From Psammoneis japonica (taxonomy: Eukaryota): a stretch of 64,000 nt of DNA. The notes under the pieces are model-generated. The model was not told the origin of the DNA. It did not search any database and saw only the letters and a list, made by a program, of their open reading frames with translations. The position numbers and the translations under genes are program-made. The stretch lies in assembly GCA_008632985.1 (NCBI GenBank), contig QPGO01000136.1, positions 1-64,000 of the forward strand, in the 5' to 3' direction. Shown one piece after another: positions 1 through 64,000 of the stretch (positions are counted from its first letter, which is position 1; every line of letters starts with the position of its first letter).

Positions 1-2009
1 TGCTCAGAACACCTCCTGGCACTTTGGAAGCAAGTGGCGCAAGCGCTCGGCACAGTTTTCGACTGATTTTGATGTTGGTTGCAAGTTGACAAAAATGGAG
101 TCCGTGTGGTTGATTGGAAATCGGCGTTCACGTCTGATGGCAACAAGAGATCAACTGATGTCTGTGCCCACTGCTGGGGCAGAGTTCCATGCACATGCTG
201 AAAGCTGGGTGCCTTCCACAGCTGTGTGGACTGAGTCACGCTCATTGCAGAAAATGCACAAAGCTTTGTTGAGGAATGAATGGCATTGCTCTGTGAGGAT
301 CGGATCGTGATTTCCTCTGGATGCTTGATGCAGATTGAGTTGAAGGAGGTTGATGGCTTGGATGAACACTCCACAAAATTTTGAATCTTTGTCGATTGCT
401 GTCTTGTGACATGGGCCATGGTTGAGTGGTGCTTTCATGATGGCTTTGCTGAATGACTCCGCATTGACTTCACTGCAGATTTCTTCTGATGCTGCAAAAG
501 TGCTCATGCCATCGACAACATGCACGCAGCATCTCTCCCCTTGGAAGCCTTGTTGATGTCCGACCATGTGTGCATCTGCATGAGTTAATTTGAGCAGCTC
601 GTTGATGGGAAAAGAGCACACTGGTTCTGATTTCTGTTGACATCGAGTGTTGGCCAGGGTCCAACCTGGGCACTTGTTGATGATGAGGTCAGCAATGTGC
701 TTGCACATGGTCAGCCAAAAGAATCTCAATCAGATCCTGTGAAAGGTGTGGCAGATGCTGAAGTGGCTTCCAATGGGATTGGCATGAAATGCAACGAACA
801 TGATGTTGTGAAGGGATGATGGTGCGATTCGGAGTTTTGTGAAATTGCTGACTGAGTGGACGGATTTACAGATGACGAGCATTTTGCCTTCGACAGTGAT
901 GTTGCCTGCTGCTTGCATTGGCTGACAACAGCAGCAATGGATCTTTTGTAACTCATCCTTGTTGATCAAGGCCGGGTTGTTGATCATTTGGACCATCAGG
1001 TTTATCTCTGGGTTGCAAGAGCACTCCTGGATCCAGGTGTCTCTGCCAGGCAGTCGCGTCATTGTTGAACCATTGAGAAAGGCTTGCGCAGTGGCTGCAG
1101 GAGCGGTTCCCTGTGATGTGTCGATGAGTTCCGTGGATGACAGCCGGGTGTTGGTTGACTTGTCATGGACAGCTTGCAGCATGGCATGGCTTGTCTTGCC
1201 TGGAATTCCATTGGTCAGTGGGTCAAGCTGTCAAGGATTGGTGCACATTTTATGAGTGATGTTCCTTTCAAGCCCCCAACAGGAGATGGACTCGTGTGCT
1301 GAGATGCAACGGATGGAGTCTTGGATTCCTCATCTTGAAAGAATGTTCCAGAGGCTTGATCAAATGGGTTGGAGTTGTGCTGACCGATTGGTGGGGCGGG
1401 ATGATCCACGTCGTAGATGGCTGTGCCACATGGATTTGATGGTGTCAGTCCTTTTTTGACCAAGCAACTGATGACTGGGGCGTCCAACTGCTTGGGTGGC
1501 TGATTGGGCTCCACCTTGTTGAACACACATCTGTCTTCCTCAACCTCTTTGGTTGCAAGGGCTGAGGTGAGCACGCGGCTCAAGGAAGTGGTCAATCCCG
1601 CCCACTTGTGACTCAGTGCTTTCCCACGGTGAAAATTGCGCAGGAATCCAACGATGACAAAAACGGTCAGATGACTTCCGATGACAACAACATCAACTGC
1701 ATGTAACTTTCATTCTTTGCTTGTCAATGAATGTGTTGGCAACTTGAAGTGTTGCGTGCAATTGCTTCCCTGAACTGTGGTGGCAGCTCCTGAACCATTT
1801 GAATTGTTCTGCTCAAAGATGCTTGCGTGTCGCCAAGCCAAGACAGTGTCACTTCAATGCTTGGGCGGGATGCATCCTCATGCCATGACCATCATGTCAG
1901 CTCGATCGTGGTGTCCCTTGGCTCCCTCAAGCGACTCGATTCTGATCCAGATTATGAACGCAAAGCTGCACATGACTGCCACATTTGGATCCATCTCTGC
2001 TCTCTAACA
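1..2009 (-). mobile_element. Degenerate Ty3/Gypsy-like LTR retrotransposon remnant (integrase region), running off the window start
   Basis: Minus-strand fragments resemble the integrase H2C2 zinc-binding region (FVAFHANPIGSHFSICHTFHRI*MRFFWLTMCKHIADLIINKCPGW) and the integrase core (HVVDGMSTFA...IDKDSKFCGVF...AWNSAPAVGTDIS). It is broken by stops and frameshifts and strongly depleted of TpA and CpG. Confidence 0.7.
1607..2009 (-). repeat. Putative 5' LTR of the Gypsy-like remnant
   Basis: The minus strand starts TGTTAGAGAG at 2009 and reaches GAGTCACA at 1607, followed by AGTGGGCGGG (PBS-like). TpA depletion ends at about 2009. The second LTR is not in the window, so this is unconfirmed. 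Confidence 0.35.
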
Positions 2010-2459
2010 TGTGCTGCAGAGCCACCAGAGAGGTAGAGGCCCTACAGTAGATGCTGCATCTCCTGCCTCCGGTCGTTCCACCTCTCTCTACTCTATTGTG
2101 CGTCCAGCAGACCTCCGAGCGATAACCATAGTCTACTCTCTCTCTAGCTACTAGGCCCTGCCGAGAGGCTAAAATAAAGACAATGCGTTGGCATGCATTG
2201 GATCGCAGATCTATCTGTCTGTTCTCGCTCGTCGGTTCTGAACATTAAAAACTCTTCGTCACCGATTACCTGAAATGAAATTTCAAAAAAGAGACCCGGA
2301 AGATCGCGTTTTTTGACGCGGATCTTTTGTGTCATCATTCATCATCGGCTGTCCGCTGATGATTGCCAATAAAATTGCGGGGACAACAACAAACTATCCT
2401 ACGACAACACTAGAGCTATTGAACCGAACCGTATCTCATTGCTAACTGCCTATCAGAAC

Positions 2460-3073
2460 ATGTGTATCTCTCAACTTTGATTCTCACCGCGTGCGCTGCA
2501 ACGACTTTTGCGTTTGTCGTCAAAGCACCAACGACGACCAGAAGTTTTTCTCTGCGCACCAGCCGCACAGCCATTCGTTACCAGCACAAGCACTTGTCGG
2601 AAGTCGATGAAATGTGTGTCGAGAATGCTGCAGCGTACTGCCTCGAAAACGACCTATCCGTAGACTGTGACTTGGAGGAGCACGATGCCTTGGTGCGCAC
2701 ACTTGAGGATCAGCGCGAATACCATCGAGAAGAGGTGCAAACCATCAATTCGCTCTTGTTCAAGCTTGGCCAGCGAGAATCAGAAGATGTCAATCACATT
2801 AAGCGAGGTTCCATTAGCCATCCCATTCGTCATCATCATTTGGATGAAATTGACGAAATGTGCATTGAAAATGCGGCTCGCTATTGCTTGGAGGCCGACG
2901 CCGCTGCTTCTACGGAATGCGATTTGACCGAGATTGAGGCTTTGATCACGACCCTTCAAGAGCAGGATGAATTCCACCTAGAACAGTTGGAGACTATCAA
3001 TGATCTGCTTGGGAAGCTTGAAGCACCTCCTGGATACCTTGGCCCTTATGATTACTCTTCCGTAGAGGCTTAA
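2460..3073 (+). CDS. Small acidic, probably plastid-targeted protein with two internal DEMCxENAAxYCL...CDL repeats
   Basis: ORF 2462-3073. Signal peptide ending TTFA|FVV, then an R/S/T-rich transit-like segment and two ~65-aa repeats with three Cys each. The ATG at 2460 is out of frame by 2 nt (ATGTGTATC, probably an extra TG). Confidence 0.7.
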
Positions 3074-3084
3074 GATTGAAGATA

Positions 3085-3283
3085 CTTACCGCGTTGCCCA
3101 ATTATTGTAGCTACCATCACCTAGATTGGATGAGCTATAAGCTACAGAAAAAGAAACCTAGAGAGTGCGAACTGCTATACTACCTGTACTGCTTACCGCG
3201 TTGCCCAATTATTGTAGCTACCGTCGCCTAGATCGGATGGGTTCTACTCTAGAAGCTACAGAAAAAAGAAATCTAGAGTAGAA
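3085..3283 (+). repeat. Imperfect direct duplication (~85-90 bp units, offset 107) in a 3' intergenic region
   Basis: CTTACCGCGTTGCCCAATTATTGTAGCTACC...AAGCTACAGAAAAA begins at 3085 and again at 3192. Confidence 0.85.
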
Positions 3284-3477
3284 CGCGGGTATAGAACGTG
3301 CGATCTGCTTCGCACTTTTGGTTTCTCCGGAGTCTGAAGTGTGATGAGGTATCGGTTGACCCGGGATGGCTCACACTGTTGGTCCGGCAAGCCCTCTCTC
3401 GTTTGTCTATTGAATCAGGGCCTATCAAAATATTACTCCTAGAGACTATTTTAAAACAGTGGTCAATTTCCACCCTC

Positions 3478-5901
3478 CTAACCTTTTCTAACTTTCTCCA
3501 AGCCACACAACAAGTACTTTTTACGCAAATCTCGACTTGATTTTGATTTCAAGTCCTTTTTAGCAACAGCATCCCACTCCCAATAAGGTACCGATAGTAC
3601 GCGATACTTCTCTAGTTTCACCAGCTGGCGACGTTTTATTATCGTAGACCCAGTTGGTGATCGATCAGAAAGAAAGTGGCTTGGTCCGTCCACTTCAATG
3701 GCAACGTCTCGGTTGTGACATCGAACTACTGCATCCAAGCTGTAGCCTATATCCGTTCGGAATTCTTCCCTTGCGTTGAGTCCAAGGTCCGAAAGCGTCT
3801 TGACAACATCCTTCTGCAGCTTGGATGGATTGCCTTGTTTTTCAACAAAAGCCTCTCGACATCTCTGTTGTAAGTCGTAATCAAGCTGCAGCGAACTTCC
3901 ATGCTCAAGACACCAAAGGCGCACTTGATGGAGTTGCCTTAAAGCCTCTACAGATAAAAAGGCAGCATTTGAGCTGAAGGCCTTTATAAAGGGCGATGCA
4001 TCTCCCATTAAAATGTCACTGCATTGGTCACAAACCGCGCATGCCCACATCAAGTTTGCAAGGCCTTGCGGGGTGAAACTGCCCAATTTTGACACAGCTA
4101 CTCCAGCTGTGGCATGAAAAAGCGACGGGCCGAGTGTCCGACTGTGGCACAGGCCCATGCCGTGTTTGCTATATCTTGAGGGTTGAAACTGTTTAAGCTT
4201 GACATTGCTTCTCCAGCTATGGCATCAAAAAGCGACGGCGCAGATTGTCCGACGGCAGCATAGGCCCATGCTGTGTTTGCCAGGGATTGAGGGGTGAAAC
4301 TGTCCAATCTTGATATTGCTTCATCAGCAATAGCATCAAAAAGCGACGGGGCCGAGTGCCCGATGGTAGCATAGGCCCAAGCCGTGTTTGCTAGGCTTTG
4401 GGGGTAAAATTGTCCCATCTTGGTATTGCTTCTTCAGCAATAGCATCAAAAAGTGACGGCGCAGATTGTCCGACGGTAGCATAGGCCCATGCTGTGTTTG
4501 CCAGGGATTGAGGGTGAAACTGTCCAATCTTGATATTGCTTCTTCAGCAATAGCATCAAAAAGCGACGGGGCCGAGTGCCCGATGGTAGCATAGGCCCAA
4601 GCCGTGTTTGCTAGGCTTTGGGGGGTAAAATTGTCCAATCTTGGTATTGCTTCTTCAGCAATAGCATCAAAAAGCGACAGGACCGAGTGCCCGATGGTAG
4701 CATAGGCCCAAGCCGTGTTTGCTAAGTTTTGGGGAGTGAAACTGTCCAATCTTGGTATTGCTTCTTCAGCAATAGCATCAAAAAGCGACGGGGCCGAGTG
4801 CCCGATGGTAGCATAGGCCCATGCCGTGTTTGCTAAGTTTTGGGGAGTGAAACTGTCCAATCTTGGTATTGCTTCTTCAGCAATAGCATCAAAGAGCGAC
4901 GGCGCCGAGTGTCCAACTGTGGCATAGGCCCATGCCGTGTTTGCTATTTCTTGCGGGTTGAAACTGCCCAATCTTGGTATTGCTTCTTCAGCAATAGCAT
5001 CAAAAAGCGGCGGCGCCGTGTGTCCAACAGTGGCAAAGGCCCATGCCGTGTTTGCTATCGCTTGAGGGTTGAAACTGCCCAATCTTGGTATTGCTTCTTC
5101 AGCAATAGCATCAAAAAGCGGCGGCGCCGTGTGTCCAACAGTGGCAAAGGCCCATGCCATGTTTGCTATAGCTTGAGGGTTGAAATTGCTGATTTGTGTA
5201 ACAGAGACATGAGCAACCTTGTCAAATAGTGTCGTCGACGTATGCCGAAACGTAGCAAATGCCCAGGCAATGTTGGAAATGTGTCTTGGAGACATGTCAC
5301 CCAAAACAGAGAGCGTTCTCTCCTCCAAACTGTTCCATCCATCTCGGTCAATCGTGTACCTGCATGCTTTCGACATTTTGGAGATGCTGTGAATAGTCAT
5401 CGCAAGCGATTTGGTATCAAAACCTCTGATGTTCTGAACGGAATGTTCGATCAGGCGTCGCAGCTGCTGCTCGTTCTCTCGAATACTTTTTCGCTCTTGC
5501 CTGTTGCTCAATGTAATAGTGCAAATTTGGTTCCAGCATATTGAAATATCTCTTGGGCTCATTTTTGCTCCGTGAGCCTCGCGAACGTCCAGCACTTGTG
5601 AAACCCTGTCGAGATTTCTTAAATTTGGTAGCCTCCATTGATTTCGCTTTTTCTTCTGTTGTTTCAGCGGGAAGTAGAACGAGTCACCAGCAGAGCTCCC
5701 GGTCCGGTAATGTCGTTCAGTCGAAACAAGGTGCCGTGTTCTGTGGCTTGATGGCAGTTGTCGAGTTGCAGTAACGCTGCACGAATTTGGCAGCGAGACC
5801 AGGTGGATGGGATGGGCGAGAACAACTCCCACTTTTGTCGCGGCCCTTTGGCGAAACCCACAGCTAGTGTACACTGTGGAAGCTCTCGAGGATAGCATCA
5901 T
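3478..5901 (-). CDS. HPR/OPR-repeat RAP-domain RNA-binding protein, copy 1 (12 repeats; three 1-bp frameshifts in G runs)
   Basis: ORFs 4336-5925, 4098-4418 and 3478-4158 join into 37-aa repeats (FxPQxxANTAWAYATxGHSAPxLFDAIAEEAIPRLDx; 111-nt period) plus a RAP domain (GYSLDAVV...VAIEVDGPSHF...SVPYWEW). The N-terminus is R/S-rich, like a transit peptide. Confidence 0.88.
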
Positions 5902-6199
5902 TGGTGATGGCTCTCTCTCAAGCAACTCTCATTGCCAAGAGGCCAAGATCAAAGTCTCGCTCGCTATTGCGAGACCTGAGATCTTCGCAATGCCGGTACA
6001 ATCTGGAAAAAAAAAAAAAACAAAAAATTGGGTGTCGGTGTCGCCATGCGATGGCGCCACATGCAAGCAAGGAAAATCGCAGTGGCGGTCTGTCTGTACG
6101 ATAATTTCTACGCATATTTTGTACTTTCGTCCGTCCATACCACCTTCCGTCTGCGCCGACCAACCCGACTCCACGCCCATTTCAAACAATGTGGCTTCC

Positions 6200-7960
6200 A
6201 TCAGCACGGGCGCAGCAACGGTTGCACAAGCTTTGAAACAGAAGATTGATGGCAGGAAAGAAAGCGACATCTTTTTGAAAGATTTTTATGTTCCTTCAGG
6301 TGAGCTGCACTTTGCTGCCAAGTAAAATGAAGCCAGGGATGTTTGGTGAGTGAAAAGAAAAGAACTTGTTGACCAGATGAGAGAGCCAACACTCCCTCCT
6401 TGTCATGGTGTGCAGCACAAGAAAAAGCCATCAGCGGTTCTGTCTCATCACTGTGATTTCTCAATATAAAAGTCTCTGTTTACAGTGTGATGAAGGAGCA
6501 GAGAAGCATCAGGCCACTGTGCCCACACCAGACGGAGCTCTCACACCAGCTGGGATGACTTTGAGCAGATGCTCGCCGAGCCCTTTGGTGGAGCCACAGG
6601 TGGTCATGTGCATGTTGCAGAAAATGTTCTAGATTTGCTCTCAAAATCTGTTTGCAACATTTGATGAGTGATGAGAACAATGAAAAAAAGCACTTTTTAC
6701 AAGTGCCATTTGTGAGAGCCTCTCCAAAATGGGGAGCTGACAAATGGAGCCCGTGACAAGGACACGACTCTCATTGGGAGGTGACAGTTGTGGTTGTTCC
6801 TGATGTGTTCTCTGTGCACCAATCCAAGGATCAAGAAGTTGGCAACACACCAGCATCAGCAGTGGAAGCAAAAGACAGCCACAATCTTGGTTGACTCTGA
6901 ACATGGTTGGGGATGTCCATTCAGATGATCAGAGCCATGTTGGTCACCCATTTGTGCAGAGCTCTTTGGCTGTGTGATTGACAAGAAAGTTGGTTGCGGG
7001 GTGCTGCACTCAGCAAGCAAGACTTTCTTTGTTTGTTTTGATGGGAAGGTTGTTGCCTGTCTGTGAAAGCAACCTGGCATGCATGGCACACGACGTGTGA
7101 GCAACGTCACCTCACAGCTTGGGCACTGTTCTTCTGAGCTGCTGAGTGAGATGCACATGGGACAAGAGGCAAAGAATTCTTGAAAGATTGGTGTGACCAC
7201 ACACCATTGCAGCATCCAAAGACCCAAACACAAAGCAGAGCAGCACATGTCCCAACTTGAGACAGTGGCAACGATGATGACCAGGGTGACAACACCGATG
7301 GCGGCAATGGAGATGAGAATGAAAACAACAGAGCTGAAAGCACTGGGTCCAACAGGTGACAAAGAACAACCGCCAGGGTCTTTGTTTGTCACAATGCATT
7401 CCTGGGAAATGCTTCAAGACACACAAAAAGGCGAGTGGGGCATCCAAAAGAGTCACATCGATTTGATGGCAATGAGCTTCAAGAGACAGCTTCACCAAAT
7501 CTTGAGAGAATGGAGACCCCAAAGTTGATCTTTGTTGCTTATTTTGAGTTTGAAAAGCAGGACTTTTTCCCTTGTGACCTTTGAGGATTTACGCGACAAA
7601 CGGCATTTAGCCACCGGTCGCAATGGTGACGTCTTTGTGGTGTGTGTCAAAGGCAAAAAGCACGCGGTGAAGAAGTTTGATTTGAGCAGAAATTACAAGT
7701 CCTGCGAGAGAGAGTGAGAGGTTCTCGCCTACAAAGTTCTCCGCGATGTTTGGGGCAAGTGTGTTCCCTCCCTCGAGTGCTTTAGTGCTCTGTCTCCGGC
7801 AAAGTTCGATTCTTGGTAATGACACTGGGTCGTGAACCAAAGAATGTTCTATTGCGTACATGTCGAACGTTGATGGGTAAATTGGAGGAAGAATACGGAT
7901 TCAGCCATCTCGACAATGACTGCAGGCGAAATTGTATTAAGTGAACGAAAGGATAAAATG
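6200..7960 (+). pseudogene. Degenerate protein-kinase-like pseudogene, TpA-depleted over about 6330-7580
   Basis: Kinase N-lobe-like text DLRDKRHLATGRNGDVFVVCVKGKKHAVKKFDLSRN...YKVLRDVWGKCVP with many stops. An inverted paralog lies at about 52089-53260. Boundaries are approximate. Confidence 0.55.
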
Positions 7961-8352
7961 TTAGTTGACTTTGAATCCTGGGAAGATACATCTGCTGTTG
8001 ACTACGCTTGAGATGGCCCCTCGTCATCTAGCTATGGGCTACGCCGATGCCGTGGACTTGCGGGAGCCTTTGTTTGCGATAAAGACAGTACAGTACAGTG
8101 CAGAATTCAGAGAGAAAGCGCGGATTTGTAAACTTTTTTTGCTTAAAATCATCGGTACGTGTACAAATCGATTGTCGCCGCTGTAAACAAGTGGTGCGGT
8201 AAGGGATACCTGAACATTTCGAAAAGCGTGTAAGATGTTTTTACGGAGGAAGCTTCATTCATCAAACGATCCCTGGTGCTATACCTTGTGTCCAGGTTTC
8301 AATGCGCAACCGATACAACATCGTTTCCTCTCCTGTACGGTCTCCTTTCTCC

Positions 8353-10339
8353 CTATCCTACGTGAACGCTCTTGTCTGGTGCACTCGTCTGTAAAACAGC
8401 GAGAATACCCTCATCGTACAGCGCTTGAGCAATCGCCATTTTGTCTTCAATATCATTATGCACCAAGTCCTGAACTTGGATCCAGCGTGGTTCTACCGTG
8501 GTCAAGAGCGCCTCGAGTGCTGGGGCGTCGACCATTTCAAACTCCATGGGACTTAGAGGATTACCTTGATAGACACGAGAGTTGTCCATGCAGTGATACA
8601 AAACAGCCTTGTCATCCTCCAAGGCCAATCGAGCAATCCCCGGGCGGACCAGCCGACACAGAGTGTTGGGCCAAATCTTGCCCCGGGAGAGTCTTCGTTT
8701 GTCATGGACGCCTCATTCGGAGTAAGAGCAGGAGGTAACCGATCGGATATAAACCGTTTTCCAATTTGGTCGCATCCGCCGTCAAGCATGGACATGGCCT
8801 AGGAAAGGATTCATAAGAAGCATTAGAGTACGACTATGAATAGGCAACGCCTACTACAGTAAACCAACTTTGTGTACCACTCACCTCCATGCAAACTCTC
8901 ATGATTCGTTTCTTGGCCTCTTCGCGAAACTCTTCCGCAGTGCATTCTTTCTCTCTTGCTCTGATATTGCCCTTGTTGTATCACCTTCTCTGCTGCATCC
9001 ATTTGATTATTTATTTCATCACTGCTGTTGTTGTGAATGATTCCCATGTAATTCAAAAAGTTTCGCGGTAACCCTTCCCGAAGACTGGTAGACGTTTCAC
9101 TTTGTGCGGCCGACTCGAGTGCCTCGGGTAGTAACAATTCCAACAAGTCCACCCACGCCCACGTTTGCATGGCACTCACTGTCAAGTGCAACGAATGCTC
9201 ATCAGCAGTGGTAGTACACGCTTGATGGATCCATCCCCGTGGCATGTAAAGCAAATCACCCGGTCCCAACGTGACGTCCAAAACGGGTTCGGCGGACTTT
9301 ATTTCGTCTTGTGTATAATCCCGTGAACTCGTTCGGGGCAATGTCTCGGCACGATTCAGCGGAGGATACACTTTCCATTGTTTGGATCCCTCGATTTGTA
9401 GGACAAAGGCTTCGATATCATCGTAATGAGGCGCAAATCCCTGAGACGACCGTGGCGGTGTCAAGTAGGCATTGGCACCGACCATGCAATTCCATTCCAA
9501 TTCCAATGTCGACAATAAGGAATGAATGGCATCAAAATGCAAATGCGGACACAACAATCGTATCGAACAACCATTGTCATTGTAATTGGACCACACGTCC
9601 TTGGCGTCGGCCGCGACAAACGTATCTTGGTTATTGGAAACAAGATCCAACGTGACGCGTTGTTGTTGTCCCGTCGTTTCGTCCACATTGTAGCGTGTCA
9701 CATTTAAATCACGGCCATAACAGAGAGTTTCCGTGTCGAGTAGCTTGCGAATACCCTCCAAACTCATGAGGGGTTGAAAACGGCGTTGCTTGTCACCTTG
9801 TACCAAATATGGCTTTTGTTCCCAATAATCCTTGTAAAATTCTTGTACGGAAATATTACCCAACATGGATTGCAGCAAACATCGTGCTCGCATGGTCGAT
9901 GTGAGTTCGTTTTGTACTAAATGCGTACGGCGTGCACGTCCAATCAGTATCCACGTCCTTTTCCTCAATTTCATCCTGCAGTAAAAGTTGAGCAAGAGAC
10001 AGTTTCGACACAATTTCTCAATCTCGGCTTGCTGATGATCGTCATTGTCCTCTGTTGTTGTGCTGCTGCTGCTGCTGTGGCAACCTCATCATCTGTTGCT
10101 GCCTCCTCTTTTTCAGAAGGATTCGTTTCTTCTTTTCTCTTGACAGTAGCATCGCTTGATTCATGCTTCTTTTTTTGTTTCTTCTTCTCGGTCGGCCGCA
10201 CGTCCTGCTCCTCTACAATCACTTTATCGTTTGTTTCTTTTTCTTTTCGTTTCTGCTGTTTTTGTCGTTTCTTGGCACGCTTCTTGGCTGCTCGAGACAT
10301 GCCACTGCTATTAACCGTTTCTTGCTTATTACTCTTCAT
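8353..10339 (-). CDS. RIOX1: JmjC ribosomal oxygenase NO66/RIOX1-like; intron 8799-8884, apparent frameshifts near 10040, 8975 and 8680
   Basis: Motifs FYKDYWEQKP, GCSIRLLCP, GANAYLTPPRSSQGFAPHYDDIEAFVLQIEGSKQW, LGPGDLLYMPRGWIHQA and SLHLTVS. Lys-rich N-terminus and a GT-AG intron. Confidence 0.9.
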
Positions 10340-10700
10340 GGTGTTCGTTTTGTTACTACAATGGGAAGGCGTCTACTGCATCTATCATCTATCAAATCGC
10401 AAATCGCCAAAAATCAAAAAATGAGTGGACCTCAGCATCATTGAAAAGTATTCGTCTGAATATATTTGGATTGAATTTTCAAAAAGACATGCGTCGGAGG
10501 GAATTCCCGTAGCCACTCGTACGAATTCTACACAAAGATCCAACCACGTGTAAACAGCACGACAAAAACACACATATCCATACCGTACACACAGTCATCG
10601 CCGCATTNCACTTCCTCTCCACACACACACACGCATATCCCGTTATACCATTGCGGCTCATCACTTCACTCGTCTTTCAACACAACAACAACAAACAACC

Positions 10701-12822
10701 ATGGCTACGGTCGACGCTTCCAATTCGTGTATTCCTCCATCCCATCCCTTGGTGGCATCGGTACCACCTCTACCACTGGCAACCCGTGGTGAACCCCTCG
10801 TGTTGCACGGCAAACCGGGACGCATCAATTCCGAGCAATCGTTATTGCTTTATACAAGTGGCAAACTCGTGGTGGTTCGTGATTTAACTACTACAACACT
10901 TCCGTTGGTCTATCGAGGACACCAGGCTCCCGTGACGGTTGCCAAATTCAGTCCGTCCGGTGCATACATTGCTTCGGGTGACGCACGTGGCAAGTTGCGT
11001 GTCTGGTCGTACGATACCGACGAGCATTTGCCCAAACTCAATCTCCAAATCTTGGCGGGACCGATTGCGGATATCGATTGGGACCTTTGAATCCAAACGA
11101 ATTGTTGTCGTGGGACAAGCTCAAGGTGAATGTGCTCGTGTCATTCAATGGGATACGGGCGTATCATGTGGAACGTTGGGTCAATACAGTCGTGGACGTG
11201 CGTCCACGTGTGCGTTGAAACCCAATCGACCCATGCGTATCGTGACGGGTAGTGGTATGGATGATGCGACACTCCATCTCAATAGTGGTCCACCCTTTCA
11301 ACGAGTCTTATTGGACGAACAGTCGTCATCGGAACAACAAGCACAAGCACCACACACCAAGGCCATTAATTGTGTCCGATACAATCCGGATGGTACCATG
11401 GTGGCATCGGTATCCAGTGACAAGTCCGTTTGTTTGTTGGATGGCAAGACACTCGTGTTGCAAACCAAATTGCAACACGTTCATCATGCCAACATTTATG
11501 CCTGTGATTGGAGCTCATGTGGAAAGTATCTAATCACGTGTTCGGCCGATGGGACGGTCAAGATTTTGAGTGTATCTACCGAACAACTATGTGTTGTTCA
11601 TACCTATGAAAACATGTATTCTACAACCGATTCTTTCAAGGTACCCTTGGGTGGAATGCAAATGGGATGTGCCTTTTGCAAGGACAATGTACCTGTATCG
11701 GTAGCACTCAATGGTCAAATTACAATTTGGCCCAAACCAGCGTGTCTTCTCATGGGGTGGCGATGATTCTAGTGATCCAATTGTTACGCTAACGGGTCAC
11801 ACGGCACCCATTGCCGGATTTGCCATTTCTCAATCAAACTACATGATGTATACGGGTGATACAGACGGTGTCTTGGTCAAGTGGAATGTGGCAGATTGTC
11901 GTGCCATTTCGAGATTTGAGTTTCCACAAAACGACGACGACGCCTTTTACAAGATTCACATGGGTGCCGTTTCGGCCATGACGGTTGTGGGGGATACCGT
12001 ATTGAGTGTTGGATGGGATGATGTAGTGAGGGTATCCACATTGGATGGGACAGTGTTGCCAGAAAAAACCTTGCAATTGGAATCACAGCCCAATGCAATA
12101 GTTACGGGTACCAATCTTGTTGTGGTTTGTACCGTGGGTGGACTGCTGCTCATAAAAGGTAATGTGCGCAAATGTCTGTTACTGTGTAAGCGCGTTTACG
12201 AATATTCGAGAGTCTCACTCAATTCCATTTTACGCTTTTCTCTTTTTTTTCCTAGACGGCGCCATGGCATCCGATAATGATCCCATTGGATTATGCCGCA
12301 TTGTCGGTTTGCTTATCGTCCGACGATACCACCCTCTATGTGGGTGGTGACGATTGCAAAATTCACGTTTACTCCGTGGTGGAATCCTATAGTAAATTGG
12401 AACAAGTCTTGGAGGAGGGTGGTCATTTAAAACCCATTCATGCCTTGGCCTTGTCACCCGATGGATCGAAATTGGCATCGGCCGATGTTCGAGATGTTTG
12501 TGTCTTTGACACTACCGGTGGCTTGTTGACTCCCATTGTTTCGAAATCCCGTTGGTGTTTTCATACACAACGTGTCACGTGTCTATCGTGGTACAATCAA
12601 GAACTCTTGGCCAGTGGTGGAGCGGACGATTCTATTTATCTATGGAATTTGGCAAGAAAGACCAAGCGCATTCATTATGCTTTTTCACATCGGGGTGGAG
12701 TGACGGGGTTGGAATTTTTGACTACTAGCGACGATGATAGTATCAAGCTTGTTTCGGTGGGTGTTGATGCCTGTGTGAATCAGTGGGATGTTACCAAGGA
12801 TGTTGCCGAGAAATTTGGGTGA
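10701..12822 (+). CDS. WDR1: WD40-repeat actin-interacting protein 1 (AIP1/WDR1); intron 12159-12255, frameshifts near 11085, 11755 and 12275
   Basis: Motifs PLATRGEP, YRGHQAPVTVAKFSPSGAYIASGDARGKLRVW, GPIADIDW..ESKRIVVVG, ALKPNRPMRIVTGS and WCFHTQRVTCLSW match the AIP1 family. Confidence 0.9.
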
Positions 12823-12940
12823 GGAAAAAAAAGTAAGGGAGCCTCCTCAATGCAGGGAATGCAATACTAGTAGTAATGGGCGTATTTGCGTCATTTGATT
12901 TCTTAGAAGTAAATCTAGTCTGAACTTGTTCTTATTGCCA

Positions 12941-13900
12941 TTAGCAAGGAGCATTCGTAGCGCCCGGAAAGGCCGTGGTGGCTCTTACGAGTCGTTGCGA
13001 CAAAAACTTCATGACTGCTTGCATTTCTGATTTTGTTGAAATCATGCCTTGTCCCTTGTTGGGTTCAACGTGAACTTGAACCTTGTCATTTCCATATGCT
13101 TGCTTGGCTTGTTTTGCCATGGTTGGTGTGAATGAAGTATTGTTGGATCCCACCAATAGCAGTACTGGTGTAGCAGCACTCTTGCTGTCTACTACAAAAG
13201 GCTCTCGTGATGTTTCGGCACCATTCATCAAGCCGCCAGCCACACAAATCGCTCCACCCAGAGCCGGCTTGCTTTCTCGACACCATTCGTGGCATACCGG
13301 CATGGCCAAGGTAGCCCCAGCTCCATATCCCAAAAGGAAGATTCGTTCTGCAACCCAACCCTCCAACAGTAACTCTACTAGCTGTATCATTTTTCTTGTC
13401 GCCTCTTGGAGAGATTCTATTCTTTCTCTACTATCCAGAGACAAGGGCTCGCCGGTATTGTAATTTATTTCGTGAAACCACGTACATCCCAAGCCCAACG
13501 GCAATTGTACAAAATGCTTGGCTTTCCATGATAGTATCGCCGTCTGTGGCAAGGCCATGGTTTGCCCCAGTCGATCAAACGAAACATGAGTATCACCCGC
13601 ACCGTGCAACAATACCAAGAGATTGGTATTAGGTTGATGAGCCGGTGCGTGGCGATACAAGTAGACCGACTTGCGTTCTTGTTTGGGAGTGCCCGACAGT
13701 AAGAATTTCTTGGCTGCCTTGGGGAGTTGTTGACGAGAGGGAGGATTGAGCACTTGTGCAGCAGCTGGGACCGACGATAATGAAGCTTCTTGTGGTTGAT
13801 CGAGTAAGGAAATTGGGCCGACGTCTTGCCACTGCTCTTCACCTGTTGATGACGTGCCTTTCTTAACTTCGAGATGGACTGTTCCTATGGGCTTTGACAT
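12941..13900 (-). CDS. Alpha/beta hydrolase of the phospholipase/carboxylesterase type
   Basis: Intact 319-aa ORF with LLVLLHGAGDT, RIFLLGYGAGATLA and TPVLLLVG. Confidence 0.8.
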   Translation of the reverse strand: MSKPIGTVHLEVKKGTSSTGEEQWQDVGPISLLDQPQEASLSSVPAAAQVLNPPSRQQLPKAAKKFLLSGTPKQERKSVYLYRHAPAHQPNTNLLVLLHGAGDTHVSFDRLGQTMALPQTAILSWKAKHFVQLPLGLGCTWFHEINYNTGEPLSLDSRERIESLQEATRKMIQLVELLLEGWVAERIFLLGYGAGATLAMPVCHEWCRESKPALGGAICVAGGLMNGAETSREPFVVDSKSAATPVLLLVGSNNTSFTPTMAKQAKQAYGNDKVQVHVEPNKGQGMISTKSEMQAVMKFLSQRLVRATTAFPGATNAPC

Positions 13901-14263
13901 GACAATATAGGTTCAAAATATTGCGTTGCGCTTGCCATTGCGGAGTGGGGGAGGGAAAGTTATCAGCTCGCTCGCTCCCGCTCAACGCGACGACGTCATC
14001 ATCTCACGGTCTACAGTATATGTACCAGTATGTTGTCTTATTTTCTCTCTGATTGTGCTGAAGTTTGATTATTTACAAGCATTATCAGTATAAAATTTCT
14101 ACGAAATGTATGTACGAGTCGTGCGCTTATGTCCTAAGTTCCTAAATAATTTGAAATTTAACGGAAATCAATAAGTAATTACCGCGACCTCACAAAATCT
14201 TGGTCACCCTCGCTCTGTTGGTGTCACAAATTTGCGGTCGTGCAAAATAGCAAGACCAAAAAT

Positions 14264-15961
14264 ATGCGAACACCCCAAACGCGCCCAAGCAGCACGATGG
14301 TCCACAACAAAGAAAGCAATCTTACCATAAGTGACGACTATAACCAGCAGACGACCTTTTGGAAAGCCGCTTCGAGACGAATGACGTTGTTCAACAGCAG
14401 AATCCTAGGTTCTGTCAATGATGGCGTTGCGCATGAAAACAATGTTGTGATTCTGTTGGATGACTTGGAAGAGACAACAGTTCAGACTACGCCTATTCGT
14501 CGTACATCGTTGACTCATCGCACTCGTGGAGGTGCTTCTCTTGATGAGGAAGACAAATGCAGCTGTGACAGCGGCGACGATCGAGCTGCAGCTCCTGATA
14601 CTCCTCTTGGTGTTCCCAAGAGGAAAGCAAGTGCTGATGGCGCAGAGAAGTTATTCTTGCTAAATATTGAGGACGAGCCCATGAAGATTGGAAGAGGATC
14701 ATCACGACGAATGTCAAAGCTGCTACTGTCACTTTCTATCGTCATGCTTCTACTATGCTGCTGGCTGTCCTTGTTTCTATTGCTGCATTCTGGCACGCTT
14801 CGCCCACAAATGTCACAGCCAGTATTTGTACGAGAAACAATCATGATATTGGACATGCTATTATGCAATAGGCCGATGATATCAACTGCCGGCGCCACCA
14901 ACGACAAGAGTGACGAGCAATTTCAAATTCCCTTTACCCTTTATCAGTCTTGGATGCGTCGAGATGTGTCTAATTTTCGATACAATGATATCGTCACGTT
15001 CTTTGAACACAATCCCAAGTGGACGTATTACTTGTATGCCGATGATAATCCAAATCCAAGCGAGACCATTGATGGATGGGTCGACGAGCACATTACTGCG
15101 GTTATAGACGATCATGGTGACAATTTGAAGATGCGTCTACTGGGACCTCACTTTACGACGATTGAACAACACCAGCGCATTGATTGCGCCTATTCCATGC
15201 TGCAAAACGGAGCGAGCAAGGTGGATTTGTGGCGCTACTTGATTATCTATCACAGCGGAGGCTTGTACACCGACTTTGATGCCGTCTTGAGTGACGCTTA
15301 TATGGACAGGATCATTTCGGCAAATGACACATTCGTAACCAGCATCCGTGACGAGATCGAAATGGATCAATACTATGTTCTCGCATCCAAACACCATCCA
15401 ATCCTGGCCCGAGCTATCAATGAAACCACGGAAGCAATCTTGAAAATGGCACGTCTGTACAATGCTGCTAGAGGGAATTCATCCATGTTTCTGTCCTTGG
15501 GCTGCAACCAAATCTTGTCAAACTGGCAAACGCACGCCATGTATCCTCTGGACGATGCCGACTTTGGTGCAAAGTTGTGGAACGGGGACGAGTTACTCGC
15601 TGCCGTCAATGTCACGGCCTACCCATTTCGGTATTGTACATGCCACCATCTTGACCACCAAAATCCGCATTACTACAAGGACAAGCTGCATGCGGCATGC
15701 TTGACCGGGCCGAACGTATTCAAAACTGCCTTTGAGTGGACGCTCTACGACAATACTGAAGACCTCCATGGAATTCGTATTTTTCCTTCACAACTTGGTG
15801 GCCGTGTTCCATCCAAGTTTGTGCAGAGAAACGAATCCGTGTGGCAAAGTAATCGCATGGAGAAGGTAAAAGATGCTGGAAGAATGACTCCAACGTGGCC
15901 CAGTATGGGAGCACATTTCATTGACTTTGAAAATACATGTTGGAAGAAATTTACCAACTGA
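14264..15961 (+). CDS. Type II membrane glycosyltransferase, GT32 family (DXD sugar-binding)
   Basis: A transmembrane helix (LLLSLSIVMLLLCCWLSLFLLL), then IPFTLYQSW, NPKWTYYLYADD, KVDLWRYLIIYHSGGLYTDFD and LTGPNVF. Confidence 0.85.
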   Translation: MRTPQTRPSSTMVHNKESNLTISDDYNQQTTFWKAASRRMTLFNSRILGSVNDGVAHENNVVILLDDLEETTVQTTPIRRTSLTHRTRGGASLDEEDKCSCDSGDDRAAAPDTPLGVPKRKASADGAEKLFLLNIEDEPMKIGRGSSRRMSKLLLSLSIVMLLLCCWLSLFLLLHSGTLRPQMSQPVFVRETIMILDMLLCNRPMISTAGATNDKSDEQFQIPFTLYQSWMRRDVSNFRYNDIVTFFEHNPKWTYYLYADDNPNPSETIDGWVDEHITAVIDDHGDNLKMRLLGPHFTTIEQHQRIDCAYSMLQNGASKVDLWRYLIIYHSGGLYTDFDAVLSDAYMDRIISANDTFVTSIRDEIEMDQYYVLASKHHPILARAINETTEAILKMARLYNAARGNSSMFLSLGCNQILSNWQTHAMYPLDDADFGAKLWNGDELLAAVNVTAYPFRYCTCHHLDHQNPHYYKDKLHAACLTGPNVFKTAFEWTLYDNTEDLHGIRIFPSQLGGRVPSKFVQRNESVWQSNRMEKVKDAGRMTPTWPSMGAHFIDFENTCWKKFTN

Positions 15962-16603
15962 GAGATGGTCAGTAGAGCTTCTAGACCTATTCATGACATT
16001 GCATAGACGAAACTTCATATGATTCAGTTCGCTCAGACGACAAGATGGCTCACTCGTCGTCTTCGTTGCACCAACCTATTGTCTAACGATTTCCCCATTC
16101 GTGTCGTCGTTGCATTCGAAAATTCTATCGAACACCGATTACCACAAGATCTGTCGTCGTTACTGGAACTTTTTGGCGCCGCCGCCGCGTCATGCTGCCT
16201 CCGCAATTTGCTCAGAGCTTGTGACGAAGAAAATTAGACACCAATGCCTACCGATATTTTTCTTCCACCCCTTCCTCTTATTTCTCCCCTTCCCTTCATT
16301 CAGAGCTGGTGGCGCAATTCGGTGGAAAACCAATGCCATTGTCTTAAGTAAATACCGCGACCACCATCAAAAATGATAATCGAAATCGATGACCACGACC
16401 CAAAACAAGTTCGGATCGCGTACGACAAGAAGGCATAATTCTTGTAACAGGCATCCGGGTAGAATGTTGAATGTTGACGGCTGTGAACATATTTCAGGCT
16501 CCGTTTGAATCGTAAACTCATAATATCTTAAGCTCTCTTACAGGATAGAGCAAATAATGACAAATTGGAAAGAGCAACTGAAAGCATTGTGAGCTTTTTC
16601 GGA

Positions 16604-17935
16604 ATGGAGGAGGCAAGCGACACTCCACAAGTTCAGCTGGCGACGCGAATGGTTTCAAATAATGAAAGACAGACACGACCTCGTGTTCATCTCACCGGAA
16701 TACCGCTTTGTTTACTCATATCATTCCTTTGTTTGGTTTCTTTCATTTACCTTCCGCACTCGACAAATTCCGAAAGCACACGAGAATTGCATTCATCCTC
16801 TCATGCTGGCAGTTTAATCCCGGAACGTCCATCGATCCATTACGACTACAACGAGATGTCCCAGCTGTTCCCTCCATTGGAACAACAATGGGCGCATGCA
16901 GTCAACACTCGTCAGAAACTCCAAGAGGCTTTGCAATCTGACTCTGTTTCGGCGATCGAAGCTGACATTGTGATGGGAAGACGAACCGGTTCACATCAAG
17001 AAGGAGAGGAAGAATCGCCGATACCAGTCATGTCTCATCCACCCCTGAGAACAAGTGGTATGACTTTGGAAGGCTTTCTATGCCAAGTGACAAATGCTAC
17101 TACTCGCGACACTCTCGCTCCCTATCCATCACCATCACCACGATTGTTGAAACACATCAAGCTGGATATCAAAGAAATACAAGTCCTCGAACCGACCTTT
17201 GAAGTCTTACACAGGATGGGATACATTGATCCAAATGGGAAAATGGTGGTGTTGCATGCAGACTTGTTTCCTGGACCTGGAAAGCGTCATCGACCAAGTT
17301 CAATCAACGCCGACGAGTTCATGAACACTTCCCTGCAGCTCGTGGATTCCTTGTTGGAACATGTAAGTAGCGTCACGCGTGATTGTGTGCAACATGAGAA
17401 TAAAACTTGTGCCGAGTGTCACCGATTCAATTTTCTCCCTTCAAATCCCCCCCTCCTCGTTCTAAAGAATTACAAGAATACGACAGGCCCTCAACGATTA
17501 AAATTTGCCTTTTCCATCGGTCATTCGGTTGATAGTCGTTCTCTTTTTGGATATACTGTGGATGACATGACGCAAGTTATGGATTTGGTCGACCGCTATT
17601 CCTCAAGATTGTCGAGTGGGTATCTTCTCATTTACTGTGCCAACGCGCATCTGTTGGTCAAGCATTATGTACCAATTGATTGGATCATGGAAGAATTGAA
17701 GAAGAACGCCCAACTGTTGGTATGGACGGGGTATGGCGAAATACCAATATCCAAAAAGGGAATACTGGAAGAAATCCATGCTCATTTTGCAGAGCAAAAT
17801 ACCACCGATCGAGTTGCTTACGATGTCAATGTGGCCAAGTCGACCGTAACTGGTTTTGTCGAGGATCGTGTCAATACACTTCTTGGCATCTTTGTTTCTG
17901 CCGTGCGGAAAGCTCAAGCCATGTGGAACCGATAG
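16604..17935 (+). CDS. FAM151/menorin (DUF2181) family membrane protein; probable in-frame intron 17363-17467
   Basis: N-terminal transmembrane helix. Motifs WAHAVNTRQKLQEAL, IEADIVMG, PVMSHPP, HIKLDIK and LHADLFPGPG. A 105-nt GTAAGT...AAG segment is read through in the ORF track. Confidence 0.8.
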   Translation: MEEASDTPQVQLATRMVSNNERQTRPRVHLTGIPLCLLISFLCLVSFIYLPHSTNSESTRELHSSSHAGSLIPERPSIHYDYNEMSQLFPPLEQQWAHAVNTRQKLQEALQSDSVSAIEADIVMGRRTGSHQEGEEESPIPVMSHPPLRTSGMTLEGFLCQVTNATTRDTLAPYPSPSPRLLKHIKLDIKEIQVLEPTFEVLHRMGYIDPNGKMVVLHADLFPGPGKRHRPSSINADEFMNTSLQLVDSLLEHVSSVTRDCVQHENKTCAECHRFNFLPSNPPLLVLKNYKNTTGPQRLKFAFSIGHSVDSRSLFGYTVDDMTQVMDLVDRYSSRLSSGYLLIYCANAHLLVKHYVPIDWIMEELKKNAQLLVWTGYGEIPISKKGILEEIHAHFAEQNTTDRVAYDVNVAKSTVTGFVEDRVNTLLGIFVSAVRKAQAMWNR

Positions 17936-18923
17936 TTTTAGGTTGTTTTGGTCTACAAGTACAAGAAACAGTCACGTGTGGCCGCTCGCAGTCCTTGTGT
18001 TTTCCGCCGTTTGGACCGCACAAACCATGCGGAACCGAGTTTCGATATATCGGGCAAGTCGCAATCATCAGATATAGTACTGCAACTATTATGGTTGATT
18101 TTTATCCAAGAGTGGTAGTCACTGCGTTTTCGAAGCGCTACTGTACACACGCACACACATGTTGTTCTTTTTGAAAACACACTCCACATACATTGCAACA
18201 GGCCGTTCAAACACGTTTGCACACAGTTGTCACAAGAATAATAATCCTTGGTACCCACCGTGCAAAAGACTTGGCTGGTACAATTCATCGTGTGGAGTGT
18301 TGTTGTTACTCCAGTTGTTGTTGGAACGTCGTCTCTTGTGTTTATTGTCGCTCTACTACGAATTGCTGAACGATTGCGCGATACACGTGCCCGAAGGGTG
18401 ATTGTTGCTTCGGGCACGAAATTTGAGCTTCGCGCACGTAGAGACCGTAGAAAATATACCAGCATTCGAGAATGTCCGATTTGTGTAGATCACGTAGCAC
18501 AGTACCACAGAGGTCATTGATGAAATTACTTTAACGACTCATGCGACTACAATGAGATTTTCAATACCATATACTATGTAGAATGGACATCTGCGCGAAG
18601 GAAGAATGTTGCTTCGGGCAACGATATTCGACCTTCGGGCACGTGTATCGCGCAATTGTTTTGCAATTTGTAGTATTTCTCTCGTGCTTCACATGTGAAG
18701 TATTACTGAGAATTCCCTCCGACAGGATCTTTTGAAAATTCAATCCAAATATTCATGTAATGATAGTTTCGAATGATGCACGCTGGCCGATAAAATTCAG
18801 GGGTGTTTGACATCATCCTTAAATGTCTTTTCTACGTGGTTGTCATTACAAAAATTCTGTAAAAATTTGGAACCCATCATCGTAAATCTGCCCACCTCCG
18901 CAACACTACACAACACATCCACC

Positions 18924-20683
18924 ATGGGCTGCTGGTTCAGTTCTCCGTATTCGAAGCGTGTCTATCGCGACCCTGGTGATTTAGATGAGCAGCATGTGCC
19001 ATTAAAGTGAGTACTGTGTACTAGCATGAGTTAGAAGAGAGCCTCTGCCGTCTGAACAAAATCCGAAAAGAAATTGTCCGCTGATATGTGACGCGCTGAT
19101 ACGGGTTCTCACACTAGAGGATTATTTTATGATCACTGATGTTGCTACTGTCTGTTTACGTTTGTGCTAATGTTGTTTTATCTTCTTCGATTCCATCTTT
19201 TGTAAGATACTTTGGTAAATTCCGAAATGGCTCCGTCTAGTTCCCGATGACATTGACGGCTTGCCCTCGGTTCATCTCCACAACAAGTTAGCATCCAATG
19301 TCGATCCCATTCTCTACGAGGCCGAAATGGATCAAGGCCAAGCCTGGCGTTGTATCCGTCCCTGTCTATTGATTACATTTTTCATTTGGCCATTGTTGTT
19401 CCCTTTGTCTTGTTGGCCAATGTCTTTCGCAATTTGTTTTGGGCCAATGGCTGTTCGTGTGATGAAGCGTGTTGTTGGGTCCGTAAGGAATTTTCACAAC
19501 GCATCTTTTATCGTGTCTATGCCAATCGTATTGAAACCAACAAGGCCGTGACGCGTATTCCCTTTGGATGGTGTGGATGTGGGAGTTGGAATGCCGATGG
19601 TGTCGTGGTGAATGTGTTTGATCGAGGAGCGTTTGGATTTCGAAAGCTGGCGTGTGGTGTACAAGCCTATCTGTGTTGCATTTGGCCGTCTATGGTGGAG
19701 CGATTGCGCGACAACGATGTCCGTGCAATGGTCCCGTGTGGCAGGGTGGATGGTGGTGTGAAGAGTGGTGAGGAGAAAGAAAAAATTGTCATTGAAGCTG
19801 TGGTTTAAGTATCAAACACTTTGACTTACTGTTCTTTCTTTTGTATCGTATAGGCCATGTGACATGTGCTTTTGCTCCTATCATTACGATGGTCTTGCCA
19901 ATCCGGAAGAGGTTGCCTTTGCCTCGAGTATTGCGTTGCAAGCTTATTTTGAAGGCCGCGCCATTACCAAGGAAGACATGGACAAGTGTGTCGCTATTGG
20001 AAGGAGCACATTTCGGAAGAAAGTGATCCCATCAACCGCAAGCGAGACGTATGCTGTGAACCGTGTAGTGTTCCCTTCTTCTCCGGCGAAACCTTGTACA
20101 CGTGCTGCTGTCATGCGAAACGAAACATTCCCTATGGTGACGACGATGAGCGTGTCACGGATCGACTCGTGGAGGTGAGAATACTACCGTATTTGGAAAA
20201 TGTTGTGACTATCAATCTACCATCGATCTTGAGTCGCTTGCGCAATATCTAAAAATTTAATTCTTGTTGCAGGCATATTCAGAATACGAGGAATTGCGAG
20301 TCAAACAGATTGAATCCTACAAAAACTTTCGAGGTCCCACCCAACAGTCGAGTATTTGCCAAATGTTTGGATGCCGACGATGCTCCGGACGAAAAGGCTT
20401 GTTCTTTTGTACCGAAGGGTGCAGCAAGGAGAGCAGAGACATTAACAAACAACGAAAAAGAGGCGACCCATTTCCTCCCTTTGAAGAGCGTGACATTGAC
20501 GACGACAATGACGCCTCGAGGATCCTGTTAAAAGTGCTTGGCGATCCGCCCAAGGATGTGGTTTACACGAGATGGGATTATGATGAAGAAAGGGGTGAAA
20601 ATGTCTTGGCAACGTATCCCAAGAGCGGTCTTTCAGAGGAGGCAAATGATGATGCTGGGGCTTCCAAAGCTCATGAATCCTGA
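18924..20683 (+). CDS. Cys-rich protein of unknown function with an MGC N-terminus; introns 19007-19206, 19768-19853 and 20175-20272
   Basis: Three GT-AG introns join ORF pieces (for example GAG TG|G CCA TGT = EWPC). Several 1-bp frameshifts. MGCW suggests myristoylation or palmitoylation. Confidence 0.7.
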
Positions 20684-20759
20684 AAAGGTTAAAGCGACAG
20701 TGCGTGAAAAGTTTCAAAAGTAGTTTTCTGTTTTTGCAATTGGAAACCATTAATTTCTT

Positions 20760-22934
20760 TCATCTAGGGACACGCGGCGGCACGGCTTTGGCCCGTTGCA
20801 TTTGCTGAGCAGCTTGCTTTTGTCGTTGGGCTGCCTTTTGCGCACTTCTAGCCTTGACCTCGCGATAAAAGCTCTCATATTTCCGTAAAGCGGCATCCTT
20901 CTTTTTGCTTTCGGCGATTTCTCTCTTGAGATCCTCCTTGAGACTACGAATCAGCTTGTCCTTATCCTGCAATTCCACAGCAGCAACTGTACGAGAATAA
21001 TTGCTGTCGAACAAGGAGGAAGTAATAATAGTGAGTGGAGGATGAGAAGAAAACAAAGCAAAAAGCTTACGCGGATACAGTAGCAGACGACACAGCATAC
21101 CTGTTGGATACTGGATTCCCCTCGTTTTGTTGTTGTCGATCGGGATATCCCATTCGAAACTTTTCCAACGCCGCCTTGAGTGCCTCAAACCGAGTTCCAT
21201 ACTGCTCCTTGAACCGCTTCATTTCAGCTCGTGCAGCCCTGGCTTCGGCGCGAGCCGCCTCGGCTTGCTCTACTTCTCGCAACAGAGCGGCATTCTCATC
21301 ACCCAATGTTTTTAGAGAGTCCAATAGCCGCATGAGTTGCTTTGTGTCTGCTGGTTGCTGTGACTGCTGTTGTTGTGTCGGTTGACCGTGGGCGTTACTA
21401 GGATGTGGTGGTCCCACCATGAGAGAGGACGCCAACGCCTGTGACGCCGTCATTGTCGTACTAGTGTGACCCCACCAACTCGATTCCAGTCCAGGAGAAT
21501 GATGCGGTGACTTTGTTGTTGCTGGTGGTTGAGATGACACGGGATTCTGGTGATGATGCGGTGGTGGTACCGCCGCTACCGGCGCGGCCACGGGTCGGGG
21601 AGCGGTTGCAACATTTTGAACTCGATTCGCCCTTGCCCGTACTCCAGCGGTGCCACCCGTCACAACGGAACGGGGAGGATTCGAGATGCTAGTAGTGGAC
21701 GTCCACATGGCGGATGAACTCATGTACGACGCAGATCCAGGCACAACACAAAAGCTACCTTCGCCATCCATCATGGGACGTCCGTGTGCTGCTGCGGCAG
21801 AGGCACGGGTGCCTAGTGATGCAATCGAGTTGCCCAACTCCAACGCCATGTCCATGTTTCGTAGCTCTTTCTCCAGTTCCATCCTTACGTCGGAGCAAGA
21901 CAATCGTATTAGCAATAGAAACATGAAACAGAACCTCAAAGTGCTAAGCTGCGAGTTACTTACATATCATCCACAGGATTCGTGATTGTGCCATCCGTAC
22001 CTGAAATTGTATGGGAAAAAGCACTGGTGCTCTCTGACATTTCTCCTTGTTTCTTGCTTGGTTCATGTGGTGCCTTTCTGTCAGATGAGGCTCTTCCCAA
22101 AAACATGGACTCGGAGATATCAGCTTCCTTCTTTGTGCCAAGTGCACCTCGAACTGTAGCTAGCAATCGATCCGCGTGAGATCCCGCTCGTGGTCTGCCG
22201 CCCTTCGTGGAGCTATTTGATGGCAACAGCTTCGAAATTCGCTTCAAGGCCAGAGCTGACGATGCTTGGGCTTTACTCAACATCAACAACGAGTTTGCCA
22301 ATGAAGCTGAAACGCAGAGAGACAAGAGCAAAAGTGACGTTTCAGATATGTAAAAGGGCAGCCGCAACTAAATACAACTCTTCTTCTTTCTCGTACCATC
22401 ATGTTCTCGCATTTCGATTGCTGCTGTCCGAAACAGTTTCGCAGCTCGTGCATGCGCATCCAACGCGTGTTGCATGTTCCCCGAGTTTTTGGCTCGAAAG
22501 GCTTCTTGTGTTGCGTTTGTCGCTTGTTCACACGTTACTACAAAATTCTCACTGACGGCATTTCCACTGAGCAACAGCGCCAATACGTCTCCACGTTGCA
22601 GAAATTGTTGTTGATGCGGTGTAATTTCTCCACCGTCAATAATAACATCAACTTCATCTTGGGCGTCTTCTTCGCATACCGTCACGTATGTAAAATCAAT
22701 CGCTTCTGTCGGACTCGATGTTTTTGGTGGTGATGCTTTTGGATGTGTATAAATATGTTGCTGCTGATACGGAGCGGAACTGTGCAACGAAGACAAGAGG
22801 CTATCGCCGCCACTTTTTCGAGTCGTACTTGGAGCGCTTCCCTGAGACGACGCGGTGACTAGCGACGATGCGTTTGATTCAACCAACGTCGTTGATCGGT
22901 CCGGACTTTCACCAACAGCAAAAGGGAGTTCCAT
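20760..22934 (-). CDS. Protein of unknown function with a helical (MIT-like) segment and C-terminal coiled coils; introns 22307-22396, 21884-21963 and 21004-21100
   Basis: Four ORF pieces join in frame at canonical GT-AG junctions (D-ASLAN, DDM-MELE, SN-SNYSR). Coiled-coil text includes LKTLGDENAALLREVEQAEAARAEA. Confidence 0.75.
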
Positions 22935-23276
22935 AATGAGGCTAACAACTTGTGGAGCATACCAGTCAAAGGCTGCGTACGTATCGAATAGACCGTAATT
23001 CACAATGTTCTGATATCTGATAGCCTTCCTGGTGTTGCGCTATTTTCTGTGTTCTGTTCTGTCGCCCCCCGCGGTCGGCAGCCCGTGCGTGACGACTAGC
23101 TAGTCGTACGTAGGAGAAGTAATACGCGATACGTAGGTATTTAGAGTGAACTCGCATCTAACAGTTTCACCCTGTGTGATGATGTGCGATGCGGTTTACA
23201 AAAAATCAAAATGCTGCAGAAACAAAATAGTAGTTACACAGGCAAAACCAAAGAGGCAACGAATAACCTTCATGAA

Positions 23277-25439
23277 ATGCGTAGAGAAAAACCGTCGAGG
23301 AAAAGCCGAGGCCTGGGGACTCTGTCAGCTTTCTTATTGCTGGCCATTGGATGCTCCCACCCGACCACTGCTTTCTTGCCATCAGCTCGTTTCCGATCGG
23401 CCGGATTGTCTCCTAAACATGCAGTGTTGTTGCCGTCCAAACAAAACGACGACGTTGATGCAATAACGTTTGAAGAGGATGAGGCAAAAGCGTTGCTGCC
23501 AAAGAACAAACAATCGGCTTTGCGAACGGCCCTCCGAGAGTATCGGACCTTTCAAGCAAATTCAAAACGCCAACCTCCCTACTGGGTGTTTACCAATGCT
23601 TCCCTGGAGGGAATTCTAGAGTTCTTACCCCAAACCAAACAAGAACTATTGGATGTGAAAGGAATTGGACCCAAGAAGGTTGAAAAGTTTGGGGACGACA
23701 TTGTGGAACTAGTTGCACGCTACGGGGGCAGCCATGGAGTCAGGGAATCTGCGTCCAAACGTCAAAAGCTTTTGCCAGAAGTCTCCAAAATAGATCCAGC
23801 CACAGGAATGACATTATCAAAGAACAAACAATCGGCTTTGCGAACGGCCCTCTTGGAGTATCGGGCCATTCAAGCAAATTCAAAACTCCAACGTCCCCAA
23901 TCGGTGTTTACCAACGCTTCCCTGGAGGGAATTCTAGAGCTCTTACCCCAATCCAAACAAGAACTATTGGGTGTGAACGGAATTGGACCCAAGAAGGTTG
24001 AAAAGTTTGGGGACGACATTCTGGAATTAGTTGCACGCTACGGGGGCAGCCATGGAGTCAGGGAATCTGCGTCCAAACGTCGAAAGCTTTTGCCAGAAGT
24101 CTCCAAAATAGATCCAGCCACACTATCCAAGGAACAGCGCCGAGCGGCCGACTTGGCCTTGGGAAGCGATTCACGTCTATTTATTACGGGAGCTGCCGGA
24201 ACGGGTAAATCGCACGTTTTGAAATATATTTTGCAAGAGCTACAGGCACATGAGATTTCGTTTGGGGTGTGCGCGCCCACGGGAGTGGCGGCTATTCACG
24301 TGGGAGGCACCACGTTGCATTCCTTCTTTGGAATTGGCTTGGGTGAAGGGTCCATCTCAAAACTAGTAACAAAAGTAAAAGTCAACAACAAAGCCCAAAA
24401 GCGCATTGACGAGACGGAGGTTCTCTGGATCGACGAGTGTTCCATGCTGTCCGCCAAACTCTTGGAGACACTGGATGCTGTAGTGAGAGAGGTGCGACAA
24501 GGGGGCAAATTCCGTGACCAACCTTTTGGCGGGATGCGCATTTGTGCAGTCGGGGATTTCTTCCAGCTACCTCCGGTGTATCGCGGCGACTCCGACTGGC
24601 GGCCGTTTTGTTTCGAGAGTCCCGTATGGTCGCAACTGGGCTTAGCTGACCATAAAGTCGAACTTAAAGAGGTCCTTCGGCAGGGCAATAGAAAATTTGT
24701 CCAATTTCTGAACATGGTGCGAATCGGTAACATGAATGAACGCATCCTTGGAGATCTGAACGCCAAGTGCTTGCTGGGTGAAGCACGTAAGCTGCCTACG
24801 GACGGGATCGTTCCGACGCGTCTGTACGTGCTCAATGCAGACGTTGATGCAGAGAATGAATCACGCTTGGCCAAGTTGAAGGGCAAAGAGATGATCTGCA
24901 TGGCAAATGATGAGTGGAGGCAGAGTGTGCCCATTGGAACTCCAGCATCTACGAAGAAAAAAATGATAGAGAGCATAGAAAAAGAAATGCCCGATGAGGT
25001 ACGACTAAAGGTTGGCGCGCAGGTCATGTTGACCCGCAACAAGAGTCTGGGGCGACAGCTTGTCAATGGTTCAAGAGGGATTGTGGAACGCTTTGTAACA
25101 GATGCAGAGGGGGGTCCCATCCCCATTGTTCGATTTGACTGTGGAATTGTAGAGAAAGTTGGAAAGGTTGAAGCCGCACGATACAATCCAGATGGCGGAG
25201 AAGGATGTTTGGTTCGGAGTCAGGTGCCGCTGAAATTGGCTTGGGCTATGACGGTTCACAAGAGTCAAGGATCCACGTTATCACGAGCTTTGCTCAATCT
25301 CTCGTTGTGCTTTGAATACGGGCAAATGTATGTCGCGTTGAGCCGTGTGAAAAGCCTGGACGGGCTTTGGCTGGAACAACCGGCTCGGCTAAGTAATCTG
25401 ATGGTCAGTCCTCAGGTAGTTGAATTCTATAATCAATAG
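23277..25439 (+). CDS. PIF1: PIF1-family 5'-3' DNA helicase with two N-terminal HRDC domains and a plastid-like presequence
   Basis: Motifs GAAGTGKS, APTGVAA, TLHSFFGIG, IDECSM, GDFFQLPPV, LKVGAQVML..N, LAWAMTVHKSQG and GQMYVALSRV. Two copies of the HRDC motif VFTNASLEGI..LPQ.KQELL.V.GIGPKKVEKFG. The ORF is open from 23184; the ATG at 23277 was chosen. Confidence 0.92.
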   Translation: MRREKPSRKSRGLGTLSAFLLLAIGCSHPTTAFLPSARFRSAGLSPKHAVLLPSKQNDDVDAITFEEDEAKALLPKNKQSALRTALREYRTFQANSKRQPPYWVFTNASLEGILEFLPQTKQELLDVKGIGPKKVEKFGDDIVELVARYGGSHGVRESASKRQKLLPEVSKIDPATGMTLSKNKQSALRTALLEYRAIQANSKLQRPQSVFTNASLEGILELLPQSKQELLGVNGIGPKKVEKFGDDILELVARYGGSHGVRESASKRRKLLPEVSKIDPATLSKEQRRAADLALGSDSRLFITGAAGTGKSHVLKYILQELQAHEISFGVCAPTGVAAIHVGGTTLHSFFGIGLGEGSISKLVTKVKVNNKAQKRIDETEVLWIDECSMLSAKLLETLDAVVREVRQGGKFRDQPFGGMRICAVGDFFQLPPVYRGDSDWRPFCFESPVWSQLGLADHKVELKEVLRQGNRKFVQFLNMVRIGNMNERILGDLNAKCLLGEARKLPTDGIVPTRLYVLNADVDAENESRLAKLKGKEMICMANDEWRQSVPIGTPASTKKKMIESIEKEMPDEVRLKVGAQVMLTRNKSLGRQLVNGSRGIVERFVTDAEGGPIPIVRFDCGIVEKVGKVEAARYNPDGGEGCLVRSQVPLKLAWAMTVHKSQGSTLSRALLNLSLCFEYGQMYVALSRVKSLDGLWLEQPARLSNLMVSPQVVEFYNQ
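23502..24122 (+). repeat. Recent in-frame tandem duplication (318-nt period) of the HRDC module
   Basis: AAGAACAAACAATCGGCTTTGCGAACGGCCCTC at 23502 and 23820; both units end AAAATAGATCCAGCCACA. Confidence 0.92.
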
Positions 25440-26399
25440 CTCCAAATGGAGCCACCAAGAGAGAAATGGGATTCAGTGGATTGCTCTTTTGACACTGCAC
25501 CTGGACAAGTGTAATCCAAGCGTCTCCATCAGTCACTGCTGCATGGAGCCTGTCCTAACACCGCAAGATCCATTGAGATCCATTTTATGACACATTCCCA
25601 TCACCAAGTGACTGTTGCAACAAACAGTCAAGCATGCTGCCATCGAAGCAGCCAGGCGAGGGCATGTGAGTTACTGTTGTCTACGACTGTAACTACAGTA
25701 GCTGTTTCGGCGGGACGCGTGTGCAATACGACTACGAGACAGATAAAGATTATAGAGCACTACTTTGCAGTTATACGCCCTCTGATTTTGAAGATGATGA
25801 CCGTCATCAACTTTGGATGAGTTGATTCCGTGAATTAGATTTCTAACGCTCAAAGGAAACCTCGGTTGCTAAAGGAGCGGTATTAAATAGTGGCGCGGAT
25901 GAGCAGTCCGTTGTTGATCAATCCGTTCAGAGGGAAGAAGAAGAGAGGACGGGATAGCTCAGATCGCGGGCCATCCAAATTATTGACTTTAGTGACATCA
26001 ACGGTCGTTGCTTTCGTTATTTCCTGTGCCATTTCAAGTAGAAGCAGGAAGCTGTGGAGATCCGGAAATTGCAATCTTCAAACGGAGCACCATCATCGTT
26101 ACGCATATCACGGTAAAGAAAACAGCAAGCATCCTTCAGGGTGTCGACTGCCATCTCCTTCATATGTTCGGTAGCCCCTGTGTGAGCAAGGAAAACATCA
26201 GAAGGTCTAACATGGTACGGCTCCAAAGGGCGCAGTAGTTGAGCATTGAGAAGGTATGACGGCGCTGTGGGGTGTCCATAACGGGCCTGAGCAAGAATTG
26301 AGACCCGATCTCTGAATGACAGAGAACTATTGTCCGGGGTTTCGTTCTTTTCAGACGTTCTCCATTTCCTCTTCACGAGCTTACGACTCAGAATAGGGC

Positions 26400-27700
26400 C
26401 TCTCTCTCTCTCTGTCTCCCTCTCTCTTCAAGGGAGACTCTTCGGACTTCCTGAGCTTCTCAATAATAGTCCTGAGGGAAGGACGCTTTTGGGGATCCGA
26501 CCAGCACGTCACCATCGAGCCGATCAACTCGGTTTGGGGTATCAACGTCTGAATGATTCAGATCGGGTCTGTCTCCTTTCAGGATTCGCTTCATTTTCTG
26601 CTCTGCAGCCGCGGCTTCGTCCATCTTCGTCTTGCTAGTTGGTTTTACACCAGGCAACAGCATACTGGCTTCCCGAAGCCAAGTACGGTTTGTACTTGTT
26701 GATGGGATCGTATCGTACGGGTGCATTGCCTCCTGGACCAACATACTTTGCTAGACCAAAACCAGCTATTTCCAGAAGTGCCTGGGTTACACGTCATAAC
26801 ATGCCAACAGTTTTGTTCGGTGACAATACCAGCGCTGTGGACAAAAGACGACCACGAATCGGAGACTGGAACACACGTACTCGACCCAGTTTGCCTCCGA
26901 GTCAATTAACTCAAAGTTGGTATGGCGGAGCGTCACAAATTCTTCATGTCGCGTTTTTCTCAACCAAAGACAGATCGGCACAAACGTGGAAAACATGTCC
27001 TCTCTGCTTGGTTCCAATGGCGTCCACAAATCCCACGTAATTCACCATTTGGGGAATATCTCTGGATGCCAGAGCTCAGCAGGCAAATCTTTCGTGAAGA
27101 ACATGCCGCACGATGTCCTCACCCTATCCTGGAGCAGATCAACAGCCAGGAACTTAACTGCGACCCACCGCTGACCCTTGTAGCACGCCAAGTACACCTT
27201 TCCAAAGTGGCCGATCAAGGCCACAATTTGTAAAATCAGCGCCAAGAACACAGTCCTCAAAGTAGCACTCTTTGCGGCCACCGTAAGCAGAACCGGACAT
27301 CCCAATTCTTCGAAACCATTGTCGGAAAAATAGAGTTTCTCCAGAGGTACATTGACGCTTGGCACTCAGCGTTAGTTGAGAGCCACTCCAAAGTGAGAAC
27401 ACTCAGGAGAGCTTTGGCCAGTTCGCACCCGCCACTACGTTCTATCCGATTGTTCACTAGATGGAGAGTAGCAATCATTGAGGAATACAGTCTACGAGAA
27501 ACGCCTTCAACAGCAAACGAAGAAATCGAGTTGTACCAGGCATACACTTTGGTCACTCCATTAAGTGACACTTGATTCGATTCCAGCTCATGATCTGAGA
27601 GCTCCACGGTTTCTGCGTTGTAAGACTCTTCGTCCAAGGCTACTACTTTCTTACGTGCCGAGAGGAGCGTTTCTTGTAGATCACCATTCTCTAAGCCACA
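26400..27700 (-). pseudogene. Decayed LRR (RI-like) plus protein kinase gene
   Basis: LRR-like text TLHLVNNRIERSGGCELAKAL and PLEKLYFSDNGFEELG, followed by kinase I-II text IGHFGKVYLACYKGQRWVAVKFL. Fragmented over several frames; boundaries are approximate. Confidence 0.55.
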
Positions 27701-27919
27701 CAATCGTGTCGATCCATTCGATTCCCCACTACATTGAGGCTTATCGGTTTCATGTTGAGAGTGCGGAGCAAAAGCGAGGGAACTTGATTCAAAAGATGCG
27801 AAGAATGTGTTGCGAGACGAACTGGGACAATTTAAACTATAACAACGTCGTCTCTTGTTTTTCTTCTTTGTTCAAGAATAGAGGGTTGCTGCAGACATCC
27901 CCGGCGTGTATATGTTTTT

Positions 27920-28725
27920 CTAACGGGCGCCGAGATTCTGACGACCCCCGTCAACGGCAATGCATTCACCCGTCAAGAATGCTGCCTTGCTTGACACCAA
28001 AAAGGCTACCAATTCGCCAATCTCTTGCGGCTGACCTACCCTCCCTAGTGCCGAAGCAATCGGATGGGTGACGGATAGACTCTTTTCCAGGAATGCCGCG
28101 TACGCGGAGTCTGACATACCGCCGGCTTTTTGTAAGTTGGTTTCAATTACACCAGGGTTGACACCATTGACTCGAATTCCGTCGGAAGCCAAATCGATGG
28201 ATGCACACCGGGTTAATTGATCCAGTGCAGCCTTGCTCATGCAGTACGTCGCGCACGAAGCAAGGACTGTTTCCCGTTGACCGATGAAATGTTGACAATC
28301 GACGCCTCACCGGGACTTGTCTTGTTTTGGCGCAAATGAGGGACTGCGTGCGTCATGATTTCAAAAGGCACTTGCGTATTTATGTGCATGTTGAAATGGT
28401 AGTTGTCGAGATTCGTTTGGGATTCGCCAATGGCGCCGCCTTGCAGAACTCCAGCGGCATTCACAAGTGTCGTTAGCGTGGAACCGTGTGTAGGGACAAG
28501 AATCCGTACGGCTTCTTCCACCACGCGCTGACATTCACCGGGTTGCGTCAAGTCCGCCACAACGTACCCTTCAAGGACCTTGGCATCTTGCAAGTCCCTC
28601 AGGGCTGTTTCATTGCGTCCGGTCCCCACGACGGCGGCTCCTTCGCGCGAGAGAACTTCACAAATCCCTTTGCCAATCCCTGACGACGCTCCACTCACGA
28701 GGCAAGTCTTACCTTTCAGCGTCAT
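27920..28725 (-). CDS. Short-chain dehydrogenase/reductase (classical SDR); one 1-bp frameshift near 28263
   Basis: Motifs LVSGASSGIG, LVNAAG, IVNISSV, catalytic YCMSK, GIRVNGVNPG..T and FLTGECIAVDGG. Confidence 0.92.
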
Positions 28726-28899
28726 ATTCGTCGTATCGCCTTTGGTTGATAATTTGGAACCGAGTTTGATGGTACCGTACCCGCAATAAGAGCGATAACT
28801 ACTTTCGTTCTTCTGGAAAGTTCCAACTGGGATAGGTACGTAGTTCCCGCAGCAGCATCCGAAGTGCGACAGTCGAATAAGTCGATTGGACGACTCAAC

Positions 28900-30397
28900 C
28901 TTTCCCGATTTGGCCAGGGATGTTTATGTCCCTGGATTTGGCATCATCAAAAACGGCATGTTGCACTTTTGATGTGTCTCGACTACATGGCAAACATCGT
29001 GGGGCTGACACATGTTTCATTTTGGGGTCTTCTTCCACCATTGTCACAAAGAGGTTGATGCATTGTTTTGGTTTCCGGGGTGGGGGGTGGTGGGGGGCTT
29101 TGGCTGTGACACACAGCACAAACAATCGCTTGCTGCCGCACCTTGACTTGTGGCTTGATTGCTTTGAAACATGGGCAACATCTGAGTGGCAGACAGAATC
29201 ACTGTGGCAAGTTCTTTCTGTGTTTTCTCATTTTAGACCATTTGAGTGCTTACAAAAGATGTTGTTTGTGTTTTGTTGCCACTTGAAAGTTGGGTTGGTC
29301 ATGTCGAGCAGCTGCTGACGGTCGGCTCTGCGATGTGCTGCATCTGTTTTTTCCTCACTTCATTTTCACCACAAAAGCACCCCCATTGAGGAGACTTTTG
29401 CTTGCTCTCACTCAGCAAGTTTGTTTGACCAAAAATTTCACAGTGTGTTGGTGGGCATGCAGCACTCTTGCTTTGCTTCCAGGGGCCTTGTGTGGCAGAG
29501 CCACACAAGGGTGCGCACAACACCAGCTTTTGACAGACAGACTCAAACAAAAAAGGTGCCCCAGTGAGCATGCTGTGCTTGGCTGAGCTTCAGAGTCATT
29601 TTGGTAAAAAAAAAACCTTCTTCCAGCCCAGGTGGGGCTGGGGGCTTCATGTCATGCTGGGTCCACAGAACTCTGCGCTCAAGCTTTGCAGCAAAACCAC
29701 TGGGCAGTGAACATGCAAGTGGCTGCCAAAAGAAAAAAGGTGATTTCACTTGACAAAAAACTCTCATGTGACAGCACAGCAGTGCAAGGCCCCACCTGGA
29801 GCATGGCATGTCAAAACTCACACACCCTGGAAGCTTCCCTTTTGTGTTTGTTTGTGAGCAGGTGTCTGATCTTCCTTGACCCTCTCTTCCTGCTCTACAA
29901 CTGTGCTGTCTTCACTGTCCAAGACATGTTTTTCCATGTCACACATCATTTTTAAAGCTGTTGGAGCAGGAGCAAGCTGCAAAGGAGGCAGGCCATCAAG
30001 TGCTTCATCCTTTTTGGGCATTTGCACCAACAGAGTGGTGCTTTCTGCATTTTCTGTGAGCAGCAAAGCAGCAGATGATGTGCTTGAGTGGCTTGTGGCT
30101 TTTGGAGTGTTTGCTGAAGCTGTGGTCACATTAGAGGCAATGAAAATGTTGCTGCAGCAACAGCTGCATTGTGCTGAGCCAAGAGCAGGCCAGCAGCAAC
30201 TCAAGTCTTGTGCGCTCTCCATTGCATGGTGTGAGCATTTGAGGCAAGAGGGGCATTTGAGGCTGCTGACAGCAAAACAGCCAGACCTGTCACCCAAAAC
30301 CCGTTGGCCAAAATTGTTGGAAAACTGGCTGGCAAGAGTTGTTGGGAAGCTGGAGAATCATCAGAAAAGAGCCAAAGCTGGCAAAAGTTGCTGGAAG
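28900..30397. other. Unclassified degenerate repeat-like DNA, depleted of TpA and CpG
   Basis: Same composition as the neighbouring transposons but no recognisable domain. Short imperfect repeats (CTGGCAAxAGTTGxTGG) occur near 30300-30397, where Copia A is cut. Confidence 0.4.
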
Positions 30398-33300
30398 AGG
30401 CATTGTTGTCTTTGCCAATGAGGGTGGCCTGTGTCTGGGGCACAAACAGCTCATTGAGAACAAATTGCAGGCACAGTGCCATCTTGCCTGCATTGGACAT
30501 GGCAATGTGCTCAGCCTCAGACAATGAGGTGGAGACCAGCATTGGTTGCACTCAGGTCTTCCATGCAAGAACAGCTGCACCAGCAAGAAGGAAAGCAGCA
30601 CCCACAACAGAGCAATGGTGGCACATGTTGACAGCCCAGTCAGAGTCCTTGCAGCCTGGAAGCTTGGTGGGAAAGGCTGCCTGTGGGGGGTTGTTGCATG
30701 CAATCATGAGGGAGGGTCAGAGGCAGGGGCAGAGGCACAAATGGCAGATGGTTGTTGGGAGTTGAGCACCAGCAGGTTAAAGCAAAATTTTCATGATTGT
30801 GCAGGTGCCTGAGCACTCATTTTACACCATTGCAGTGAGTTAAGCCAGGAGCAGAGACAAGCTGGCTGAGTTTAGCTGCAGAGAAACTGAGACCCACATG
30901 AGCAGTTGCTGTGGTGGCCCACATGAATTCACCAACAGCTTTGTGGTGGGAGAAGCCATGGAGGTGTTGCAGGGCTTTGGAGGCCTTGTTGCCTGCCAGC
31001 AGGGTTTCTTCATCTAGAGCTCTGGTGTGGGAGGCATTGCCAGGCACAGGAATGGTGGATGGATGAGGAGCTGAGTCATCAGCATGGGACTGGAGAAAGG
31101 GACAGTTGGCCAGTGTGCCCTTGACATGGGAGGTGCTGTGCAGGCAAATGCAATCACAAGTCTGTTCAACATTGCACCCATGAAACAGTTTCAACAGACT
31201 GCAGTGCTTGGCATTGTCGCCAGCGAGGTGTTGGTCCACAATGCTGCACATGCAATTGATGCATTTTGTCTGAATCAGCAGTGATGGCAAAGTCATCCAC
31301 CTGACAGAGGAAAAGGACCTCTCTTCACTGCATTGATGGCTCCACTGCAAATGCATGGCTCAGGGGTGGCAGGAGCAAGCAGCAGATGTTTTCACAGGAT
31401 GATGACATCAACATGGATGTTCCCCAGTCAAGGAGCTTTGAGGTGACCTTGAAGAGCCTTGCACACTGGCAAAATGTGATCCTCATGGGTGGGAGGGTGA
31501 CCAAGATGTTTGGTTTGCCAGCTCTGAAACACCTCATCCACACACATGCACAACATTCACTTGGGGGGCAGGGCCTCAGCAAAGGCATTGCTTGCATCTG
31601 CACCATGCACTTGTTGTTCTTCAAAACAGCAAGCTCAAAGAAGAGTCATGTGCTGGGATGCTCAACTGACACTGCACAGGTCTGATCCAAAGTTTGAACA
31701 TGACCAGAGCTGGGGCTGCCATCGCACATGCCATGAGCCTTTTTGGTGTGGGACTTGTCATTCTTGATGAGATGTGACCATGTCCCCAGTTGAACACAGT
31801 GGCACCCAGTGGAGCTGGGGCTGGAGTGCCAAACATGCTTTGGTTGTTGCACATGCCCAGCTGAAGAAATTCACTGGCTCCCCAGTCACCCCAATCCTCC
31901 TTGGTGAGGAATTTCTGGTGGGTGAGTGTGTGCATGGTTGGAATGGTGGGTTTGTTGATGGACTCCACAGTTGACATCAGATGTGGTTGGTCTAATCCAG
32001 AAAGAGTTGTGAGAGACCAGCAGAGTCAAGGGCAGGCAATGAGCAACCACGTGCAAAATGGAGCATCACAGAGTCATCAAGGGAGGCAAAGTCTGTCACA
32101 GGGTGAGAGTTGACCAAGACAAGACAGCCACACTTGAGCTCAGAATGCCATTGTGGTGTCCACACAGTGTGAGAGCTGGGGCCACAATGGCAGAGGTGAA
32201 GATGACTGCAAGCTGAATCACAGTCAAGTTTGAATCCAAACTGCAGATTTGGGTGCCCTTGGCAACAGGACATCAAAGGATCATTCGAAAGGATTGAAAG
32301 ACATGGCCACCACAGCAACTGAGTCAGAGCAGATGGGGTCTTCAGGACAAGCAAATGAAGCTGTGGCTGCACCACAATTGAGTCATGCACTGTGAAATCA
32401 CTCTCCTCAAGGGACAGGGCCTGGACAAGACAGAGAGGGGGGCTTGAGGACAAGGGTTCACCAAGTTGCAATGGGGGGCAGCCCACCCATTGTTGTGCCA
32501 ATTTTGGAGAGGGAGAGGGTGCAATCTGCTGTGTGCCCAAGTCAAACAGTGGTCGGGGTCCAGGAGGATGCACCAGTTGGGTGAAGTGAGCCTCATCAAA
32601 GATGGCATGAGCAGTGGTCTTCTTGCATCCTGAAGCAGCACCAGCATGTTGGGTGTTGCAACCCATGGCAGTGTGACCCACAAACATGCCATTGAAGATG
32701 TGGTGGTCCAGCTCAGCAGGTGGAGATCCAGGACAATGGGGGTGAATGTGTGAGAGCCAAAGGCACAAAGACATGCAAGGTCAGGGAGCTCACCCTTCCA
32801 TGCCATGCCAGATGGGGTGTTTTGTCAATCGTGGAGTGCCGACAGTGGTTCTTCAGGTGCACAGCATGTTGGAGTGCACTGGACCAACACATCACAGGAA
32901 GTCCAGAGGACTGTGGCAATGCTTGCGGCACAATGCCAAATGTTTCATTTGGGATTTCCACTTGACCATTCTGACATGGAGCATTGGAGCCAGTTCCACC
33001 ACATGTCAGTGGGAGAGACAAGCCTTTCAAAAATGTCTTCAGAGCATGCAAGTTTGCCACCTTGGTCAGTGCAGATGGCACGGTTGCCTGCTGTGCATTT
33101 GTGATGATGAAGGAAAGCATTGACAAACTCAATGGGGGGATTCTTGCTTGGTGTCAAAAACACCCATGCACAGCAAGTGCAGGCATCCATGGCAAGCAGG
33201 CAGGAGTTGCAGCCATCTCTGGGTGTTGGATGGCATGCTCAACTTGATTTTTCTTCTTGTGTTGCATCTTCATCTTTGGCTGCATGTCAGGACTGGAGGC

Positions 33301-34620
33301 ATGCATGAAGCCAAAGTCCATGTGAAAGCATGTTGCTGGGAGGAGGTGGGAGTCATCCTGAGGTGGACCCATGGGGAAGCATCAATGATGTGCATCATTG
33401 CAGACCTCACAGGACCAACAAGGGTGTGAATGAGCCTCAGCAGTTGGCAGCACTCCTTTGGCATGACAACACATGTGAGGCAGTTGCAGCCAAGATGGTG
33501 GTGCCACAGCTCACTGGTGGCTGCCCTTTTTAGAAAGTGCAGCTCTGGAGTGACACCCACAACATCCATGCACTTGGGAGGGGAGCAGCCATGATGGGCA
33601 GGAAATGGCTGGGGACATTCATGCTGTGCCCAACTTCCAGAGTCTCAGGGGCATGGACAGCAAGAGTGTGCAGGGCACAGTCAAGCTCAGAGTGAGCACT
33701 CATTGGCAAGGGGCACATTTGGGTGGAGCCAAGGCATGAACCACAGTCTGCTCACTTGCACCATTGGAAAGGAGTGCTGCAGCATCTGATTGTGATTTGC
33801 AATGGCCAGAATGCCATGACCAGTGTCCAGGCAATGACATGAGTGACATTGGCTGCACTGTTCTGTGGATGAGCAACAAAAATGATCTGGTGAAATGAGT
33901 GTCTCACCGAGACTGGGACAAAAGAACATTGGCGCAGATGATGTGTGCTGTTGGGCAGGGTGCACATTTCTGGGCAACCAAGGAGGGAATCAGAGAGTCA
34001 GCAGAAGGCAGAGATGAACATGCATCCCAGTCATCCACCCTGCTGTCATCAGCAAGTCACTCGCTGCTGTGCCAAATGAGATTTGTGGCCAGCTCAGGCA
34101 AAATCTGGGGTCACATCAGAAGCAAAGAGTTGTTGCTGCATGGCAGCATCCTCCATCACAAAATCAATGAGATCATCTGAGACATTGGCTGAAAAGGAGC
34201 AAGCAGCAGGGTGATGACAGCCTTTGTGTTGTTGGTTGTGGGATTTCCATTTTGAGATGTTGGGTGACACTTTCTCAGCATTGTTCTTGATGAAGTCTGT
34301 TGCATCCAAGCTGGTTGAGAGCAGCTGCAATGACTGTGTCCACAGGGCCCCACACACATCACACATCCTTGTGGGTTTGAAAAACCATGGGCTGTTGGTT
34401 GGGTGCAGCAGAGTGACAATCACAAGAGAGGCAGCCCCAAAAAACACTCAGGGAGCCAGGTGTGTCAGTTGGAGCGGTGAGTTTTGGATCAATCTGCATG
34501 GCAACAGACACCAGTTGCAGATTGTGGGAGAGTGGAGCCCTCTCACCAAACTCATTGAGGCAGCATTTGAGCAGCACTGTAGGTTCACACATGCCAGTGG
34601 GTGTTGCAACAAGAAATTTG
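30398..34620 (-). mobile_element. Degenerate Ty1/Copia retrotransposon A, truncated within RNase H
   Basis: Copia domain order on the minus strand: pre-integrase ELWHHHLG, integrase FHMDFGF...ICTDQGGKLA...QNGQVE..N, RT (KKAHGMCDGSP) and RNase H (STSLSEAEHIAMSNAGKMAL...KDNNAS). Confidence 0.85.
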
Positions 34621-34624
34621 AGGG

Positions 34625-36289
34625 ACTTGTCCATGTGGGCACCACTGCAGGCCGTGAGAAATTGGCCCCTCATGCCACACATGAAGAGGCCCACTTCACT
34701 CAAGCAGTGCGTCCCCCCGGTCCTCAACTGTTGTTTGACCTGGGCACACAACAGGTGACCCCTCCTCCACCTGTTGCACCAGACCTTCAGCCAGCTCCAT
34801 GCTCACCACCAGCCTCTGACAAGCCACTCTCAGACCCCCCCGGATCAGCTTGCTGCAAGGCCTCCCACTTGGTGAAACTGCGATTTCTCCATCAGAACCA
34901 TTTGCTGCTGCTGCGGCTGCTTTCCAGGCCCCTTTGTCACCAGTGTCCTTGGATGCCATGGCTGCAACAGCAATGTCCTTTGACCTGCATGATGATTCAT
35001 TTGATGTTGTGCTCCCTGACAAAGGCTCCCGCAAACCACACTTTGGTCTCAAGTTCGATCTGGACGCCAATCATCACCGCCACCGCCTCCGCCTCCATCA
35101 CTGTCGACCTGGCTCCAGAGCTGCCCCCACGGTGGCACTTCAAGCTGCCAACATGAGCATGTTTGACATCCACAAACTCCCACCCAGTTCATGATTTTGC
35201 CTCTTTGGACGCCGCCATTGACCTCATTGGCTTGGATGCTACGGCCATCATGCTTCGATTTGCACATGACTGCACGTCTCCCTCCCTTGACTCCACTGGA
35301 CTCCCTCAACTGTTCCTGGATCAAATCCAGGACATGCGCCACCAGCTTGCATCATTGAAGGAACCCACCATTCCAACAATGCACAAGCTTGCACATTGGA
35401 AGCTCCTGACACAGGAGGACTGGCCCGACTGGGAGAACAGCGAGTGCAAACAGCTGGACATGTGCAACAACCAAGGAATGTTTGGCAAACTGACACCTGC
35501 CCCGGCTGGTGCAGCAGTGCTTAATTGGGTTTGGTCACACCTCACAAAGAACAACTTGGATCACACCAAGAAGGCGCATGGTGTGTGTGATGGCAGCCCT
35601 TGGTCGGGCCATGTCCAAACACTTGACGAGACCTGTGCTGCCTCTGTGGAACAACTGAGCATTTGTCCATTTTTTGCTTTGGCCGCCCTGAAGAACAAAC
35701 GGGCACATGGCACCGATGTGAGCAATGCATTTGCTGAGGCACCACCACCAAAAACAGCACTTCTACATGCGAGTCAACAAAGTTTTTCAAAATTGGTGGA
35801 CGAATCATCTTGGCCACCCTCCCATCCCTGAAGGCCATGTGCTCCCTGTGCTCAAGGCTCTCCAAGGACACCCAGAGTCACCACGTCTGTGGAACAGGCA
35901 CATTGATCAAATCATCTGCACCAAACTTGGTCTTGCTCCTGCACTGCCCATGAACCATGCATCTGCAGCAGCACAATTGATGGAGAACACGTGCTGTTCC
36001 TGCGACAACAGATGACTTCGTGATTGCCACTGACAGCGATGAAACCTGCAACATCATTTGCAACATTGTGGACAATGACTTGGCTGGTGGTGAGATCAAA
36101 CATCAAGGCTTGCTCACACTGTTCCTTGGCTACAATGTCGAACAGACCCAAGACTGCATCCGCCTCCACAGCACTTCTTCGTGCATCAAATGGATTTTGA
36201 AGAACTGCCCATTCCTTGATGCACCGGATGAACACCACCACACTGTGGCTCTCCCCATGCCAGGCAATGCCTCCCACACAAAAACTCTT
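34625..36289 (+). mobile_element. Degenerate Copia B (same family as A, opposite orientation), segment before the nested insertion
   Basis: EEAHFTQAVRPPGPQLLFDLGTQQ, WENSECKQLD, KKAHGVCDGSP, DVSNAFAEAPPP and KALQGHPESPRLW. The reading frame PGNASHTKTL stops at the insertion of element C. Confidence 0.85.
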
Positions 36290-36534
36290 TGACAGGATTT
36301 GAACAAGATTTTAGTTTGTCACACACAATCATGTGTGCTCTCAGTTCCGCGCACGTCACGCGATGTAGTTTGCTTTCGAGCCACACGGCTCACAGGAACA
36401 ATGACAGCAGTGCCGATGTCATGACACCAGTCTTTCGGCTCCTGTGACGGTCTCTGCACGGAGACTCATCTGCTGTTTAGACAGCAGAAAGGAGTCACTG
36501 TTTTCTTCCACCCAGTCATCTTCATTTTCTGTCA
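36290..36534 (+). repeat. 5' LTR of element C
   Basis: TGACAGGATTTGAACAAG...CATTTTCTGTCA, homologous to 42884-43129. Confidence 0.95.
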
Positions 36535-37325
36535 GATTGACAGTCTTGCTCTTTGTTGTCCATTGAGCATTCACCATCGTCATCGAGAAAAAATTTTCGA
36601 CGACGCGCACCGTTGGCGGTGGAAGCACATGTCCACCTTCTTCACTGCTGGACACTGGATTAAATCCACACATTTGGATTTATCCGGCACCTCCCATCAT
36701 TGGACACATTTGTTCAACAGATGTTTGTTTGGCCAGGAATTCCCGAATTCTCAGACATCCGAGATTCTGGATTCCTTGCAGCGGATCCTGCTAATGCACC
36801 CGCACGTGTCCACGTGCACATGGCACAAATCCCTGACTCTGGCTCTGCTCCACGCACACCAAGTCTACCGCCTCGTATCTGCATCGGATTGCTGGTCTTC
36901 TGCAGTCCCACAAGGTCCATGAGGACAACTGTGAGAGGAAGCAGTTTGCGATTGCAGCCTGCATTGGGGCGAGGGTGCATTTCCCATGTTTGTTCGTCCC
37001 TCCACAGCGCCAAATTGGCCGGCCTGATCGGGTCATCCAACCGACATAAAATGAGAACGGTTTGGAGTTCTTGTCCACCTCTAGTTGGCTTGTCAGCAGG
37101 GGTTTTTAACCCGTTGCTCTGCTCTCAGGCTGCCCAAAGCATCGCCAGCTGCAGGTTCGGACGTGCCGGCACAACTCTGCGGACCGAATGGGAAGCTTGG
37201 CACTTAACTGCAAACGGGATGTCACAGCCCGGCGGCTTCTGACTCTTGAGATAGTTCAAGACATCAAGTCAAGATTCAAGTCAAGTTTCAAGTTGTTTCA
37301 AGCTCACCCTCCCACTGGTTGCAAC

Positions 37326-40300
37326 ATGGTTCTCACCAGGCAACAACAAATCGATGGCCTTGAGCACATTCTAGGCACTGTTCTGAATCAAGCCACAGAC
37401 AGTCCATTGTGCTCCGCTCTCAACATTGATGGAACCGATTCACATCAGGACCTTTTTGCTTTTACTCCGACGCAACTGGATGCCCTTGTGCACAACGATG
37501 GCACCAATCAGAATCCCTTGCCAAGTGGTTACAAAGCACAGACAGCTGTGCTGATTAGCCTGCACATGGCAAAAGCGCGCGGCGGCGTGGATGTCAGCAA
37601 CAACCCTAAATTGTTCACTCACGAGGAGTTCACTGACTGTTGTCTTAGTCCTGAGCATGCAGCATCCCTCTCCATGGGCACAGCGCCATCTGCTCCCACC
37701 CCTGGCTCTTTGCCACCCAAACCACGTGACCCTGTGCGTGACTTTAAACGAGGCATCAAACGTGACCCACTCACCTTCGCGACTCTCAAGTCAGACAAAC
37801 AGTGGCACACGTGGCACACCTCCATCATCACACAGGCCCGCTCCCAGGATGTCGAACTCGTTCTTGATCCGACGCACAAGCCCTCTGCAGCTGAGGACAT
37901 GGCCCTGTTTGATGAACAACAGAAGTGCATGTTTGCCGTCTTCGAACAGATCTTGCAGAATGACAAAGGCAAGGCGCTTGTTTGTCAACATGTCGACTCC
38001 TCTGATGCTCAAGCGGTGTGTTGCGACCTTTCCAAGTGCGCCCTCACTTCCACTCGCGCATCCCTGGAGTCCTCGACCCTTCTCACGCACCTCGCCACTG
38101 CTCACCTCGGTGATGGCACCTGGAAGGGATCCACCCATGCCCCCATGCTTCACTGGCAGGACCAGCTCCGCAAGTGCGAAGCTCTCATCCTGGGTGCGGA
38201 CCATTTCTCTGCTGGCCAGAAACATGTCATGCTTGAGAACGCCACTCATCCTGTTGAAGAACTCCGTTTGGCAAAGAATCAAGCTGATCAGTTCCGCATG
38301 CAGAATGGAAAGGGTCTCTCTTGCGAAGAGTGCTGTGGACTTCTGCTTTCTGCTGCAGCACAGTGCAACAGCATGTTCACCCCCAAGACCACTCCTCATG
38401 CTCCACGCCGTGCCATCTACAAACATGACCTGGTTCCCAACGACCCTGACGATGATGCATTCTTCGACATCGACAGTGATGTTGACGTCATCCAAGCTTG
38501 TGCCGCACAGACCCGCGGCAACTCCCTCACCAGGGAACAATGGCGTCGCATTCCGCTGGACCATCAGCACATTTGGGACACCTTGCCCCAGTCCACCAAG
38601 GCCATCATTCTTGGCTCACGCAATGCCCACACCGGCAACTGCCATGACTCGACGATGGTCAACCTGCACGACCTCCGTCTTGGCAGCGACGGTGACGTCA
38701 ACTTGTCTGCCAACACCCATGACATTACATCGGCACTCGCACCATCCGACGCCACAGCCGATGCAGCTGATGCCAACCCCATTCTGGCTCATCTCATCAG
38801 GCACAAGCCCCTGCCACCCGGCAACTTGCAATGTCTCCTGGCACCTGAACGGCCTCCTTCCGCCCGTTCCGGCGAGAAACCGCCCGGATCTGCACCTTCG
38901 CCCGCTCCAACGCGAAGCCCATTGACGCTGACATTGAGATCAATGGCCACAAACACCATCGCGTCAACAACCACAATGTTGTCTGCTCTGCCTCGACCCA
39001 CAAGTCAACTCGCAAAGGTGCTCTCGTGGATCGCGGTGCAAACGGTGGCATTGCCGGTGATTGTGTTCATGTCATTGCCCACACTGGTCACCAGGTTGAC
39101 GTCCAAGGCATCGACGACCATCAACCAGTTGACATCCCCATTGTCACTGCCAGTGGTGTCATCTACATGCAATGCGGCCCTGCCATTGCCATCCTTCACT
39201 GGTGCGCCTGCACTGGAAAAGGGAAGACGATGCGCTCTTGTGGCCAGCTCGAGTGGTGCAAGCACGATGTCAACGATGGGTCCATCAAGGTCCCCAATGG
39301 TCTGCAGCGCATCACCACCATTGATGGATGCATCATTCCCATTGACGTTAAAGCCGGCCTCCCGCACATCACCATGCGCCCGCACACCAATGCCGAATGG
39401 GACACTCTGCCGCGCATGTCATTCTCACTGGTGATGACACATGGGATCCATCTGTCCTTGACCACCAGTTCACAGACAATGAGACATGGCACGATGCCAC
39501 GTCTGACCTCCAAGATGACCCGACTGCCAACCTCTTTGATGAGTTCAGCAACTGTCATCACCCCCATGTCGTCAACAATGCCATGCTTGCCGACTCCGTC
39601 CTTGATGATCACCTGCTCCCGACATCTGATTTCTTCTACGAATGCCATGAGCGCGAACTCAATCCCAAGGATCCTGATTTTGAGTCCCTCTGCACCCACT
39701 TTGGCTTTCTCCCGAAGGACACTGTTTGCCGCACTTTTCATTGCACGATGCAGCATGCCCACATGCCAGCCAGCACACACCTGAAAAAGGTGCACAAATT
39801 GCCCAACCCGGCTCTCAATGTCCACCAACGCAATGAACCCGTTGCTGCTGACACGGTCTGCTCTGATGCCCCTGCCATTGACTCTGGCTGCACCAGCGCC
39901 CAGCTCTTTGTCGGCATGCACCAAAACTGACAAAGAATTTGTCAACACCCTCAAAGACAACATTCGCACTCGCGGTGCCCCGTCCAAGCTCATCAGCGAC
40001 TGCACTCAGGTTGAGATCAGCAACAAGGTTCTTGGCATCCTTCGTGCCCTCTTCATCTCTAGTTGGCAAAGCGAGCCTCACCACCAGCATCAGAATTTTG
40101 CTGAACGCCGCTGCCAAACTGTGAAGACCATGGCCAACACTGTCATGGATCACTTCGGGTCCCCGGCTTGCACCTGGCTGCTTGCCCTGATGTGCATGTG
40201 TTTTGTGCTCAACCACACGGCGTCCACCAAGCTCCACTGGCACACCCCCACCGAAGTGCCATCCGGCTCTACTCCCAACATCAGCCCACTCCTCCACTTT

Positions 40301-42896
40301 CAATGGTGGGAACCCATGTGCTGCCACCTGGATGATTCTGACTGGCCATCCGAATCTCGTGAATTACGTGGTCGCTTCGTTGGCATCGCCGAACATGTTG
40401 GTCACCAAATGACATTCAAGATTCTTTCCGATGACACTCAGAAGATTCTCTGCCATTCCAACGTGCGCTCCGCCTGTGATCCGTCTGCTCCAAACCTGCA
40501 TCTTGATCCTCCTGATGAGAAATCTGCTGACCCTGTCATTAAATCCTGCCACGACTCCAAGGATTTGCCAGATTCACCAGATGGGGAGGTGACCAGGATG
40601 CCCAAAAATGCCGGTCTTTGACCCCGAGGACATCACAGGATGCACCTTCCTCATGAAGCCACAAGAGGATGGACAACGCCACAGAGCCCGCATCGTCAAA
40701 GCGGTTGAGGACCATGACTGGAAAATCGGAGGCAGTCCTGAACTGGTCAAGTTCATTTGCTCCGTCAACAATGACGAATGCAAGGAAGTCCCAGCTCACA
40801 ATGACATCATGCACCACATTGAGCAAGAAGACGAGGACACCACTCTCTGGAAGTTCTGACGCATCGCATCGCACGAAGGACCATTTCAACCCCATGATTC
40901 CTCATGGAAAGGCTCAAGCTACAACGTCATGCTTGAGTGGGAGAATGGGGAGATCACGTCCAAACCCCTTGCCATCATTGCCAAGGATGACCCCGTCACC
41001 TGTGCCATCTACGCGCGTGAGCACGGCCTTCTAGAAACCAAAGGATGGAGACATTTTTGCAAGACAGCACTTTGTCAGAAGAAGCCATTCTGCATGGCCA
41101 ACCAAGCCAAGTTGGCTCCTTTCGCACCGCGCCATGACACAAGTGCGGGTGTGAAGTGCCACGGGACTACAAGCATGCCATGGCCCTTGATGAGCGCAAC
41201 GGCAACCGCAAGTGGGGAGACGCAATGGACCTCGAGATGACTCAGCTTGATGAGCACGAGGTCTTCCACAACTGCGGACACCACGAGGATTCCAGTGCTC
41301 CATCAGGACACAAGAAGATCCGGGTGCACCTCGTCTACGATGTCAAACATGACGGACGGCACAAAGCAAGGCTTGTTGCCAATGGACACCTCACAGAAGT
41401 GCCCGTCGACAGTGTCTGTTCCAGAGAGGTGTCTCTCCGTGGCCTGCGAATGATGATCTTCCTGGCCGAACTCAATGAACTAGAGACCTGGGCCACTGAC
41501 ATTGGGAATGCCTGCCTTGAAGCTGCGACCAAGGAGAAACTGTACATTGTAGCAGGCCCCAAGTTCGGCAACCTGGAAGGACACATCCTTGTCATCCACA
41601 AGGCCTTGCATGGACTCCGCAGCTCCGGCCTCAGATGGCATGAATGCTTTGCCGATTGCTTGCGTGCCGAAGGCTTCTTTCCATGCAAAGCCGAGCCCGA
41701 CATCTGGCTGCGCAGGAATGGTGACCACTGCAAATGCATGGCAGTGCATGTGGATGACCTGGCCTTCGCCATGAAGGACCCCCAGGCTTTTGCAGACACC
41801 CTCATGGAGAAGCACAAGTTCAAGCTCAAGGGCACTGGACCATTGGAGTTCCATCTTGGCTGCGACTTCACCCGTGACCCAGACGGCACCCTGTGCCTTG
41901 CTCCCCACAAGTGCATCGAGCGCATGGTTGACAACTGCGTGTGCCTCTTTGGGGAGAAGCCCCGCACTGATGTGCTTTCACCCCTTGACAAGGGTGACCA
42001 TCCTGAGATCGACACCTCCGAATTGCTCAAACCAGACGGCATCCACCAGCTCCAATCCTTGATTGGATCCCTGCAATGGGCCGCATCTCCAGGTCACATT
42101 GACAATTGCTGTGGCTGTCATGTCCCTGTCTGGCTTTCGTGCAGTGCCCCGTCAAGGCCACCTGGACCATGCCAAATGCATCTGCGGATTCCTCTCCAAG
42201 ATGCGTCATGGTGCCCTCCAAGTGCGCACCGAGGAGCCCGACCATTCGGACCTCCCCAAGCCCGTGCATGACTGGGCTCAATCTGTGCATGGGGAGGCAG
42301 AAGAGCCACTCCTGCAAGATGCACCCAAGCCGCTTGGCAAGTTCGTCACCACCACACACTGCGTTGATGCGAACTTGTTCCATTGCGTGCTCACTGGATG
42401 CTCTGTCACCGGCATCCTCCATTTCCTCAATGAGTTTCCGGCTGATTGGTTCTCTAAGAAACAAGCAACAGTTGAGACTGCTGCACATGGATCTGAGTTT
42501 ATTGCCGCAAGGACGTGCATTGAGCAGATCATTGATTTGCGCATCACTTTGCGTTGCCTTGGCATTCCCATTCGTGAAACATGTTGCATGTTTGGGGACA
42601 ACAAGTCAGTTGTGGACAGTGCTGCCACCCCGCACTCCAAGTTGCACAAGCGACACACTGCCCTCTCATTCCATTGTGTGAGTGAGGCGATTGCCTCTGG
42701 TTTCCTTGAGTTTCATTTCATCGAAGGTTCCCACAACCCAGCTGACATCCTCAGCAAGCATTGGGGTTGCTCCCAAATCTGGAACCTCCTTTGTCCTCTG
42801 ATGTTTTGGAACTTCGATCCCGAGGCTTTCAACCAATCCGACTTCAAATCTGTCACTGTTGACCCCTCAAGCAAACTGGGGAGTGACAGGATTTGA
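37326..42896 (+). pseudogene. Mutated gag-pol polyprotein of element C
   Basis: gag (DFKRGIKRDP), protease (DRGANGGIAG), integrase (QSEPHHQHQNFAERR), RT (ATDIGNACLEA, KALHGLRSSG, AVHVDD) and RNase H (ETAAHGSEF, MFGDNKSVV, NPADILSKHWG). Contains frameshifts and stops. Confidence 0.92.
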
Positions 42897-43129
42897 ACAA
42901 GATTTTAGTTCATCACACATGATTGTGTGTGGTGCTCTTAGTTCCACGCGTCACGTGATGCAGTTTGCTTTTGAGCCACACAGCTCACAAGAATGACAAC
43001 AGCAGCGCCGATGTCATGACACCAGTCTTTTGGCTCCTGCAACGGTCTCTGCACGGAGACTCATCTGCTGTTTAGACAGCAGCAAGGAGTCATTGTTTGC
43101 TTCCACCCAGTCATCTTCATTTTCTGTCA
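42884..43129 (+). repeat. 3' LTR of element C
   Basis: Homologous to 36290-36534. Confidence 0.95.
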
Positions 43130-44065
43130 CTCTTGATGAGGCCCCCACACCCGCCAACAATGCCGAATCCCGCTGACTCCAAAACCAGCATGGCTTCTCC
43201 TGCTGCAAAGCCGCCAGTGAACTCACATGGGCCATGGTCACCACCCGCGTGGACCTGAGTTTTTCAATCACCAAGCTGAGTCAATTTGGCTCCAACCCTG
43301 GCTCCGCTCACTGCGAAGGTGTCAAGGAAGTGCTCCGTCATGCCCACCGACATCCAGACTTTGGCCTGACACACTGGCGCCCCTGCTCCAATGAGTCCCT
43401 GCCATGCGCACCCCCACTGCTGCCAGTCACCGCACTGCACAACTGGGTCACCCAACCACCACAGGCGGCTTCTCCCACAGAACTCACTGGATGCAAAGAC
43501 TCTGATTGGGCTGCTGACATCCGCCACCACCGCTCCATTGCTGGCACAGCCTTCCCACTTGCTGGCACCACCATTGCTTGGAAGACTCAAGTGCAACCCT
43601 CTGCACCCACATCACCCTTGGAAGCAGAATTCATTGCTGCATCGGGTGCTGGCAAGATGGCTCTGCACCTTCATTCCATCCTCGATGAACTGTCCCCGTG
43701 CCGCAAACACAGGCCACCCTCATCTGCACGAGGACAATGATGCATCCCGGATGATGGCCAATGCCAGCCAACCCACCAGATGGACCCGCCACATCGATGC
43801 TCATCATTTTGCACTGCAGGGTTGGGTCGAACAAGATCTTGTGCGAATGGAGCGGATTGACGCTGCCACGAACTGCAGCGACACACTCACCAAGAACCTT
43901 CCGCACATTCTTTTCTTTCAACATTTGGAGACACTCACTGGACGTCATCCCCCATCCTGTGTTTTAGATGGCAGCAACGATGCGCCACTGTGCTGTTCAC
44001 CAGAAGAACAATGCTCCCACAGTGGGCGGGCTCACAAATCTCCCAGTGTGTGTGGGGGGGGGGTC
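43130..44065 (+). mobile_element. Copia B continued (end of RT, RNase H, G-rich polypurine tract)
   Basis: Resumes with LDEAPTP...WAMVTTRVDLSFSITKLSQF, DSDWAAD, LEAEFIAASGAGKMAL, EDNDAS, TRHIDAHHFALQGWVE and NCSDTLTK. A G run lies at 44054-44063. Confidence 0.88.
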
Positions 44066-44109
44066 TCAGTGGCTGCGTGTTGTTCCCACATGGATGCAGG
44101 GATCTCTGT

Positions 44110-44184
44110 CAAGTTTGAGCGATTGCTCAAACTTGCGCAAGTTTGAGCAAATGGGGGTGCAAGTTTGAGCAATTGCTCAAACTT
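44110..44184. repeat. Cluster of AAGTTTGAGC half-sites forming two palindromes
   Basis: AAGTTTGAGCgattGCTCAAACTT at 44111-44134, a single half-site at 44139, and the perfect 24-bp palindrome AAGTTTGAGCAATTGCTCAAACTT at 44161-44184. Confidence 0.9.
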
Positions 44185-44773
44185 TTAGTGGTGAAAGCCA
44201 AGACAGGAAACCTCAGTCATGACCGTTAAAGTTTACTGTGTGTGGTGTTCGCTCATGTCCGTTGGGATTCCGCGCACGCCCGCGTTTGAGCAGTTTTCCC
44301 TCATGCGATGGTGCTGCACGCACGCTGCAGAACTCCCTGTCCATCCATCCGTACATGCCGTAGAATAGAGTTCGCGATGATTCTGTAGGAAAACCTCTCT
44401 ACTGCTCTAGCTAGAGAGTCAGTAGAGAGTAGTAGTAGATGTCCAACGAAATTTTATGTGCAGTTGGTCGCAGCTGGCTGTCGTCTTCAGTCTGCCATAG
44501 CTGGCTAGAGTGGCCACTCAATCCCACAGTAGGCCATTGCTCAGAAACGTTATGGCATATGATAGCTACCTGGGACCATCCATGACCAACAAAAGTGACC
44601 ATGAGCGTCGGTTGACACGGCGCATGCATACAAGTAAGCTCTTAGCATCCCTACATGGACTTGCGAGGAAAGTATTTGGGTGACAGTATGTCCTCTCACA
44701 AGGGTACGAGATGGGAGTGGCAATGCTTGTGAGACAGACATCACCCACTAAGGACTTGATGGAATGGTATCTG

Positions 44774-47700
44774 TCACTCTTCCATCTCATCAGTCATCTT
44801 TGTACGCTGTTCTTCCTTCAAGGCATCAAATTCCTCCTCTGATAAAGTCAAGCCTTTGACAAAGAAGCCGTTGCCCTTGCTTGCTAAATCTGGGTACCTT
44901 AAGTGCTGCATGCTGATTCCGACTTCGAACACCAACCAACGAATGAGAAGATGCAAAGACTGAACCGCAGTGCCACTGGTGTCTTTGTAGTCATCACTTG
45001 AACATAGCTCATTCCTGTCATCAGCTGAAAGAATATGGTCTCTCCAAGTCTCTGTCGCATCCCAAGTTAGAATGAGGCTAATTAGGTCCATTCCACCTAC
45101 ATATCCTCTCAGATCAAAGCCGTAAGAGAGCAAAAGCCTCAATACTCGAAACATTTCGTGTGGCAGCTGCAAAGAATACAACTTGATTATGAAACTCGAG
45201 TCAGCAAGAAGGATGTTTTCAAGGCACTTCGCACGAATCGCCTTGGAGGCAAGAATTGCAGCCATTTCTGGTTGGTCCAGCACCCAGCGAGCAAGCTCAT
45301 AAATCTTTTCTATCGCTGCTTTGGTCTGCTTTATGTCTTCTCCTTCGCTGCGAGAGGCAAATAGGGTGAAAATCCTTGAAAAGATGTTGCCAAGTATACC
45401 TCCTCCGCCTTCTGTTCTGGTACTTCCTGGAATGAGTGTGCACGGCAAATGGACTTGCTTTCTTTCTGTATTGAGCAAGTCCGCCATGAGGAGACGTCTA
45501 TCTTCAAAGTACTTTGAAGGGCCTTGCCCACCAATGCAGAAACATACGAATGCCTCGAGGGCTAAGAGCTCTCCAGCCTCAACAATGGCCGTGCTGGCCT
45601 TCCAGAGAAAAAAGAAATCATCTCCTTCCTTTATGTTGTCGTCATGCTTCATGGCAAGTGAAAAGGCCCAGTGAATCAGATTCGAATCTCGTCGCCGAAC
45701 CACCGTATGGAAGAGTAGTCTAACATCCTTATCTCCACACCAGCGATCCGTCAACCAATTAATGTTAGAGATGTTGAAAGCTATCAGAACTTTTTCTCGC
45801 GTTCCCACACCAAGAGGCGCTTCGGGCCCCTCCAATTCGAGTGCTTCCTCCCTTCGGCGGTTGATTTCTGCTTCAATCTCCTCCACACCTTTTCCAGACG
45901 CAATGAGTCGCCCGACTTCATTGTTGATCGATTGTGACTTTCGCACGTCCCTGACACGATCGAGGCGAGCTAGAAGTGGAGCGAAAACGTCCGCCTTCCC
46001 TCGCTCCTCGATAATAGGTCGAAGAGCAAGTGCAGTTGGCCGAAGGAAGGAGCCCCCATCTGCTTCTACAGCAAATAAATCAAACCTGCTTCGTCCATAT
46101 TTGCAAAAAAATGCTTCCATGGTCGAAAACGCAGCGATAACATCAACCCGACCACACTCAATGATGGCAATGACCAAAGCTCTCATATACTCGTTGCTGA
46201 GAGGGTGATCTTCAAACCATTCCTTGCTCGCGTAGATATCCCACACGTTCAAACTACTTGCAACCTGAAGGAACTGTCTCCAATCTCTCTCTCCATTACA
46301 AAGCATTCGCCACAAATTAAACTGATCAGGATTTCTCGCAATCACAAGTGGCGACAATGGCTCAACGACGGGCCGGGCCAACACCTCGTCAAGAGCTGAG
46401 AGTGCCTCATCTGGCGGAATATTGGGAAGCTGCTCACAAGGTTTACTCTGAGGAGGGGTTAATACTTCTTGTGACAAGAACGCCTTGGCATCCGAACGCA
46501 TGGTTGGGTCCACGCTCAAAGAAAGCACAAGCTGGTACCAGTTGGCAGGCACGGCAGATACACCAAGAGACCTCAGAAACTTGAAAAAGAAATTACTGAT
46601 AGGTCCCTCAAAGTGTTTCAGGGAATTCATCAAGAGATAATGCATCGGACTCTGGTCCTCAGTCACTTGTTGAAGACCCAGGATTTGATTTTCTTCGTCG
46701 CTTGGCAACTCTTGGACAAGCTCCAGCTCGTGCTCTTTGTACTCATAATCGTCGCGATCAGGGCTTCGAAGTGGAGCGAGCCCACGCTCTCGTTTCCAAA
46801 ATTGGAGTCGCTTGGCAACATTTTTGTCATCAAGGTTGAGCTCAATGTCATGCATCGAAGTGCCAGAGTTCAAGGAAGGCTCAAAAGTATCGAACGCACT
46901 CCTTTGCAACCTACCATAGAGCATGGATGAATGTCCGTTAAGGCACAGCCAACGTACGACAAGGACCTGATTGTGAGCTATGGCGTGGTGCATGACATTG
47001 ACGTCGCCAGCGTATACGTCATTAGGCTTCACTCCGCACTCCGAAACGAGCCACTGAAAGATGCTAATGGCACCGCTGCATGCCGCGAATGCTAAGAGCG
47101 ATTCGCCAACAGTAATTCCAGTCCGAAACTTTGTAAGGTCAAGGTGAGGCGAATAGGGGCGCTCCCTCCGTTCAGAGACTGTCCTCATCAGTCCATCGGC
47201 CAAATTCAGTGCAAATGCCTCTTGAAGGCTTGGTTTGACTGATTGGCGACAATACGGGCAGTTCGTTTTACCGAGGGTAAACGACAGATTCGGGACTTTC
47301 GAGAGGACTTTGTGTGTCAGTGCATCTGCATTATCCGTCGAGCTAGATTCAGCAGCCCCGTCTCGCAGCTCAGGGAAAACATACCAAAAGAGACATCTGT
47401 GATGAAAAGAATGACCGCACCTGAGCTTGTATGGGTTGGCCATGGCTTCCAAACAGATCGAGCATTGATTGTCCTCATCGTCCGTCATGGCCCTGTCGCC
47501 AGCTTCATCCGAAGCAGAAATATTTGTGACTGGGCAAAGAAGTGGCATGTCAAGGTCGAGAAATGAGCTTTGATTGGCGGTCTCATCGGCACTGCTTCTT
47601 TGCTTTGTGAGGTACCGAAAGAACGACAGATGATCGAGGACAACGAACTTCGCCAAGCTCGGGAGATCTGCCGAGAGGAAATCGGGGTCTTCGTCGTAGA

Positions 47701-49288
47701 TAGTTTCCATGAAATAGCCCAAAAGCTTCGCTTGTTCGGATTCTTCGAAATCACTCAGCGGCAATGTACATGCCATTTTGATTGCGGTAAAGATCTTGGG
47801 CGGAACACTGCACCACATTTTGCGGTCTTTGTTAGCCTCTGGGGCCTGATCGTGAATTTTTCTCCAAGCCAAGTGAGGGTCGAATCGATGGCCTTCGCCT
47901 AAGTCCACACTCCAAAGAAAGTCGTTGATTCTCGAGCTTTCGTGGGCTGGATCAGAGCTACAGCCACGAGACCCCATGGTTGTCAAAATGACCTCCTTTG
48001 CCCCATTGTAGTGAGGAGGCGTCTCCTCATCGACGGTAAACACCTTGTCACGAATCCAACCAATCAGTGCGGTTTCCATGATTTTATCGGCATTGCGAAG
48101 ATACCACTCGCCATAATAGTTTGCAGGTTTTGCCGAAAACAACGATGGCGGAGCCTTCCAATACATCAGAAGCCACATGGCAGTATCGACGCATCCAGAG
48201 CCGACGGCCATGTCAAGTAAATCAAAAAAAGCACAACTTTCCTTATCCGATCTCTCTGATATGTATTGTTTGATGTCAAACGAAGATAGTGTTGTATCCC
48301 ACCAAGGAGTAAAGACGCCTTTGAACTGAGTCTGCATCGATTCAAGGCTCAGACGTTTTGCCATAACATTTGGTTTGTCCGCCTCAAACGAAAGCTCTAT
48401 TAGAGCCTGTTGCAAGTGGATCGGCCGCGCCCACCTATCAATGACCATGCAGACATGATCGTTTGCCTCCAACCTCGCATCAAGAATCGCAAGTGCAGCA
48501 AGCATGCGATTGGAAAAGCTCGCAAGAGCAGAAAGAGCGTTATCAGAAAGGATCGTGTTTTGGCCTTCTAAATCATATGAAGTGGCATCTCCATATTTGA
48601 TGACCCGTTGCCTGAGCTCTCGTATCGGTCGGTTTCCCCCTCGAAAGTCTTCCACCAATTCCTTGATTCCAAGTCGTCCGAAGTAGCTGCCCAAGTCCGA
48701 AATGATGACAGAATAGTCGAATTCACTAACGGTGTTGACAAAGGCAAAGATAACTCTCATATTTCCTCGACAAATCGCCAAGGAAAAGGGTGTCTCGGAT
48801 TTCTTGTTGCAGGATCCAGCCAAGTGTCTGAGCAAGTTCCACCCACGCTCCTCCTCTTGCTTTTGCGTAAAGTACTTCAAGAGCCATCGCACGATTTTGA
48901 ATCTCCCCGACATGACAGCCAAGTGAACAAGGCCATTCCCTTGATCGTCAGTCACATTCATGGACACTGGAGGGGGAGAACTTGGTGATGATTCCGCCGG
49001 CGGACAAAGCAGCTCGCGAACGAGGTAAACGTATCCACGACGTGCAGCTTCTAGAAGTAAACGTTCACGCAGTGCCGCAGAATTTGGGCTGCTGCTGAGG
49101 GATGGATGACTAGCCATTTCAGATCGGATCCTCTCAAGGCCATCGCTTTCGACAACTGCTGCTGCTGCTGCTGTGGATTTGGCGGCGCCCCACAATAAGG
49201 ACTGTCTCGGAAGCGCGAGGAGCTCACGATATTTGGCCAGGACTGACTTGATGGGCCACGGGAGAACCTCGGAAACTTCTGCCATCAT
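44774..49288 (-). CDS. Large ankyrin-repeat plus RING-H2 protein (putative E3 ubiquitin ligase), 1504 aa, single ORF
   Basis: Ankyrin-like DDQGNGLVHLAVMSGRFKIVRWLL, ETPFSLAI, GESLLAFAACSG and NVMHHAIAHNQ. RING text CSICLEAMANPYKLRCGHSFHHRC...CPYCR. Confidence 0.8.
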   Translation of the reverse strand: MMAEVSEVLPWPIKSVLAKYRELLALPRQSLLWGAAKSTAAAAAVVESDGLERIRSEMASHPSLSSSPNSAALRERLLLEAARRGYVYLVRELLCPPAESSPSSPPPVSMNVTDDQGNGLVHLAVMSGRFKIVRWLLKYFTQKQEEERGWNLLRHLAGSCNKKSETPFSLAICRGNMRVIFAFVNTVSEFDYSVIISDLGSYFGRLGIKELVEDFRGGNRPIRELRQRVIKYGDATSYDLEGQNTILSDNALSALASFSNRMLAALAILDARLEANDHVCMVIDRWARPIHLQQALIELSFEADKPNVMAKRLSLESMQTQFKGVFTPWWDTTLSSFDIKQYISERSDKESCAFFDLLDMAVGSGCVDTAMWLLMYWKAPPSLFSAKPANYYGEWYLRNADKIMETALIGWIRDKVFTVDEETPPHYNGAKEVILTTMGSRGCSSDPAHESSRINDFLWSVDLGEGHRFDPHLAWRKIHDQAPEANKDRKMWCSVPPKIFTAIKMACTLPLSDFEESEQAKLLGYFMETIYDEDPDFLSADLPSLAKFVVLDHLSFFRYLTKQRSSADETANQSSFLDLDMPLLCPVTNISASDEAGDRAMTDDEDNQCSICLEAMANPYKLRCGHSFHHRCLFWYVFPELRDGAAESSSTDNADALTHKVLSKVPNLSFTLGKTNCPYCRQSVKPSLQEAFALNLADGLMRTVSERRERPYSPHLDLTKFRTGITVGESLLAFAACSGAISIFQWLVSECGVKPNDVYAGDVNVMHHAIAHNQVLVVRWLCLNGHSSMLYGRLQRSAFDTFEPSLNSGTSMHDIELNLDDKNVAKRLQFWKRERGLAPLRSPDRDDYEYKEHELELVQELPSDEENQILGLQQVTEDQSPMHYLLMNSLKHFEGPISNFFFKFLRSLGVSAVPANWYQLVLSLSVDPTMRSDAKAFLSQEVLTPPQSKPCEQLPNIPPDEALSALDEVLARPVVEPLSPLVIARNPDQFNLWRMLCNGERDWRQFLQVASSLNVWDIYASKEWFEDHPLSNEYMRALVIAIIECGRVDVIAAFSTMEAFFCKYGRSRFDLFAVEADGGSFLRPTALALRPIIEERGKADVFAPLLARLDRVRDVRKSQSINNEVGRLIASGKGVEEIEAEINRRREEALELEGPEAPLGVGTREKVLIAFNISNINWLTDRWCGDKDVRLLFHTVVRRRDSNLIHWAFSLAMKHDDNIKEGDDFFFLWKASTAIVEAGELLALEAFVCFCIGGQGPSKYFEDRRLLMADLLNTERKQVHLPCTLIPGSTRTEGGGGILGNIFSRIFTLFASRSEGEDIKQTKAAIEKIYELARWVLDQPEMAAILASKAIRAKCLENILLADSSFIIKLYSLQLPHEMFRVLRLLLSYGFDLRGYVGGMDLISLILTWDATETWRDHILSADDRNELCSSDDYKDTSGTAVQSLHLLIRWLVFEVGISMQHLRYPDLASKGNGFFVKGLTLSEEEFDALKEEQRTKMTDEMEE

Positions 49289-49775
49289 GGTTGAGTGATC
49301 AGAGCAAAGGATTCCAACAACTAGTAGCTCTAGTTGGGCTGCGAATATAAGTCGTCAAGCATGAATAGAGTTTCGCGTTTCAGCTTTTCTTTTTCCCGGT
49401 GGTAGGCAGGGGGGAGTGTGCATCCCGCCCCTTCCGTGGCCGTGAGGAGTGAGTCGTCGCATGTAGACTAAGGTACTGTACACGGTACGTAGGTGTTTAT
49501 CGTGAACGCACACCACCTACATACAGTATGATATGGTACTATACCGATGAGGGGGGCTACCCCTCACGTATCATTAGTGATGATGCCATTTTCAATTTAA
49601 AGCACCACGCACCACAGCAATATTAACACAATGTGAACACGGGCGAGATGGGGATGATGCTTCCTGCGAACAGACAGTAGCTTGGAGACCCAATGGGCGA
49701 CGGTGGCTCACAACCAACAGATGATATTCAACTAATAAAGCACTACCGACGAGCAACGGAGACTATCTATCAAGA

Positions 49776-51834
49776 ATGTTTCGCCGCAAGACTGCTTCAT
49801 ACATGGGAGATATTCTCACTCACACCACCCATGCTGTGCTCCAACCAAGAGCACAAGTCGTAAGGCGAATACCGACAAGCCACGGAATGCGCTTCGCTGT
49901 TACGAGTGGACAGCATGTCCCTACCAGGAGCTTCAGTACAAATAATATCAAATCATTCGGCAAACCGCCGCATCGCCAGCAGAATACCAAGGGGAAGCAT
50001 TGGAGAATGCCAATGTTCAAAAACCTCAATAGGGTTTCAGATGTGCTCGACATATATAAGTCCAACGGGTCACGAATGATTCCGAAAGACATTTCACTTT
50101 GTTGGAACCGTATTGCCACAATCGTATCGAGCAGCAGCAAAGAGCGAAACGAACTGCGAAAAAGAAGTCGCGATATCCAACGCTTGCTGGTACGAACCAT
50201 GAAGGATATTGACAGCTTCGACCCCGCACCGCTAGCGTCATCGATACACGGTCTCGCCAAAATGTCGGATGCTTGCAGGTACAAAATAGACCGGAAAGTA
50301 TGGGACGATTTGGAACACAGAACGATCCTTGTTTTGGATGACATGTCCCCAAGGGAAATTTCCAACATTACTTGGGCATTTGCAAAGGCTCGTCATACGA
50401 CCAACGCTTTGTTTGACATGGTGGCTCAAGCCTCTGTTCCAAAGATTCGCATGTTCAATCCTCAAGACCTTTCCAACATGGCTTTGGCATACGCAATAGT
50501 GGGACTCTCATCGCCAGTCCTGTTTGACGCAATAGCCGACGCATCTCTGAATCGGTTGGATACGTTCAAACCGCAAGCGCTTTCCAACATGGCATGGGCA
50601 TTTGCCACCGTCGGTCATCCAACGCCGAAACTTTTTGATGCCATTGCAGAGGCAGCAGCTTCACGGATAAACAGCTTCAAGCCGCAACAGCTGTCAAACA
50701 CGGCATGGGCGTATGCCACCATGGAACATTCAGCGCCGTTGCTTTTTGATGCGATAAGTAATGCAGCAGCAACTAGAATCGAGAGTTTTGACCCTCAAGC
50801 CCTTTCAAATACGGCATGGGCTTTTGCTACCGTTTGTCACTCAGCACCAGTACTTTTCGATGCCATTGCTGATTCGGCCGTAACAAGATTGGATACGTTC
50901 GACGCACAAGCGATTGCGAACACGGCGTGGGCATACGCTACCATGAATCACTCAGCGCCTTTGCTTTTTGATGCCATAGCTGAGGAATCAGTATCAAGAT
51001 TGGACAGTTTCAACCCCCAAAACCTAGCAAACACCGCATGGGCTTTTGCTACCTTTCGATATTCGGCGCCGTCGCTTTTTGATGCTATTGCTGCCCAAGC
51101 TATATCAAGGTTGGATGACTTTAGTCCACAAAACCTAGCCAATACAGTATGGGCCTACGCTACTGCTGGGCACTCTGCACCGTCGCTTTTTCATGCTGTA
51201 GCCGAGGCGGCGGTGTCGAAATTGGACAAGTTCACCACGCAAAACCTCGCAAACATGGTGTGGGCGTACGCGGTTTGTGACCAATTCAGTGAAATTCTAT
51301 TGGGAGATCAATCACCCTATATCAAGGCCTTCAACCCAAAAGCTTCCTATTTATCTGCACAGCATTTGAGCCAACTCCATCAAGTTCACCTTTGGTGTCT
51401 TGAGCATGGACGTTCGCTGCCGCTTGATTGCGGCTTACAACAGAAGTGTCGAGACGCTTTTGTTGAACAACAAGGCAATCCATCCAAGCTGCAAAAGGAT
51501 GTTATCAAGACTCTTTCGGACCTTGGACTCGACCCAAAGGAAGAATTCCGAATGGGTATAGGCTACAGCTTGGATGCAGTAGTTAGGTATCGCAATCGAG
51601 ACGTCGCCGTTGAAGTGGACGGACCAAGCCACTTTCTTTCTGATCGATCCCCGACAGGGTCTACGATTCTAAAACGATCGCCAGCTTGCGAGATTGGAAA
51701 ATTACAGTGTGGTGTCGGTGCCTTATTGGAAATGGAATGCTGTTGCAAAAAGGGGCACGAATTCAGAATCAGTTCGAGAATTGCGTAAAAAGTACTTGTT
51801 GGAGATCCTAGATCAAGCGACTGTGAAAACTTAG
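49776..51834 (+). CDS. HPR/OPR-repeat RAP-domain protein, copy 2 (9 repeats; frameshifting in the last ~150 nt)
   Basis: ORF 49776-51788 has a transit-like N-terminus, 37-aa repeats and the RAP motif VAVEVDGPSHF. The paralog-like C-terminus LRKKYLLEILDQATVKT* ends at 51834 in another frame. Confidence 0.9.
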
Positions 51835-51911
51835 GTTGGAAAAAAAAGAAAAACGAAGGGTTGTCTATCAGCTTCTCTCTACCGCACAATGATGCAAAAG
51901 AAACGTTTGTA

Positions 51912-51990
51912 CAAGCTACTCGACGCGGAAACTCTATATTATAGCCGCGACTTGAATGTGACTCGGTACGATGTGTGGACGAGACGACGG
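51912..51990 (+). pseudogene. 79-bp relic of the NO66/RIOX1 coding sequence
   Basis: CAAGCTACTCGACGCGGAAACTCT...GACGACGG aligns to the reverse complement of 9671-9747 (KLLDAETLYYSRDLNVTRY versus KLLDTETLCYGRDLNVTRY). Confidence 0.9.
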
Positions 51991-52088
51991 CACTTTCTCT
52001 CTGAATCCTGCACTTTTGACTGTCGTTCACAAAACAAAGGATCCCACAAGTCCTCAGCAACGGCGCGGCCTCTAGCTAGATGACGAGG

Positions 52089-53260
52089 TGTAGGCGAGAA
52101 TTTCTCTCTCGTAGGACTTGCAATTCTTGCTCAAATCAAACTGCTTCACCGCGTTCTCTTTTCCTTTGACGCACACCTCAAAGATGTCGCCATTGCGGCC
52201 GGTGGCCAAATGCCTTTTGTCGCATAAATCCTCAAAAGGGACATGAGGGACAAAGTCCTGCTTCACCAATGCAAAGTGCATCCCAAAGATTGACTTCGGG
52301 GTCTCCATTCTCTCGAGATTTGGTGAAACTGTCTCTTGAAGGTCATTGCCGTCGAACGATGTGACTCTCTTGGATGCCACACTCGCTTGTTGGATGTCTT
52401 GAAGCATTTGCCAGGAATGCATCTGACAAAAAAGACCCCAGCAACCATTCTTTGTTGTCTTTTTGGACCCAGTGCTGTCAGCTTCATCATCATTTTCATT
52501 CTCATCGCCATCGCCACCATCAGTGTTGTCATCCCCAAGTGGGGACAGGCGCTGCTCTGCTTTGTGCTTGGGTTTTTGGTTTTGAAACACATCCATCACT
52601 GCATCTTGTCATGATGTTGCCACCAGCTGCACTCAGAATCAAGAGGTTGTGGCCAGCTTTTGCTTCCACCATCAGTGCTGGAAGAACATTGCCAACCCCT
52701 GGATCCTCTGATTCTTGCACACAAACAATGTGTCACGAAGACCCACAACTGCAACTTCGCCAGCCATGCACGCTTGGAGAGGTTCCCAAACAGTGTCTGT
52801 CAAGAGTGCTTTTTTCATTTTTTCATCACACATGCATCCATTGTGGGAAACAGATCTAGAGATTGAATCTGGAACATTTCCTGCAACATGACCACCTGTG
52901 ATTCCAAAGGGTTTGTCGAGCATCTGCTCTGGCAGGTGGTGTCGACCGCTTCTCTGCTCCTTCATCTCGCTGCAAGCAGACACCTTTCCAATGAAAAATC
53001 ACAGTGGTGAGACAGATCTGCTGACACTTCTTCTTGTGTCATGCACCATGACAAGGGAACATTGGATCTCATCTCATCAACAAACTGTTTTCTTTTCACA
53101 TGCCAGCAAGCATTTCTGGCTTTGTTTTCCTCAGCAGCAGTCCACTGCAGCTCAGCACTTGAAGGATCACAAAACTCTTTCGAAAAGACATCACATTCCT
53201 TCATGCCATCAATCTTCTGTTTCAAAGCTTGTGCAGCCATTGCTGCGTCCATCCGTGCTG
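52089..53260 (-). pseudogene. Second copy of the kinase-like pseudogene, TpA-depleted
   Basis: FEDLCDKRHLATGRNGDIFEVCVKGKENAVKQFDLSKN and AQALKQKIDG match 6200-7733 in inverted orientation. Confidence 0.7.
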
Positions 53261-53415
53261 TGTGCCATGGTGAATCCAAAATCAAAATTTTGCCGCGGGG
53301 TTGGTGTTTTTGTGCAAAAGTGTGCAAAAGGTGAGTTCTGTCACATGACGGTGAGAGAGACTTTGATCACAGCCTCTTTGGCAATGAGAGTTGCTCAAGA
53401 ACAGAGCTGTCACCA

Positions 53416-56218
53416 ATGATGCTGTCCTCGAGAGCTTCCATGTACACTGGCTGTGGGTTTCGACAAAGGGCCGCAACAAAAGTGGGAGTCGTTCTCGTCC
53501 ATCCCATCCAACTGGTGTCACTGCCAAATTCCAGTGGCATTGCAACTCGACAACTGCCATTGAGCCACAAGATGTGGCGCATTGTTTTGACTGGACGACA
53601 TTGCCGGACTGGGAGCTCTGCTGATGATTCGTTCAACTTCCCACAGAAACAAAAGAAGAAAAAGCGAGTTCAATGGAGGCCACCAAATTCAAACAATCTC
53701 AACAGGGTTTCACAAGTGCTGGACGTTCATGAGGCTCACAGGGCAAAAATGAGCCCAAGAGATGTTTCAATGTGCTGGAACTGCATTTGCAAAATTACAT
53801 TGCACAACAGGCAAGAGCAAAAAAGCATTTGAGAGAACGAGCAGCAGCTGCGGTGCCTGATCGAACATTCTGCTCAGACCATCAGAGGCTTTTGCAACAA
53901 GTTGCTTGCAATGGCTGTTCACAGCATCTCCAAAATGTCAAAAATGTGCAGGTGCACAATGGACCGAGATGCATGGAACGCTTTGGAGGAGAGAACACTT
54001 TCTGTTTTGTGTGACATGTCTCCAACAGACATTTCCAAAATTGCGCGGGCATTTGCCACGGTTTGGCATGCGTCAAAGACATTGCTTGACAAGGTTGCTC
54101 ATGTCTCTGCTGCAAAGACGAGCAACTTCAGCCCTCAAAGCCTGGCGAACACGACGTGGGCCTGTGCCACAGTTGGACACTCAGCACCGTTGCTCTTTGA
54201 TGCTGTTTCCAAAGAAGCAATGCCAAGATTGGGCACTTTCAACCCTCAAGCAATGGCGAACACAGCATGGGCCCATGCCACAGTTGGACACTCAGCTCCA
54301 TTGCTTTTTGATGCCATTGCTGAAGAAGCAAAATCAAGCTTGAGCAGCTTCAACCCTCAAGTGACAGCAAACACGGCATGGGCCTTTGCCACAGTTGGAC
54401 ACTCAGTGCCGTCGCTCTTTGATGCTGTTGCTGAAGAAGCAATGCCAAGATTGGACAATTTCAACCCTCAAGACACAGCAAACACGGCATGGGCCTGTGC
54501 TGCCGTTGGGCACTTGGCACCGTTGCTTTTCGATGCTGTTGCTGAAGAAGCAAAATCAAGCTCAAGGTGGCACGAGACGAAAATTGTGAAAATCGTTTTC
54601 GCGCGCATTTTCATTGAAAATCACAGGAATCAGGAATCTGTCATCAGACAAAAGCATTGTGTCTTGTCAGCGAATCACATGGGTCAGCATGCGCGCGATT
54701 GCAAGTGTGTCGCTCAACGGAAATTCCGTTTTGGCGAATCGCTCATTTGTTGCCTCGTTCTCTGTGTCGTCTTTGAAAGGCCATGAAAGGCACTTCCAAG
54801 ACGAAAACACTTGTGAATTCAAGCATGCAGACACTTCTCTGCTGTCTCAGCTTCCTGCCGAGTGAAAGAAACTGCACCTTTTGACACTTTTTCCTGTCCA
54901 AGCATCTAATTCAAAAACTCAGGGCGAAAAACCAGGACCTTTCTTTTGCTGACAGGAACATCTTGTTGACACAATCTCGAAACTTGCAGTTTCTTTCCAC
55001 AGGCAAGTCAAGGAGACACCAACTGAGAATGCAGGACACTTGGTTGAAGGAAACGCAGCATTTGACAGCGTCCTGGGACAAGCCGAAGTGCGGCCATCGC
55101 TTTGTGTAGAAATGTGTAGAAATCACACCAGAAAAAATTCCAAACAATTTTCGTCTCGTGCCACCTTAAACCATTTCAGCCCTCAAGTGATTGCAAACAC
55201 GGCATGGGCCCATGCCACCATTGGGCACTTGGCCCCATCACTTTTCAATGCTGTTTCCACAGAAGCAATGCCAAGGTTGGACAATTTCAATCCTCAAGAC
55301 ATGTCAAACACGGCATGGGCACATGCCACTGTTGGTCACTCGGCGCCGTCGCTCTTTGATGCCATTGCTGAAGAAGCAATGCCAAGATTGGACAATTTCA
55401 ACCCCCAAGACATGTCAAACACGGCATGGGCCAATGCCACTGTTGGACACTCAGCGCCATTGCTTTTTGATGCCATTGCGGAAGAAGCAATGCCAAGATT
55501 GGACAATTTCAACCTGCAAGACACAGCAAACACGGCATGGGCCCACGCCACAGTCGGACACTCGGCCCCGTCACTTTTTCATGCCGCAGCTGAAGCAGCG
55601 GTGTCAAAATTGGGCAGTTTCACCCCGCAAGGCCTTGCAAACATGGTGTGGGCGCACGCGGTTTGTGACCAATGCTGTGACATTTCAATGGGAGATTCAT
55701 CGCCGTTTGCAAAGGCCTTCAGCTCAAATGCTGCCTTTTTGTCTGCAGAGAATTTAGGGCAACTCCATCAAGTGCGCCTTTGGTGTCTTGAGCATGGAAG
55801 TTCGCTGCACCTTGATTACAACTTACAACAGAGGTGCCGAGCGGCTTTTGTTGAAAAACAAGGCAATCCATCCAAGTTGCAAAAGGATGTTGTCAAGACT
55901 CTTTTGGACCTTGGACTCGACCCAAAGGAAGAATTCCGGACAGATGTGGGTTACAGCTTGGATGCAGTGGTCAGGTATCGCAATCGAGACGTCGCCGTTG
56001 AAGTGGACAGGCCAAGCCACTTTCTTTCTGATCGATCACCGACTGGGTCTATGATTCTAAAACATCGCCAGCTTGCGAGATTGGAAAATTATAGGGTGGT
56101 GTCGGTGCCTTATTGGGAGTGGAATGCTGTTGCAGAAAAGGACTCGAATACAAAGTCAGTTCGAGAATGGCGCAAAAAGTACCTGTTGGAGATCCTCGAT
56201 CAAGCGATTGAAAGTTAG
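53416..56218 (+). pseudogene. HPR/OPR-RAP copy 3 (10 repeats): hypermutated, with a nonsense codon and a MITE insertion
   Basis: The N-terminus matches copy 1 (MMLSSRAS...). CGA->TGA stop at 53830-53832, Y->H/C and I->M/T changes throughout, an insertion at 54566-55165, and the RAP motif changed to EVDRPSHF. Confidence 0.9.
54566..55165. mobile_element. 600-bp non-autonomous DNA transposon (MITE) with perfect 22-bp TIRs and a TTAA target; Kolobok-like GG...CC ends
   Basis: GGTGGCACGAGACGAAAATTGT (54566-54587) and ACAATTTTCGTCTCGTGCCACC (55144-55165). Flanks are TCAA (54562-54565) and TTAA (55166-55169). A corresponding repeat in copy 1 reads TCAAGCTTAAAC without an insertion. Confidence 0.92.
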
Positions 56219-56914
56219 GTTGAAAAAAAAAAGACGAAGGGTTGTCTATCAGCTTCTTTCTACCGGTACTGCGCACTGATGCGAAAGAAACGTTCGTATC
56301 ACAGTTTTTGTTTGTGGCCAAGTAGCCAAGCTTGTCAACCAGTCCAGGCATCGAGTTTGGCTTTACACTCCTGTATGATGGAATGACTCTCATCACAGCC
56401 TTACAGCATTCGTAGCATACAGACTTGATGAAAGGTTCGTCGGGCTCTGTCTGCTCCTCTCTACTCGTAGTAGACATCATGACATGACATTAGCATGCAA
56501 AGCAACCTCTACCTGCAATCTTCATCTAACGTGAGCAAAGCAGCTGAAATGAATCGTTCTCATCCTGCCTATCGTCCGTTGAAAACGGGGTGGCTTAACA
56601 CTCAACACAAGTTTTCACCTTGCCATTCAATTGTCCAACGTAGTTTCACAAAAATGCTGTCATATTGTCAAATGGTAATTGCGCCAACAGTTTTCTCAAC
56701 GGAAGACGCGACGATGTTCAAAGCTGTGCCCAAAGCGGGACACCTGAGCTCTTCAATTCGAACGGACGGTTATGACTCGCAGAATAGTTTCTGCGCCAAG
56801 CTGGACACGTCAAACACTTTGCTTTCCCTGCTGACTCGATCCAGCCAAATATCAATCATACCGATGATGAAAAAGCAAACATTTCCAAAGAATGAGAACA
56901 AGGTGGAATAGCCC

Positions 56915-59531
56915 TCAATCGTGCGATGCACGGGACAGACACTCCAGCAAATACTTTTTGCGCCATTTCCTACCGGACTTCATGGACGAATCTTTTCCCG
57001 ACACTGCATCCCATTCCCAATACGGAACTGACAAAAGAGTGTAGTCTTCTAGTTTCGAAAGCTGGCGACATTTCAATTTGGTGGACCCATTTGGTGATCG
57101 ATCATTGAGAAAGTGATTAGGCCCGTCCACTTCTATACCGACCTTCGTCCCTTGGTAAGTCACAACTGCGTCAAGGCTGTACCCGATACCGGTGATGAAT
57201 TCTTCCTCCACTTGAAGCTCCAGCTCAGACAGTGTATCTACCACATCCTTTTGCAGTTTCGAAGGTTTCCCTTGTTCCGCCACAAACGCTTCATGGCATT
57301 TTCGGGGAAATTCTGAATCGAATTGCGCGGGAATATTGTGTTCTTCAAACCACAACTGAACTTGATGGAGTTGAGATAGAGGTTCCGCTGAAAATAACGA
57401 AGCTTCTGAGTTACAGATTTCAATGAATTTTTCGTCGTTGAGCAACTTGTCACATCGATGGTCACAAACAGCATACGCCCAAGCTGTATTGGAAAGTTCT
57501 TGAGGTATGAATCTATCCAACTTCGGTATGGATGCTTTAGCAATTGCATCAAAAAGTAACGGCGACACGTGTCCAGCAGTTGCAAAGGCCCATGCTGTAT
57601 TTGCAAGGTTTTGGGGGCTGAACGTGTCCAATTTTGATATCGAAGCGTCAGCAATGGCATCAAAAAGAGGTGGTGTAGAGTATCCAGAAGTTGCAAAAGC
57701 CCAAACCAAATTGGCGAGTTCCTGGGGTTTGTACTCATCCAATTTCCCTATCGATGCGTGAGCAATGGCATCAAAAAGTAATGGTGAAGCATGCCCAATG
57801 GTTGCGAATCCCCATGCTGTATTGACCAGGGCCTGGGGAGTGAACTTGTCCAAATTCAGTATTGATTCGTTTGCAATTGCGTCAAAAAGCAACCTCGATG
57901 AGTGCCCAACGGTCGCAAATGCCCATGCTGTATTGGAAACTTCTTGGGCTTTAAATCTATCCAATATTGGTACGGATGCTTTGGCAATGGCGTCAAAAAG
58001 CGACGGCGCCGAGTGTCCGAGAGTAGCAAATGCCCATGCTGTATTGGAAATTTCTTGGGGTATGAATCCATCCAACTTCGGTACGGATTCTTTAGCAATT
58101 GCATCAAAGAGCAACGGCGACACGTGCCCAGCAGTCGCAAAAGCCCATGCTGTATTGGCAAGGTTTTGGGGGCTGAACGAATCCAATTTCCGTATCGAAG
58201 CGTCAGCAATGACATCCAAAAGAGGTGGTGTAGAGTATCCAGAAGTTGCAAAAGCCCAAACTAAATTGGCGAGTTCTTGGGGTTTGTATTCATCCAATTT
58301 CTCTATTGATGCGTGAGCAATTGCATCAAAAAGTAATGGTGACGCATGTCCAATAGTTGCATATGCCCATGCCGTATTGGTAAGGGCCTGGGGAGTGAAC
58401 TTGCCCAAATTGCGGATTGATTCGTCAGCAATTGCATCAAAAAGCAACGACGACGGATGCTCAGCGGTCGCAAACGCCCAAGCTGTATTGGCAAGGGCTT
58501 GAGGGGTGAAATTAGCCAATTTCTGAATTGATGCATCAGCAATAGCATCAAAAAGTAACGGCGAGGAATGTCCGATAGTTGCATAAGCCCAAACTAAATT
58601 TGCGAGTTCCTGGGGTTTGAACTCATCCAACATCCCAATCGATGCGTCAGCAATTGCATCAAATAGCAGAGGCGATGAATGACCAATAGTGGCGTATGCC
58701 CAAACTGAATTTGCGAGTTCCTGGGGCTTGAACGTATCCAATTTCTGAATCGATTCGTCGGCAATTGCGTCAAAAAGCATCGGAGACGCATGTCCGGCGG
58801 TTGCAAAAGCCCAAGCCGTATTGGATAGGTTTTGGGGGATGAACTCGTTTCTTTTTTGAATGGATGCAATTGCCAAGTAGTTGAAAAGCTTATCGGAGGG
58901 ACGCCCAACTTTTGCGAAAGCCCATAAGGTCCTTGATATATCTGCTGGAGTGAGATCGCAATTTGTACCAAGCACTTGTGCCTCCAAACCATCCCAAACT
59001 TCAAGCCCTAACTTTAGCCTGCTACTGTGGATATCTTTGCAAGGCTATTCGCAGTTGAGCCAAGCGATTTCGGTGGAAACGTGTCTAAAACTTGAACGGT
59101 GTGTTGCAGTAGTCGTTGTATCGCTTTTTCGTTGCTTTGAACGTTCATTCGCTCGGTTGTATTTCTTGAAATGATTGCTGCGATGCGATTCCAACAAAGT
59201 GAGATGTCCCTGGGTTCATTTTATCGCTGTGGGCTTTGTGCAGATCAAGCACAACCTTGACTCTGTCGATTGTTCGAAGATTAGGTAGCCTCCAACGTTG
59301 GGTTTTGTTGCGGCTGCGACTTCGCGTTGGTGCTCTTGATGCAAGAGTTGGTCGTTCACTTTTCCTGCCACCATCGTTGCCTGGACCACGTGCATTCACA
59401 TGTGTTGTTGCAAATGCCATCTGCCTGTGAGAACTGTGCCAAAGATCATGGTGGATTGCAGAATGTCGGCAGCTTGGCGCCATTCCAACAACAACGGTGC
59501 GGGCAGACATGAAACGCCGCTGCGCTTTCAT
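56915..59531 (-). CDS. HPR/OPR-repeat RAP-domain protein, copy 4 (14 repeats; frameshifts at about 58990-59210)
   Basis: ORF 56915-58987 carries the repeats and VGIEVDGPNHF...SVPYWEW. An upstream frame carries the family N-terminus WRLPNLRTIDRVKVVLDLH. The start at 59531 is inferred. Confidence 0.88.
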
Positions 59532-59819
59532 CCATGATTCAGTGCTTTGCGGTCTGTGCTGCGTAACCTTTTGAGAAAGAGTCGGAGCATTGCTATCCAG
59601 GCTTTTCGTTCCGTCTATTGAATGTCTTATAGATGCCTCCTTGTGCACAATTCGACAGCGAGCGGTGTTTTCATGTCATGGGCAGCGCGCCGATGCGACG
59701 ATACTGTATACAGTACCGCTGATGAATGATGACGCGCGACGCGACGCGTCGCGCGCTGGCCTGGTTGAGGGCATCGCATCTCCGGTTCGACGGTCTGTCC
59801 CAGCAGCTGCCCCGGTGCA

Positions 59820-61760
59820 TTGAAAAATGCAGTGTTGTTGATGCATTTGGGATGTGTGTTTTGATTGTTTGGTTGTGAGGTGGTTGTGACGTTGGATCCC
59901 AGCGTGAGTTCTCCATGATTTTTGTGTGTGTTGCCCTGCAGAGGCTGATTTGACACAGCTTTGCTCCCTGCCTGCCGCTGTGTGCACCAACCACCAACAA
60001 TCACAAAGTGAGCTGCTCTGCCACTGGGCATGCGTCAATGCCGTCTGGGACATCAAGGCAACCAGACAGGCTCACAATGACCAAAATGCCCTTGTGTTTT
60101 GGGGCAAATCAGATGTTTGTTGGTGGTGCTGGTTGTCCCAACTCTCAAGCACATGGTGTTTTTGATTGCTGTCTTTCTGTTGTCAAAAAATGTGCTTTGT
60201 GCTTTGCGAGGGGCAGTTTTTTTACACATGCTGACTTGCCCAACAATCAATTTCATGTGCCACTGGAACACCCCCTTTTGATGTGTCAGCAACAATGGCA
60301 CGTTGGTTTGAAGCACCAGCCCTGTCCTTTGTTGTTGAAGCTCCTGAGGGAGGCAGGCACGTCAGTGCATTGAGGCACTTGCTGCACGTCAGGAGCCAGG
60401 GCCAGACATGTTCCAACCACATGTGAACCACCAAATCGTGCACAAAAACAACATTTGCACAATTTTCACATGGTCTCTGACTTGTGACCTGGCTTTCTCC
60501 ACCAAAAGATTCGCGCAAATGTTCGAGTGTTTTGCAAAACACTGAAACAAGACTCGTGTCAGTGTTGCAATGTCATTGTTTTTGTGCAACCCATGTTTTT
60601 TGTTGCAACAAACAAATCGCAACACAATGGATCATTTTTGGCAAAATCATTGCCGTCATTTTGATGTTGACATGAACAATTTTTCTGCAATGCTCTTTGG
60701 CATGGGCTCCGCACACAACAAACAAATCTCTGCATGAAATGCACTGACGCACAATCAGCATTGACTCCACTGAGGAAGGTTGTGACACACATCCCATGAG
60801 GACTTGCATGCCAATGAAGAAACCAATCAGATGTTCATGCTCTAGACACCTGTGGAAGCAAATCTGCTCAAGCATTTTGCACACAAATGCTCCATGCACG
60901 AGAGATGCACAACCCACATTCAAAGTTGATTGTTGTTTTGTGCATCACCTGGGGCTGGAACACATTGCCAGCTGATTGTGCCAGCCACCACAGTGGCTGC
61001 TGGCACAACATCTGGTGCATGAGTGAGCCCACAGGCGCCAAGGAGCCACGCTCATTTTTGAGAGAAGTTTTGGCACAGAGAAACAACAGCTTGGGCATTT
61101 GTTGCCAAATCATGACCCAGCCAAGTGCTGTGATTCCCCAGGGTTGGGGCCTGGGAGCTGCGGTCTTCAGCCACTCTGTTTGTCCCCTGGCACAGACCCT
61201 TGGTGTTTGTCCGCAAAAATTGTCGCGCGCAGCACTCAAGTTGGGTGCTCCCCTCCTTGTTCTTGTTGCCTTCTGTTGCCCTTGGCTGGGTGCTGGTGGG
61301 ACAACACAGGGGCGCAGTTGCAAGGCCATCAGCATGTGAGTTGGGGGTGGGAGACGATGATCGAGCATGTTGTGTGTGTGCCAGCAGCGCCGCCCCATGT
61401 CGAGGTGCGGAACATTCCCACCAGGAGGAAGTTGCCTTGCTCCTTGATTGGATGTCTCACTCACAAATTCTTCCTGTAAAAACAAATAAATGGCAAAGGT
61501 GCTGCAACACATGAACACGCCACCATGCCAGCAAAAAACAGAGCTTCTCATCAAAAGCCTCTGGCTCATCGATGATGTCTCTCCTTGGTGGCTGCTCCCA
61601 CTTCTTCAGAAGAATGACCACAGGGAGAAAGGAGGGGCAACAACTTGCTCTTGGGGCAATGTTTTTGCACGTGGCATAAAAGGCAACGAGTCTCATCGAT
61701 TCATTAGACTTCTCAAGGACAGGGGCCATCATGTTGTCATCTTCTGTCATAACATGTGTT
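59820..61760. other. Unclassified TpA/CpG-depleted island between divergent RAP genes, probably a decayed repeat
   Basis: Composition matches the transposon island and C/H-rich ORFs appear in all frames. No recognisable domain. Confidence 0.45.
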
Positions 61761-62018
61761 CCAAGCACAGGGGAACCGACCCACGGCGGACAGATGCCGG
61801 TTCATCCGACGCCCGACACGCGCATGCAACGAGCGCAATACGAACGACAACGCCGCCACATCATCACGACGACATTGAAGCTAGCCGACTGCAGATGTTG
61901 TAGCCCTACCGGTATGTTCGATGCGGCTGCTTCGAAATGATGGACAACGTGTGGTAGTCTCACCTTCCTATTTGCCAGCTAAACAACAACACTCTCGACG
62001 GAGACTGCATCAACAGTC

Positions 62019-64000
62019 ATGTGGTGTTCAAGAGCCTCATTGTCAAACAGCTTAAGGATCCGCCGAAAGGCTGCTTCACACGTTGGTGCTGTTTGCACTC
62101 ACCCCGCCATCCGAGAGGCTTTACAACCAAGAACTTTTGTGGGGAGGCGAAGCCCGATAAACCAAGGACAACTTCGTGGTTTTACGAGTGGACAGCAAGT
62201 CCTTACTAGAATACAAACAACTGGCTCCACTCATGATCCGCAAAATCAGCAAAAGAAGAGAAGTCGACGGAAAATGCCAACGTTGAAAAAACTGAACAGG
62301 GTTTCTGATGTGCTCGGCATACACAAGTACAAAGAGACGAAAATGAGCCCTAAAAATATTTCACGTTGCTGGAGCCGTATTGCCACAATCGTATCTCGCA
62401 ACGAGCAAGAGAGAGCAGAATTGCGACGAAGAAGTCGAGATGTCCAACTCTTACTGCAGCACACAATTCATGAAATCAAAGAATTTGGGGCCGACCCCCT
62501 GTCGTTGTTGGTACACAGTCTCGCCAAAGTATCGATTAGATGCAGGTACAATATAGACAGAAAAGTATGGCGCGTTCTGGAACATAGAACGGTTGTTGTT
62601 TTGGATGACGTTGACATGTCCCCGAGACGGATTTCCAACGTTGCTTGGGCATTTGCAAAGGTTCGGTATAGGTCGACGGCATTATTTGACAAAATTGCTC
62701 AAGCATTAGTTCCGAAGATGAGCATGTTCAATCCACAAGACCTTTCCAATCTGGCTTTGGCATACGCAACTGCCGAACACTCAGCGCCACTACTCTTTGA
62801 TGCAATAGCCGATGCATCTCTAGAACAGTTGGACAAATTCAATCCGCAGGACCTTTCAAACATTGCGTGGGCATTCGCAGCTGCCGGTCACACTTCTCCT
62901 TTACTTTTTAACGCTATCGCCGACGCGTCGCGAGATCAGTTAGATGACTTTGCGCCACAGAATCTATCCATCATGGCGTGGGCGTTTGCCTCTGCCGGAC
63001 ATTCGGCGCCGACACTTTTCGGTGCCATTGCAGGCGCAGCACTGCCAGTGATACACAGCTTCAACCCGCAAGACCTTTCCAACATATTATGGGCATATGC
63101 AACCATCGGACAGCCGTCTCCTTTTCTCTTTGATGTCATTGCGAAAGCTGCGCTACCTCAATTGAATAGGTTCAACCCGCACAACCTAGCAAACATAGCA
63201 TGGGCATATGCAACCGTCGACCGCTCGGCACCGTGGCTATTTAATGCCATTGCCGAGTCTGCACTCCCAAGGATAGACAGTTTTGATCCTCAGGCACTTG
63301 CTAAAATGGCATGGGCTTGCGCTACGGTCAAGCACTCGGCACCGCCACTCTTCGATGGCATAGCTGGCGTGGCAATATCTAGATTGGACCATTTCAGCCC
63401 TCATGCCCTTTCCAATATGGCATGGGCATATGCTACTGCTCGACATTCAGCCCCGTTGCTCTTTGACGAAATGACCAAGACAGCAAGAGCAAGATTGGAC
63501 AGTTTCACCCCCCAAAACCTATCAATCATGGCATGGTCGTATGCTGCCGCGGGACATTCTGCGCCCTTGCTCTTTGACGCCATGGCTGATGCAGCGGTAT
63601 CTCGTTTGGATAGCTTCAGCCCACAAGATCTCTCACACTTATTGTTGTCCTTTGCAAATGCCGGACACTTGGTTCCGTCACTTTTCGATGCCACCGGCCA
63701 TGTAGTACTCTCGAAATTGGACGATTTCAATGCCCAAGAACTTTGTGATGTTCTTTGGGCGTTTGCCGTTTGTGACCATCCCTGTGAAAGTCTAATGAAC
63801 GATAATGGATCAAGCTTTACCAAAGCATTCAATGCAAACGACGCATTCCTTTCTTTGGATGCCTTGATTCGACTGCACCAAGTTCACCTGTGGTGTCTCG
63901 AACATGGCAGTAGTTCGCTACAGCTTGATTTCGAGTTACAAAAGAGGTGTCTAGATGCTTTTGTGGAACAAAGAGAAAAGCCATCCGAGTTGCAAAAGGA
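62019..64000 (+). CDS. HPR/OPR-repeat RAP-domain protein, copy 5 (11 repeats), running off the window end
   Basis: Hand-translated from the ATG at 62019: MWCSRASLSNSLRIRRKAASH...MPTLKKLNRVSDVL...FNPQDLSNLALAYATAEHSAPLLFDAIA...HQVHLWCLEHG. It is absent from the ORF track because there is no stop in the window. Confidence 0.9.
   Translation, partial: MWCSRASLSNSLRIRRKAASHVGAVCTHPAIREALQPRTFVGRRSPINQGQLRGFTSGQQVLTRIQTTGSTHDPQNQQKKRSRRKMPTLKKLNRVSDVLGIHKYKETKMSPKNISRCWSRIATIVSRNEQERAELRRRSRDVQLLLQHTIHEIKEFGADPLSLLVHSLAKVSIRCRYNIDRKVWRVLEHRTVVVLDDVDMSPRRISNVAWAFAKVRYRSTALFDKIAQALVPKMSMFNPQDLSNLALAYATAEHSAPLLFDAIADASLEQLDKFNPQDLSNIAWAFAAAGHTSPLLFNAIADASRDQLDDFAPQNLSIMAWAFASAGHSAPTLFGAIAGAALPVIHSFNPQDLSNILWAYATIGQPSPFLFDVIAKAALPQLNRFNPHNLANIAWAYATVDRSAPWLFNAIAESALPRIDSFDPQALAKMAWACATVKHSAPPLFDGIAGVAISRLDHFSPHALSNMAWAYATARHSAPLLFDEMTKTARARLDSFTPQNLSIMAWSYAAAGHSAPLLFDAMADAAVSRLDSFSPQDLSHLLLSFANAGHLVPSLFDATGHVVLSKLDDFNAQELCDVLWAFAVCDHPCESLMNDNGSSFTKAFNANDAFLSLDALIRLHQVHLWCLEHGSSSLQLDFELQKRCLDAFVEQREKPSELQK

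Follow-up and report, generated by a model that had tools for sequence, protein, structure and literature searches.

The window, a 64-kb stretch (64,000 nt) of a contig of the diatom Psammoneis japonica, contains five sharply bounded blocks in which the dinucleotide TpA is almost absent (Table 1). The largest of them, at 28900-44340, is an island of nested Copia elements; no recognisable content has been found in the other blocks, apart from one copy (copy B) of a gene of the FAST/RAP family. The younger Copia element of the island is a Ty1/Copia LTR retrotransposon, as indicated by its TG..CA LTR ends, 5-bp target-site duplication and RVT_2 domain, all of which are present. It interrupts an older Copia remnant, in whose continuation to the right (43135-44340, TpA o/e 0.04) tblastn HSPs end at 43671-43704 with E values from 1e-7 to 2e-4. 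None of the 46 ORFs of the older nest and none of the six ORFs of the block at the window edge, which holds just 8 TpA before position 2005, has a Pfam match. The 17 ORFs of the last block, whose TpA-free runs measure 509-634 nt, gave no Pfam match at the curated cut-off, only a weak one to ZSWIM1-3_helical (E 0.008), and this block has no recognisable coding content. In copy B, Pfam FAST_1 and RAP were matched on two ORF pieces. A second FAST_1/RAP gene (copy A), ~84% identical to copy B, has a normal composition and lies downstream of a depleted block containing an 842-nt run free of TpA (6698-7540).

Table 1. Features of the window, with the evidence for each.
Feature	Position (nt)	Strand	Evidence
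TpA-depleted block at window edge, no recognisable coding content	1..2009		TpA o/e 0.0-0.11; CpG 0.43-0.56
FAST_1/RAP-family gene copy A, normal composition (unmutated comparator)	3478..5928	-	Pfam FAST_1 E=3e-18
TpA-depleted block lying upstream of gene copy A, with homology to 52103-53250	6330..7580		Aligned to 52103-53247
Old degenerate transposon nest, deepest TpA and CpG loss	28900..36284		TpA o/e 0.00-0.17 and CpG 0.00-0.24 over 29001-35000
Faint Copia pol remnant within nest, interrupted by younger Copia	35421-35943	+	tblastn
Target-site duplication CTCTT, 5' copy	36285..36289	+	Read from sequence
5' LTR of Copia (TGACAG...CTGTCA)	36290..36534	+	LTR-LTR alignment
Copia internal region; polyprotein homology 37326-42818	36535..42883	+	tblastn with 17 long relatives
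In-frame reverse-transcriptase segment RVT_2; HVDD replaces YVDD at 41747	41138..42097	+	Pfam RVT_2 E=9e-25
3' LTR of Copia	42884..43129	+	LTR-LTR alignment
Target-site duplication CTCTT, 3' copy	43130..43134	+	Read from sequence
Older degenerate Copia continued, pol C-terminal remnant to ~43704, up to right edge of island	43135..44340		tblastn
TpA-depleted block spanning most of FAST_1/RAP copy B (homologous to the gene over 53353-56188) and the element upstream of it	52100..55750	+	TpA o/e 0.0-0.17
Copy B 3' end just beyond block, partial leakage	55751..56219	+	A>G at TpA, strand-sites
TpA-depleted block flanked by two FAST_1/RAP genes in divergent orientation	59820..61760		TpA o/e 0.03-0.08 over 60001-61500

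Dinucleotide counts over the whole window confirm the five islands with normal flanks of the original prediction. Pooled, the blocks (23,274 nt, or 23.3 kb) contain 78 TpA, an observed/expected ratio (o/e) of 0.06, where ~700 would be expected at the o/e of the remaining 40,726 nt (1,535 TpA, o/e 0.55). In 500-nt windows TpA o/e is 0.00-0.17 over 1-2000, 6501-7500, 29001-44000, 52001-56000 and 60001-61500, and mostly 0.4-0.8 in the flanks. CpA and TpG are raised in the islands (o/e 1.73 and 1.75, versus 1.21 and 1.24 in the rest of the window), CpG is reduced by about half (0.41 versus 0.94), GC content is 51.6% against 47.8%, and the remaining 12 dinucleotides are unaltered, with island-versus-rest values within 0.88-1.20. 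TpA is also mildly low in the rest of the window (o/e 0.55), which is reported as a mild genome-wide lowness. The edges of the blocks are resolved within about 50-300 nt; for example, on the left of the large island TpA is dense up to 28878 and then found solely at 28925, 28984 and 29234, and on its right TpA is met at 43965, 44186, 44227 and 44234 before becoming dense once more at 44352. The decay of CpG in these same blocks, as known for methylated transposons through 5-methylcytosine, suggests that they are silent. That TpA loss is not a product of CpG decay, as the original prediction had stated, is borne out, although the strong CpG depletion of the blocks was understated there. The two losses are separable (windows 38501 and 54501 have TpA of 0.05 and 0.03 with CpG of 0.88 and 0.93, and the metagenome locus L019 has 0.33 and 0.74), and methylcytosine-driven decay can remove neither TpA nor Tyr codons.

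The direction and specificity of the change are given by the FAST/RAP paralogues. Opposite the 53 TpA of copy A, copy B has 25 TG, 18 CA, 2 TA and 8 other dinucleotides, so that 43 of 53 have become TG or CA, and the alignment contains no case (0) of the reverse, TA in copy B opposite CA or TG in copy A. Counted per strand-site, A>G reaches 0.42 at TpA, compared with 0.06 at ApA, 0.10 at CpA and 0.07 at GpA. CpG decay has been slower: 41 of 79 CpG sites of copy B have changed to TG or CA and 35 are kept, against 2 of 53 TpA. This comparison upholds a transition specific to TpA, yielding CA or TG according to the strand and distinct from CpG decay, and it also sustains the claim that its direction is opposite to that of fungal RIP. 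Divergence at sites other than TA and CG is alike inside and outside the blocks (within one gene pair, 0.05-0.10 for the depleted part versus 0.05-0.11 for the normal part used as control). The process is confined to discrete blocks. Just beyond the block, the 3' end of copy B shows A>G at 9 of 37 TpA strand-sites from A to B and at 1 of 23 from B to A. Neither strand bias nor strand clustering has been seen (TG:CA 32:19; runs test z = -0.86), an observation that runs against a pointer to a single-strand deaminase. Surviving TpA show a flanking-base effect; their flanking bases fail to predict the strand hit (13:9 versus 8:7).

These data also bear on whether a dedicated system is needed at all. 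A passive regional bias, in which heterochromatin without mismatch repair or with an error-prone polymerase (Pol eta, WA>WG) slowly loses TpA, would fit the CpG decay of the blocks, as expected of long-silenced methylated DNA, and the mildly low TpA genome-wide (o/e 0.55). It is nevertheless improbable, given that no WA signature exists (ApA is not raised), that other divergence in the depleted part does not exceed that of the control, and that the edges are sharp; moreover, the comparable process in the chlorarachniophyte Bigelowiella natans has been described in a preprint as episodic and about 1000-fold above background (Mettrop et al., 2026). Error-prone synthesis of the polymerase-eta type, a candidate of the original prediction, would raise A>G at TpA and ApA together, and the rates of 0.42 and 0.06 disfavour it.

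The same process has acted in place, after duplication and after integration. The upstream duplicate (6330-7580 and 52103-53250) carries 24 discordant CA<->TG sites per 1,002 aligned positions, with 13 per 1,682 in the gene part and 0 per 449 in the normal 3' part, and it has decayed independently at the two loci. Likewise, the two LTRs of the single Copia copy, whose target-site duplication is intact, decayed after integration, because they differ by six CA<->TG double differences in 248 columns; the same columns contain 2 TA-versus-CA/TG sites, 6 CG-versus-CA/TG sites and only 4 other substitutions. The Copia family is present in very high copy number (word depth 5,500-61,000 in the public read run X1), and of the 25 best-supported differences that set this element apart from its other copies in the genome only about 0-2 bring TA back. 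Some of the depletion may therefore be inherited, copies that were mutated beforehand having been amplified.

Coding damage in this element is extensive. The polyprotein passes through six frame changes (frames 1, 3, 2, 3, 1, 3, 1), and among positions paired with Tyr in 17 long relatives (tblastn) 6% are still Tyr, 31% are Cys and 23% are His; Arg>His/Cys replacements, from CpG decay, are found as well. In the reverse transcriptase no conserved Tyr column out of ten keeps its Tyr (3 His, 6 Cys and 1 Leu), whereas identity holds in 153 of the 161 remaining conserved columns that are in frame. All five replacements listed in the original prediction are present: CAT at 41747 (YVDD to HVDD), 41609 (KALYG to KALHG) and 42486 (YGSEF to HGSEF), and TGC at 41513 (GNAYL to GNACL) and 42768 (HWGY to HWGC). 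Its proposal that Tyr destruction disables transposons stands as regards the elimination of conserved Tyr; the purpose goes beyond these data, Tyr codon loss being a consequence of the dinucleotide rule.

ADAR and APOBEC editing of retroelements produces clustered transitions of the deaminase type, ADAR with a preference for a 5' U, before integration and on one strand. Hyper-editing of retrotransposon transcripts from A to I by an ADAR- or ADAT-like enzyme preferring a 5' U, fixed by reverse transcription and integration, would be conceivable for the target known in most detail, an LTR retrotransposon of very high copy number whose TA-poor state seems common to many genomic copies, and the 5'-U preference of ADAR is cited in the Discussion of the B. 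natans preprint (bioRxiv 10.64898/2026.01.13.699255). As a sole cause it is already largely refuted, and we hold it to be very improbable: at 6 sites the LTRs of one integrated copy have CA on one side and TG on the other, the two strand outcomes are about equally frequent (His:Cys 3:6 in the reverse transcriptase, TG:CA 32:19) rather than strand-uniform, each of the two loci of the upstream duplicate has decayed on its own, and mutation extends to a non-retroelement host gene copy and to non-coding flanks, in blocks extending well past the ends of the younger element.

The pattern is reproduced in reads and in relatives. Contigs assembled anew out of the X1 reads (word depth ~58) span 29773-35209 and depart from the window by 6 letters and 6 gaps over 5,443 nt; X1 may be the sample behind the assembly and hence not independent biological material. 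An artefact of sequencing, base calling or assembly at modified bases might still find some room in that possible identity of samples; the agreement of these contigs, the fixed alternative CA/TG outcomes between LTRs and between paralogues, which are evolutionary differences, and the same signature in three public environmental relatives (P0209, L066 and L019) make it hardly credible. The same holds for selection for TA avoidance, in view of a Copia element with six frame changes and the Tyr of its catalytic motif lost. TpA poverty is not a trait of the Copia family, as 78 of 80 related loci from metagenomes have a whole-locus TpA o/e of 0.43-0.97. One partly mutated metagenome locus, L019 (TpA 0.33, CpG 0.74), did not clearly reproduce the flanking-base effect (p = 0.14).

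Taken together, the most probable explanation, with a probability of roughly three in four, is that silent, transposon-derived blocks undergo A:T to G:C mutation at TpA only, in place, likely through a TadA/ADAT2-like adenine deaminase, in a process of the same kind as that of B. natans. Such an enzyme, recruited to silenced DNA, would convert the adenine of 5'-TpA to hypoxanthine, which would be read as G at the next replication and leave TpG or CpA according to which strand had been affected; adenine deamination of DNA is thus the likeliest chemistry. The rate would be at least tens of times that of background substitution and about four times that of CpG decay in the same blocks. Tyr codons would become His or Cys, TAA and TAG stops would vanish, so that elements die without gaining stop codons, and adjacent host DNA, such as FAST/RAP copy B, could be caught. 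An alternative on the thymine side is unlikely. It supposes that an enzyme modifies the T of TpA in silenced DNA, TET/JBP-type oxidation to 5-hydroxymethyl- or 5-formyl-uracil being one example, and that the modified T then mispairs with G, giving T>C on either strand. TpA being palindromic, T>C and A>G leave identical signatures, and the lack of strand bias and clustering, together with flanks that do not predict the strand, would fit recognition of a duplex site; the 5-hydroxymethyluracil of dinoflagellates, too, prefers TpA. On the other hand, we know of no demonstration that a modified T is mutagenic enough to remove about 96% of sites. Evidence for such a modification is found neither here nor in the available part of the B. 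natans preprint (bioRxiv 10.64898/2026.01.13.699255).

Kinship between the adenine-directed process favoured here and that of B. natans is suggested only by their common signature. In that alga, according to the preprint (Mettrop et al., 2026; bioRxiv 10.64898/2026.01.13.699255), silent integrated NCLDV and virophage DNA undergoes TpA-only A:T to G:C hypermutation. In mutation-accumulation lines two silent viral inserts gained 231 single-nucleotide mutations, of which 230 were A>G/T>C, all at TpA; each site mutates at about 1e-7 to 1e-6 per generation. The genome contains 124 TpA-poor, CpA+TpG-rich clusters, and RT and DDE domains are over-represented among coding sequences depleted of TpA; an ADAT2-like candidate has been named, the enzyme being unproven there. 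Both processes thus change A:T to G:C only, at TpA only, to TpG or CpA by strand and in the opposite sense to RIP; both are confined to discrete blocks, here too probably silent and of foreign origin, can target single-copy DNA and leave a TpA-poor, CpA+TpG-rich trace. Our case concerns a diatom (Stramenopila) instead of a rhizarian, and LTR retrotransposons, non-coding DNA without recognisable content and a host gene copy; it is a fossil trace near saturation (o/e 0.06), whereas an NCLDV insert of B. natans has an o/e of 0.45 and new mutations have been measured. Strong co-located CpG decay and a flanking-base effect are seen here, while 'CpG' has 0 occurrences in the accessible text of the preprint and no flanking-base effect is reported in the main text as available. 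The process can accordingly no longer be called undescribed, as it had been; its kind was described very recently, and its occurrence in a diatom appears to be new, a literature search for TpA hypermutation in diatoms having found no report.

Fungal RIP, in ascomycetes, offers another comparison. Both are dinucleotide-specific transition hypermutations that inactivate transposons, leak into adjacent DNA and leave a strong dinucleotide skew; however, RIP converts CpA to TpA (C:G>T:A), makes stops and lowers GC, whereas here TpA becomes CpA or TpG, stops are removed and GC rises. In RIP all copies are mutated, while here one copy of the duplicated pair has escaped. Repeat targeting, as claimed in the original prediction, is unproven: the gene part of copy A, which is the paralogue nearest to the mutated copy, keeps normal TpA, as do three further paralogues, the 28.9-35.9 kb part is single-copy at at least 90% likeness in the X1 reads (word depth ~58-60 over 30.2-34.6 kb), and the B. 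natans target is single-copy. Diatom DNMT4 enzymes related to RID do exist, with no function known for them (PMC9998398).

Diatoms count among the leading primary producers; what is known of how they control transposons is limited to 5-methylcytosine and histone marks. The trace in P. japonica would add a second, mutagenic layer, which has removed about 96% of TpA from the depleted gene copy in place and destroyed a host gene copy nearby. Annotation is affected in practice: where TA is missing, TGA is the one stop left, so that gene callers will return long spurious ORFs and 'proteins' devoid of Tyr, of which P0209 is an example. Seen alongside the 2026 finding in Bigelowiella, this trace makes a curiosity of one species a candidate for a widespread eukaryotic system of genome defence or editing; it also points to a natural TpA-specific A-to-G activity, possibly acting on DNA, that could be sought. 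As a tentative and rather doubtful extension, a TpA-directed defence by DNA adenine deamination might be ancestral to, or widely shared in, SAR (stramenopiles and rhizarians), coupled to cytosine-methylated silent chromatin and acting on any DNA in that state, host gene copies included. If true, it would shape the composition of diatom genomes and the birth and death of their genes, in effect as a mirror image of RIP outside fungi.

The composition of the window is best explained, with a probability of about three in four, by a hypermutation that acts at the DNA level, targets particular regions of silenced DNA (mostly of transposon origin) and turns A:T into G:C specifically at TpA; in kind it matches the process described in Bigelowiella natans. 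A sliding 500-nt dinucleotide count over the whole window gave observed/expected (o/e) TpA values of 0.00-0.17 at 1-2000, 6501-7500, 29001-44000, 52001-56000 and 60001-61500, and mostly of 0.4-0.8 in the flanks. The pooled islands (23,274 nt) hold 78 TpA (o/e 0.06) against 1,535 (0.55) in the remaining 40,726 nt; at the ratio of the window itself, around 700 would be predicted for the islands, and the longest TpA-free runs reach 1,538 nt (median TpA spacing, 19 nt). CpA and TpG rise to 1.73 and 1.75 in the islands (1.21 and 1.24 in the rest), CpG stands at 0.41 (0.94), the other 12 dinucleotides lie within 0.88-1.20 (0.89-1.19), and GC amounts to 51.6% (47.8%). The 15-kb island has two sharp edges. 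On its left side, TpA remains dense as far as 28878 and is then found just at 28925, 28984 and 29234; the right edge has TpA at 43965, 44186, 44227 and 44234, with dense spacing resuming from 44352. These values and edge positions agree with the blocks that the original prediction had placed at 1-2009, 6330-7580, 28900-44340, 52100-55750 and 59820-61760. The TpA loss it described therein holds; the accompanying CpG depletion, with o/e falling to 0.00-0.24 across 29001-35000, had been understated.

The source organism is a diatom. Transposons are nested in the 15-kb island, where a younger Copia has been inserted within a much more degenerate older one. All the Ty1/Copia hallmarks (LTRs, target-site duplication and RVT_2 domain) are present in the carrier element, and its polyprotein homology is interrupted by six frame changes. 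In the public read run X1, the word depth of the younger Copia is 5,500-61,000 (35877-43484, summed), corresponding to a very high-copy family, and that of 30.2-34.6 kb is ~58-60, i.e., single-copy at ≥90% likeness. The copy load is unusually large for a family seemingly dead in the window's copy. X1 also holds many rearranged Copia joints, among them LTR-to-LTR joints (36348>42956) that suggest solo-LTR or deleted forms. No recognisable coding content was detected in the other islands by a Pfam search of 92 ORFs from the non-Copia islands (none at or above the curated cut-off, three chance-level matches), and the ORF at 34218-35153 returned no homologues at E≤0.01. Five FAST_1/RAP paralogues lie in a cluster and consist of tandem repeats of 111 nt (37 residues); they resemble a family of organellar RNA-binding-type proteins that is expanding locally. 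Among the five, copy A is compositionally normal in its gene part; its duplicate, copy B, lies inside a TpA-poor block up to 55750. As a side observation, the PIF1-like helicase gene carries a ~305-nt tandem duplication (94% identical), which corresponds to two HRDC domains on the N-terminal side of the helicase core (PIF1).

Features of the window and their coordinates
Feature	Position	Strand	Remarks
FAST_1/RAP copy A	3478-5928	-	
Inverted segmental duplication, 4 kb	3508-7713	-	pairs with 52103-56188, ~84% identity
PIF1-HRDC helicase	23145-25439		closest named relatives Pseudo-nitzschia, Chaetoceros, Seminavis, 51-58% identity
Tandem duplication in helicase gene	23500-24122		
Older Copia pol remnants	35421-35943; insertion site (43130) to ~43704		
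Younger Copia	36290-43129	+	245-nt LTRs TGACAG...CTGTCA, intact CTCTT target-site duplication, RVT_2
Younger Copia polyprotein homology	37326-42818		
FAST_1/RAP paralogue	49725-51788	+	
FAST_1/RAP copy B	53353-56219	+	
FAST_1/RAP paralogue	56915-59044	-	
FAST_1/RAP paralogue	61983-64000	+	

The direction of change has been read from copies A and B. Opposite 53 TpA of copy A, the depleted part of copy B shows 25 TG, 18 CA, 2 TA and 8 other dinucleotides, and there are no cases of TA in copy B facing CA or TG in copy A, in line with the predicted direction opposite to fungal RIP. From A to B, A>G per strand-site amounts to 0.42 at TpA, 0.06 at ApA, 0.10 at CpA and 0.07 at GpA. Polymerase-eta-type repair, one of the mechanisms originally suggested, would change WA to WG, at TpA and ApA alike; this reading fails because ApA is not raised above background. 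The same pair shows C>T at 0.26 per strand-site at CpG versus 0.05-0.07 in other contexts, with 35 of its 79 CpG kept and 41 turned into CA or TG. By these retention figures (2/53 TpA versus 35/79 CpG), TpA has been lost at about four times the rate of CpG and, by arithmetic on the pair counts, at a per-site rate at least some 20-40 times that of other A>G change. At sites other than TA and CG, the pair has diverged no more within the block than over its normal 3' stretch. Beyond the block edge, TpA>TpG/CpA is still raised (9/37 strand-sites versus 1/23 in the reverse direction), which looks like leakage into the flank. Copy B is undergoing destruction by the TpA process.

The two LTRs of the younger Copia were identical at integration. 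In this element, the 248 columns compared between them contain six CA<->TG double differences, two TA versus CA/TG, six CG versus CA/TG, four other substitutions and six shared CpG. Since the six shared and six half-lost CpG predict only about one CpG-derived discordance (an estimate), most discordant sites record ancestral TpA that became CA in one LTR and TG in the other. Another example is the element upstream of the FAST_1/RAP gene, which is TpA-poor in both duplicated copies and shows CA<->TG discordance at 24 of 1,002 positions, compared with 13/1,682 in the gene part and 0/449 in the normal part; once duplicated, it therefore decayed separately at each of the two loci. The LTR and duplicate results, along with the involvement of a host gene copy, speak against pre-integration editing of retrotransposon RNA or cDNA as the main cause.

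The coding consequences are concentrated on tyrosine. When 120 homologues were aligned, ten columns with ≥80% Tyr fell within in-frame RT, and in the window these are occupied by His in three (including YVDD>HVDD), Cys in six, Leu in one and Tyr in none; the remaining conserved in-frame RT columns are identical in 153 of 161 cases. This alignment and direct reading of the sequence bear out all five Copia motifs in which Tyr had been said to become His or Cys. Over the whole polyprotein, Tyr in 17 long relatives faces Cys in 31%, His in 23%, Phe in 15% and Tyr itself in 6% of cases. The polyprotein also shows 166 Arg>His and 144 Arg>Cys changes, the mark of CpG decay. Furthermore, TAA and TAG are impossible in TA-free DNA, so that TGA is the sole stop left. 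Both strands of 29000-44000 carry long ORFs that overlap in several frames (e.g., 37110-39434, 37555-38925 and 37791-38615 on the minus strand), and gene callers will output spurious Tyr-poor or Tyr-free proteins from such blocks. P0209, from a public protein collection, looks like one of these: this member of the 120 homologous proteins carries other residues at 10 of the 14 conserved Tyr columns (Cys at 5, His at 3, others at 2), with an overall Tyr content of 0.9%.

An assembly or polishing artefact is excluded by the X1 contigs over 29773-35209, for which the reads were put together separately from the assembly; they differ from the window by six letters and six gaps in 5,443 nt at a word depth of ~58. 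X1 is not a second isolate and may come from the very sample that was assembled. Four of the six substitutions are A>G or T>C from window to contig, and the six may reflect differences between alleles or strains within a fully converted block. Low TpA is not a lineage trait, since whole-locus TpA o/e lies at 0.43-0.97 in 78 of 80 related metagenome Copia loci. The window's Tyr>His/Cys pattern recurs in loci L066 (1-1168; TpA o/e 0.06) and L019 (1-2561; 0.33), and is lacking in the control loci L001 and L005. L019 is only partly converted, retains CpG (o/e 0.74) and may be a young case of TpA loss. P0209 is the third of these environmental relatives of the Copia, all taken from other public assemblies, which stand at differing stages of TpA loss and Tyr>His/Cys change. 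Among the 25 best-supported differences between the window's Copia and other X1 copies, drawn from 40 of the 261 differences, only about 0-2 restore TA. The TA-poor state thus seems common to many genomic copies, and amplification may have passed on some of the Copia depletion.

The surviving TpA differ in context from normal TpA (chi-square p = 8e-16), leaning to YTAR (TTAA, CTAA, CTAG; 37 of 78 versus 223 of 1,534) and away from RTAY (3 of 78 versus 496 of 1,534). Against 1,445 normal TpA lying >300 nt from any island, ATAT has 0 survivors (105 normal), ATAC has 1 (263) and TTAA is enriched 4.6-fold. T stands two bases 5' of the surviving step in 56% versus 25%. As for strand choice, the flanking base did not clearly predict which strand had been hit: sites whose flanks predict TG gave 13 TG and 9 CA, those predicting CA gave 8 TG and 7 CA, and 14 were ties; strand clustering of outcomes is absent by a runs test (22 runs versus 24.8 expected, z = -0.86). 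RTAY in L019 stands at 20% versus 33% (p = 0.14), and the four surviving TpA of L066 (CTAT or TTAT) do not match the rule. This possible flanking-base rule is an observation for the window only, with no clear counterpart in L019 or L066.

No description of TpA>CpA/TpG in diatoms was found in the literature. The original prediction regarded the process as undescribed, which no longer holds: the same signature is described in a preprint on B. natans mutation-accumulation lines, where 231 of 302 nuclear single-nucleotide mutations fell in two regions of silent, integrated viral DNA, of which one is single-copy (Mettrop et al., bioRxiv 10.64898/2026.01.13.699255). According to its main text, 230 of the 231 were A>G or T>C, all 230 at TpA, at a rate of ~6e-7 per site per generation, ~1000-fold above background and in some lines only; the genome has 124 TpA-poor, CpA+TpG-rich clusters, RT and DDE domains are enriched in TpA-depleted coding sequences, and an ADAT2-like protein is put forward as the DNA adenine deaminase (bioRxiv 10.64898/2026.01.13.699255). 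The diatom window is a near-saturated fossil trace, whereas the B. natans changes were measured. What the window adds is action in place, proved by LTRs and duplicates, the spread of the process to a copy of a host gene, CpG decay that is co-located yet separable, and possibly an effect of the flanking bases. The main text of the preprint makes no mention of diatoms, CpG or flanking context (bioRxiv 10.64898/2026.01.13.699255). Fungal RIP is a mirror image, from which the window departs in two defining properties, direction and mutation of all copies. Diatoms possess RID-related DNMT4 enzymes of unknown function (PMC9998398), and a cytosine methyltransferase-like enzyme does not account for A:T>G:C.

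Within the favoured reading of TpA-specific hypermutation, the chemistry would be adenine deamination at TpA by a TadA/ADAT2-like enzyme, at perhaps even odds. This enzyme family prefers 5'-U/T. Such a preference is also argued in the B. natans preprint (bioRxiv 10.64898/2026.01.13.699255). Thymine modification at TpA, which would yield an identical signature, is a less likely alternative. Repeats, small RNA, 5mC or histone marks might each recruit the process; since copy A and three paralogues are spared, simple homology sensing is disfavoured. The TpA finding is real and striking, and it extends TpA hypermutation from the single case reported in one 2026 preprint, that of B. natans, to diatoms, as another member of this kind from a major new lineage.

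Follow-up and report, generated by a model that had tools for sequence, protein, structure and literature searches.

The window analysed herein, a 64,000-nucleotide stretch of Psammoneis japonica DNA (contig QPGO01000136.1), contains at 36290-43129 a degenerate, dead Ty1/copia LTR retrotransposon, recognized as such by direct LTRs with TG..CA ends, a short target-site duplication, and a match to the copia-type reverse transcriptase family RVT_2. The element occupies one of five sharp-edged TA-free blocks in the 64 kb. The features are the following:

29001..44000, no strand: TA-free domain containing the element, from dinucleotide maps, edges known to 500 bp
36285..36289, no strand: left copy of the target-site duplication, CTCTT, read directly, with the same bases as 43130-43134
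36290..36534, + strand: 5' LTR, 245 bp, TG..CA termini, from alignment and BLAST against the 3' LTR
36535..42883, + strand: degenerate gag-pol internal region; tblastn matches alternate in frame and are collinear with residues 1-1850 of homologous full-length polyproteins
37326..38861, + strand: N-terminal (gag/protease-side) polyprotein part, tblastn to residues 1-530 of homologue P0002, 34% identity
38927..40576, + strand: central polyprotein part in the copia integrase-side position, tblastn to residues 541-1101 of P0002, 46% identity
41156..42271, + strand: copia-type reverse transcriptase RVT_2, Pfam PF07727, E = 8.4e-25
42099..42830, + strand: C-terminal polyprotein part in a shifted frame, tblastn to residues 1607-1850 of P0002, 70% identity
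42884..43129, + strand: 3' LTR, 246 bp, from the LTR alignment and BLAST
43130..43134, no strand: right copy of the target-site duplication, CTCTT, read directly
50792..51911, + strand: unmutated FAST/RAP paralogue used as polarisation reference, 80% identical to 55180-56298, with normal TA and CG density
53833..56215, + strand: FAST/RAP repeat gene of the host, hypermutated copy, Pfam FAST_1 and RAP, 37-residue repeats

The internal region of the element changes frame at least four times and is interrupted in frame by two TGA codons, at 40857 and at 41135, the latter of which reads CGA in 66% of the family-copy depth in contigs built from read run X1. The RVT_2 match scored 88 bits against a cut-off of 31.6, and the reverse transcriptase region is 62-67% identical to more than 100 homologues. 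A Pfam search of the N-terminal part returned no family, nothing was matched at E<0.01 in the ORFs of the central part, and no integrase family was found in the element's own ORFs, though they are collinear with the homologous polyproteins; the missing integrase match is plausibly due to mutation load. No second copy of the LTR or of the element was present elsewhere in the 64-kb window, and, among searches for other LTR copies, two degenerate LTR patterns were unmatched in metagenome contigs and one was unmatched in viral contigs. The element may be compared with CoDi-type Ty1/copia elements, with which it shares a diatom host, an abundant family, and homologous polyproteins of about 1,850-1,990 residues, and from which this copy differs in being dead. 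The available portions of the paper on CoDi elements (PMC2806351) make no mention of hypermutation, deamination, dinucleotides or point mutation.

The dinucleotide content of the domain around the element sets it apart from genic DNA, with 0-7 TA per 500 bp versus 10-41, and in its 29-35 kb part CG is nearly absent as well. Within the element, the observed/expected ratios are 0.12 for TA, 0.63 for CG, 1.69 for TG, and 1.53 for CA, compared with 0.5-0.7 for TA and 0.9-1.1 for CG in genic DNA; the other TA-free blocks have TA ratios of 0.01-0.07. The loss of TA and the loss of CG coincide in the blocks, to which the changes are restricted, and non-element DNA flanking the retrotransposon bears the same signature. 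Save for the one FAST/RAP gene copy, which sits in a block at about 52000-56000, we found no recognizable domains in the TA-free blocks other than that of the retrotransposon.

The two LTRs of the element offer a comparison of copies within a single insertion. When 36290-36534 was aligned to 42884-43129 (243 aligned columns; 88.3% identity over 248 columns by BLAST), 24 columns carried substitutions, of which 22 were transitions and two were transversions, and there were, in addition, one 3-bp and one 2-bp indel. The pairs listed in a preliminary description of this DNA were all recovered: two are TA/CA pairs (36342 and 36366), six are reciprocal TG/CA pairs (36317-18, 36326-27, 36330-31, 36399-400, 36402-03, and 36445-46), six are CG/TG or CG/CA sites (36349, 36361, 36377, 36387, 36411, and 36436), and four are other changes (transitions at 36395 and 36498; transversions at 36488 and 36504). 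The G at 36395 is private to the 5' LTR, as 57 of 57 family contigs read A. The description had further held that nearly all of the changes fall at TA, CA, TG or CG, and 22 of the 24 substitutions do lie in YpR (pyrimidine-purine) columns, which make up 127 of the 243 (binomial P = 4e-5). Random placement of 22 transitions yielded a mean of 0.38 reciprocal TG<->CA pairs, and none of 200,000 trials reached six; the adjacency of changes alone is modestly unusual (at least six adjacent pairs, P = 0.016). The 5' LTR contains 3 TA, 11 CG, 19 TG, and 30 CA, and the 3' LTR contains 3, 7, 23, and 32, respectively. A small inversion was considered, given that at one hexamer the two LTRs are exact reverse complements of each other, and was rejected because the same does not hold for the neighbouring CAaTG/TGaCA pair. 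The divergence between the LTRs (K2P) is 0.109 over all columns and 0.0175 over non-YpR columns, such that LTR dating is inflated about six-fold, in the direction that the description had anticipated when it warned that such dating overestimates age.

The direction of change in the coding region was read from 63 homologous polyproteins of at least 1800 aa, among 120 homologues listed, which are only 62-67% identical to the element; 860 codons with at least 70% consensus among the 63 were scored, and 678 of these are identical in the element. Conserved Tyr fared worst: only 3 of 44 are kept, while 25 have become Cys (TGY), 12 His (CAY), and 4 other residues. Among 66 conserved Arg, 39 are kept, 9 are now Cys, 11 His, 2 Gln, and 5 other. 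The remaining residue types are 71-100% kept, including Lys (44/49) and Asn (20/22), so AA sites are unaffected. Codons separated from the consensus by one base change (n = 147) comprise 44 TA>TG/CA, 47 CG>TG/CA, 10 other transitions, and 46 transversions; on the coding strand, the TA changes are 29 TA>TG and 15 TA>CA. Taken together, the Tyr and Arg outcomes indicate a nearly saturated TA>TG/CA process and a partial CG>TG/CA one. We rejected both GC-biased gene conversion and an overall AT>GC bias because A>G and T>C changes concentrate at TA (44, versus 8 outside it). As a host control, all 7 conserved Tyr and all 17 conserved Arg of the PIF1 helicase gene are intact. Tyr>Cys is commoner than Tyr>His in the element, an imbalance that counts against the account favoured below.

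The same direction is evident in DNA that is not part of the retrotransposon. At the TAs of the normal FAST/RAP paralogue, the depleted copy reads TA at 12, TG at 10, CA at 20, and something else at 5, and across the pair there are 30 forward TA>TG/CA changes versus 3 reverse. Further, 11,732 contigs built from run X1, which is possibly the same sample as the assembly and, as such, no independent proof of its sequence, matched the element and represent family copies, while run X2 gave no matching contigs and run X3 gave only 26. At 40797 and 41255, where the window reads CAC and 63 of 63 homologues have Tyr, T occurs in 56% and 67% of the family depth, respectively; at 41168, the window retains TAC and 67% of the family depth is TGC; and at 41138-39, CA in the window stands against TG in 19 family contigs. 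Among the 40 variants listed of 1,906, an automatic selection, other copies carry CG where the window has CA or TG in 15, versus TA in 7, which makes CpG decay a large part of the family variation among those listed. The preliminary description had allowed that the reciprocal pairs by themselves could derive from TA or CG and had taken the TA/CA pairs to show TA directly; the protein homologues, the paralogue pair, and the family copies support TA as the ancestral state, with the reservation that about one in six reciprocal pairs is expected to derive from CG. Its opposing outcome, CG ancestral everywhere, is contradicted by the polarity of all three.

This weighing of TA against CG bears on one rival explanation, which is that CpG decay acted alone, the reciprocal pairs all stemming from methylated CG deaminated on opposite strands and the TA/CA pairs being unrelated C-to-T changes. 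That CG>TG/CA has been active is clear from the 22 of 66 conserved Arg that are now Cys, His or Gln, from the six LTR sites with CG against TG or CA, and from the 15 CG variants just described, and the available text of PMC9998398 reports that diatom transposons are CpG-methylated. It fails, however, for the Tyr>Cys/His changes at 37 of 44 conserved Tyr codons, for the 30-to-3 asymmetry of the paralogues, and for a TA ratio of 0.12. It also falls short in the LTRs themselves: when its rates are those of the coding region (pTA 0.84-0.93, pCG 0.39), the model predicts 5.3 shared CG (6 observed) and 6.7 single CG changes (6 observed), while the number of reciprocal pairs expected is about 1.1 from CG, with 6 CGs shared, and 4-6 from TA, against the 6 found. 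We therefore consider pure CpG decay very improbable, and for the element as a whole, it is already largely refuted. By rates and context, TA is the expected source of about five of the six reciprocal pairs and CG of about one.

The simple model is less successful for TA sites common to both LTRs, with 2 observed versus 0.1-0.6 expected. Survival of TA ranks clearly by tetranucleotide. The reciprocal sites lie in ATAA/TTAT contexts five times and in GTAA once, which are the fastest TA-losing tetranucleotides in all blocks, and the two TAs retained by both LTRs lie in the slow context TTAG; their retention may be a context effect. Among polarized events, the counts by the base 3' of the A are 35 of 78 for C, 16 of 33 for T, 12 of 36 for G, and 4 of 15 for A, a weak hint of a T-A-pyrimidine preference; with so few events, the influence of this base and that of the base two places 5' of the A cannot be told apart.

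The account that we regard as probable overall is one of domain-confined TA>TG/CA change, plus CG decay, of a copia element after its insertion. A single Ty1/copia insertion would have generated the CTCTT duplication and two identical LTRs, after which two processes, each specific to one dinucleotide, would have acted on the element where it lay, in a sharply bounded chromosomal domain. The stronger of the two turns 5'-TA-3' into TG or CA, an A into G on either strand and always where the A is preceded by T, and has removed about 85-93% of the TA sites in the element. The second is the familiar CG to TG/CA decay, which the cytosine methylation of diatom transposons would lead one to expect and which has removed about 25-40% of CG sites. 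The comparisons above show the direction of the TA change, its dinucleotide specificity, and its confinement to certain blocks. With the LTRs mutated independently and either strand open to change, an ancestral TA often becomes TG in one and CA in the other, yielding the six reciprocal pairs. That the LTRs carry independent changes is plain from these opposite outcomes, and, together with the identical target duplication, they place the events after integration by LTR logic, as the description had proposed; its argument against RNA editing or reverse-transcriptase error, that the same sites of a single insertion show opposite outcomes, likewise stands.

A pre-integration origin, or different parents for the two LTRs, through RNA editing, reverse-transcriptase errors, template switching or inter-element recombination, is correspondingly hard to sustain, and we give it very little weight. 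The family is abundant and its copies diverged (11,732 contigs), making mixed templates or recombination conceivable; yet the identical 5-bp duplication at both LTRs denotes one insertion without exchange, and the differences are scattered over columns 28-218 rather than gathered in one segment. Reverse transcription copies both LTRs from the same templates, RNA editing would yield sense-strand A>G only, whereas both orientations are affected here, and the signature extends to flanking non-element DNA and to a host gene copy. An artefact of assembly or base calling, in which a modification in silenced blocks is misread and TA is called TG or CA by the dominant read strand, appears most improbable. 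The block-wise nature of the effect is what a modification would produce, but 59% of sampled 31-mers are exact in the contigs of run X1 (possibly the assembly's own data), and 35900-36317 is reproduced without mismatch by a contig whose word depth is 68 and which reaches only 28 letters into the LTR, below the 31-letter bridging rule. Further, the frameshifts, indels, and TGA stops are typical of real decay, and thousands of distinct family contigs differ in state at the same sites.

Our preferred mechanism, following the proposal made for the chlorarachniophyte Bigelowiella natans, is tentative: a polynucleotide adenosine deaminase, brought to foreign DNA that has been silenced, may convert adenine in that DNA to inosine. 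A modified thymine mispairing with G seems unlikely by comparison, as does, to the same degree, error-prone repair synthesis in methylated chromatin. Similarly, we assign a low probability to the broader reading in which the changes are real and in place without any dedicated editor, as by-products of an error-prone polymerase or of a mispairing modified thymine in methylated, late-repaired chromatin. Loss of TA and CG from the same blocks would accord with it, but AA is spared (as the Lys and Asn counts attest), and the motif of polymerase eta, which takes in AA as well as TA, fits poorly with that. The near-saturation of TA versus a 1.7% non-YpR difference also implies that the rate is raised roughly a hundred-fold, and this resembles a targeted activity more closely. 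Regarding modified thymine, we know of no 5-hydroxymethyluracil (5hmU) data for diatoms. In the accessible parts of the respective papers, a chemical mapping method reads oxidised 5hmU as C (PMC11071213), and 5hmU in dinoflagellates is a mark of transposons with a preference for TA and TC (PMC11572971); the host here, however, is a diatom and not a dinoflagellate. The 37-residue FAST/RAP repeat genes had at first pointed towards a myzozoan or dinoflagellate, and hence to 5hmU, which was dropped as a main idea, the named relatives of the PIF1 helicase all being diatoms or other ochrophytes.

The hypermutation can be set against several known systems. The closest is that of B. natans, in which, according to the available text of a preprint, integrated viral DNA in mutation-accumulation lines undergoes TpA-only hypermutation (bioRxiv 10.64898/2026.01.13.699255). 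As far as that text describes, the likeness extends to TpA>TpG and TpA>CpA on either strand, from AT to GC against the usual bias, with the effect limited to foreign-derived regions and a rate excess on the order of 100- to 1000-fold. Discrete TpA-poor, CpA- and TpG-rich blocks likewise occur here, one of them holding the retrotransposon, with host genes unaffected. The host there is a rhizarian and here a diatom (a stramenopile); the targets there are giant-virus and virophage inserts and here an LTR retrotransposon, unidentified repeats, and a host gene copy; and the viral region retains many TpA, whereas the blocks here are near saturation (TA ratios of 0.01-0.12). The B. natans changes are almost exclusively at TpA, with CpG unmentioned in the portion of the preprint available (0 occurrences), while CG>TG/CA here accounts for 47 of 147 one-step changes and for 6 LTR sites and may be a separate, superimposed process. 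The evidence also differs in kind, being historical here, from sequence comparison.

Fungal RIP is likewise an in-chromosome, dinucleotide-specific transition hypermutation that wrecks transposon reading frames and inflates the divergence of copies. It affects both copies of a duplication, whereas here one paralogue (55180-56298) is mutated and its 80%-identical partner at 50792-51911 is untouched, such that targeting looks domain-based rather than homology-based. The direction is also opposite, with TpA erased and GC content raised here; RIP consists of C>T changes, mainly at CpA, which enrich TpA, and is summarized in the Discussion of the B. natans preprint (bioRxiv 10.64898/2026.01.13.699255). 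The decay associated with DNMT5-dependent CpG methylation in diatoms, as described in the available parts of PMC9998398, resembles our findings in CG>TG/CA and in its transposon-restricted domains and differs in covering the CG part only, without Tyr>Cys/His or TA loss. Clustered transitions in retrotransposon copies are also a feature of editing by ADAR or APOBEC, which is fixed before integration, strand-specific, and identical in both LTRs; here, by contrast, the LTRs differ in opposite ways at six sites, both strands are changed, and so are flanks outside the element. A further likeness is the preference of ADAR for A after U, which the Discussion of the same preprint mentions (bioRxiv 10.64898/2026.01.13.699255).

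So far, and within the portions of the literature available, the signature has been reported once before, in an unrelated alga; in diatoms, it was unreported in the sources searched, which included the available text of PMC2806351 and PMC4504042 and lay mostly outside subscription journals. The present element provides sequence evidence, from one insertion, of TA-specific A:T>G:C hypermutation of integrated chromosomal DNA in a diatom, and it carries a phenomenon known from one 2026 preprint over to retrotransposons and to another lineage, one that is ecologically dominant. The activity to which it points would act on DNA at TA, either by editing the A or by modifying the T; it might serve genome defence and could be a natural adenine base editor. 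Somewhat speculatively, diatoms and chlorarachniophytes could share a defence that amounts to RIP in reverse, with an enzymatic activity, recruited to silenced foreign DNA, turning the A of every TA to G in the same domains as CpG methylation, most simply through deamination of adenine to inosine. If so, it would erase Tyr codons and TAA/TAG, raise GC, and could spread into neighbouring host genes, leaving pseudogenes; it would represent the first natural editor of adenine in DNA whose footprint spans the genome and, if shared across SAR (the stramenopile-alveolate-rhizarian grouping), an old, overlooked arm of transposon control in eukaryotes. There are also consequences for annotation. In TA-free blocks, neither repeats nor protein domains are detected reliably, long false ORFs arise in all six frames for want of TAA and TAG, and composition-based methods will misread these GC-enriched regions. 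Conversely, TA-free, TG/CA-rich blocks offer a simple marker for silenced or foreign DNA in such genomes.

The degenerate Ty1/copia retrotransposon at 36290-43129 is a single LTR element with the following parts:

36290-36534: 5' LTR, 245 bp, starting with TG and ending with CA
42884-43129: 3' LTR, 246 bp, starting with TG and ending with CA
36285-36289 and 43130-43134: target duplication CTCTT, five identical bases on both sides of the element
41156-42271: ORF matching the copia-type reverse transcriptase (Pfam RVT_2, E = 8.4e-25)

The LTRs are 88.3% identical over 248 columns (BLAST), and no further copy of the LTR or element was found by BLAST in the 64-kb window. The interior follows the order of residues 1-1850 of full-length homologous polyproteins, but in five pieces (tblastn) whose reading frames alternate, and TGA stops interrupt the polyprotein in frame at 40857 and 41135; together these features mark this copia element as a dead copy. 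The stop at 41135-41137 is attributable to CpG decay of an Arg codon, as CGA stands there in 66% of the read depth of the family copies, which comprise 11,732 contigs from a single sequencing run that match the element with a likeness of at least 80%. The stop at 40857-40859 lies opposite Lys in fewer than half of the homologues (30 of 63).

Across 243 aligned columns, the LTRs differ by 24 substitutions (22 transitions and two transversions) and two small indels. Expressed as dinucleotides, six sites are reciprocal, with TG in one LTR opposite CA in the other, six pair CG with TG or CA, and two pair TA with CA; common to both LTRs are six CG, two TA, and 39 TG or CA. Four substitutions (two transitions and two transversions) fall outside the TA/CA/TG/CG scheme. 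Every TA/CA, reciprocal TG/CA, and CG pair in the preliminary description is present where it was placed, and the pattern is real and non-random: pyrimidine-purine (YpR) columns hold 22 of the 24 substitutions though only 127 of the 243 columns belong to this class (P = 4e-5), and simulations of 22 random transitions per LTR gave a mean of 0.38 reciprocal pairs, with none of 200,000 trials reaching six. Taken alone, the adjacency of substitutions is only modestly unusual (P = 0.016). If TA stood at both of its variable sites, the segment 36326-36337 (opposite 42920-42931) would be a 12-base, AT-rich perfect palindrome; the central hexamers that this segment now has in the two LTRs are exact reverse complements, probably by chance, with two TA hits falling on either side of a central AT.

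The LTRs by themselves cannot decide whether a TG/CA pair descends from CG or from TA; the coding region of the element does. Changes were polarised by tblastn against the 63 homologues, among the 120 listed, that are 1,800 residues or longer, with a codon counted as conserved where at least 40 homologues aligned and at least 70% agreed. Among 860 conserved codons, 678 are unchanged. Conserved Tyr is left at only three of 44 positions, 25 having become Cys (TGC or TGT) and 12 His (CAC or CAT), and Arg at 39 of 66 (34 as CGN), with nine now Cys, 11 His, and two Gln. Other residue types were kept at 71-100%, and AA sites were spared, with Lys retained at 44 of 49 conserved positions and Asn at 20 of 22. 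The step from Tyr to Cys or His needs A>G or T>C inside TA, so CpG decay cannot yield it. The 147 changed conserved codons explicable by one base comprise 44 TA>TG/CA, 47 CG>TG/CA, 10 other transitions, and 46 transversions, a spectrum that omits 35 changed codons needing more than one base change. Across the aligned frames, Tyr makes up 0.4% of residues in the element versus a median of 3.9% in the homologues, and Cys plus His 10.4% versus a median of 4.7%.

A host gene in the window was put through the same procedure as a control:

23145-25439: PIF1-HRDC helicase

The named relatives of this helicase are all diatoms or other ochrophyte algae, the diatom matches being 51-68% identical, and on this basis the host is taken to be diatom-like. 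Over 120 homologues and 289 conserved codons, the helicase kept Tyr at 7 of 7 positions and Arg at 17 of 17, so the effect is neither genome-wide nor a general assembly fault. The gene also carries a 300-bp direct repeat (23500-24117, 94% identical, 318 bp apart) corresponding to two HRDC domains. A pair of paralogues provided a second polarisation, independent of any protein comparison:

50792-51911: FAST/RAP repeat gene, ordinary copy, used as reference
55180-56298: FAST/RAP repeat gene, copy in a TA-poor block, 80% identical to the ordinary copy

The 47 TA of the ordinary copy appear in the block copy as TA (12), TG (10), CA (20), or another state (5), with three cases of the reverse TA change; CG changes number 18 forward versus 10 reverse. 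The hypermutated copy extends over 53833-56215, in the block at about 52000-56000, and has normal paralogues at 49725-51788 and 61983-63998. Thus, the process is able to affect host genes, and it perhaps reached this one by spreading from the DNA at 52000-53800. Arrays of a 111-bp (37-residue) repeat (4037-5220, 50440-51294, 54113-55682, 57470-58879, and 62713-63678) sit within at least five genes with FAST_1/RAP domains, which occupy both strands and form a local cluster of a repeat protein family of the organellar-RNA-binding type. Taken alone, these arrays would point to a myzozoan host, a reading that the relatives of the helicase do not bear out.

The family copies supply a third line of evidence, and their differences are mostly transitions (1,589 transition versus 262 transversion places). 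Among 40 software-selected rows of 1,906 variant rows, CA or TG in the window stands against CG elsewhere in 15 and against TA in seven, the window has CG against TG or CA in three and TA against TG in one, and the rest are 10 other transitions and four transversions. At 40797 and 41255, where the window reads CAC and all 63 homologues have Tyr, T accounts for 56% and 67% of family depth, respectively; at 41168, the window retains TAC, and TGC makes up 67% of family depth; at 41138-39, CA in the window stands opposite TG in 19 contigs. The rows at conserved Tyr indicate that separate copies took separate outcomes at one ancestral TA, a pattern that the two LTRs repeat on a small scale.

Projecting per-copy hit rates from the coding region (TA 0.84-0.93, CG 0.39) back onto the LTRs, in a model of two independent processes, gave, for the CG sites, 5.3 shared sites expected and six seen, and 6.7 single changes expected and six seen. 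The model predicts about 1.1 reciprocal pairs from CG and, given 12-16 ancestral TA sites, 4-7 reciprocal pairs, 1.6-4.3 single changes (two seen), and 0.1-0.4 shared TA (two seen). Under this model, TA is expected to be the source of about five of the six reciprocal pairs and CG of about one. Flanking bases bear on the same question, as TA survival in the TA-poor blocks (relative to normal DNA, all blocks) depends on them. Survival is highest in TTAA (0.41) and falls through CTAA/TTAG (0.30), CTAG (0.28), CTAC (0.16), GTAA (0.15), ATAA/TTAT (0.08), and GTAC (0.03) to ATAC, ATAG, and ATAT (at most 0.013). If TA is put back, five of the six reciprocal sites read ATAA/TTAT and the sixth GTAA, all of them fast contexts; the two TA common to both LTRs are TTAG, a slow context; and the half-changed sites are one TTAG and one GTAG. 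The sequence context thus agrees with a TA origin of the reciprocal pairs. TA as the ancestor, as the preliminary description proposed, stands for the element on its Tyr losses, the paralogues, and the family copies; site by site within the LTRs it is an assignment from rates and context, and CG decay contributes to the LTR differences as well.

In reverse transcription, both LTRs are copied from the same templates and are therefore identical at insertion. The identical target duplication points to a single insertion with no later exchange between elements, and opposite outcomes at the same LTR sites, on either strand and spread along the LTR, indicate changes made in the chromosome. The anatomy thus gives sound grounds for the earlier claim that the LTRs mutated after insertion, the single insertion making the argument for mutation of chromosomal DNA a clean one. 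The unit of targeting is not the element itself: the TA-free block enclosing it runs from about 29 kb to 44 kb (0-7 TA per 500 bp versus 10-41 in genic DNA), with edges that are sharp at 500-bp resolution. Other TA-free blocks in the window are:

1-2000
about 6500-7500
about 52000-56000
about 60000-61500

In the 6 kb at 29001-35000, TA (0-4 per 500 bp) and CG (0-7 per 500 bp) are both nearly absent, and TG and CA are about twice as frequent as expected; none of its long ORFs showed a Pfam domain, and no part of it resembled the copia element. It is probably an older insertion that has been converted in full. The block at 1-2000 is strand-asymmetric (TG 59-73 versus CA 35-47 per 500 bp), which may stem from the original composition or orientation of the inserted sequence, whereas the 29-44 kb block is roughly balanced. 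That one FAST/RAP paralogue was hit and its partner untouched argues for targeting by chromosomal domain, not by sequence homology as in fungal RIP.

Since insertion, about 85-93% of TA and 25-40% of CG sites have changed per copy. The K2P distance between the LTRs is 0.0175 in non-YpR columns (2 of 116 differ) versus 0.109 in all columns, such that dating the LTRs in the standard way would overstate their age about six-fold, bearing out and quantifying the anticipated overestimate. To order of magnitude, given only two background differences, TA mutation ran about a hundred-fold or more above background, and CG mutation several tens-fold.

These data establish the direction of change (A:T to G:C at TA, C:G to T:A at CG), its dinucleotide specificity, its restriction to blocks, and its independence between copies and strands. 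For the CG part, deamination of 5-methylcytosine would fit, because diatom transposons carry CpG methylation through DNMT5, according to PMC9998398, which also describes RID-related DNMT4 enzymes as widespread among diatoms. For the TA part, we favour a polynucleotide adenosine deaminase that would turn adenine into inosine in DNA. tRNA adenosine deaminases target the A that follows the invariant U33, and such action would bring a built-in T-A preference. A polynucleotide adenosine deaminase is also the proposal of the authors who described TpA-specific hypermutation of integrated viral DNA in Bigelowiella natans, in a 2026 preprint (bioRxiv 10.64898/2026.01.13.699255).

Alternatively, TA changes could arise from oxidised thymine mispairing with G: one chemical mapping method relies on oxidised 5-hydroxymethyluracil (5hmU) being read as C (PMC11071213), and 5hmU is a transposon mark in dinoflagellates that prefers TA and TC (PMC11572971). 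However, 5hmU is known from dinoflagellates, and for diatoms it is hypothetical. Error-prone repair synthesis is a further alternative, but the sparing of AA sites (Lys 44/49 and Asn 20/22 kept) fits poorly with the polymerase-eta motif. Fungal RIP is ruled out by its opposite direction and by the hit on only one of two paralogues, and pre-integration ADAR or APOBEC editing by the differences between the LTRs and the hits on both strands. The TA mutation carries a weak hint of a T-A-pyrimidine preference; Tyr>Cys changes outnumber Tyr>His, 25 to 12.

The closest match is B. natans, in which, as the same preprint reports, two integrated viral regions had a mutation rate about 1000 times that of the remaining genome in mutation-accumulation lines, almost only by A>G and T>C and all at TpA, and 124 genomic clusters are TpA-poor and rich in CpA and TpG. 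The two systems have in common the signature, its direction, its local confinement, and foreign DNA as target. They differ in host phylum, in what is hit (here a retrotransposon and a copy of a host gene, there viral regions), in the near-saturation of TA loss and the accompanying CG decay here, and in that our evidence is historical whereas theirs is in real time. Our literature search, thin on subscription journals, found no publication of the TA>TG/CA signature in diatoms. The overall reading in the preliminary description is supported, qualified by the parallel CG decay and by the model-based ancestry of individual LTR sites, and it extends the very recently described TpA hypermutation to diatoms and to retrotransposons.

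With TAA and TAG erased, TGA is nearly the sole stop (six-frame counts in the element of 318 TGA versus 32 TAG and 29 TAA), leaving many long overlapping ORFs on both strands of the element and the TA-free blocks, for example of 774 and 456 residues. The 87 long ORFs in the TA-free blocks matched no Pfam family except in two pieces of the FAST/RAP copy, and such ORFs could be taken for genes by gene callers.

Follow-up and report, generated by a model that had tools for sequence, protein, structure and literature searches.

Does a process that removes TpA dinucleotides from transposon-rich DNA also strike ordinary host genes, and what sets its limits? These questions are raised by a 64,000-nucleotide stretch of Psammoneis japonica contig QPGO01000136.1 (hereafter the window), whose genes have diatoms as their best named relatives and which contains five TA-poor domains with TA o/e of 0.02-0.12, compared to 0.554 elsewhere. 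One of these domains holds a copy of a host gene, designated copy 3, whose paralogs in the same window provide the means to follow the process base by base. The coordinates of the features discussed here are collected in Table 1.

Copy 3 and its paralogs

Copy 3 belongs to a local five-gene family of the RNA-binding-protein type, in which a C-terminal RAP domain follows FAST-type helical repeats. RAP or FAST_1 matches were also obtained by Pfam for copies 1, 2 and 4, and homologs in other organisms fall under PF08373 and PF06743. Copy 3 is a dead member of this family because it carries a CGA to TGA change at 53830, the sole premature stop in its frame, and a 600-bp MITE, with the 604-nt insertion shifting the frame. 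Its closest paralog, at 84% identity, is copy 1, which the original prediction had put forward as an intact control. As a compositional control copy 1 is valid, with a TA o/e of 0.4-0.7, but its intactness is not borne out in the assembly, where it shows three changes of frame, all within its repeats. Copy 2, which served as outgroup, has a frameshift at G 51676, a base missing from a contig of run X1. In copy 4 the first Met occurs only from about residue 88, and a search for N-terminal homology in this copy found none. The 111-nt tandem repeats of copies 1, 2, 4 and 5 show no sign of TA loss.

Table 1. Features of the window, with positions on the forward strand.
Feature	Position	Strand	Description	Evidence
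Copy 3	53416..56218	+	RAP-domain/FAST-type 37-aa-repeat gene, now a pseudogene	Pfam RAP E=8.2e-12, FAST_1 hits
Copy 1	3508..5914	-	TA-normal, closest paralog; 3 frameshifts as assembled	RAP E=1.3e-11
Copy 2	49725..51911	+	TA-normal paralog, outgroup	
Copy 4	56915..59044	-	TA-normal paralog, convergent with copy 3	709 aa open, RAP and FAST_1 hits
Copy 5	61983..64000	+	TA-normal paralog, runs past window end	
Premature TGA, in frame	53830..53832	+	CpG>TpG change	CGA at the same place in copy 1
MITE, 600 bp	54566..55165		Within coding repeats	Exact 21-nt TIRs, 24 nt with flanking AA/TT
Target-site duplication (TSD)	54562..54565; 55166-55169		Left TCAA; right TTAA	Read from sequence
TA-poor domain holding copy 3	52113..55754		CG-reduced, CA/TG-rich	8 TA in 3642 nt
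Right edge of TA loss	55746..55755		Within copy 3	Last lost TA 55746, first kept TA 55755
Upstream unit	52089..53400		Duplicated with the gene; single copy by depth	Homologous to 7733-6208; contig depth about 70
TA-free core adjoining copy 1	6699..7539		Homologous to part of the copy 3 upstream unit	0 TA in 841 nt
TA-poor domain, 15 kb	28985..44185		Nested Copia-type elements	61 TA in 15201 nt, o/e 0.072
Copia element	36290..43129	+	TG..CA LTRs	LTRs 36290-36534 and 42884-43129

Extent of the TA-poor domain

Copy 3 was correctly described as TA-poor, but the start proposed for the depleted stretch, 53416, is too far downstream, as the domain begins 1.3 kb further upstream. At the density of non-domain DNA, 137.2 TA would be expected in this domain (Poisson 8e-48); its TA o/e is 0.033 and its CG o/e 0.53, compared to 0.554 and 0.94, respectively, outside the domains, and CA and TG reach 1.69 and 1.62. 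The edges fall between the TA dinucleotides at 52112 and 52225 on the left and between those at 55167 and 55755 on the right. Across the TA-poor domains, CA/TG o/e rises to 1.6-2.0 and GC is equal or higher. Per base, loss at TpA exceeds the background by a factor of about 23 or more, the figure being a minimum since the sites are saturated.

A similar picture could arise if a long-read base-caller misread modified TpA and CpG bases in heterochromatin and the errors became fixed in the assembly, since a map of modification would give sharp domains, and at least one indel in the window, the G at 51676 mentioned above, is doubtful. Such an artefact is nevertheless extremely improbable. Contigs of run X1 (k-mer depth about 60-70), whose independence from the assembly is presumed, have the same TA-free sequence and reproduce 53204-54330 with no differences; the X1 contig over 51677-53233 has three differences from the window. 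A CA/TG difference between window and X1 contig, possibly allelic, lies at 53025-53026. The changes also act like inherited substitutions, in that paralogs, LTRs and the TSD differ in their choice of CA or TG, and copy 3 has a stop codon and a MITE as well. Additionally, the same signature is carried by an environmental protein (P0329) and a contig (L040) that are unrelated.

Spectrum and direction of TA loss

In the aligned blocks of copies 1 and 3 (53403-54560 and 55174-55750), copy 1 contains 57 TA, of which copy 3 has lost 55. At these 57 sites copy 3 has TG (26), CA (20), AA (6), TA (2), TT (2) or CC (1), such that 46 of the 55 losses are to TG or CA and nine are not simple transitions. 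The process is strand-symmetric (26 TG vs 20 CA, p=0.46), and flanking bases had no effect on the choice between TG and CA in copy 3 (p=1.0, p=0.19).

When the changes were polarised with the remaining copies, they proved to be specific to TpA and to have arisen in copy 3. For the 3' part copy 2 served as outgroup: the poor zone has 28 TpA bases, and 13 of them carry a change specific to copy 3 (T>C or A>G in 12 cases); none carries a change specific to copy 1 or to copy 2, and background changes were equal (27 vs 30). The 5' part was polarised against copies 2 and 5. Here copy 3 acquired 7 changes at TpA, 15 at CpG and 35 elsewhere, and copy 1 acquired 0, 3 and 28, respectively; 40 further sites lacked polarity. 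A>G and T>C changes outside TpA were not raised in copy 3 (14 of 35, vs 10 of 28 in copy 1). Strict orthology does not hold between the repeat units of copies 1 and 3 (the first unit has TGT in copy 3 and TTT in copy 1, for instance), and this inflates the background in the repeat region. These observations bear out the proposal that a host gene copy was hit by directional TA>CA/TG change, and the TA-targeted process therefore also strikes ordinary host DNA.

Consequences for the encoded protein

The strings on which the original prediction was built are all present where it placed them. TGGGCCTATGCCACAGTTGGACAC is the reverse complement of 4909-4932 in copy 1. In copy 3, TGGGCCTGTGCC lies at 54157 (it also occurs once in copy 1, at 4146 on the minus strand) and TGGGCCCATGCC at both 54268 and 55205. 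GCAATACCAAGA occurs six times in copy 1 and never in copy 3, and GCAATGCCAAGA four times in copy 3 and never in copy 1; GATATA (Asp-Ile) of copy 1 is found as GACACA (Asp-Thr) and GACATG (Asp-Met) in copy 3. Had His, Cys or Met been ancestral at the repeat positions, the proposed direction would have been wrong. The variable residue of the WAxA motif in 120 homologs (967 residues) is Phe in 474 cases, Tyr in 434, Cys in 15 and His in 4; eight of the nine units of copy 3 show Cys, His or Asn there. Homologs in other organisms thus bear Phe or Tyr at the positions altered in copy 3, and that objection fails.

It follows from the genetic code that loss of TpA removes TAA and TAG and produces missense changes only (Tyr>His/Cys, Ile>Met/Thr/Val), degrading proteins without truncating them. 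The TpA process had been credited with the ability to kill paralogs; since TpA>CpA/TpG makes no stop codons, the death of copy 3 is not due to it, the stop being a product of CpG decay and the frame having been broken by the MITE. The suggestion that the process diversifies host paralogs is likewise without support, as copy 3 is dead. TTAA sites are also destroyed by TpA loss, including the target duplication of the MITE itself.

CpG decay in the domain

CpG decay acts in the TA-poor domain as a second process alongside TA loss. In the same aligned blocks, the 83 CG of copy 1 are represented in copy 3 by CG (35), CA (23), TG (21) and others (4). Between 53392 and 55450, CpG>TpG/CpA changes were found at 41 of 71 sites, compared to 12 of 41 in the reverse direction (p=0.006), and beyond 55451 the change is symmetric between directions. 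The excess of CpG decay stops near 55450, about 300 nt short of the TA edge, and therefore no single boundary is common to both processes. In the diatom P. tricornutum, about 6% of the genome is reported to be methylated and CG to be the most mutable dinucleotide (PMC6604790). The decay of CpG in methylated transposons gives the same excess of CG>TG/CA as seen here, but explains only a minor part of the pattern and cannot remove TA.

The right edge of TA loss within the gene

TA had been reported to reappear inside the gene after about 55750, and it does so at 55755. All six copy-1 TA aligned to 55596-55746 are lost and all three between 55755 and 55824 are kept; 2 of 57 are kept to the left of the boundary vs 9 of 19 to the right (Fisher p=2.7e-5). 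The masked identity of copies 3 and 1 is 73/76 and 75/80 left of the edge and 79/81 right of it. Gene conversion is excluded as the origin of the TA edge by this identity, which is level across 55574-55873. Farther downstream, at its 3' end, copy 3 turns mosaic and is nearer to copy 2 from about 55975 on. A joint of 51308 with 55853 was set aside as paralog cross-matching, one of its sides being only 34 nt long. The process thus reaches non-transposon DNA and stops mid-gene, as claimed, at an edge within a block of uniform copy 3-copy 1 ancestry. Since it ends inside a host gene without a change of ancestry, its limits appear to be set by position and not by sequence origin, which makes the question of targeting testable.

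This edge also bears on whether the 5' 2.3 kb of copy 3 stem from RNA or cDNA that underwent ADAR- or APOBEC-like hyper-editing, or were introduced by gene conversion with a decayed copy elsewhere as donor. The preference of ADAR for a 5' U (bioRxiv 10.64898/2026.01.13.699255) and the mosaic 3' end of copy 3 would agree with such an origin, which we regard as very improbable given that ancestry does not change at the TA edge. Furthermore, the strand directions are interleaved along copy 3 and a single edited strand cannot yield both, the intergenic upstream unit was hit as well, it was after insertion that the LTRs and the TSD came to differ, and with a contig depth of about 70 there is no sign of a second copy at 90% likeness.

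Action in place on transposons and duplicated DNA

That the process worked on DNA already in place is shown by the Copia LTR pairs, the duplicated flanks and the TSD of the MITE, each of which has diverged through CA/TG choices. The LTRs of the Copia element in Table 1 differ by 23 events, of which 14 carry the signature (6 CA/TG doubles, 6 CG vs CA/TG and 2 TA vs CA/TG) and 9 are other. RVT_2 was identified by Pfam at 41138-42268 (E=8.8e-25), and nothing but RVT_2 was found over 55 ORFs of the TA-poor domains. In the Copia RT, His or Cys occupies 13 of the 15 conserved-Tyr columns. Amongst 80 related environmental Copia loci, collected with search patterns that disfavour decayed copies, none had a TA o/e below 0.2 and one had a TA-free, CG-free stretch. 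Copia elements, the MITE, the host RAP gene copy and the single-copy upstream unit have all been hit.

The upstream unit, which had been called a kinase relic, had no Pfam hit, nor did a kinase match emerge at E up to 5, and kinase clusters at 0.95 in the ESM Atlas are a lead only. It is part of a duplicated segment of about 4 kb in which 52089-56188 matches 7733-3508, and the TA-free core adjoining copy 1 differs from the copy 3 side by 17 CA/TG double mismatches in 607 aligned nt.

RIP, which needs duplicated DNA and hits both copies, converts CpA to TpA, yields an AT-rich product and creates stop codons. A RIP-type process, in which the duplicated segment was recognised by homology and mutated, would fit the position of the left edge of the domain (52113-52121), no more than about 30 nt away from where the duplication starts on that side, and the independent decay of the upstream unit in both copies. 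We consider this quite improbable, as the gene part of copy 1 has no polarised TpA changes vs near-saturation in copy 3, the domain stops about 440 nt before the duplication ends, the tandem repeats in the four other copies have been spared, and the chemistry runs opposite to that of RIP. Neither hallmark of RIP was found: the TA-poor domains lack C>T at CpA with TpA excess and AT enrichment, and the duplicate copies are not both mutated over their full length. In this locus TA is removed, no stops can arise and just one of two gene copies is hit. What the process does share with RIP of ascomycetes is a regional, dinucleotide-specific transition hypermutation that disables repeats (PMC2621366, PMC7296669).

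The MITE and the spread of TA loss

The MITE is multicopy, with a summed contig depth of about 300-600 vs 60-70 for single-copy DNA (about 5-10x), and a scan for its TIRs across metagenome contigs gave no matches. Set beside a piggyBac-type MITE, it has TIR ends GG..CC and the TSD TCAA/TTAA, the TIR ends being unlike the CCC..GGG of piggyBac. Since the two copies of a TSD are identical at insertion, the TTAA>TCAA (TpA>CpA) change postdates the arrival of the element. The MITE looks younger than most of the TA and CpG decay: it keeps 3 TA in 600 nt vs 2 in about 1740 nt of flanking gene, its CG o/e is 0.89 where the surroundings have about 0.4-0.5, and its perfect TIRs retain four of four CpG.

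These features are relevant to the model implied by the original prediction, in which recognition of the MITE (or of the upstream unit) as foreign set off a mutating state that moved outward into a copy 3 still alive at that time. The element is multicopy and sits mid-gene, the TSD change places activity of the process after its insertion, and elsewhere in the window the TA-poor domains contain Copia elements as well as a repeat with a depth of 837-2824, all of which would favour spreading. Nucleation by the MITE is nevertheless doubtful and the model as a whole rather unlikely, because the element appears to be younger than most of the decay, the domain extends 2.45 kb to its left but only 0.59 kb to its right, TA loss shows no gradient with distance, and the homologous unit next to copy 1 is TA-free with no MITE there.

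Proposed mechanism and comparison with known systems

The explanation that we consider likely is that copy 3 lies in a silenced, probably cytosine-methylated domain exposed to a TpA-directed DNA-modifying or deaminating activity, and that what is targeted depends on the domain and not on where the DNA came from. TpA>CpA/TpG change on both strands, in place and near saturation, has destroyed about 96% of the ancestral TA, and a weaker CpG>TpG/CpA decay, also on both strands, has affected about 58% in the same 3.6-kb block. Both signatures fill every transposon-rich stretch of the window (37% of it), for which reason the block is read as a silenced chromatin domain, probably cytosine-methylated. 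Transposons, the MITE, the upstream remnant and the host gene copy have all been hit, and the activity stops within 10 nt, at 55746-55755. The chemistry could be deamination of adenine at TpA, the proposal made for Bigelowiella, where an ADAT2-like deaminase is a candidate, or it could involve a modified thymine that mispairs. A mechanistic lead for the latter is 5-hydroxymethyluracil, which has a preference for TpA and could in principle give T>C at TpA. In dinoflagellates, algae of the SAR group, marking by this base has been tied to transposon silencing (PMC11572971); the literature covered gave no evidence that diatoms have it and described no mutational footprint of it.

The closest known system is that of Bigelowiella natans, in which de novo TpA>TpG/CpA mutations were found in mutation-accumulation lines, confined to two regions (Mettrop et al. 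2026, bioRxiv 10.64898/2026.01.13.699255). The same preprint describes TpA-depleted, CpA- and TpG-enriched clusters rich in reverse-transcriptase and DDE domains, with some likely host domains amongst the depleted genes. In both B. natans and this locus the changes are region-bound, consist almost entirely of A>G and T>C at TpA, and leave TpG or CpA depending on the strand. However, B. natans is a chlorarachniophyte with integrated viral DNA in which the process was measured directly, whereas here it is deduced from paralogs in a diatom-like genome. Depletion at this locus is near-complete (o/e 0.03), compared to a Rho of 0.45 for the B. natans NCLDV insert, and it is accompanied by CpG decay, which the preprint does not report. 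This locus is further set apart by the host paralog, within which the TA loss ends at a 10-nt edge.

Implications

Regional TpA hypermutation has so far been reported once, in the 2026 chlorarachniophyte preprint, and no diatom report of it was found in the literature searched; this locus adds a second, distant lineage. It constitutes a natural experiment with internal controls, in which paralogs, LTR pairs and the TSD give the spectrum, strand symmetry, near-saturation and action in place of the process. On the practical side, TA-free DNA has no TAA or TAG, so gene-finding programs will report long ORFs within such domains that are spurious.

As a tentative generalisation, one for which we see a real but less than even chance, diatoms, and perhaps SAR algae generally, may possess an 'anti-RIP' defence. 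Guided by chromatin domains and blind to the difference between transposon and host, it would convert TpA to CpA/TpG on both strands jointly with CpG methylation decay, may prefer RTAY over YTAR, and would erase TATA-like and TTAA motifs and Tyr and Ile codons without creating stops, its edges (10 nt or less) marking heritable silent chromatin. If the process holds true in both a chlorarachniophyte and a diatom-like genome, it would be ancient and not lineage-specific.

Source genome and the RAP paralog family

The window is eukaryotic and contains few introns. Among the matches listed, the closest named relatives of a NO66-type oxygenase ORF (8826-10085, minus strand) are pennate diatoms (Cylindrotheca, Amphora, Fistulifera, Epithemia, Seminavis and Nitzschia; 52-59% identity), the best unnamed matches reach 65%, and the RAP-domain genes match diatom and haptophyte proteins at 30-50%. 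Identity was at most 65% throughout among the 120 matches listed for each of these queries. On sequence grounds, we call the source genome diatom-like.

The gene family has five paralogous members, which encode RAP-domain proteins carrying 37-residue FAST-type repeats. A segmental duplication of ~4 kb (3508-7733, inverted, versus 56188-52089) holds copies 1 and 3 and takes in ~1.3 kb 5' of the gene. From ~55975 on, copy 3 resembles copy 2 more than copy 1, and its 3' end is a mosaic. Over 55975-56300, which covers the end of copy 3 and its 3' flank, identity is 88-93% to copy 2 versus 76-86% to copy 1, opposite to the pattern in the remainder of the gene. The RAP paralogs have exchanged or replaced 3' ends. 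Elsewhere in the window, a PIF1-type helicase-like ORF (23145-25439) carries a 305-nt internal tandem duplication (94% identity, 23500-24122) that repeats an N-terminal protein segment.

RAP/FAST-type repeat paralogs and TA-poor domains in the window
Feature	Coordinates	Strand	Description
Copy 1	3508-5914	minus	RAP/FAST-type repeat paralog
Copy 2	49725-51911	plus	RAP/FAST-type repeat paralog
Copy 3	53416-56218	plus	RAP/FAST-type repeat paralog
Copy 4	56915-59044	minus	RAP/FAST-type repeat paralog
Copy 5	61983-window end	plus	RAP/FAST-type repeat paralog
TA-poor domain	1-1952		sharp bounds
TA-poor domain	6699-7539		sharp bounds; next to copy 1
TA-poor domain	28985-44185		sharp bounds; nested Copia-type elements
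TA-poor domain	52113-55754		sharp bounds; contains affected part of copy 3
TA-poor domain	59715-61476		sharp bounds; high-copy repeat

Directional loss of TA in copy 3

The original prediction held that a directional TpA process had reached a host gene copy. The strings it quoted are all present where it placed them, and the claim itself was borne out by the loss from copy 3 of 55 of 57 copy-1 TA, by changes polarised to copy 3 and by signs of action in place. Over the colinear blocks 53403-54560 and 55174-55750, these 57 TA correspond in copy 3 to TG (26), CA (20), AA (6), TT (2), CC (1) and retained TA (2), and the 83 copy-1 CG to CA (23), TG (21), other dinucleotides (4) and retained CG (35). 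The TG and CA outcomes are interspersed and balanced (26 vs 20, p=0.46), so both strands were targeted; no effect of flanking bases on the outcome was seen in copy 3.

Changes in the 3' part were polarised with copy 2 as outgroup. Of the 28 TpA bases shared by copies 1 and 2, 13 are altered in copy 3 alone (T>C 7, A>G 5, T>A 1), equivalent to ~13 of 14 dinucleotides, and neither copy 1 nor copy 2 had any such change in the TA-poor zone of this part. The background at other sites was equal (27 changes in copy 3, 30 in copy 1). With copies 2 and 5 as outgroups for the 5' part (~60% identity), copy-3-derived changes numbered 7 at TpA, 15 at CpG and 35 elsewhere, versus 0, 3 and 28 for copy 1; polarity was not resolved at 40 sites, 12 of them at TpA. 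The TA loss of copy 3 is genuine and very far from random.

At the WAxA position of the repeat, successive units of copy 3 carry C, H, F, C, H, H, N, H and H, and the other four copies carry Y or F, save a single C in copy 1 and another in copy 5. That His, Cys or Met might be ancestral, the case named against the original prediction, fails at this position, where 120 homologs of other organisms have mostly F or Y (F 474, Y 434, L 30, C 15, H 4 of 967).

Contigs of X1, a sequencing run compared with the window, reproduced 53204-54330 with no differences and 51677-53233 with three. Their even depth (~60) and kilobase-scale length suggest that X1 consists of short reads. As X1 may be the window's own source sample, this agreement argues against assembly or consensus error more than it gives fully independent support. 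At 53025-53026, within the TA-poor domain, the X1 contig has TG and an inserted G versus CA in the window. Such a difference is as expected from independent TA loss on two haplotypes and would point to recent activity, or could be an alignment effect.

Borders of the affected block

The process was also correctly predicted to stop mid-gene. Rightward along copy 3, all copy-1 TA are lost as far as 55746, TA is present again from 55755 (55755, 55817, 55824), still inside the gene, and about half are kept farther right (2/57 kept left of the edge vs 9/19 right of it, p=2.7e-5). Beyond the edge, copy-3-specific TpA changes (5) are no commoner than those of copy 1 (3) or copy 2 (3). The right border is therefore a step, with no gradient. 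A recombination junction at the edge was ruled out by the level identity of copies 3 and 1 on both sides once TA and CG columns were masked (73/76 and 75/80 adjoining on the left, 79/81 on the right); the switch in copy 3 ancestry toward copy 2 lies at least 130 nt past the edge. The left edge of the domain falls between 52112 and 52121, ~30 nt within the left end of the duplication.

TA-poor domains and CpG decay

Observed/expected (o/e) values for the whole window (TA 0.39; CA/TG 1.40/1.42) hide two states. The five TA-poor domains sum to 23,398 nt (37% of the window), with TA o/e 0.00-0.07, CG o/e 0.24-0.53 and CA/TG o/e 1.6-1.9, versus 0.554, 0.94 and 1.21/1.24 in the other 40,602 nt. TA-free runs extend up to 1,538 nt, compared with a median TA-to-TA gap of 19 nt, and the domain containing part of copy 3 has 8 TA against 137.2 expected (Poisson 8e-48).

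The 15-kb domain of nested Copia-type elements has 61 TA in 15201 nt. Decay is weaker in its younger Copia element (36290-43129; TA o/e 0.12, CG o/e 0.63) than in its older part (28985-36289; 0.04 and 0.14), and TA loss here seems to have been faster or earlier than CpG decay. The uneven CG o/e among domains that all nearly lack TA, together with two related environmental Copia loci (L011, L015) that over their whole length are CpG-poor (o/e 0.1-0.3) and normal in TA (about 0.5), makes the two processes separable. Within 53392-55450, 41/71 copy-1 CG sites have TG or CA in copy 3, versus 12/41 in the reverse direction (p=0.006); past 55451, neither direction prevails. CpG decay is thus elevated in the TA-poor block of copy 3, yet far from saturation, and stops ~300 nt short of the TA edge.

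Among the 78 TA surviving in the five domains, YTAR is enriched (TTAA 12 vs 2.5 expected; CTAA/TTAG and CTAG also) and RTAY is almost missing (ATAT 0, with 108 in non-domain DNA; ATAC/GTAT 1; ATAG/CTAT 1). The process may prefer certain flanking bases. The high-copy repeat domain, which adjoins the 5' end of copy 4, has numerous internal deletion joints and a summed X1 contig depth of 2824 (60009-60675) and 837 (60676-61342), with single-copy DNA at ~55-70.

Long overlapping ORFs occur in several frames on both strands in 29000-44000 and 52100-55750 (e.g., 37110-39434, 37555-38925 and 37791-38615), as TA-free DNA lacks TAA and TAG. Only 1 of 55 open frames of TA-poor stretches had a Pfam family, and gene finders would over-call in such DNA.

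Action in place and targeting

Four independent lines of evidence place the origin of the changes where the DNA now sits. The two LTRs of an element are identical at insertion, so CA in one and TG in the other is as expected where one ancestral TA or CG was resolved differently in each; the Copia LTRs (36290-36534 and 42884-43129) differ at 29 positions, representing 23 events (6 such CA/TG doubles, 6 CG vs CA/TG, 2 TA vs CA/TG and 9 other). The unit upstream of the gene is TA-free next to both copy 1 (6699-7539) and copy 3, and 17 CA/TG doubles in 607 aligned nt, plus 7 in a further 458 nt, indicate separate decay after duplication. The Copia reverse transcriptase has His or Cys in 13 of the 15 columns with Tyr in at least 60% of 120 homologs. 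Finally, the target-site duplication of the MITE in copy 3 is TCAA at the left end and TTAA at the right end, which shows that the process went on after MITE insertion.

Spreading of the process from the MITE, as the original prediction implied, is doubtful. Although multicopy (summed contig depth ~300-600 vs 60-70), the MITE has a CG o/e of 0.89, more TA (3 in 600 nt vs 2 in ~1,740 nt of the gene around it) and perfect terminal inverted repeats of 21-24 nt with 4/4 CpG intact. It probably entered copy 3 after most of the decay there had taken place. At 90% likeness, the upstream unit occurs once (depth ~70); a Pfam search gave no family, and a very high-scoring ESM-Atlas match to kinase fragments is a lead alone. 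Given the younger-looking MITE and a single-copy unit that is TA-free beside both gene copies, we favour positional, domain-type targeting over MITE spreading or homology-triggered targeting.

State of the gene copies

Copy 3 is a dead gene. It carries an in-frame TGA at 53830 (CGA in copy 1), and the MITE (54566-55165, 600 bp) with its 4-nt duplication puts it out of frame. TpA loss cannot make a stop codon, and none arose among the 57 codons it altered in copy 3; 16 of these changes are synonymous, and the amino-acid replacements include I>V 7, I>M 6, Y>C 3, Y>H 2, V>A 3 and T>A 4. The suggestion that the process kills paralogs did not hold, as CGA>TGA and the MITE account for the death of copy 3; that it diversifies them is unsupported, copy 3 being dead.

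Copy 1 is not the intact paralog it was taken for, since its repeat units lie in three frames, with a fourth shift in the last unit. The deletions lie near 4405, near 4129 (in a C run) and between units 4629 and 4519; these frameshifts may be assembly errors. As a control for composition, copy 1 still serves well. The sole frameshift of copy 2, a G at 51676 near the RAP domain, is missing in the only X1 contig spanning the site, which could be allelic or paralogous. The window may hold single-base assembly errors, or the 51676 locus may be heterozygous. In copy 4, the open frame has no Met before ~residue 88, and N-terminal homology was not found.

Comparison with known systems

The signature is opposite in direction to RIP. 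In P. tricornutum, the part of the mutation-rate study covered gives CG as the most mutable context, with a GC>AT bias (PMC6604790). In the main texts covered, no report of such a TpA process in diatoms was found, and the portions covered of a diatom retrotransposon paper do not mention one (PMC2806351).

Metagenome contigs were scanned with a Copia reverse transcriptase alignment, yielding 80 loci; the patterns included Tyr/Phe positions and so were biased against decayed copies, and the results are leads rather than frequencies. With these patterns, TA o/e was below 0.2 in 0/80 loci (median 0.73, minimum 0.33). One of these loci, on a marine contig (L040, 1-3974), has TA o/e of 0.23-0.30 over most of the element and then a 400-nt bin (3201-3600) with 0 TA and CG o/e 0.06, after which the DNA abruptly turns normal. 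Additionally, 11 of 21 conserved-Tyr columns hold His or Cys in one of 120 reverse transcriptase homologs (P0329, ENA-derived). Other marine eukaryotes may undergo the same process.

The signature of copy 3 and the domains matches hypermutation in Bigelowiella natans mutation-accumulation lines, as described in the part of the preprint covered (bioRxiv 10.64898/2026.01.13.699255). Two virus-derived regions carried 231 mutations in those lines, of which 230 were A>G or T>C and lay at TpA, and TpA-depleted, CpA- and TpG-enriched clusters were enriched in reverse-transcriptase and DDE domains; its authors proposed an ADAT2-like DNA adenine deaminase. In its signature, the process described here is of the same kind as that of Bigelowiella, now in a second lineage.
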